Shown: piece after piece, positions 1-26,411 of the stretch
Position numbering within the stretch: position 1 is the stretch's first letter
How the letters are laid out: every line of letters begins with the position of its first letter
Virus record (IMG/VR): IMGVR_UViG_3300012952_003931
Coordinates: 1 to 26,411 of that record
Direction: 5' to 3' (one strand)
Origin: a virus
Lineage: Duplodnaviria; Caudoviricetes
DNA length: 26,411 nt
The notes under the pieces: model-generated
What the model saw: only the letters and a program-made list of their open reading frames with translations
What the model was told of the DNA's origin: nothing
Databases searched by the model: none
Translations under genes and position numbers: made by a program

Positions 1-713
1 CAATTGTCATCAGGATTACACCTGCCACCATCCTTCTGAGGCTTTGTATAGTCAGCAACCCATAAAGGGTAATCTTTGAGCTGGCCAACATCATTCTTTA
101 AGTAACCGCGAACGTACCATTTTGCAGTATATACTACTGCACGCAAGCCGGTTTCGTTCTCAAGCTCTTTAAGCCATTCTAGAGCCCATTGGCGATTGTG
201 GTCTGGATCTCCCTTGACCCCAGCCTCTAAATCCAGCACTGGAAGCATGTCACCTGAAGGTATACAGCCACCGTAATATTTCAAAAAATCTTGAACTTCA
301 AGCTTTGGGTCTAAGCTCCCGCCAAGTTGAGGCGATGGAAAATGATACCCTCCAACTAGTATACCGTTTTCCCTACAACCTTGCAAGTTTTGCTGAACTT
401 TCGGGTCGACATAATCAACTCCTTGAGATACCTTCGCCCATACAAACTTTACTTCGTTAGGATCAACCTTCCCCCAACGTATATTACCATTCCAATGGCT
501 AACATCAATACCAAGATGAACAGGCACACCCATCGTGCCTAAAGTTACAGGGCCAACGATACCATCGACCGCTAGCCCATTCCTATTTTGATAATCTTTA
601 ACTGCAGCGTATGTCTTAGGGCCAAAATCCCCATCTGCAGATATTTTTAAGATAGCTTGAAGGCGCCTAACCTCCTGCCCTTTGTCTCCAATCCTCAAAG
701 TATAGTAGTACAT
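1..713 (-). CDS. GH25 muramidase (endolysin-type) with N-terminal peptidoglycan-binding domain; 3'-truncated by the window edge
   Basis: Not in the ORF track because it has no stop in the window; translated by hand from ATG at 713 (SD GGGAGAG): MYYYTLRIGDKGQEVRRLQAILKISADGDFGPKTYAAVKDYQNRNGLAVDGIVGPVT (PG_binding_1 DGxxGPxT repeats), then GIDVSHWNG, GGYHF, PVLDLEA (DxE catalytic motif), VVYT and PLWVADY, all typical of GH25. Confidence 0.92.
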   Translation of the reverse strand, partial: MYYYTLRIGDKGQEVRRLQAILKISADGDFGPKTYAAVKDYQNRNGLAVDGIVGPVTLGTMGVPVHLGIDVSHWNGNIRWGKVDPNEVKFVWAKVSQGVDYVDPKVQQNLQGCRENGILVGGYHFPSPQLGGSLDPKLEVQDFLKYYGGCIPSGDMLPVLDLEAGVKGDPDHNRQWALEWLKELENETGLRAVVYTAKWYVRGYLKNDVGQLKDYPLWVADYTKPQKDGGRCNPDDN

Positions 714-724
714 TAATCTCTCCC

Positions 725-1129
725 TCAAGACCTATCATCTTTTACCCCTGTTCCATACCATCTAGCATTTCGGCCACGTACATCGTAATGAGTGAAAGTA
801 GTATATAATCCCACCCCGCCTGAATGCATCTTTCCCTCTTTAATGAGAGAAACGATGATCGCCTTTACTTCTTTTGGCGACACACCTGAAATTTTAATGT
901 CGGCGGCTTTGGCTAGCATATGCTGGCTTTTCTTTGCACCACCAATCTTTTTATTATATTCCGGAGATCTATACCCGCTAATCACCCGAACCGGTTTGCC
1001 AATGTGATCCCTCAAAACCTGTAGGTTCTCAGCCAATAGCCGCACATTTTCCATATACAAGTCAGGGACGTCACTACCGTCCCTGCACTTAAATTCTCTT
1101 AATTTGAAATTATCAGTTAATCTACCCAT
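725..1129 (-). CDS. Zn peptidase of family M15 (M15A/Peptidase_M15_3-like), putative peptidoglycan peptidase
   Basis: NFKLREFKCRDG, ISGYRSPEYNKKIGGAKKSQHMLAKAADI (SxHxxxxAxD) and FTHYDVRG motifs. Start moved from the track's TTG 1171 (inside aceA) to ATG 1129, which has a GGAG SD. Confidence 0.88.
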   Translation of the reverse strand: MGRLTDNFKLREFKCRDGSDVPDLYMENVRLLAENLQVLRDHIGKPVRVISGYRSPEYNKKIGGAKKSQHMLAKAADIKISGVSPKEVKAIIVSLIKEGKMHSGGVGLYTTFTHYDVRGRNARWYGTGVKDDRS

Positions 1130-1139
1130 AGTCTCCAAC

Positions 1140-2378
1140 TCAAAATTGTTCAGCCTCGGTTGATTCTTCAAGTGCTAACGTTGATGTGTCACCTGAAGAT
1201 ATAACCTGAGCCACTGCATCAAAATACCCTGTCCCAACCTCACGCTGGTGCCGAGTTGCAGTATATCCCTCTCCCTCAGCTGCAAACTCTTTCTCTTGTA
1301 GTTCTGCGTATGCTGACATGTCACGACCTTCATAATCCTGAGCTAACTTAAACATATGATAATTCAGGTTATGAAACCCTGCTAAAGTGATGAACTGAAA
1401 CTTGTATCCCATCTTGCCGAGCTCGCTCTGAAACTTTGCGATTGTCTCATCATCTAAATTCTTCTTCCAATTGAACGAGGGTGAGCAATTATATGCTAGA
1501 AGCTTTCCAGGAAACTGCTTATGGATTGCAGAAGCGAATGCCCGGGCTTCATCAAGACATGGCGTGCTAGTTTCGCACCACAAAAGATCTGCATATGGGG
1601 CATATCTAAGGCCTCTAGAGATTGCCATCTCTAAGCCGCCAGTAATCCTATAGAACCCTTCGGAAGTCCTCTCTTTTGAGGTTATGAACCTGGTGTCTTC
1701 ATCGTCTATATCGGTTGTTAAGAGGCGGGCACTATTAGCATCAGTCCTAGCAATAACCAGCGTTTCGGTACCCATTACATCTGCAGCGAGCCTAGCTGCG
1801 ATAAGCTTCTTAATAAATTCAGATCCTGGAACTAGTACTTTTCCACCAAGATGACCGCACTTCTTTGCAGAGCTCAGTTGATCTTCAAAGTGTACGCCGC
1901 CAGCACCGGCTCTAATCATAGACTTCATAAGCTCAAAAGCATTCAGAGAGCCTCCAAACCCTGCTTCCGCATCGGCAACAAGCGGAACAAACCAATCCCT
2001 AACTGCAGAACCCTCATTCTCAGCCCACTCAATTTGATCTGCCCTACGGAGAGAATTATTGATTTTTTGTACCAGCATGGGAACGCTGTGAACTGCATAT
2101 AGGCTTTGGTCAGGGTACATTTCATGTGAATCATTAGCATCGGCTGCGACTTGCCACCCTGAACAGTATATGGCAGGAACGCCTCCCTTTACCATCTGCA
2201 TTGCCTGATTCCCTGTTACGGCACCCATCGCATGAACGTAGTCTTTCTCATTCAGAAGCTTCCACAGCTTTGCTGCCGATCTTTCTGCTAGTACATAGTG
2301 CTCAGGCATTGATCCCTGGAGGCGAACTACGTCCTCTTTACTATATGGACGTTCAACATTATCCCATCTATTTGACAT
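1140..2378 (-). CDS. aceA: Isocitrate lyase (short bacterial ICL1/AceA type, 412 aa)
   Basis: Catalytic loop [64 protein letters not shown]-terminal STEAEQF. KKCGH plus the W/F/T residues (LLWCET, QFIT) indicate ICL rather than methylisocitrate lyase PrpB (KRCGH). Confidence 0.98.
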
Positions 2379-2395
2379 TTTCTATATTAATCCTT

Positions 2396-3958
2396 TTAGT
2401 TAGTAGTAAGGTACTCGTATGCTGGAATCGTTAAAAAGTCTTCCAGTGTACCTGACGTGCTTAAATTCTGAAATATCTCAACTGCGGTGTCAAGCAACTC
2501 GCTTGACTCCTGTCCTGCTTTCCACTCTGCAATCAGAGACGTAACAAGATCATGATCAATCTTGGTGCCGTTACTCATCTCTGCACCATGGCGGACCCAT
2601 TGCCACACTTGGGTTCTTGATATCTCTGCAGTCGCTGCATCCTCCATCAAGTTATATAGAGGAACACAACCGTTTCCTGATATCCATGCATGAATATATC
2701 GGATGCCTACATCAATATTTTGAAGAAGGCCCTCTCGGGTGATATCACCAGACGGCATCACAAGCAAGTCTTCTTCTGAGATTTTGTAGCTTGTTTCTTT
2801 CCCGATCTGGTTACAGTCCCGCATGTATTCATCAAAAATATCCTTTGCTAGACTAACTAACCCGGGGTGTGCTACCCATGTTCCGTCATGACCGTCGAGC
2901 ACTTCTCGTCGTTTATCTTCGCGTACCCTCTCTAAAGCTAGATGGTTTGCATTGTCATCACCGCGAATTGGAATCTGTGCAGCCATACCCCCCATAGCAT
3001 GAACCCCCCTGCGGTGACAAACCTGGATCACCCTTTTAGAGTATGAGTTCATGAAATGTGCTGTCATTCCGATCTCAGCACGATCTGGAGTAATTCTGTC
3101 TGGATGGGCACGAAGGGTCTTAATATAGCTAAAAATATAGTCCCACCTTCCGCAGTTTAAGCCGGCGGAGTGATCTTTTAGCTCGTACAGTATTTCATCC
3201 ATCTGAAAAGCTGCAGGTAATGTCTCTAGCAAAACTGTTGCCCTTATCGTCCCTCGAGGAATATTCATGTAGTCTTGTGACCAGTTGAATATGTCATTCC
3301 ACAATCTTGCCTCAGCGTAATGCTCTAATTTCGGAAGATAAAAGTATGGGCCACTCCCTCTATCCACGAGCTCTTTTGCGTTGTGATAAAAATGTAGCCC
3401 AAAATCAAAAAAAGAAGCAGGAATTGCCAGGTTGTCAACAAGGAAATGAGACTCTTCTAAGTGGAGCCCTCGAGGGCGCACAAAAAGTACTGCATGCTCT
3501 GCATTGAGCTTGTATAAACCCTTTGTTGGATGTTGGTATGTTATTCTCTTTCGAACTGCATCTCTCAAGTTCCTTTGCCCTTCAAGGGCATTTACCCAAG
3601 TAGGTGACATTGAATCTTCAAAGTCTGCCATAAACACATTCGCACCTGAGTTTAGTGCATTAATCACCATCTTTCGTTCAGGTGGCCCTGTAATCTCTAC
3701 GCGGCGGTCCCTGATATCTTCCGGAATGGGTGCTGCAACCCAGTCATCGGTCCTGATATTCAGTGTCGTATTATCATAGGACGGAAGCTGCCCACTGTCA
3801 TACTTTTCCTGGCGCGATTTGCGGTTATCTAAAAGCTCCTTGACACGCGGCCGAAATTGCCTAGACATTTCAGCAAGAAACTCCATCGCTTGACGATCTA
3901 AAATATCCGGATATGTATCGCTACGTTCCAGCCTTACACCTATGTGATTAAATAACAT
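2396..3958 (-). CDS. aceB: Malate synthase A (520 aa)
   Basis: DRRVEITGP, KMVINALNSGANVFMADFEDS, VRPRGLHL, GPYFYLPKLE, GLNCGRWDYIFSYIK, HAMGGMAAQIP, GHDGTWVAHPGL, LMEDAATAEISRTQVWQW, DFLTIPAY. Size matches MSA rather than the ~720-aa MSG. SD GGAGG. Confidence 0.98.
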   Translation of the reverse strand: MLFNHIGVRLERSDTYPDILDRQAMEFLAEMSRQFRPRVKELLDNRKSRQEKYDSGQLPSYDNTTLNIRTDDWVAAPIPEDIRDRRVEITGPPERKMVINALNSGANVFMADFEDSMSPTWVNALEGQRNLRDAVRKRITYQHPTKGLYKLNAEHAVLFVRPRGLHLEESHFLVDNLAIPASFFDFGLHFYHNAKELVDRGSGPYFYLPKLEHYAEARLWNDIFNWSQDYMNIPRGTIRATVLLETLPAAFQMDEILYELKDHSAGLNCGRWDYIFSYIKTLRAHPDRITPDRAEIGMTAHFMNSYSKRVIQVCHRRGVHAMGGMAAQIPIRGDDNANHLALERVREDKRREVLDGHDGTWVAHPGLVSLAKDIFDEYMRDCNQIGKETSYKISEEDLLVMPSGDITREGLLQNIDVGIRYIHAWISGNGCVPLYNLMEDAATAEISRTQVWQWVRHGAEMSNGTKIDHDLVTSLIAEWKAGQESSELLDTAVEIFQNLSTSGTLEDFLTIPAYEYLTTN

Positions 3959-3986
3959 ATGACCTCCGCTACGTATTGATTGTATG

Positions 3987-4925
3987 CTATTTATCCAAAC
4001 AGTATAATGGAGTTTTCTTTACTTCTTCCAAAAGACCAACGACGTCTAGTCCTGCACAATCTATTTTTCTGCGTGTCAAATTGTAGTGATTGATGAAACC
4101 GCTAAATTCAGAACGCTCGCAGCGTGGATCGACAGCCTCCACAAGCCCCCCATCATCATCTAACGGACATTCTAAAGGTATACCAATACCAATATGAATT
4201 GCCTTCCACAATGCCTTCAGTGCCTGCAGCTGGACATCATAAAAATCTAGGTGCTCGCCCAGGCCTCTTCCATGACACTTTATTTCACCCTTTGCCCTAA
4301 CCGGGCGGGGCCCAAAACCCTTTCTTTCATACCAATCCTGGTATTTCGGATAGTATGCATTTGCGATCTCAACGCCGATGCTTTCTCGATTCCACTTTCG
4401 GCCACCGGCCTGCCACGCCGCATGCTGTGTATCTAGCAACTGATAGATTGTGCCGTCATTATCGATACCAAAGTGAATTGATATCCCTCTCTTAGCGATG
4501 ACTTTAGACATAGATTCAGTTGAAAGACAAACGTCCCAATGATTTACAAAGAAGTGCGGGTTTCTATCTGGCTTTCCTGCGTAGCTCGTGTATGTTCCGT
4601 CTCCACAGGAAAAGCCTCCCGGCTCGTCCCACAAAACCACCTGAGGCCACTCAATTGGAATAAACTTGCCATTGTGCACGATGTGCTTGTCTGTCATCGA
4701 GTAAAGGCTCCTTCGAGGCTCATGATCTGAGATGTTTGCTTCCCTCTCCGTCCAGACCCTTCGGTAAGTCATCGGGCCGACTAAGCCGTCAGCTTTAAGC
4801 CCATTCTTTCTCTGCCACTTTTTAACAGCGGCAACTAGAGCGTCATCAAACTCATCGCATCCAAACCAGCTTGGCTCCCACCCTAAGCTATCTGAGCTAG
4901 ACTTATTATAGAAATCCTTATCCAT
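3987..4925 (-). CDS. N-acetylmuramoyl-L-alanine amidase (Amidase_2-like) with N-terminal peptidoglycan-binding domain
   Basis: AVKKWQRKNGLKADGLVGPMT (PG-binding); VNHWD, SIHFGIDNDGTIYQL, AWQAG, NRESIGVEIAN, FINHYNLTRRKIDCAG (putative H/H/C Zn ligands). Confidence 0.88.
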   Translation of the reverse strand: MDKDFYNKSSSDSLGWEPSWFGCDEFDDALVAAVKKWQRKNGLKADGLVGPMTYRRVWTEREANISDHEPRRSLYSMTDKHIVHNGKFIPIEWPQVVLWDEPGGFSCGDGTYTSYAGKPDRNPHFFVNHWDVCLSTESMSKVIAKRGISIHFGIDNDGTIYQLLDTQHAAWQAGGRKWNRESIGVEIANAYYPKYQDWYERKGFGPRPVRAKGEIKCHGRGLGEHLDFYDVQLQALKALWKAIHIGIGIPLECPLDDDGGLVEAVDPRCERSEFSGFINHYNLTRRKIDCAGLDVVGLLEEVKKTPLYCLDK

Positions 4926-4933
4926 ATTTTCAC

Positions 4934-5536
4934 CTACTCGAAATCAATTGAAACGTCAACCTTAATCTGCAAAGACGGCACCCTTAGCTGGTTGGCCATC
5001 CCATGCTTTTTTGCTTCTTTGGCATCTAAAAACCAGTCTGCATGCTTCTTTTTATCAACTATCTTCATAAAGTAATCATCTTTCTTGCCACAGTTTTGAG
5101 CCATCATAGTGTAGATAATGGTATTTAAGCGATCTGCCTCAAGGGCCCCAGCTTTAAGTTCTTCTACCTTCCCAAAGTCCATGCTGCTAACATCATGAAT
5201 CATTACAGTTGCGTTTGGATCCATAAATCGATATCCTTCTTCACCAAATGAGAACAAAACGGCTCCGCACGACATTGCTTTTCCTTCTACGATCGTGGCA
5301 ACAGGCAACTCAGCATGCTTTATTGCACTAATCATTGACATAAGGCTATAGACCTGCCCACCGTAAGAATCAATGATCACAGGAATGATTTTCTGCCCTG
5401 TGTTGTGAGCTTGAGCTATCTCCTGATCGAACTTTTTGGCTGCCTCTTCATCGAACTTATTTACCCTGATTATGACGGGAGGCTTCCGTAACTCTATTTC
5501 TTTAACAAGGGGTGATATTTCTGATTTCCACTTCAA
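4934..5536 (-). CDS. clpP: ClpP-like serine protease (S14 family)
   Basis: IDSYGGQV, GKAMSCGA (Ser), VMIHDVS (His), ADWFLDAKEAKKHGM (Asp). The TTG start is supported by SD AAGGAG about 7 nt upstream. Confidence 0.85.
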   Translation of the reverse strand: MKWKSEISPLVKEIELRKPPVIIRVNKFDEEAAKKFDQEIAQAHNTGQKIIPVIIDSYGGQVYSLMSMISAIKHAELPVATIVEGKAMSCGAVLFSFGEEGYRFMDPNATVMIHDVSSMDFGKVEELKAGALEADRLNTIIYTMMAQNCGKKDDYFMKIVDKKKHADWFLDAKEAKKHGMANQLRVPSLQIKVDVSIDFE

Positions 5537-5559
5537 AGCTGACTCCTTCTACCTATCGC

Positions 5560-8046
5560 TTATCCACATTTACCATGACCACATGCAGTACATGTAACAC
5601 ACCCTTCTTGATATATCAGGGTGTCCTCTGCACCACAGTTTTCACAAACTGTTTTTCCCGGCACTGTGCCGTCTTTAATGTAGTACTTTAAAACTCTAGA
5701 AATTACTTTCGAAAAAGAGAACATGTCCATCTCTCTATCTTTTTGCAATTGCTCAACGACATAATGAATTGGTGCACCATGGCGAAGCGCTAGAGATATT
5801 GTTCTAGTAAACCCTGCATGGTTAGGGTTGTCAAAAACATCGACGATATCCTTAATTAGAATTTCATCACCATTTTTTCCAATCCTAAGATCATACCTGG
5901 AATTCTTTGTCTTATAGTGGCGTTTAATGATGGTGCCTCTTTTGTACTTCTTAGGAATCTCTATGTACTTCTGAAGGCCTCCCATAATCTCATAAGGTCT
6001 ACCATCCAATCTACCTACAAGAATTGTCCAGGCTTCACCTTTAATACTTGCATGATGAATAGAGCACTCTAATTCCTCCGGGCGATCCGGTGCTTCATGA
6101 GATTTGAAGGTATCCTCACCGGAATCGGTGGCCGAAACCAAAACGCCACTCCTACAACCGTCCCTGTAAATTGTTACACCTTTGCAACCACTCTTCCAGC
6201 CCTCTAAATAAACATTCTTGACCGTCTCAACGTCAATATCTGACGGTAAATTGGTCGTGTTCGAAATTGCATGACAAACCCATCTTTGAGCTGCTGCTTG
6301 CATTTTTACCTTTTGAACCCAATCAATCTCATTTGCAGTCGCGCCACTATATGGGCTCATCTCAACAAGCTTTTCATTACTCATTGACTCGCTTTCTTCT
6401 AGGTTGGATGCTCTCATCCACTCCTTGAAGCAGTGATGATACACAGTATATTCTTGCCATCGATCACCGGAGTCGTCAACAAAATCAACCCTGCCCTCAA
6501 CATCACTCTCAGTTAACTTTTTTCGTCTCATATAATGAAGCATAAAAGCCGGCTCAATTCCAGAAGTTGTCTGAGTTAAAACAGAAACAGACCCAGCCGG
6601 AGCAGTCGTCGTGAGGGCAATATTCCTACGACCATATTTCTTACTCATCTCTCTTACGTCAGGTGCAGCTTCCCAAATTCTTTCAAGGAAAGCGTGGCCG
6701 CGCTCTTTATTATGATCATGTACCTTAAAAGCGCCACGTTCTTTTGCCATGATACATGATGATCTATATGCGCTTGTCGCTAGCACCCTATAGAATTTCT
6801 CAACGACGCCTACAGACTCTTCAGAACCATACCTGATCCCCAACGCTGCCAGTGCATCACCAACGGCAGTGACGCCGAGGCCAGTCCTTCTTCCTAAAAG
6901 GGCCTGCGTCTTAATATTTTCCCATAAATCTTTTTCGATCTGCTTTACCGGGCCAGGCTCAGGATCACTTTTAATCTTGGCAATAATTTTGTCAACTTGC
7001 TCAATTTCTAGATCGATCATATCGTCCATAAGACGTTGGGCTTTCAGTACTACTTCTCCCATAAGCTTATCATCAAACTCAGCCTCTGGAGTAAACGGGT
7101 TTTTGACAAACGATAGCAGGTTTACGACCATTAGCCGACAGCTGTCATAGGGAGAAAGGATTATCTCTCCACAAGGGTTTGTCGACTGCGAACCAAACCC
7201 CTCTTGCTCATATATGTCTGATGGTGTATATTTCTTTGCATTATCCCAAAACAGTAGACCAGGCTCTGCACATGCATGCGCGGCTTCAATAATTTCTTGC
7301 CATAACTCTCTAGCGTCGACATTCTCAGACATGTCAGGTTCTGTGCTGTCAACCGGGAAACGAAGCTCTACACTGCTGCCAGCCTGAACTGCATTCATAA
7401 ATTCATCAGACAAGCGAACTGAAATATTCGCACCGGTTACCCTAGTAAGGTCACGCTTGATCTTTATAAAATCACGAACCTGCGGGTGGTGAACTGATAT
7501 CGTTAGCATCAGCGCACCGCGCCGGCCATTTTGTGCAACCTCCCTACAAGAATTTGAGAAGCGATCCATAAAGACCTCTATCCCGTCCGTAGTCCTCGCA
7601 CAATTTGCAGTAGTTCTTCCTCGAGGGCGTATCGTTGAAACATCAAATCCGACGCCACCACGCCGCTTTGCTATCTGGACTAGCTCCTGGTCTGTCTTAA
7701 GAATGCCGCCGTAAGAATCATACGGAGACTCTATAACAAAGCAATTTGAAATTGATTGCACCTGATGTGGGTTTCCAATTCCTGACATTGGTGATCCTTG
7801 CGGGATCACATAACTAAAATTCTTAAAGAGATTATAGATCTCGTCTTCACTAAGCGGATTGGGATATTTTTTCTCTATCCTGGCAAACTCAGTTGCTAAG
7901 CGCCTATGCATGTCATCGGGAGTCGACTCATACAGATTACCGTCTTTGTCAGTCAAAGCATATTTCGTAACAAATACGTTAGCGGCTAGCGCGTCCCCGC
8001 CAAAATACTCAGATGACTTCTGCTGTGCTTCTTCAAATTCAATCAT
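5560..8046 (-). CDS. nrdJ: Class II (adenosylcobalamin-dependent) ribonucleotide reductase
   Basis: SNCFV, RRGALM, TNPCGEI, SCRL, APAGSVS, TSGIEP, AISNTTNLP. KGVTIYRDG lacks the class I YY pair. C-terminal TSCPD-like region and CxxC...CxxC zinc ribbon ending KCG. No nrdB in the window. Confidence 0.93.
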   Translation of the reverse strand: MIEFEEAQQKSSEYFGGDALAANVFVTKYALTDKDGNLYESTPDDMHRRLATEFARIEKKYPNPLSEDEIYNLFKNFSYVIPQGSPMSGIGNPHQVQSISNCFVIESPYDSYGGILKTDQELVQIAKRRGGVGFDVSTIRPRGRTTANCARTTDGIEVFMDRFSNSCREVAQNGRRGALMLTISVHHPQVRDFIKIKRDLTRVTGANISVRLSDEFMNAVQAGSSVELRFPVDSTEPDMSENVDARELWQEIIEAAHACAEPGLLFWDNAKKYTPSDIYEQEGFGSQSTNPCGEIILSPYDSCRLMVVNLLSFVKNPFTPEAEFDDKLMGEVVLKAQRLMDDMIDLEIEQVDKIIAKIKSDPEPGPVKQIEKDLWENIKTQALLGRRTGLGVTAVGDALAALGIRYGSEESVGVVEKFYRVLATSAYRSSCIMAKERGAFKVHDHNKERGHAFLERIWEAAPDVREMSKKYGRRNIALTTTAPAGSVSVLTQTTSGIEPAFMLHYMRRKKLTESDVEGRVDFVDDSGDRWQEYTVYHHCFKEWMRASNLEESESMSNEKLVEMSPYSGATANEIDWVQKVKMQAAAQRWVCHAISNTTNLPSDIDVETVKNVYLEGWKSGCKGVTIYRDGCRSGVLVSATDSGEDTFKSHEAPDRPEELECSIHHASIKGEAWTILVGRLDGRPYEIMGGLQKYIEIPKKYKRGTIIKRHYKTKNSRYDLRIGKNGDEILIKDIVDVFDNPNHAGFTRTISLALRHGAPIHYVVEQLQKDREMDMFSFSKVISRVLKYYIKDGTVPGKTVCENCGAEDTLIYQEGCVTCTACGHGKCG

Positions 8047-8066
8047 TCTTCCACCGTATTCTTATT

Positions 8067-9476
8067 CTAATCAGAATTTACATCCCGTAATTCTTTCCAC
8101 TTTTTCTTCAGTATCTTTTTCATATCTTGCTCATCTTGAGCGACAGCTTCCTGCAGTGTCAATTGAGACTCATCCAACAGCTCAACTATAGACATTGACG
8201 TATCCATGTGGATGGGAAACACAAGGCCATCTCTCCCTGCACGGTTCTTTGCGATAAATAGCCGACCAGTGCCGCCAGACTTCTCCATAGGCTTACGAGA
8301 CAGAGATATAACAAGATCTGCAACCATAGCTTTTCCGTACGCTTCAGACATATTTTCAAGACCGACAATATCAGAGTTTGCAGATTCCCTGTTTGCCTGC
8401 GATGCGGTCCAGATAGGTATATTCATATCCATAGCAAGGTTTCTTAACTCTTCATAAATCAACTTTAACTCATGGCGTAATGAGTCATAGCTCTTTGTAG
8501 ATCTCATAATATCAGCGTAATCAATAATAATAACACTTGGAGCGAAACCTTTTAGCAAAAGCTTTTCAATGTGGTTCCTGATTGTCACTACTGATGCAGA
8601 CCCTGTCGGGTATTCCTTAATGATAAGCCTTCCCAGATCGTTATTCTCAGTGTAGAAATCAAGTACTCTCTTCTTATTTTCTCTAACGTCGTTACTCGGT
8701 ATCTTGCACAGGTTTGAATCATACCTGATCCCGACAGCAGTTTCTGATAGTTCAAAGGTATAGTGTACCACATTCTTTCCTGCGCGGAGAGCGTTTGCGC
8801 CCATGGCAACGAGCCAGTGAGATTTACCGACGCCAGTATTCGCAGTCACAACACCAATTTCACCCCTGCCTAAGCCGCCCTGCAGGATATCGCTAGCGTC
8901 CAGCCTTTCAATACCGGTAGGGCATACCATGCGGTTGAACTTAACAAACCTTGCCTCTGCATCTTCAAAGAAGTCATGGCCGATCGAGTTAGGCATTCCG
9001 ACAGCAACAGCCTCCTTCATAAGATCAACAACACTTTCAAACTTGTCTGTTGCAATTAGCTCAACTGCATGTTCTAGAGCGCCCTTAAACGCCTGCCTTT
9101 TGCAAAAATCTAATGATTTGTCTTTCACAAACTCAAGATCACTCATGTCTGGGCTTGTCTTAACCCTATGCAGGTACTCAACAATCTGATCTCGCAAAAT
9201 AATGTCAACACCCTCTTTTAGATCATCCTTGATAATCGTAATCAGCAAAGACAACGTTGGAAAGCACTTGTATTTATGAAAATATGAGAAGTACTTTTCT
9301 GTCAGGTAGTTTAAGTACTTAACATCGAAAAAACTTGGTACCATTACTTCGACCATCTGGGCTGCCCATGTATGATCTGTTACTAATCCCTGAAAGATCT
9401 TTTCTTGAAACGACTTTCCGTAGTGGCTAAAGGTTGCGGTGCTATCTTCAATTATCTCTTTTGCTGAGTGCAGCAT
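8067..9476 (-). CDS. Replicative SF4 helicase, DnaB/T4 gp41-like
   Basis: GGLGRGEIGVVTANTGVGKS (Walker A), YTFELS, IIKEYPT, IIIDYAD (Walker B), WTASQANR, IAKNRAG. Confidence 0.93.
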   Translation of the reverse strand: MLHSAKEIIEDSTATFSHYGKSFQEKIFQGLVTDHTWAAQMVEVMVPSFFDVKYLNYLTEKYFSYFHKYKCFPTLSLLITIIKDDLKEGVDIILRDQIVEYLHRVKTSPDMSDLEFVKDKSLDFCKRQAFKGALEHAVELIATDKFESVVDLMKEAVAVGMPNSIGHDFFEDAEARFVKFNRMVCPTGIERLDASDILQGGLGRGEIGVVTANTGVGKSHWLVAMGANALRAGKNVVHYTFELSETAVGIRYDSNLCKIPSNDVRENKKRVLDFYTENNDLGRLIIKEYPTGSASVVTIRNHIEKLLLKGFAPSVIIIDYADIMRSTKSYDSLRHELKLIYEELRNLAMDMNIPIWTASQANRESANSDIVGLENMSEAYGKAMVADLVISLSRKPMEKSGGTGRLFIAKNRAGRDGLVFPIHMDTSMSIVELLDESQLTLQEAVAQDEQDMKKILKKKWKELRDVNSD

Positions 9477-9485
9477 TATTCCTCG

Positions 9486-10454
9486 CTATCGCCTCAAGGC
9501 GGATTTCATAGACATGTAAAATGAATCGATATCAAAAGTCGTCAAGCCCTCTTCGACTATTCTCTTCATTAAACCAATTTTATTTTGTGAAGGTTCAAAA
9601 GTATCAATAAGATACTCTATTTTTTGAACTTGTGAACTAGACATATTCTGTGTGCCTAAATACATTAACTTCCAGTTTCTTCTAACTACAGAGTCGCCAC
9701 TAACGATTCTTTGGTAAAGCTTGACTTTTGACGACGCAGTTAATTCTGCACTCAATTTAATTATTTCGTCTACAGAAATAAACTCATCTTCAGCAAGACC
9801 TGGGAACCTCTTTGCTAGCGTCCTAAAACCTGCACCTTTAATGCCTGGCAGGTTGTCAGAGTCATCTCCGATAATTGCTCTTGCTGTGCAAAAGTTAGTA
9901 ACTGATATGCCGAACTTTTCAACCACGTCGTCTTGAGTGATAAATTTCTTCTGCCCTGGTGACCATTGGGTAATGTTATCTGATAAAAGTTGGTAGTAGT
10001 CTTTATCTGATGAAACGATTACGCACCTCGAGTCTTTGATGACATTCTTAACTATATAGGATATCACATCATCTGCCTCACAATCAGAAACATAAACTTG
10101 AGATACAGGGACATGCCTAAGCATTGAAACCAATATCGAAACTTGGTCATTCTTGTTTCTAACGGTGTCAGGAATATCATCGGCATAAAAGCGGTTTAGC
10201 TTTTGAGGCTTTCTTTTTGCCTTATAGTCCTTGTATATAGCGCGGCGCCTTGTTGAGCCCCCTCCTTCCCAAACAACTATAATCTTTGAAGGACACAACC
10301 GATCAGACAGCAGCTGGAGATTTTTAAGAAACCCTACAACGCCTCCGGCATGATGGCCTAATGAGCTCATTGTAGGGTTGGCAACGAAGTGCCTCATAAA
10401 AACATTTAGCGCATCGATTATCAGTACAGGGTTTTCATCGGAGTTAATGGTCAT
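9486..10454 (-). CDS. 5'-3' exonuclease / flap endonuclease (T4 RNase H / PolI 5'-nuclease family), stand-alone
   Basis: LIIDALN, RRAIYKDYKAKR, EADDVI, SSDKDYYQL, GDDSDNLPGIKGAG. The ATG at 10454 overlaps the recA stop (TGATG); the track's GTG at 10457 is one codon earlier. Confidence 0.93.
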   Translation of the reverse strand: MTINSDENPVLIIDALNVFMRHFVANPTMSSLGHHAGGVVGFLKNLQLLSDRLCPSKIIVVWEGGGSTRRRAIYKDYKAKRKPQKLNRFYADDIPDTVRNKNDQVSILVSMLRHVPVSQVYVSDCEADDVISYIVKNVIKDSRCVIVSSDKDYYQLLSDNITQWSPGQKKFITQDDVVEKFGISVTNFCTARAIIGDDSDNLPGIKGAGFRTLAKRFPGLAEDEFISVDEIIKLSAELTASSKVKLYQRIVSGDSVVRRNWKLMYLGTQNMSSSQVQKIEYLIDTFEPSQNKIGLMKRIVEEGLTTFDIDSFYMSMKSALRR

Positions 10455-11653
10455 CACCCCTCTGGATCTATGACATCTTCATTTAGCATTGCGGCAACCG
10501 ACTTTACTTCCTCGTAAGACTCCGCATCAATATCCAGCCCGTCATCGGAGGTCATCTTTCTGACCATTGCACCCTCAATCAAAGTGTCGATATATGAAGA
10601 GTACTGAGGATCTTTCATGACCTCTTCAAAGTCTGCTTTATAGAATTTTTTTTCTGAAATCACTTCACCAGTCTTTGCATCTGAGATCATGAGTGTTTTC
10701 CATGCCCCCGTTCCGGAAATTTCGATATTCTTTCCATCATGCTCACAGTTCCCAAACTTTCGAAGCACATCAAAAATTTGCTCATGCTCCTTGATCCCCT
10801 TACCAAAGTGAATCTCAAAATTTACTGTTCGAAACGGCGGCGAGACCTTATTCTTAATTGTCTTCGCAGAAACGTGAATACCGATAACTTCCTTGTCTTT
10901 GTTTTCAATCCTTTGCCCTGCTCCCAACTTGATTCGTACAGATGAGTGAAAAGGGATTGCCTTACCGCCGGGTGTAGTAGTAGGATCTCCATACATAACT
11001 CCAATGTTAGTTCGAATCTGGTTAAGTATTACGAACAACGTATTTGTCTGGCCAATCACCCCGGTAATCTTACGCATTCCCTTTGAGATTGCGCGCGCCT
11101 GCAGTCCGATTGAGTTCTGATCATAATCACCATTAAGCTCTGCCTTAGGAGATGACGCTGCAACTGAATCCCAAATAATGGTGATAGGGACGTCTTTCTC
11201 CATTGCCCTTGCTTTCATAATAGTTGACTCAGCAATTGACAATACCTCTTCAGTGCAGTGAGTATCTACATACACAAACCTCTTAGTAATGTCCACACCA
11301 AGAAGTGCAAGGTTCTCTACTGATGTGGCATTTTCGGTGTCAATATATACGACAATGCCTCCCATCTGTTGGGTAGATCTTGCAACCTGAATTGCGATAT
11401 GTGACTTTCCAATCGAGGGAGGACCGAATATTTCTACAATCCGACCTTCCGGAAACCCGCCGTTGCTTCTATTAGAAACGATATAATCTAATTGCTTTGA
11501 CCCTGTGCTAATCCATCGCTTTACATGTGTCGGTGACTCATCAAGTGATAAATTGTAGGCAACCCTGGACCCAGCCTCTTTATTTAGAGACTTAATCAAG
11601 TCAGAAGTAAAATCTTCCGACGCGCTAGTGATTGTCTTACTTTTTCTTGCCAT
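10454..11653 (-). CDS. recA: RecA/UvsX-family recombinase
   Basis: ISTGSKQLD, GGFPEGRIVEIFGPPSIGKS (Walker A), YIDTE, IWDSVAA, NQIRTNIGVMYGDPTTTPGGKAIPF, IKNKVSPPFR; acidic C-tail; SD AAGGAG. Confidence 0.95.
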   Translation of the reverse strand: MARKSKTITSASEDFTSDLIKSLNKEAGSRVAYNLSLDESPTHVKRWISTGSKQLDYIVSNRSNGGFPEGRIVEIFGPPSIGKSHIAIQVARSTQQMGGIVVYIDTENATSVENLALLGVDITKRFVYVDTHCTEEVLSIAESTIMKARAMEKDVPITIIWDSVAASSPKAELNGDYDQNSIGLQARAISKGMRKITGVIGQTNTLFVILNQIRTNIGVMYGDPTTTPGGKAIPFHSSVRIKLGAGQRIENKDKEVIGIHVSAKTIKNKVSPPFRTVNFEIHFGKGIKEHEQIFDVLRKFGNCEHDGKNIEISGTGAWKTLMISDAKTGEVISEKKFYKADFEEVMKDPQYSSYIDTLIEGAMVRKMTSDDGLDIDAESYEEVKSVAAMLNEDVIDPEG

Positions 11654-11675
11654 TAATAGACTCCTTGTTGTCTAG

Positions 11676-11705
11676 AATATACATTCACAGCTGCCGCTTG
11701 TTCAA
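11676..11705 (-). promoter_or_regulatory. Putative sigma70-type promoter for the recA replication operon
   Basis: Minus strand TTGAACA-N17-TATATT, overlapping the U-tract of the upstream terminator and lying ahead of SD AAGGAG. Confidence 0.6.
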
Positions 11706-11734
11706 AAAAAAGCGCGGGCATAAAGCCCGCGCTT
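11704..11734 (-). terminator. Intrinsic terminator downstream of the SSB gene
   Basis: Minus strand AAGCGCGGGC-TTTAT-GCCCGCGCTT (perfect 10-bp stem) followed by a T-run. Confidence 0.9.
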
Positions 11735-11756
11735 ATGAAGGCTATTTTAGGAGCCT

Positions 11757-12548
11757 CTACATATCCTCTAGATCTGCAAATGCCTCATCAAGACTCTTAT
11801 ACTTAGATGAAGATGGGGTTGCCTCATCATCATCCGTTGTACTCTTGGTTTCGGTGGCAGGACCGCGAGTCGTCCCCTCACTTGAAGCCTCTTCGTCACC
11901 AGAAAGCCAGTCATTTACGATCTTAGAAAGCTCATCATATGACTTACAGGTGTACAGATCATCTAGATCAGGAATCGCGTCGAGCCACTTCTTTGCGGTG
12001 CCGCTATCTGAAGATAATGAAGAGCTCTTGCCTCGAGGGCGGACCTCGGTCGTAGCCCACATCCGGCCCGGGGCCTTTGTGCAGATAACCTTGACATCAC
12101 GACCATCAGACGGATCGGTAATATCACCGTAGTCTTCATCAAGCATAATGTTTAGAAGCGATTGGTAGACCGTCTTTCCAAAAGACCACAAGCGAACGCC
12201 CTTATCTTCTTCACCCCGAACAATCACGGGAGCGTAGCTTCGCATCTTTGGGTAAAGCTTCTTTGCGAGTTCATACGACTCTTTTGAGCCCTCTTCGCGG
12301 AGCTTGTTAATAAGCTCTTGTACTGGATCTGGGTTTCCAAACTGGTATGGCGCAAGTAGGCCAGGATTGTTCCCAATATTATAATAGAACCACCGCTCCT
12401 TGAACGGTTGTCCGTCGTTATCAGAAAACGACAAAAGGCGAACAGTCGCCTCTTCTCCCTCTTGGGGCCGCCACATCACGTTTCGGCGGGAATTAGTACC
12501 AGAAAGCTGGTTCAACTTCTTTCGAATTGCATCAAAATCAATGGCCAT
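11757..12548 (-). CDS. Single-stranded DNA-binding protein, T4 gp32-like
   Basis: N-terminal MAIDFDAIRKKL, WRPQEGEEATVRLL, GQPF, VRGEEDKGVRLWSFGKTVY, DYGDITDPSDGRD, low-complexity acidic tail ending LDEAFADLEDM; adjacent to recA; strong SD TAAGGAG. Confidence 0.85.
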   Translation of the reverse strand: MAIDFDAIRKKLNQLSGTNSRRNVMWRPQEGEEATVRLLSFSDNDGQPFKERWFYYNIGNNPGLLAPYQFGNPDPVQELINKLREEGSKESYELAKKLYPKMRSYAPVIVRGEEDKGVRLWSFGKTVYQSLLNIMLDEDYGDITDPSDGRDVKVICTKAPGRMWATTEVRPRGKSSSLSSDSGTAKKWLDAIPDLDDLYTCKSYDELSKIVNDWLSGDEEASSEGTTRGPATETKSTTDDDEATPSSSKYKSLDEAFADLEDM

Positions 12549-12606
12549 TTTTTAACTCCTTAATGTTTAATGGTCAAATGTGTTAGTGGACAATATCCAC
12601 ATATCT

Positions 12607-12635
12607 AGTATAGCAAATTTTAGTTAAATGTTCAA
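12607..12635 (-). promoter_or_regulatory. Putative strong sigma70-type promoter for the SSB gene
   Basis: Minus strand TTGAAC-N17-TATACT with an extended -10 (TGc-TATACT) in an AT-rich intergenic region. Confidence 0.75.
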
Positions 12636-12636
12636 A

Positions 12637-12948
12637 TTAATTTTTGTACCAGTCTGAACCACCACCGGGCGCTTTCTTTTTCTTCTTCTTTTTGCGCTTA
12701 GCAGGGTATGTAGGACCTGTACCAAGTGGCGTCGTGACACCAGCAATATTTCCTGTAGAAACCGGTGCACCACCGCCAATGCCGATTGCATTAACTTCGT
12801 CAGCAACTTCCTCACGATCTCGTGATGAATCAGGTTCTGTTAGCAAGTCCTCATCAGGGCTTTTCTTATCTTCCGGATCACGCTTGTCATCGCGGTTGTG
12901 TGCAGCCTCTATAAGGATCGCTCGGATGTATTGTCTAAGTAATCTCAT
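12637..12948 (-). CDS. Hypothetical 103-aa protein, possible internal virion protein
   Basis: Fills the gap in operon orientation; N-terminal LLRQYIRAILIE motif, acidic middle, GNIAGVTTPLG segment and a KRKKKKKKK tract. Confidence 0.7.
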   Translation of the reverse strand: MRLLRQYIRAILIEAAHNRDDKRDPEDKKSPDEDLLTEPDSSRDREEVADEVNAIGIGGGAPVSTGNIAGVTTPLGTGPTYPAKRKKKKKKKAPGGGSDWYKN

Positions 12949-12987
12949 TTCGTCACTCTTCTAATACATATTGCCGAAACAAAGTTT

Positions 12988-13569
12988 CTACCCTTTCGAT
13001 GTATGAATTGTCAGTGCCTTTGACTGCTGCAGAAGAAGCGCTAACGTCGGCTCATGACCTACATAAAACCTATTTTCTTCAAAATGAGATCCTTGCGCTA
13101 GCTGGATTGCCAACCACTCGTCATTGTTTAGTTCAATGTTAAAATGTTGCAATAACCAAAGGGTTCTGTGAGACACTGACATTTTATTCAAGTTCTCATT
13201 AAACTTATAAAATTGGCCCAGCTTTTCTCGATGCCAACTTGAATCCTGCTCAACAAAATATTCGTTACTTAAGTCACCAAGCTTACCGATATCATGTAAA
13301 AGCCCAACCTTTAGGACAGATCCTACAGGCAGATCAAAACTCAAAGACTTGTTGAGGTTTCGCATTGTTGCGCAAACCTTCAGGGAATGTTCAATCATTC
13401 CACCTGGATATGCACCGTACTGATCCTCCCTGGGTGACGCTGGGCACATCACAAGCCTCTCACCTAAGGCAGCCAATAGATCACTCATTCCGCCCTTGGC
13501 GGCCTTATTGCAAAGCTTTTCGTATGTTTCCCAGTTGGACTGAAGTTCTTTAACTGATAGTTCTGACAT
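12988..13569 (-). CDS. HD-domain protein (YhaM-like phage HD family), partly degenerate
   Basis: CPAS...AYPGGMIEHSLKV...LLHDIGK; SD GGAGG. Confidence 0.8.
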   Translation of the reverse strand: MSELSVKELQSNWETYEKLCNKAAKGGMSDLLAALGERLVMCPASPREDQYGAYPGGMIEHSLKVCATMRNLNKSLSFDLPVGSVLKVGLLHDIGKLGDLSNEYFVEQDSSWHREKLGQFYKFNENLNKMSVSHRTLWLLQHFNIELNNDEWLAIQLAQGSHFEENRFYVGHEPTLALLLQQSKALTIHTSKG

Positions 13570-13586
13570 TACTAACCTCCATGCAT

Positions 13587-13616
13587 ATTATACCATAGAA
13601 GTTTGTGAATTTACAA
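13587..13616 (-). promoter_or_regulatory. Putative sigma70-type promoter for the HD gene
   Basis: Minus strand TTGTAA-N18-TATAAT with an extended -10 (TGg-TATAAT), immediately followed by SD GGAGG. Confidence 0.75.
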
Positions 13617-13621
13617 AGCTT

Positions 13622-14173
13622 TTATCGTTTTTCTTGAGGTTTTTCCCAGGTTGCAGCGCCGTTCTTCGACCGATAAATGATCACACCGTTTCCTCCGACC
13701 TGAACGCGAATATCTTCATCTAAAACCAACATTCCGGTATCCTTTGCTGCAGACAGTGTGATTTTCATAAACCTAGCGCCGTTATTTGCATCCAGCTCGC
13801 CCATCGATACCGTAATTCCGCTCCGGCCGTAACTGTCCTCAATCGGCTGTACACCCCCGTAAGCTTTTCCCATTGCTTCAGTACCGCTAATTGCCTTGTC
13901 GAGAAGTTCCTCTAAGGCCGTAATAGGATCTTCAGATCCCTTATAGCTTCCTTCTGCATTTAGATTGTCCATAATCTTCTTGGGGTCTGCTAATCTCATT
14001 CCCTTTGGAGGTGCACCAGGAACTGAAGATTTAATAATAAATCTCCCCTGTGATCGGCGCGAAACCCTCTTCTTTTTCTGCTTTTGCTCCGGAGAAGGTA
14101 CCGGCGCTTCACCTTCATACAAGATTGTACGAATTTTTTTTCTTAAAAATGTCTCAGTAACTACATCTAGCAT
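13622..14173 (-). CDS. Hypothetical 183-aa protein, possible internal virion protein
   Basis: SD GAGG; N-terminal FLRKKIRTILYE motif followed by a basic segment (QKQKKKRVSRRSQGR). Confidence 0.75.
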   Translation of the reverse strand: MLDVVTETFLRKKIRTILYEGEAPVPSPEQKQKKKRVSRRSQGRFIIKSSVPGAPPKGMRLADPKKIMDNLNAEGSYKGSEDPITALEELLDKAISGTEAMGKAYGGVQPIEDSYGRSGITVSMGELDANNGARFMKITLSAAKDTGMLVLDEDIRVQVGGNGVIIYRSKNGAATWEKPQEKR

Positions 14174-14193
14174 AATATCGCCTCTAAAACTAA

Positions 14194-15402
14194 TTATTCT
14201 CTACGGCTAATTACTTCCACACTCAATGGAAAGTTGCCAAGCTCATGAATATCTACACCCTCGTTAACGACATCAACCATATGATCATAATCATCATGAT
14301 CAATATCAACGATTAACGCATCATGAACTACAAATAGCCCCCTATAGCTCTTGCACCTCATCCTAAGAGATGCGTCAAGCGCCCTAAAGCCTAATAGCGA
14401 AATATCCACTGCAGTTGATTGAAGAAAATGGCTGATTAAAACATGCCTAGCTTTATTCTCAACCCGTAATTCTCTACCAAAAAAATTTCGTATTATCCCG
14501 GTTTTTTCAACTTGAACGGCAAGGTTTCTAGAAAGTGCATATGCACCGAAGTACTGGTTGATTTGCTTAAGCACCTCTGATGTTTTTAAAGAGCCCTTAA
14601 GCATATTGCTTAACCTTCGCTGTGAAACGCCATATAAGGCACACAGAACAGCTAGTTTTGCTTCATCCCTTGAAAGGTTACCCATAAATACATTCTTGCA
14701 TATATCAACATAAATGTCAGGAGCATCTAAGTTACCTGATAGTTTTCTAGCAACTCGGGGCTCAAGTGACACAAAATCGATTTGACATATTACCCCATTC
14801 TTATGCGAGGAAGATATGATATCCCTATACTTCTTTGAAAGTGTCAAAATTTGTGGGCCTGATTCGACCGTTAGCCTGCCTGTTGATGTTGAAAGCTGGT
14901 TGTACTTAACTTGCCTACACATGCCATCATCAAAAGGTGTAAATCCGCCTAATGTTTTTAATACGGTTGGGTTTTTCTCTGCATTCTTGTATGTGCTTAA
15001 CTTATGCTTGTCGATACGTGCCCTAGAAAGCCCTACAAGAAAGGAGTGTTCCTCTATTAATGTGCCACAGTATGGTACAGATGATGATGACTCTAGGGCC
15101 TCCTGGCACTTTTCTAGCACATCTCCCACCAGCTGCTGAAACTTCTTGGTGGGAAGTACGTAATGCCATGGAATTTTAGTGATATCTGTATTTAGCTCTC
15201 TAAACGTCATGACGTGAGGCATGTCAGCGATAGTCGGTACGTCGATACCAAGGTAATTCATCAAAAGCTCTATGCACTTTTTCTCAGCAGTGCAACCAAA
15301 CACCCAGGAGCCTTTTGGTATTGCTGAAACCCACCTATAACTGTCATCGTAAACAAGGTGTGACTTAGTGCCGAGGAGATCTTTGTGTATGCATACAGAC
15401 AT
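14194..15402 (-). CDS. Minimal family A DNA polymerase (polymerase domain only, ~402 aa)
   Basis: TSTGRLT, motif A DFVSLEPR, motif B RDEAKLAVLCALYG, LQSTAVDI, motif C VVHDALI. No recognisable exonuclease domains. ATG 15402 is preferred over the track's TTG 15408. Confidence 0.85.
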   Translation of the reverse strand: MSVCIHKDLLGTKSHLVYDDSYRWVSAIPKGSWVFGCTAEKKCIELLMNYLGIDVPTIADMPHVMTFRELNTDITKIPWHYVLPTKKFQQLVGDVLEKCQEALESSSSVPYCGTLIEEHSFLVGLSRARIDKHKLSTYKNAEKNPTVLKTLGGFTPFDDGMCRQVKYNQLSTSTGRLTVESGPQILTLSKKYRDIISSSHKNGVICQIDFVSLEPRVARKLSGNLDAPDIYVDICKNVFMGNLSRDEAKLAVLCALYGVSQRRLSNMLKGSLKTSEVLKQINQYFGAYALSRNLAVQVEKTGIIRNFFGRELRVENKARHVLISHFLQSTAVDISLLGFRALDASLRMRCKSYRGLFVVHDALIVDIDHDDYDHMVDVVNEGVDIHELGNFPLSVEVISRRE

Positions 15403-15407
15403 ACACA

Positions 15408-15436
15408 ATATTACAATGCTAGATAAGGGATGTTCA
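15408..15436 (-). promoter_or_regulatory. Putative promoter for the PolA-like gene, probably giving a leaderless mRNA
   Basis: Minus strand TGAACA-N17-TAATAT, then 5 nt to the ATG at 15402; no SD. Confidence 0.5.
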
Positions 15437-18433
15437 TTATGAGCCCTCTGCAGGGCCCTCTTCTTCGTTGATAGCAGCTATAGCATTTTCTACATTGCTT
15501 ATGAGTGACGTGTACTTTCCAAAAGCATCAAGCTGAACTAACTTTATCTTTGTCTCAAATTTTCCAGCGCCTAATGAATGATCAATACCGGTTACTGCAT
15601 ACACATTGTCAACATTCGTCCCGGTCCCAAAGTCTATAAAGAACTGTTGACCAAATGTCATGACAGGGCAGCCGATCAGCGTCAGGTCGCACTTAACAGG
15701 TGAAACAGACAGCGGCACGCCTGAGTCTCTAGCTCCTTGGGCAGTCGTTCCAGCGCCCATTCCACCCCGCATCATGTTGACGGACGCTAACTGGGGGTTA
15801 TTCATACTAGCAACATTTGCATTTAGTACCGCTGAATTTTGAGAACCGTATATGATACTAGGCATAGTCCTGGAGATAAAGTTTTTCAGCGCAGGAAACC
15901 CACCATTGATTCTAAACTTCTTATTTGCCATCTCTTCTACAGAAATATTCCCAGATGAGGGAGAAACTGAGGGGATGGCTTCAAGGAGCCTTTCATTAAT
16001 TGCCTTGTTTAGCTGCTCCATAAAGTTTAGTTCATGCTGGTTATTAGTCTCTTGATCATTATCTTCAGATGCCTCGCGCCTAGCAGCACTAGCTGCGCTA
16101 CCTAAGACGCCAACCGAATTTGACTGCGCGGCGCCGAGCATTGCACCAACTGACTCATATGCAGTGCACTGCTTATCATATATGTGGATCCTCATCACTG
16201 TCTGTGCACCACCACCTGACGCGCTTGAGCTGCTTCCTGGAGGGGCTGCTGCGTCATTAACCCTAACTGTCTCAATGTACATCGTGAGCTGAGGCATCTT
16301 AAAGACGAGCTCTTCTCCTTCACCATACGCATCTTCTAGCCTTTTTTGCTTTTCGCCGTACAGCGCTGTTGCATCCTCGTAATCTTCCTTGATCTTCTTG
16401 TTTCCCTCATCATCAGTCTCATATAAGGCTGCCATACCCCAAGCATCAGCTGCTTGATTACTAATGAAGTTACTTTTTATGAAACCAAGAAATGCCTTAA
16501 TCGGTATGTTGGCAGTCGTCTTTGTTTTCTCTTTAAACTTTGTTTCAAACTCGCGAACGTTGATTGGAAACTGCGCGATGTTAAAGTCTTTTACGTATGA
16601 AGCTTTTGAGTTAAATGCGTAGAACAATATCTGTATATCATCAAAGCGGCCTGTAGCTGCAAGAGGCAGGCCACAAAAACTTGTCATAAGCTTTCCTAAT
16701 GACACATGTGTAGGAGGTGAAGCATCAGCGTTGACAGTGACAAAGCTAGCAGCAGACGATATGCTTCTTAGCCAGGGATCTGGAGTTCTAGAGGATCCGG
16801 ATCCATTAACAGTTGCCATCTTTGCTGCAACTGCAGCTGCAATCGTCTGTTGGAGATCTGCAACCGCACCAGATCTACCGTCAGAGCCGTATAGGTCTTC
16901 AAGGTTCGAAACAACCTGGCCGATATCAGAGTCTGCATCCGCATTTCTATTGTCTCTCATAAACTCTACAATCTTCTGGCGAGTTTCGTCATCAATTGAC
17001 ATCGACCTTGATGTATCAGATGCAGAAGAAAGAAACGTCTCCCCGCTAACATTCTCTGAACCGCCAGATGAACCCTGCACACGAGCGCGCAAGACGGACA
17101 TAGCCTCAGTCAACGTTCCTACCGCCTCTAAAGCATCGTCTACCCCGTTACCCTTACTAATAGAGGTCGTATCAATCGCGGCTGCGCCCTTCATTGCTAG
17201 CTTGATATCAACATTTACCTGACCGACTTCATCGAACTTAAACGACGAATTCACGATCATATATTTTTCTCTACACCTCATTGAGTCTAAGAATATTCCG
17301 AACGCATTTTCGCTAGCGGCTCCCCCGTCAGGATGTGACCACCCATACTCTAGAATAATCTCGGTGCTACCATAAAGATCAGGCTTTACAAACGGAGCAA
17401 TCTCAGAAAGCCTAGACCTATCATGTAGTATAAGACTAAAGTCGGCTGTCTTATGAGACATAAAACCCGTTGTCGGGGTCACATTAATCTTGAGGCCCTG
17501 AAATGACATAAACGGGCGGAACTTATCAATTACTCCAGCCCCTCTTGCTCCGCCAAGTGCCGGTGCTTCTTCATCTTCATTCTGACCATCTGAAAATGCA
17601 TACGCCTCATAGTCATGATAATCCTCGTCGGCATTTACTAATGTTTGTGGTGCAGTAAAAAGCTCCATGCCTGCAGATGCTACTGCTGGAAGGGTGGGAT
17701 CGCCACTAGGGTTTTCGGCATCTTCGCCTCCGGGCAGAGGAGATTCCGGATTTTCGTTGAACTCTGCCAATACATCAGCAGAAACTGCTGATGCAAATTT
17801 ATACTCGACATCTCCGGAAGCTAACTGTTTTTGACCCATTAAAAACTGTGATATCGACATCGTTTGGATCCTGCCGTCGGCAGACAACGGAGCTTTCGGC
17901 GTCACAATTGTCATATCGATATATGGAACGCACTTACTGATCTCTATAGTTGGAATTGCATTACAAAATAAAGATATAGCACCAGTATCCCTATTCGACA
18001 GGTTTAGCTTTGAAGGCCAGATCTGTGTCAGCGAAAGGCCGGGAGCAGTCTTACTCGGCGTGGAAACTTCCTGGTTTACCGCTTCAGACGCGCATACCTC
18101 CTTAATAGAGCAATCCGTCTTTAGCGCGTCACTGTCCCCCCATTCCGGTTCATATGAAACTAGAAGGGTATGTGACAATGCCTCTGTAAACTCTGTACCG
18201 GCTCCGGCTGCAGCATCATTTACTTTTTGTAGGAATTGAGGAATAAGGACGCCCCCCTCCTGAATGTCTAGAAAAATACTGGCTAGCTCAAACTCAGCCG
18301 GCGTTGGCTCTTCTTCCATAGAGTCAGCCGTCGGTGAGCCAGGTGACACAAGGCGCGCCATGAAATTGTTTTTTCCAATTGCACCATAATACTTGCCAAG
18401 TAACTTTACGGCAATGTCAAGCTTCGTAGGCAT
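15437..18433 (-). CDS. Baseplate hub-like tail protein (gp27/Mu gp44/P2 gpD-type), 998 aa
   Basis: Lies after the LysM/wedge gene. IILEYGWS motif and C-terminal LTLIGCPVMTFGQQFFID...NVYAVTGIDHSLGAGKFETKIKL are typical of hub/late-control-D C-termini. Confidence 0.65.
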   Translation of the reverse strand: MPTKLDIAVKLLGKYYGAIGKNNFMARLVSPGSPTADSMEEEPTPAEFELASIFLDIQEGGVLIPQFLQKVNDAAAGAGTEFTEALSHTLLVSYEPEWGDSDALKTDCSIKEVCASEAVNQEVSTPSKTAPGLSLTQIWPSKLNLSNRDTGAISLFCNAIPTIEISKCVPYIDMTIVTPKAPLSADGRIQTMSISQFLMGQKQLASGDVEYKFASAVSADVLAEFNENPESPLPGGEDAENPSGDPTLPAVASAGMELFTAPQTLVNADEDYHDYEAYAFSDGQNEDEEAPALGGARGAGVIDKFRPFMSFQGLKINVTPTTGFMSHKTADFSLILHDRSRLSEIAPFVKPDLYGSTEIILEYGWSHPDGGAASENAFGIFLDSMRCREKYMIVNSSFKFDEVGQVNVDIKLAMKGAAAIDTTSISKGNGVDDALEAVGTLTEAMSVLRARVQGSSGGSENVSGETFLSSASDTSRSMSIDDETRQKIVEFMRDNRNADADSDIGQVVSNLEDLYGSDGRSGAVADLQQTIAAAVAAKMATVNGSGSSRTPDPWLRSISSAASFVTVNADASPPTHVSLGKLMTSFCGLPLAATGRFDDIQILFYAFNSKASYVKDFNIAQFPINVREFETKFKEKTKTTANIPIKAFLGFIKSNFISNQAADAWGMAALYETDDEGNKKIKEDYEDATALYGEKQKRLEDAYGEGEELVFKMPQLTMYIETVRVNDAAAPPGSSSSASGGGAQTVMRIHIYDKQCTAYESVGAMLGAAQSNSVGVLGSAASAARREASEDNDQETNNQHELNFMEQLNKAINERLLEAIPSVSPSSGNISVEEMANKKFRINGGFPALKNFISRTMPSIIYGSQNSAVLNANVASMNNPQLASVNMMRGGMGAGTTAQGARDSGVPLSVSPVKCDLTLIGCPVMTFGQQFFIDFGTGTNVDNVYAVTGIDHSLGAGKFETKIKLVQLDAFGKYTSLISNVENAIAAINEEEGPAEGS

Positions 18434-18436
18434 TCA

Positions 18437-18730
18437 TCACCCCACGACCTTCGCTATGTCTCCTAAAGAGGGAAGAAAAAGTACTGTCCCAGGAGGACAC
18501 TGCATTGCCCAACCCACACCAGAAGCCGCTGCTATGGCCCACCACAATCGTGCGTTTCCGTATATACGTCCTGCCAGAATATCAAGGCGCTCGCCCTCTT
18601 TTAGTACATAACGATCCGCTGCAATCTTACCTGATAAGACTCTTTGCCTTATTATTGTACCTGCCCTAGCGGTACCATACATTTTGCCGCCGCGGATCTT
18701 TGTCGTTCTAGAATACCTACGCAATGCCAT
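18437..18730 (-). CDS. LysM-like baseplate wedge protein (T4 gp53 / P2 gpX-like)
   Basis: YVLKEGERLDILAGRIYGNARLWWAIAAASG...PGTVLFLP; SD AGGAG. Confidence 0.85.
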   Translation of the reverse strand: MALRRYSRTTKIRGGKMYGTARAGTIIRQRVLSGKIAADRYVLKEGERLDILAGRIYGNARLWWAIAAASGVGWAMQCPPGTVLFLPSLGDIAKVVG

Positions 18731-18741
18731 GTGTTAATCTC

Positions 18742-21700
18742 CTATGGCCCACTATCGCCGCCGGCCGGCGAATCTTCATCACCGGTTGCTCCAAGCTTGG
18801 CCTTTTGAGCTAAGTAATTTTGTACGATCGGATTTCCTGGGTCGAGGGTATTAAGTGTACCCCATGGATCTCCAGCAATTCCGTTCATAATCTTGCCGAC
18901 GTTGTACAAAGGTGCCCTGTTGAACCCAGATGCATCAAGACCTGGCGGAATATCATGTATCGGCGCATAGCTAATACTAATTTTAATAAACTTTGGTGCT
19001 CTCGATCCGAGCTCAGTCTCCCAAGTTGAGTCCGCATAGTCCATATCAAGCGACTCGATAAACCCTGCAAGACCACGGCCCATAGTAGATCTAAAAGACC
19101 TAACAATCGGGTTTTTATCATCTGCGTAGAAGTCTGCAGCTGACGTTGGTGAAGTCGTGGATGATGATATTGTGACAGGAAAATTGATGTCGCTAGGATC
19201 AATTATAAGATCTTCATGTGTACATGTTATGTTATGAATATGATCAGGAGCATAAGGATCCATAGGATACCCAAGTTCAGTGAAGTTAACAACATATACC
19301 TGGGTTTGGCCATAACCTGGACTTCCTGGAATAGGATCTGCATTCCTCGTCTTGATCTGGACTTGGGCCAAAGCGTCCGTCCTTAACCCATATGCCCTTG
19401 TAGTAATATGAGTATTGGGAGGATCGTCTGCCTCATCTCTACATATGTACCTATTCGGCCGGAGGAAAGCCTTGTCTGAGACTTGATATCCATATTGGCT
19501 ACCTTCATCGCCACGAGGATCCGTCGTTCTTAACTCCTCTTCTAGAGCTGCGCGCTCCGCAGATGCTGCAGATGCCTCTCCGGCACTGTCATATGATGTG
19601 CCATCGACGTCATATGTAGTGGTCGTTGACGCCGGCGTACCAATATTGTATTCTGGATTATCCCCTGACGAAGGTAAGCCACAGCCGAACAGTCTGGCAA
19701 GGTTAAACTTTGAATAGTTTGTCCGAATCACATCACCAATTCTCAATCGTACCATAGGGCTAGCGGTCGGAATCTGTGAGAACGGCATGATAAACCTATC
19801 ATCACCGGCGATCATGGGCTTTCCCTTTGACCACTGGGGGTACATTAGCGTGGTGAGCTTATTAATATCATACCACATACAATCAAAATCAGACTCAGAC
19901 GTTGCAGCCAAAATAAAATCAACGCTTATTTTTCTTTTTGTCTTTTTATACACGTATATGTCATCGATGCGACCATACCCACCGCTAGTAGAATAGTCTG
20001 CACTATAAGAGTCCTTGATGGATCCGATGAAAGCATTAAATGCGATTATTTCGTTTGTTCTTAAATCCTGAATGTAGAATGGAACATACTCTGCCTCAAG
20101 CTCATTCTCTATCATGTGAACGTAGTCTGCGCTTATTCGGTTTCCTGTCATACCGTTTATTGTAGATGCCTCAGGTTTCCCGATATCAGCAGCAGCTAGT
20201 TGCCTAGTTGCACCAGGACCTACTGCTTTTCTGCTCAACGCGCGCAAATAACCAACAGACATTCCAGCAGCTGGACCCATTCCGTACTGCGCTGCTGCTG
20301 TCAACAGGCTCGTCGGGAGTAAATACCTGCTTGGAAGAGCATTATGCCTCCATGCCAATGCGTTTGAAGGAACACCTGTAGTACCTGGTTTGACCCTTCC
20401 TTTTGCCTGCCTAGTACCGGGACCATCATCAATCTTATTGATTGGTTTTCCTGCAGGCCCGAACCGGTATGTTTCAGCCAGCAGTGCAGCATTACCCATT
20501 TGTGCCATAACCATCAAGAAATTAAACGTCGATGAGCTAAATACAATCTGCAGAGGATATATTATTCCACGCTCACCAATCCCTAAAGCACCAAGTCCCA
20601 CTCCAGTTGCTACAGCGGATGCTAAGGACGCAACCTGTAGTGCATCTCTCAACGCGTTCCTGATTATAACGGAGTAGAATCCAGGTGCACCATAGATCAG
20701 TTTTGCATCGCCGAATAATCCGGGTGCCATCGTAAGAATTAGTGTCGTTAGCGTCTCAGTGGAACCAGGGAATGTTTCAAACCCTAAAAATGTCCGGATT
20801 CCCTTTGCAATACAGCTCTCAAAATCATAATCTGTTCTGGGAATCCCAAGGTCTGTCAGAAGCCTCTGGTACTGGTCTTCGCGGACGTATTGCCCGAGGA
20901 CCATCTCGTTTGGTGCGGAGGGCCTTCCTACTCTTGATGCAGGTGAGGGGGCTCCGCCGTCTGCATGACGAATTGTTTCAAGCAAGATATTATAAGCTAT
21001 TGATGCAGTGACCAATGCAAGTGATCCTGCAACTGCCAAGCCAGCCATACCAAAAGGGTAGGCAATTAGTGCGTTTGAGGCGAAAGGCTCAAGGTGCGAG
21101 TTTAATTGCCCGTATGATGTTTGCTCATCAATTGAGTCATCACCTAGATATGCATCCTCACGCAGATCAGAGTCAGTGAGGGTTGTAGTTTGAGGAGCAC
21201 CATCTGCCCCATCGATACCACCACCGACGCCACCAGGAGGAATCCTTGCCCGCAAGCGATCGGTACCGACTTTCATTACCATAAGCTGCGCGGGTGAAGG
21301 CAAGACTTGCTCTATAGTAGCAGGAATTTCAAACCCGGATACAAAACCCGTATGTCCTGTCGCTGCAAATATAAGCGACGCTCCTACCTTCCTAAGCTCA
21401 TCCAATGGATGACTAGGCCCGTCAGCATCATATACGCCGAACTCACCGTTTGTTGGTAATACAGGATCGCTGTACCTACCGTCCTGAATATAAGGCGAAT
21501 CTGTGGAGTTGCTAAACCGATTCGTCTTTAATATCCTCGATATTTTTGAATTGAGTTGGTTATGGGGGCTAGAAACTACTGACTGGCCTGAGGCTCCGGA
21601 ACCAGGGTCGTTTCCAACGACACCTGCCAAGAGTTCGTGGCCGTCCGCTTTGCTACTCTTATTAACTAGTTCACCTAAAGTAGGAGCGCCATGGTCAAAA

Positions 21701-22086
21701 TTGCCACTATCAGATACCGTCTCAAACAACGCTCTTGCATCTTCATCTACAAGATCAATAAACTTCCTATCTACAGCACCTTCCGAGCCTCCTGTGATAA
21801 TTTCAGGTGTCTGGGATGGGTCATCATAAGGACTTGGCGCTTCCTGCAACCCAGGCTCAATAGCAAAATAATTTCTAGAGCCCGGACTGGGTGATGCAAT
21901 CGCATCGCCTTCCGTCATTGCGCTTAAGTAGTCGGCCAATGTCGATCTAGTCGCCTCCGATATGTCTTGAGGCTGTGGGACTCCCCCCGCCGCGGCGCCT
22001 CCCTCTTCGCCGACCGGTGAGGCTCCTCCTGGTTCTGCCTGAGGTGTAGGCCAGAACTCTGTTTCATAATCAGGAGGATTCGGCAT
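18742..22086 (-). CDS. Large tail/baseplate protein containing a tail-tube-initiator-like domain (gp48/gp54/gpU-type), 1114 aa
   Basis: VPFYIQDLRTNEIIAFNAFIGSIKDSYSADY...YGRIDDIYVYKKTKRKISVDF...NKLTTLMYP...PMVRLRIGD and GFIESLDMDY..STWE...PKFIKISISYAPIH; canonical position between the tape measure and LysM genes. Confidence 0.65.
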   Translation of the reverse strand: MPNPPDYETEFWPTPQAEPGGASPVGEEGGAAAGGVPQPQDISEATRSTLADYLSAMTEGDAIASPSPGSRNYFAIEPGLQEAPSPYDDPSQTPEIITGGSEGAVDRKFIDLVDEDARALFETVSDSGNFDHGAPTLGELVNKSSKADGHELLAGVVGNDPGSGASGQSVVSSPHNQLNSKISRILKTNRFSNSTDSPYIQDGRYSDPVLPTNGEFGVYDADGPSHPLDELRKVGASLIFAATGHTGFVSGFEIPATIEQVLPSPAQLMVMKVGTDRLRARIPPGGVGGGIDGADGAPQTTTLTDSDLREDAYLGDDSIDEQTSYGQLNSHLEPFASNALIAYPFGMAGLAVAGSLALVTASIAYNILLETIRHADGGAPSPASRVGRPSAPNEMVLGQYVREDQYQRLLTDLGIPRTDYDFESCIAKGIRTFLGFETFPGSTETLTTLILTMAPGLFGDAKLIYGAPGFYSVIIRNALRDALQVASLASAVATGVGLGALGIGERGIIYPLQIVFSSSTFNFLMVMAQMGNAALLAETYRFGPAGKPINKIDDGPGTRQAKGRVKPGTTGVPSNALAWRHNALPSRYLLPTSLLTAAAQYGMGPAAGMSVGYLRALSRKAVGPGATRQLAAADIGKPEASTINGMTGNRISADYVHMIENELEAEYVPFYIQDLRTNEIIAFNAFIGSIKDSYSADYSTSGGYGRIDDIYVYKKTKRKISVDFILAATSESDFDCMWYDINKLTTLMYPQWSKGKPMIAGDDRFIMPFSQIPTASPMVRLRIGDVIRTNYSKFNLARLFGCGLPSSGDNPEYNIGTPASTTTTYDVDGTSYDSAGEASAASAERAALEEELRTTDPRGDEGSQYGYQVSDKAFLRPNRYICRDEADDPPNTHITTRAYGLRTDALAQVQIKTRNADPIPGSPGYGQTQVYVVNFTELGYPMDPYAPDHIHNITCTHEDLIIDPSDINFPVTISSSTTSPTSAADFYADDKNPIVRSFRSTMGRGLAGFIESLDMDYADSTWETELGSRAPKFIKISISYAPIHDIPPGLDASGFNRAPLYNVGKIMNGIAGDPWGTLNTLDPGNPIVQNYLAQKAKLGATGDEDSPAGGDSGP

Positions 22087-22411
22087 TACTCTTCTCCAAA
22101 ATATCTGCGACCATCGACGCGCTTGGTGGTCCCTGTGATGTCTTAAGCGCTTCCATCAAATTTCTGACGTCCTCTGGCGTTTTAATGCTATCCCTAATTA
22201 TATCTATAACTTTTCCATAGTTCGAGATGATCTCATCTATAATCTTTTTTGAACCTGGATCACCAGCAGAGCCCTCGCCCCCCTTTGATATCCATTCATA
22301 GATGGGGCTTTTCGTAATCATATTGGATAAAAATTCTTCTCCAGACACACCTTCCGGAATGTCATAGCCAAACTCATAATTTTTCACATCGTGTTTTTTA
22401 TCTTCAGCCAT
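22070..22411 (-). CDS. Hypothetical 113-aa protein in the tail module
   Basis: Strong SD GGAGGAGG; fills the gap between the tape measure gene and the next gene (17-nt overlap). Confidence 0.75.
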   Translation of the reverse strand: MAEDKKHDVKNYEFGYDIPEGVSGEEFLSNMITKSPIYEWISKGGEGSAGDPGSKKIIDEIISNYGKVIDIIRDSIKTPEDVRNLMEALKTSQGPPSASMVADILEKSNAESS

Positions 22412-22417
22412 GGTCTA

Positions 22418-25400
22418 TTATCCTCCTCCGCCGGCGCCTTCAGATGCTGTCAAGAGTGCGGCATTACCTGCGATTGTTGCATCACTCAATGCTGTCGCGA
22501 TGTTCCTTGCATTCATGCTCACATTAAACGTTACATTAATATTAATCGGCTTGTTCTCAACTGAAATTGATTCTGAAGAGATTGACATATTTTCGCCGAA
22601 TTGCTCCAAAGCACCAACAAGGTTAACATTCGGCATTCCTTCGTTGAGGATATCATGAATTGAAACCATCTCATCGATTACCAGCTGGAAATTTGCCCCG
22701 GCATTTGCCATTGCTTCCGTAGAAATATTGTTTAACCCATCCGCTAATGTGGCAAAATTGTTAATGAATGAATTCATCGGGCCCAGGACGTTATTGACGC
22801 CCTCTAGCTTAGACGTAATTGCACCGGTGTCACCCATCTCCATGTTCGTCATTGTCGTCATAAGCTCAGGAATTGTCTTACCTGTCCCGTCACTTTCATA
22901 CCCAAACAACCATGCGATGCCCTTAATAATTGGGCCATAGGTGTTATAGATATCTGCGGCTCCCATCCCAGAGAAGTTATCTAAGGTGCTTGTGAAGTTT
23001 GACACTGTGTTCATCGCTTTAGCGATAACATCCATCTTTGCAGCTGCCTCTTCTGGGTTGGGTATGCTAATCCCCAGAAGCCTATTAACGATCGTGGGGA
23101 TGTATCTAATTGCGACACCAACGATCATATTAACTGTGTCCATGAACTCATCGAGGACGTCTTCACTGGACTCGAACCAGCCTGGCTCAGGAATCTGGCC
23201 GGACATGGCACTAATTGCGCTAGCAAAGTCTGATAGTGCACCCATTGCTAGGCCGACGACTTCAAGCTTAGGCTTTGCAGACTCCGGATCACCTACTGAC
23301 TCGGCTGCGGCCATCACCGCGCCGACAATCGCTGGTATCTTTGCAGATACAACACCCATGATCATATCAAGGACTGCCATGTATGAATTCATTGTCTCAA
23401 CGACTGATGGGCCTGAACCAAAGAATGGCTGCTGTTCTGCATTCATCTCCATGACGCCTGACGCCATCTCACCAAAACCTGTTGCCATTCCGACAACAGC
23501 ATTAAGAGCAGCGGCGATTGTTTCAGCTTTCATCTTTGCAGCTTCAGGATCAGGACCTAAATCGATCGCCATTATGTCTTCGACCATTGGGACAACCATA
23601 TCCATCATCGATGCCATAATTGAATCCATGGTATCTGCATACGCTGACATGATTCCTTCTACATCCACGTCTTGTCCGCCGCCAAAGAAACCACCGCTAC
23701 CCATCTCTGTCATCGTCTCAAAGAGGCCGGGGGGTGGCTGGAGGGCCGTCATTAGGTTTGCTATAGCAGATAAAACTCCACCAATAGCCTCAAGCTTTTT
23801 AATGTCTCCCTCAGGCATAGTTGAAACAATTTGAGCGAGGGCACGAATTAATTTAGTCGCACCTCCCAACATTGAATCCATAAACCCTGCAGCGCCTTCA
23901 AGGATTGCGCCTGACTCTCCGCCTCCGGCTGAGGCCAGTACGTCAAGAAGCGCAATCTTAAACACAATATCTGCCATGCCACCAACTGCATCCATTATCC
24001 CGATCAACGCCTGGACCTTTGCAGACAACAGTGCAGGATCATCCACCTTCATCGCATTAAGCTTTTTGATTGCCGGTGATAAGTGACCAACCATCGAGTC
24101 AGCCATTTCCCCGACTGTCTCGAAACCGCTCTCAATTACACCCCGCAAAAGGAATGATCCGAATATTGCCATTGGGATAGCTGCTGCAGCCATGAGAACG
24201 GTCGCGGCGAACATCAAAGACAACGCTGTCATGATCAATATTAGCCGCTTAAAGTCAATCCCTGATGATGCTTTCATAAAGTCAGAAAGCGGAGGCAGAA
24301 CATTTTCCCCCAGTGACTCGAGGAAATATGCGACACCACCTAATAATGCTCCGCCTAATAATCCAGCAATACCTGCAGGGATGGCTAACATTGCTGATAG
24401 TGCGAGTGGAATCATCATTAAGCCAAAGAGGGCCATGTCCCCTGCAAGCTTCGCCATGTCAACAGCATCAAATTGAGCCGCTAATGTTGGAAGCTGGGGT
24501 CCTACCGTATTATTGAACGAGTAGATAAACGCAGCGACACCGAGAAGTGCTAGCGCACCTAATAGGCCTGCTATACCGGCAGGAATGGCAACCATGGCAG
24601 CCAGGAGTATTGATCCGAATATCGGTACCAATGATAAGAACCCTAATGCTAATCCACCCCAATCTAATCCGGACATGGCACTGCCAGCGGCTGATAGCGC
24701 AGGTAATCCTATATACGCCAGCGAAAGGACGAACGCAGCGACGCCTATCATCGCCACTGCTGCGACGAGCCCAAGAACTCCGGCGGCGATGGCGGCAAGA
24801 GCAGCAATGGCGGCAAATGCCATTACAACAGCAAGCCCAGCCATTCCGGCCATTGATGCTCCCCAATCGACTTTTTTCAATGCAGGTACGGCCAGTGTTA
24901 ACGCGATTGCCATGGCATAAGCGCCAACTGTCAAGAGGACTGCTGCGCCGACTAACCCTATTAACGCAATCCCAAAGCCTGCTGGGCCTAAAGCTCCGAT
25001 TGCTGCGCCGGCGTATGCCATTCCCATAGCTGCAACGGCTGCTAGCCCTAATGCAACCATCCCCTTGATTGCTGCGCCAAGTGGGATTGATGCCAGGATC
25101 GGGGTTACGAATGCTAATGCAAGGCCAAGTGCAGTACCACCGACAGCCAACAGAAGGGCCGCGCCAAGCATTCCAACAATTGCTTGTCCAACGCCACCGG
25201 CATTAATCTTTTCTGAGACTCCCAATAGTACCTTCAATGATATGATAGCTGCAGTTAGGCCTATAAGGCCTTTGATAAGTGCACCAAATGATACTGTGCT
25301 CATAATCATGGTAACCATCACAATGGCTGCAGCCATGACCGCTAGGGTAGGCAAGAATGAAACTGCAAGCAGGAACAACTTAGCACCAGCCTCGATAATA

Positions 25401-26410
25401 TCACCGGCTTCCATTTCTTTGATGCTTTTTACAAAGCCCTTGAGGCCATCGATAAAGCTACCTTTTTCTCCACCTGGAGGACCGGCTTTATCCATCTCTT
25501 TTCCAACGTCACTCTGGACACCGCCGAAGGCTTTACTGAACATGCCTACGATTTTACCCATTACTGCACCTTTAAGCGCTGTAATGGCACCGGTGATCAT
25601 CATTTTCATAAAGATGAAGCCGACATACATGGCACCAACCTTAAGAATAGTTCCACCATGTTTTTCAAATACTGCAGATAACAGGTTTAGAATTGCTGCA
25701 AGGATTGCCGGTGCAGCTTCGACAAGCGAGTTCGCAACGCTGACTAACATCTCAAGCAGTGTGGACAATAGCCCTCTCTTACCCATGTCACCAGGCGGGT
25801 TACGGATACTCTCTGCCATGTTATTCAACATGTTCTTTAACGCGTCTAAAATTTTCGGTACTAAAGCCTTGATAATCTCTGCGACTGCACTGATGGCTTT
25901 TCCGAATCCTTCCTTGATCTTCTTAAGAGCCTCACCCTTACCACCAAAAAACTTCTCAAATGCCTTACCAATTCTATCTATAAATGTCTCTGCACCTGCT
26001 TTGGGATCCGTAGACAGAGACGAGAATAGATCTTTAAAGATGCCAAGCAGCTCTTTAGAAAGATCTTTGAACGCTTTGGGATCAAACAGGTCTTTTAGGC
26101 CGCCAAAAATATCTTGAATGCCTGGGAAAAGCTGAACGAACATTTTTCCAAGTTCTTTACCGAATTTGAAAACGACCTTCATTGACTGTTTAAGGTTCTT
26201 CATTACGGCCCGGAACTCTTCCGTCGATGCAATACCAGACATAAAGCCTTTTGAGAACGCGTCCCAGAAGCCGGAGAACCCTCCGCCTCCGCCTCCGCCA
26301 AATACACGCTCCATGGAATCAGCTAGTTTACTAAGTGCCTCTTCCTGGCTCATTGAATTTTCTTCGGCGTCGGCGGCACCGGCCTGAAGATCTTCATATG
26401 ATGTGCCCAT
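22418..26410 (-). CDS. Tail tape measure protein (at least 1330 aa; may start upstream of the window)
   Basis: Long Ala/Gly/Met-rich helical-type protein with periodic repeats, a hydrophobic centre and a C-terminal beta-like INVTFNVSMNARNIA, upstream of baseplate genes. The ORF reaches the window edge, so the true start is unknown. Confidence 0.85.
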   Translation of the reverse strand: MGTSYEDLQAGAADAEENSMSQEEALSKLADSMERVFGGGGGGGFSGFWDAFSKGFMSGIASTEEFRAVMKNLKQSMKVVFKFGKELGKMFVQLFPGIQDIFGGLKDLFDPKAFKDLSKELLGIFKDLFSSLSTDPKAGAETFIDRIGKAFEKFFGGKGEALKKIKEGFGKAISAVAEIIKALVPKILDALKNMLNNMAESIRNPPGDMGKRGLLSTLLEMLVSVANSLVEAAPAILAAILNLLSAVFEKHGGTILKVGAMYVGFIFMKMMITGAITALKGAVMGKIVGMFSKAFGGVQSDVGKEMDKAGPPGGEKGSFIDGLKGFVKSIKEMEAGDIIEAGAKLFLLAVSFLPTLAVMAAAIVMVTMIMSTVSFGALIKGLIGLTAAIISLKVLLGVSEKINAGGVGQAIVGMLGAALLLAVGGTALGLALAFVTPILASIPLGAAIKGMVALGLAAVAAMGMAYAGAAIGALGPAGFGIALIGLVGAAVLLTVGAYAMAIALTLAVPALKKVDWGASMAGMAGLAVVMAFAAIAALAAIAAGVLGLVAAVAMIGVAAFVLSLAYIGLPALSAAGSAMSGLDWGGLALGFLSLVPIFGSILLAAMVAIPAGIAGLLGALALLGVAAFIYSFNNTVGPQLPTLAAQFDAVDMAKLAGDMALFGLMMIPLALSAMLAIPAGIAGLLGGALLGGVAYFLESLGENVLPPLSDFMKASSGIDFKRLILIMTALSLMFAATVLMAAAAIPMAIFGSFLLRGVIESGFETVGEMADSMVGHLSPAIKKLNAMKVDDPALLSAKVQALIGIMDAVGGMADIVFKIALLDVLASAGGGESGAILEGAAGFMDSMLGGATKLIRALAQIVSTMPEGDIKKLEAIGGVLSAIANLMTALQPPPGLFETMTEMGSGGFFGGGQDVDVEGIMSAYADTMDSIMASMMDMVVPMVEDIMAIDLGPDPEAAKMKAETIAAALNAVVGMATGFGEMASGVMEMNAEQQPFFGSGPSVVETMNSYMAVLDMIMGVVSAKIPAIVGAVMAAAESVGDPESAKPKLEVVGLAMGALSDFASAISAMSGQIPEPGWFESSEDVLDEFMDTVNMIVGVAIRYIPTIVNRLLGISIPNPEEAAAKMDVIAKAMNTVSNFTSTLDNFSGMGAADIYNTYGPIIKGIAWLFGYESDGTGKTIPELMTTMTNMEMGDTGAITSKLEGVNNVLGPMNSFINNFATLADGLNNISTEAMANAGANFQLVIDEMVSIHDILNEGMPNVNLVGALEQFGENMSISSESISVENKPININVTFNVSMNARNIATALSDATIAGNAALLTASEGAGGGG
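22740..24045 (-). repeat. Six ~74-89-aa degenerate protein repeats in the tape measure C-terminal region
   Basis: DPALLSAKVQAL, DIKKLEAI, DPEAAKMKAETI, DPESAKPKLEVV, NPEEAAAKMDVI, DTGAITSKLEGV; Lys anchors spaced 74, 89, 87, 77 and 76 codons. Confidence 0.65.
24120..25300 (-). repeat. ~68-aa hydrophobic protein repeats in the tape measure protein
   Basis: VDWG, LDWG, VDMA and IDFK anchors at exactly 204-nt spacing (Asp codons starting at 24868, 24664, 24460, 24256); IPAGIAGLLG occurs twice. Confidence 0.75.
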
Positions 26411-26411
26411 A

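What the first reader, a model, noticed from the sequence alone, without database searches (positions are those of the whole stretch)
1140..3958. Complete glyoxylate shunt (aceB-aceA) encoded in a phage-like genome
Seen: full-length malate synthase A and isocitrate lyase with intact catalytic motifs (KKCGH; EDAATAEISR, GRWDY), in bacterial aceBA order, 17 nt apart, on the same strand. Phage-type genes flank them on both sides: PG hydrolases, then ClpP, NrdJ, gp41/gp32-like and tail genes. Established: these two enzymes alone form the shunt that bypasses the decarboxylating TCA steps and turns acetyl-CoA into C4 precursors. The genes have been reported in giant eukaryotic viruses, but I know of no characterised two-gene shunt in a bacteriophage; that is a limit of my recall, not a search result. 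Inference: an auxiliary metabolic module that lets the infected cell convert acetate/fatty-acid carbon into oxaloacetate/aspartate and gluconeogenic sugars for dNTP synthesis, or cope with iron or oxidative stress.
Basis: partly seen in the sequence, partly recalled or inferred. Interest (0 to 1): 0.93.

Follow-up and report, generated by a model that had tools for sequence, protein, structure and literature searches.

The report
Glyoxylate-shunt pair in marine jumbo phage
A fragment of a large uncultured ocean phage carries intact, side-by-side genes for both glyoxylate-shunt enzymes, which likely help infected cells turn two-carbon units into building blocks, but this gene pair has already been published for marine and huge phages, so it is a solid further example and not a discovery.

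Summary
Observation confirmed. Window 2396-3958 (malate synthase A) and 1140-2378 (isocitrate lyase) are intact, 17 nt apart, above NCBIfam cut-offs, with catalytic residues conserved. The contig is a T4-like jumbo phage fragment: a colinear 178-kb relative has terminase, portal, capsid and sheath. Contigs from other seawater runs bridge all three junctions, so it is not a chimera.

It is not new. Nishimura 2017 described a phage aceBA operon, and a 2025 preprint lists 22 huge phages with both genes. This scan also found the pair several times on other DNA.

What this work adds: the pair is optional (4 of the 80 closest clpP loci; a complete 293-kb relative lacks aceA) and is under purifying selection in relatives. 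All sampled phage malate synthases fall in one clade with no labelled cellular member. The aceA and aceB trees conflict (AU p 3e-5 and 3e-10), so phages swap the two genes separately.

Host, expression and activity are unshown. An anaplerotic role in lytic infection is the likeliest reading; an iron-economy role is the main rival.

The parts
2396..3958 (-). aceB, malate synthase A, 520 aa
   Evidence: TIGR01344 752.6 bits > 594.5; Pfam MS_N, MS_TIM-barrel, MS_C; R161 and D440 align to E. coli R166 and D447; upstream GGAGG
1140..2378 (-). aceA, isocitrate lyase, 412 aa
   Evidence: NF011645 730 bits > 562; KKCGH 172-176, C174 aligns to E. coli C195; F329 and T331 align to E. coli F349 and T351
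3987..4925 (-). PG-binding plus Amidase_2 peptidoglycan hydrolase, 28 nt upstream of aceB; present in most family members whether or not they carry aceBA
4934..5536 (-). ClpP-like protease (TTG start); conserved anchor of the variable slot in which aceBA sits
5560..8046 (-). class II ribonucleotide reductase NrdJ
   Evidence: TIGR02504 495.6 > 399.95
725..1129 (-). Peptidase M15 cell-wall peptidase, 134 aa, 10 nt downstream of aceA
   Evidence: PF08291, phrog_894
3..713 (-). PG-binding plus GH25 lysozyme, cut by the contig end
   Evidence: PF01183, PF01471
8067..12548 (-). replication/recombination block: gp32, UvsX, 5'-3' exonuclease, DnaB-like helicase
   Evidence: same order in relatives
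15437..26410 (-). tail region: tape measure (cut by contig end), 1114-aa and 998-aa unknown proteins, baseplate wedge subunit
   Evidence: PHROGs; colinear with G009, which also encodes terminase, portal, Gp23 capsid and sheath

Best explanation
This is an intact, optional aceB-aceA gene pair in a T4-like marine jumbo phage, which likely acts during lytic infection as a glyoxylate shunt that saves carbon for phage building blocks. Shown: both genes are whole, keep their catalytic residues and lie in a tightly packed same-strand run behind nrdJ and clpP; relatives carry the pair in the same slot or lack it; the two genes have been exchanged separately among phages. Established chemistry: isocitrate lyase splits isocitrate into succinate and glyoxylate, and malate synthase joins glyoxylate to acetyl-CoA to give malate, skipping both CO2-releasing TCA steps. 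Inferred: the pair is co-transcribed with the replication block; with no aceK found, extra enzyme would compete with host isocitrate dehydrogenase by amount; the net C4 output would feed oxaloacetate/aspartate and gluconeogenesis for nucleotides, amino acids and sugars.
For: Equivalog scores above cut-off. All 22 AceA and 10 AceB positions I checked match E. coli K-12. They include C195 (catalytic in Salmonella ICL, PMC8098682 passages), the ICL-type KKCGH rather than PrpB KRCGH (PMC11982470 passages) and R166/D447 (PMC11347633 passages); the other positions were chosen from recall. dN/dS in two unsaturated pairs of relatives: aceA 0.050 and 0.085, aceB 0.088 and 0.063, against 0.02-0.05 for clpP, nrdJ and dnaB. 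GC3 0.40 and 0.42, and codon-use correlation 0.77 and 0.74, match long phage genes such as nrdJ (0.40; 0.76). 25 of 50 IMG/VR aceA loci have aceB directly upstream, 15 of those 25 in the same clpP/nrdJ context (several are near-duplicates). Intergenic gaps from nrdJ to GH25 are 8-28 nt. In G009 the pair lies between glutamine synthetase and ThyX. glnA lies in the slot in 6 of 12 aceBA-positive versus 9 of 42 negative loci, and phosphomannomutase in 4 of 12 versus 0 of 42.
Against: No enzyme assay, no transcript and no host. thyX is not enriched beside aceBA (3 of 12 versus 10 of 42, p 1.0) and glnA only weakly (p 0.07), so the nucleotide neighbourhood may only reflect a general insertion slot. 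The window's own slot holds cell-wall hydrolases, not glnA or thyX. Most relatives do without the pair (76 of 80 clpP loci; 52 of the 54 with at least 5 kb downstream), so it is not needed for replication. dN/dS could not be computed for the window itself, because synonymous sites are saturated against L011 and L001. Sigma-70-like sites are at chance level (31 versus 26 +/- 5).
Confidence: 0.6

Rival explanations
1. Iron or redox economy: the phage pushes flux through the shunt mainly to keep an iron-limited or oxidatively stressed host respiring, and precursor supply is secondary.
For: Iron limitation induces the shunt in marine heterotrophs (PMC6618146 passages). Fe-S assembly genes lie in the same slot more often when aceBA is present: iscA 6 of 12 versus 5 of 42 (p 0.009), iscU 5 of 12 versus 6 of 42 (p 0.053), either gene 8 of 12 versus 7 of 42 by recount. 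G009 also has a superoxide dismutase domain.
Against: The loci are related (L017, L020, L029 and L031 form one tight clade) and the two groups were found by different searches, so these p-values overstate support. The window has no iscU or iscA between nrdJ and clpP. Aconitase and succinate dehydrogenase, which the shunt still needs, are Fe-S enzymes (recalled).
Confidence: 0.22
2. Isocitrate lyase is the selected gene (succinate supply, or clearing 2-methylisocitrate), and malate synthase is a helper that removes glyoxylate where the host cannot.
For: Phage ICL without MS is commoner: 98 ICL versus 22 MS genes in huge phages; 25 of 50 IMG/VR aceA loci show no adjacent aceB, some cut by contig ends. 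aceA is exchanged independently of aceB. Bacterial ICL can have side activity on 2-methylisocitrate (PMC11982470 passages).
Against: aceB is as constrained as aceA. In the clpP set no locus had only one of the two genes (4 with both, 76 with neither). The ICL has the ICL-type motif and is far below the PrpB cut-off.
Confidence: 0.1
3. The pair benefits a lysogen or pseudolysogen by promoting host growth, as Nishimura et al. proposed for their phage.
For: Proposed in PMC5332604 (passages) from LPS genes and a zeta-toxin homologue. G009 also has many sugar-nucleotide genes and a weak zeta-toxin hit.
Against: No integrase among 20 window proteins or the 111 G009 proteins scanned, of 148 called (that record is 44% complete). 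The pair sits inside the replication/lysis run of genes. The authors state they had no other evidence for lysogeny.
Confidence: 0.06
4. Artefact: a chimeric assembly, or a piece of cellular chromosome.
For: The window is a 26-kb fragment with no terminase or capsid gene of its own; neither protein has a PHROG.
Against: All three junctions are bridged in other runs. The same order occurs in 15 other viral loci. The best cellular AceA found is 73% identical, while viral ones reach 87%. The colinear relative has all head genes.
Confidence: 0.02

Closest known systems
aceBA operon of marine environmental viral genome TARA_ERS478052_N000008 (178,632 bp; Nishimura et al. 2017, PMC5332604)
   Same: Adjacent malate synthase A and isocitrate lyase in aceB-aceA order in a large marine phage with T4-like structural genes; host unknown. 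IMG/VR locus L018 has the same gene lengths and gaps as its genes 198-194 (77, 131, 502, 411, 216 aa; gaps 28, 11, 15, 542 nt), so I take it as that phage or a very close relative. Its AceB falls in the same phage clade as the window's.
   Different: AceA is 67% and AceB 54-55% identical. There is no clpP/nrdJ/amidase context at L018, and the window's 1114-aa tail-region protein has no match in that 57%-complete record, so it is probably another phage family.
Huge phages with isocitrate lyase and malate synthase (HPGC preprint, 10.1101/2025.02.27.640493)
   Same: 22 huge phages with both genes, adjacent in 20, from marine, soil and plant-related habitats. The window's family reaches 293 kb.
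   Different: The section read gives counts only, with no trees, selection or gene-swap analysis. Its Supplementary Table 10 could not be seen, so this phage or its kin may already be listed there.
Bacterial aceBA(K) operons, e.g. E. coli K-12 aceBAK and Myxococcota aceBA
   Same: Same enzyme families and order; 62.5% (AceA) and 48.7% (AceB) identical to E. coli. All 20 best Myxococcota loci have aceB beside aceA.
   Different: No aceK in the window, the first 50 viral loci or 5 related viral records. The enzymes are slightly shorter, GC is about 45% against 56-72% in the Myxococcota loci, and the phage AceB sequences form their own clade.
aceAB reads in Pacific Ocean viromes (Hurwitz et al. 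2013, PMC4053976) and ICL/MS of Mimiviridae (review PMC9270025)
   Same: Virus-encoded glyoxylate-shunt genes proposed to reroute host carbon (passages).
   Different: Those are virome-level detections without genome context, or eukaryotic giant viruses.

Membership tests
Isocitrate lyase (AceA, NF011645/TIGR01346) | Score above the curated equivalog cut-off | tested here: met
   730 > 562 and 549.8 > 275.9
Isocitrate lyase (AceA, NF011645/TIGR01346) | KKCGH loop with catalytic Cys (not the PrpB KRCGH) | tested here: met
   K172-K173-C174-G175-H176 = E. coli 193-197; motif and Cys195
Isocitrate lyase (AceA, NF011645/TIGR01346) | [quoted passage not shown] | not testable with these tools
   needs an enzyme assay
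Methylisocitrate lyase (PrpB) | PrpB equivalog cut-off and KRCGH motif | tested here: not met
   97.2 < 354.4; the motif is KKCGH
Malate synthase A (TIGR01344) | Score above cut-off; about 530 aa; not malate synthase G | tested here: met
   752.6 > 594.5; MSG 24 bits; 520 aa
Malate synthase A (TIGR01344) | Catalytic Arg166 and Asp447 (E. coli numbering) | tested here: met
   R161 and D440; residues
Malate synthase A (TIGR01344) | Condensation of glyoxylate and acetyl-CoA to malate | not testable with these tools
   needs an enzyme assay
Phage aceBA auxiliary metabolic operon (Nishimura 2017 type) | Adjacent, co-oriented aceB-aceA | tested here: met
   17-nt gap, same strand
Phage aceBA auxiliary metabolic operon (Nishimura 2017 type) | Flanked on both sides by phage genes in a non-chimeric tailed-phage genome | tested here: met
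   head genes shown in the colinear relative G009, not in the window
Phage aceBA auxiliary metabolic operon (Nishimura 2017 type) | Expressed during infection and altering host flux | not testable with these tools
   needs infection transcriptomes and isotope labelling
Enterobacterial aceBAK operon | aceK (IDH kinase/phosphatase) after aceA | tested here: not met
   the gene after aceA is an M15 peptidase; no aceK match in the window; PF06315 in 0 of 5 related records, 37-78% complete, with the control ringing in E. coli

The most novel reading that the evidence does not exclude
Marine jumbo phages keep their own long-resident glyoxylate-shunt gene pool. One phage-only malate synthase A lineage circulates with several isocitrate lyase types, and the two genes are swapped separately at a hot spot behind nrdJ-clpP. 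The window's operon is such a mosaic. The pool works without AceK and travels with Fe-S assembly genes as an iron-economy kit for a Myxococcota-like host.
Probability: 0.3. Interest if true: 0.45.

Novelty: new member of a known kind. Interest (0 to 1): 0.18.

Why it matters
A phage-supplied shunt would let infected marine bacteria keep carbon that the TCA cycle would release as CO2, which bears on ocean carbon budgets. The pair itself is published, so this copy matters as a clean, full-length candidate for the first enzyme test, and as evidence that the two genes form a phage-resident pool that is reshuffled gene by gene.

Tried and rejected
1. Expression: no RNA holder was listed among 24 runs; this is no evidence either way.
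2. Several independent captures of aceA from cells: first suggested by split viral clades. One clade of the aceBA-type viral AceA is not rejected (p-AU 0.49 and 0.50), so multiple captures are not shown. Only monophyly of the syntenic phages' AceA is rejected (p-AU 4e-6).
3. Donor and host: the best cellular AceA is 73% (an unnamed Myxococcota genome; 84 of 301 sampled had a match). The GTDB scan covered 8 of 64 parts, best 69%, and the metagenome scan 5 of 64 parts. The sister group of the phage clades moved between trees and no labelled Bacteroidota genome was sampled, so Myxococcota is a lead only. The 81% hit labelled Cytophagales (P0023) lies on contigs of at most 8 kb and inside the viral clade; I read it as a probably mis-binned phage contig, untested.
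4. Isolated relatives: no phage record in INPHARED showed the aceBA pair in a phage setting. The two-gene hits were Salmonella genome contigs, plus short unannotated fragments. The 998-aa protein had no match; helicase and capsid best hits were at most 39% and 47%.
5. thyX as support for a nucleotide role was dropped after the control. The 'iscU or iscA' p-value used 8 of 42 by a counting slip; the count is 7 of 42.
6. The promoter scan was at chance level; no tRNA in the window.
7. A joint at 1238-1381 in run X9 has only 23 letters on its short side, and 19-40-base matches with loose ends in X1-X3 look like other organisms; both were ignored.
8. No fold or complex was predicted: the families are unambiguous by sequence.
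9. No paper was found for phage C48C1.

Full report
Observation. The window holds two long ORFs on the minus strand: 2396-3958 (520 aa) and 1140-2378 (412 aa), 17 nt apart. The first is malate synthase A (TIGR01344, 752.6 bits, cut-off 594.5) and the second isocitrate lyase (NF011645, 730 bits, cut-off 562). Both are far below the cut-offs for malate synthase G and PrpB. Against E. coli K-12 they are 48.7% and 62.5% identical, and all 10 and 22 positions checked are conserved. These include R166/D447 of malate synthase A (PMC11347633, passages), the ICL-type KKCGH loop (PMC11982470, passages) and Cys195 (PMC8098682, passages); the remaining positions were picked from recall.

The contig is phage. 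All 20 proteins I scanned are on the minus strand: tape measure, baseplate wedge, PolA-like, gp32, UvsX, exonuclease, DnaB-like helicase, NrdJ, ClpP-like protease, amidase, aceB, aceA, M15 peptidase, GH25 lysozyme and several unknowns. The window has no head genes. However, 15 of these 20 proteins match in the same order in the 178-kb record G009, which encodes a T4-like terminase, portal, prohead protease, Gp23 capsid and sheath (111 of 148 called ORFs scanned). A relative with direct terminal repeats is 293,409 bp, so the family is jumbo-sized. No cultured relative is close.

It is not a chimera. One contig of the possible source run spans 634-9000. In 2025 seawater runs, which may be one campaign, the M15/aceA junction is bridged in 3 of 4 runs laid, aceA/aceB in X2, X3 and X4, and aceB/amidase in X2 with no differences. 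Of 50 IMG/VR aceA loci, 25 have aceB directly upstream and 15 of these share the nrdJ-clpP context, several being near-duplicates. GC3 and codon use of both genes match the long phage genes.

The pair is optional and maintained. Among the 80 closest clpP loci (of 380 found), 4 carry both genes, 76 neither and none only one; of the 54 with at least 5 kb downstream, 2 carry the pair. Five large relatives searched whole, two of them at least 90% complete, had no aceA match (that call held no positive control, but the same query matched 84 genomes). In two unsaturated pairs of relatives dN/dS is 0.05-0.09 for both genes; it is saturated for the window's own comparisons.

Evolution. In a 44-row tree all 25 viral AceB rows lie on one side of a 98-support branch. 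In a 112-row tree the 21 viral-labelled rows, including L018, fall in one 33-row clade (97) whose other 12 rows are unlabelled. I dropped 11 loci as duplicates from that tree, which also removed their identical twins such as L001, L006 and L027. Cellular sampling was partial, so 'phage-only' is provisional. For 19 phages with both genes the two trees conflict. The window's AceA groups with L002/L004/L007/L010/L022/L030 (100/100) and its AceB with L014-L017/L020/L021/L029/L051 (100/99); each grouping is rejected on the other gene (p-AU 2.8e-5 and 2.6e-10; the groups were named after seeing earlier trees). L004 and L010 have AceA 78-79% identical to the window but DnaB only 41-42%, whereas phages with DnaB near 70% have AceA at 64-68%. 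L021 and L024 are 99.5% identical over 11 kb, yet 31 of their differences fall in the last 230 nt of aceA, after which L021 has about 700 nt that L024 lacks. So genes are swapped at this slot, partly using aceA as the homology anchor (inference). A single origin of the aceBA-type viral AceA is not rejected. The donor is unresolved: the best cellular AceA is 73%, in Myxococcota, with unstable placement.

Mechanism. The chemistry is established: the two enzymes bypass both decarboxylations and turn two acetyl-CoA into one C4 acid. Gaps of 8-28 nt from nrdJ to the lysozyme suggest one transcript with the replication block (inference; the promoter scan is at chance level). No aceK was found, so flux would be diverted by enzyme amount or by the host's own control (inference). 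I favour anaplerosis for nucleotides, amino acids and sugars (0.6): the slot lies behind nrdJ, and in G009 between glnA and thyX. The control weakens this: thyX 3 of 12 versus 10 of 42, glnA 6 of 12 versus 9 of 42, phosphomannomutase 4 of 12 versus 0 of 42, iscA 6 of 12 versus 5 of 42, iscU 5 of 12 versus 6 of 42 (loci with clpP at least 70% identical and at least 4.8 kb downstream, identical clpP removed; related loci, not independent). The Fe-S excess gives the iron rival some weight (0.22), since iron limitation induces the shunt in marine bacteria (PMC6618146, passages).

Prior art. Nishimura et al. 2017 (PMC5332604; passages and supplement rows) reported the first aceBA operon in a complete viral genome, and L018 reproduces its gene lengths and gaps exactly. 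The huge-phage preprint (10.1101/2025.02.27.640493; passages and section 10) counts 98 ICL and 22 MS genes, adjacent in 20 genomes; its supplements were not seen and may list this family. Hurwitz et al. 2013 (PMC4053976, passages) saw aceAB in viromes, and giant-virus examples are reviewed in PMC9270025 (passages). Searches listed no biochemical test of a phage pair and no study of gene-wise swapping; I saw only listings for most hits (25 of 201), and the library lacks most subscription papers. This scan has noted the same pair on other DNA at least eight times.

Verdict. The feature is real, intact and phage-borne; it is a new member of a published kind. Interest 0.18. The remaining value lies in the untested enzymology, the unknown host and the gene-by-gene reshuffling.

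Noticed in passing
L134:7995-9236 (OQ984149.1, Phage C48C1, Kyanoviridae, 156 kb): A full-length isocitrate lyase (55% to the window's) annotated only as hypothetical protein, with no aceB nearby and a NifU-like gene 3 kb upstream. No paper found.
   Followed up: partly
L021:11000-11930 versus L024:11000-11240: Near-identical phages differ by a burst of 31 changes at the 3' end of aceA and by an extra methyltransferase gene behind it in L021: a likely recent recombination tract.
   Followed up: partly
window 980-1049: One contig of run X6 carries 13 listed substitutions clustered inside the M15 peptidase gene, an allele patch absent from X2, X4 and X5.
   Followed up: no
G009:C1:170290-170884: The colinear relative encodes a tmRNA and tRNA-Ala, plus DnaE-type polymerase, sigma-70 factor, chaperonin, peptide deformylase, split transketolase, glutamine synthetase, ThyX and many glycosyltransferases.
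   Followed up: no
window 14194-15408: A 404-aa PolA-like protein with only the polymerase-domain match, lying between tail and replication genes, conserved in G009 (33%) although that phage also has DnaE.
   Followed up: no
window 15437-18433 and 18742-22086: Two large conserved proteins (998 and 1114 aa) with no Pfam, PHROG or NCBIfam hit flank the baseplate wedge gene; the second is shared by 4 of 5 aceBA phage records tested.
   Followed up: partly
L184, L188, L214, L022, L217, L219, L227: The ribonucleotide reductase in the slot before clpP is replaced in some relatives: about 50% identity instead of 65-80%, or a different type at 22-23%.
   Followed up: no
L012:1927-3147 and L013:9983-11224: Related phages with aceA alone inserted inside the replication block (between gp32 and uvsX, or between uvsX and the exonuclease).
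   Followed up: no
L008, L009: Viral aceA-only loci (51% GC) whose AceA nests among Burkholderiales sequences, apparently a separate capture.
   Followed up: no
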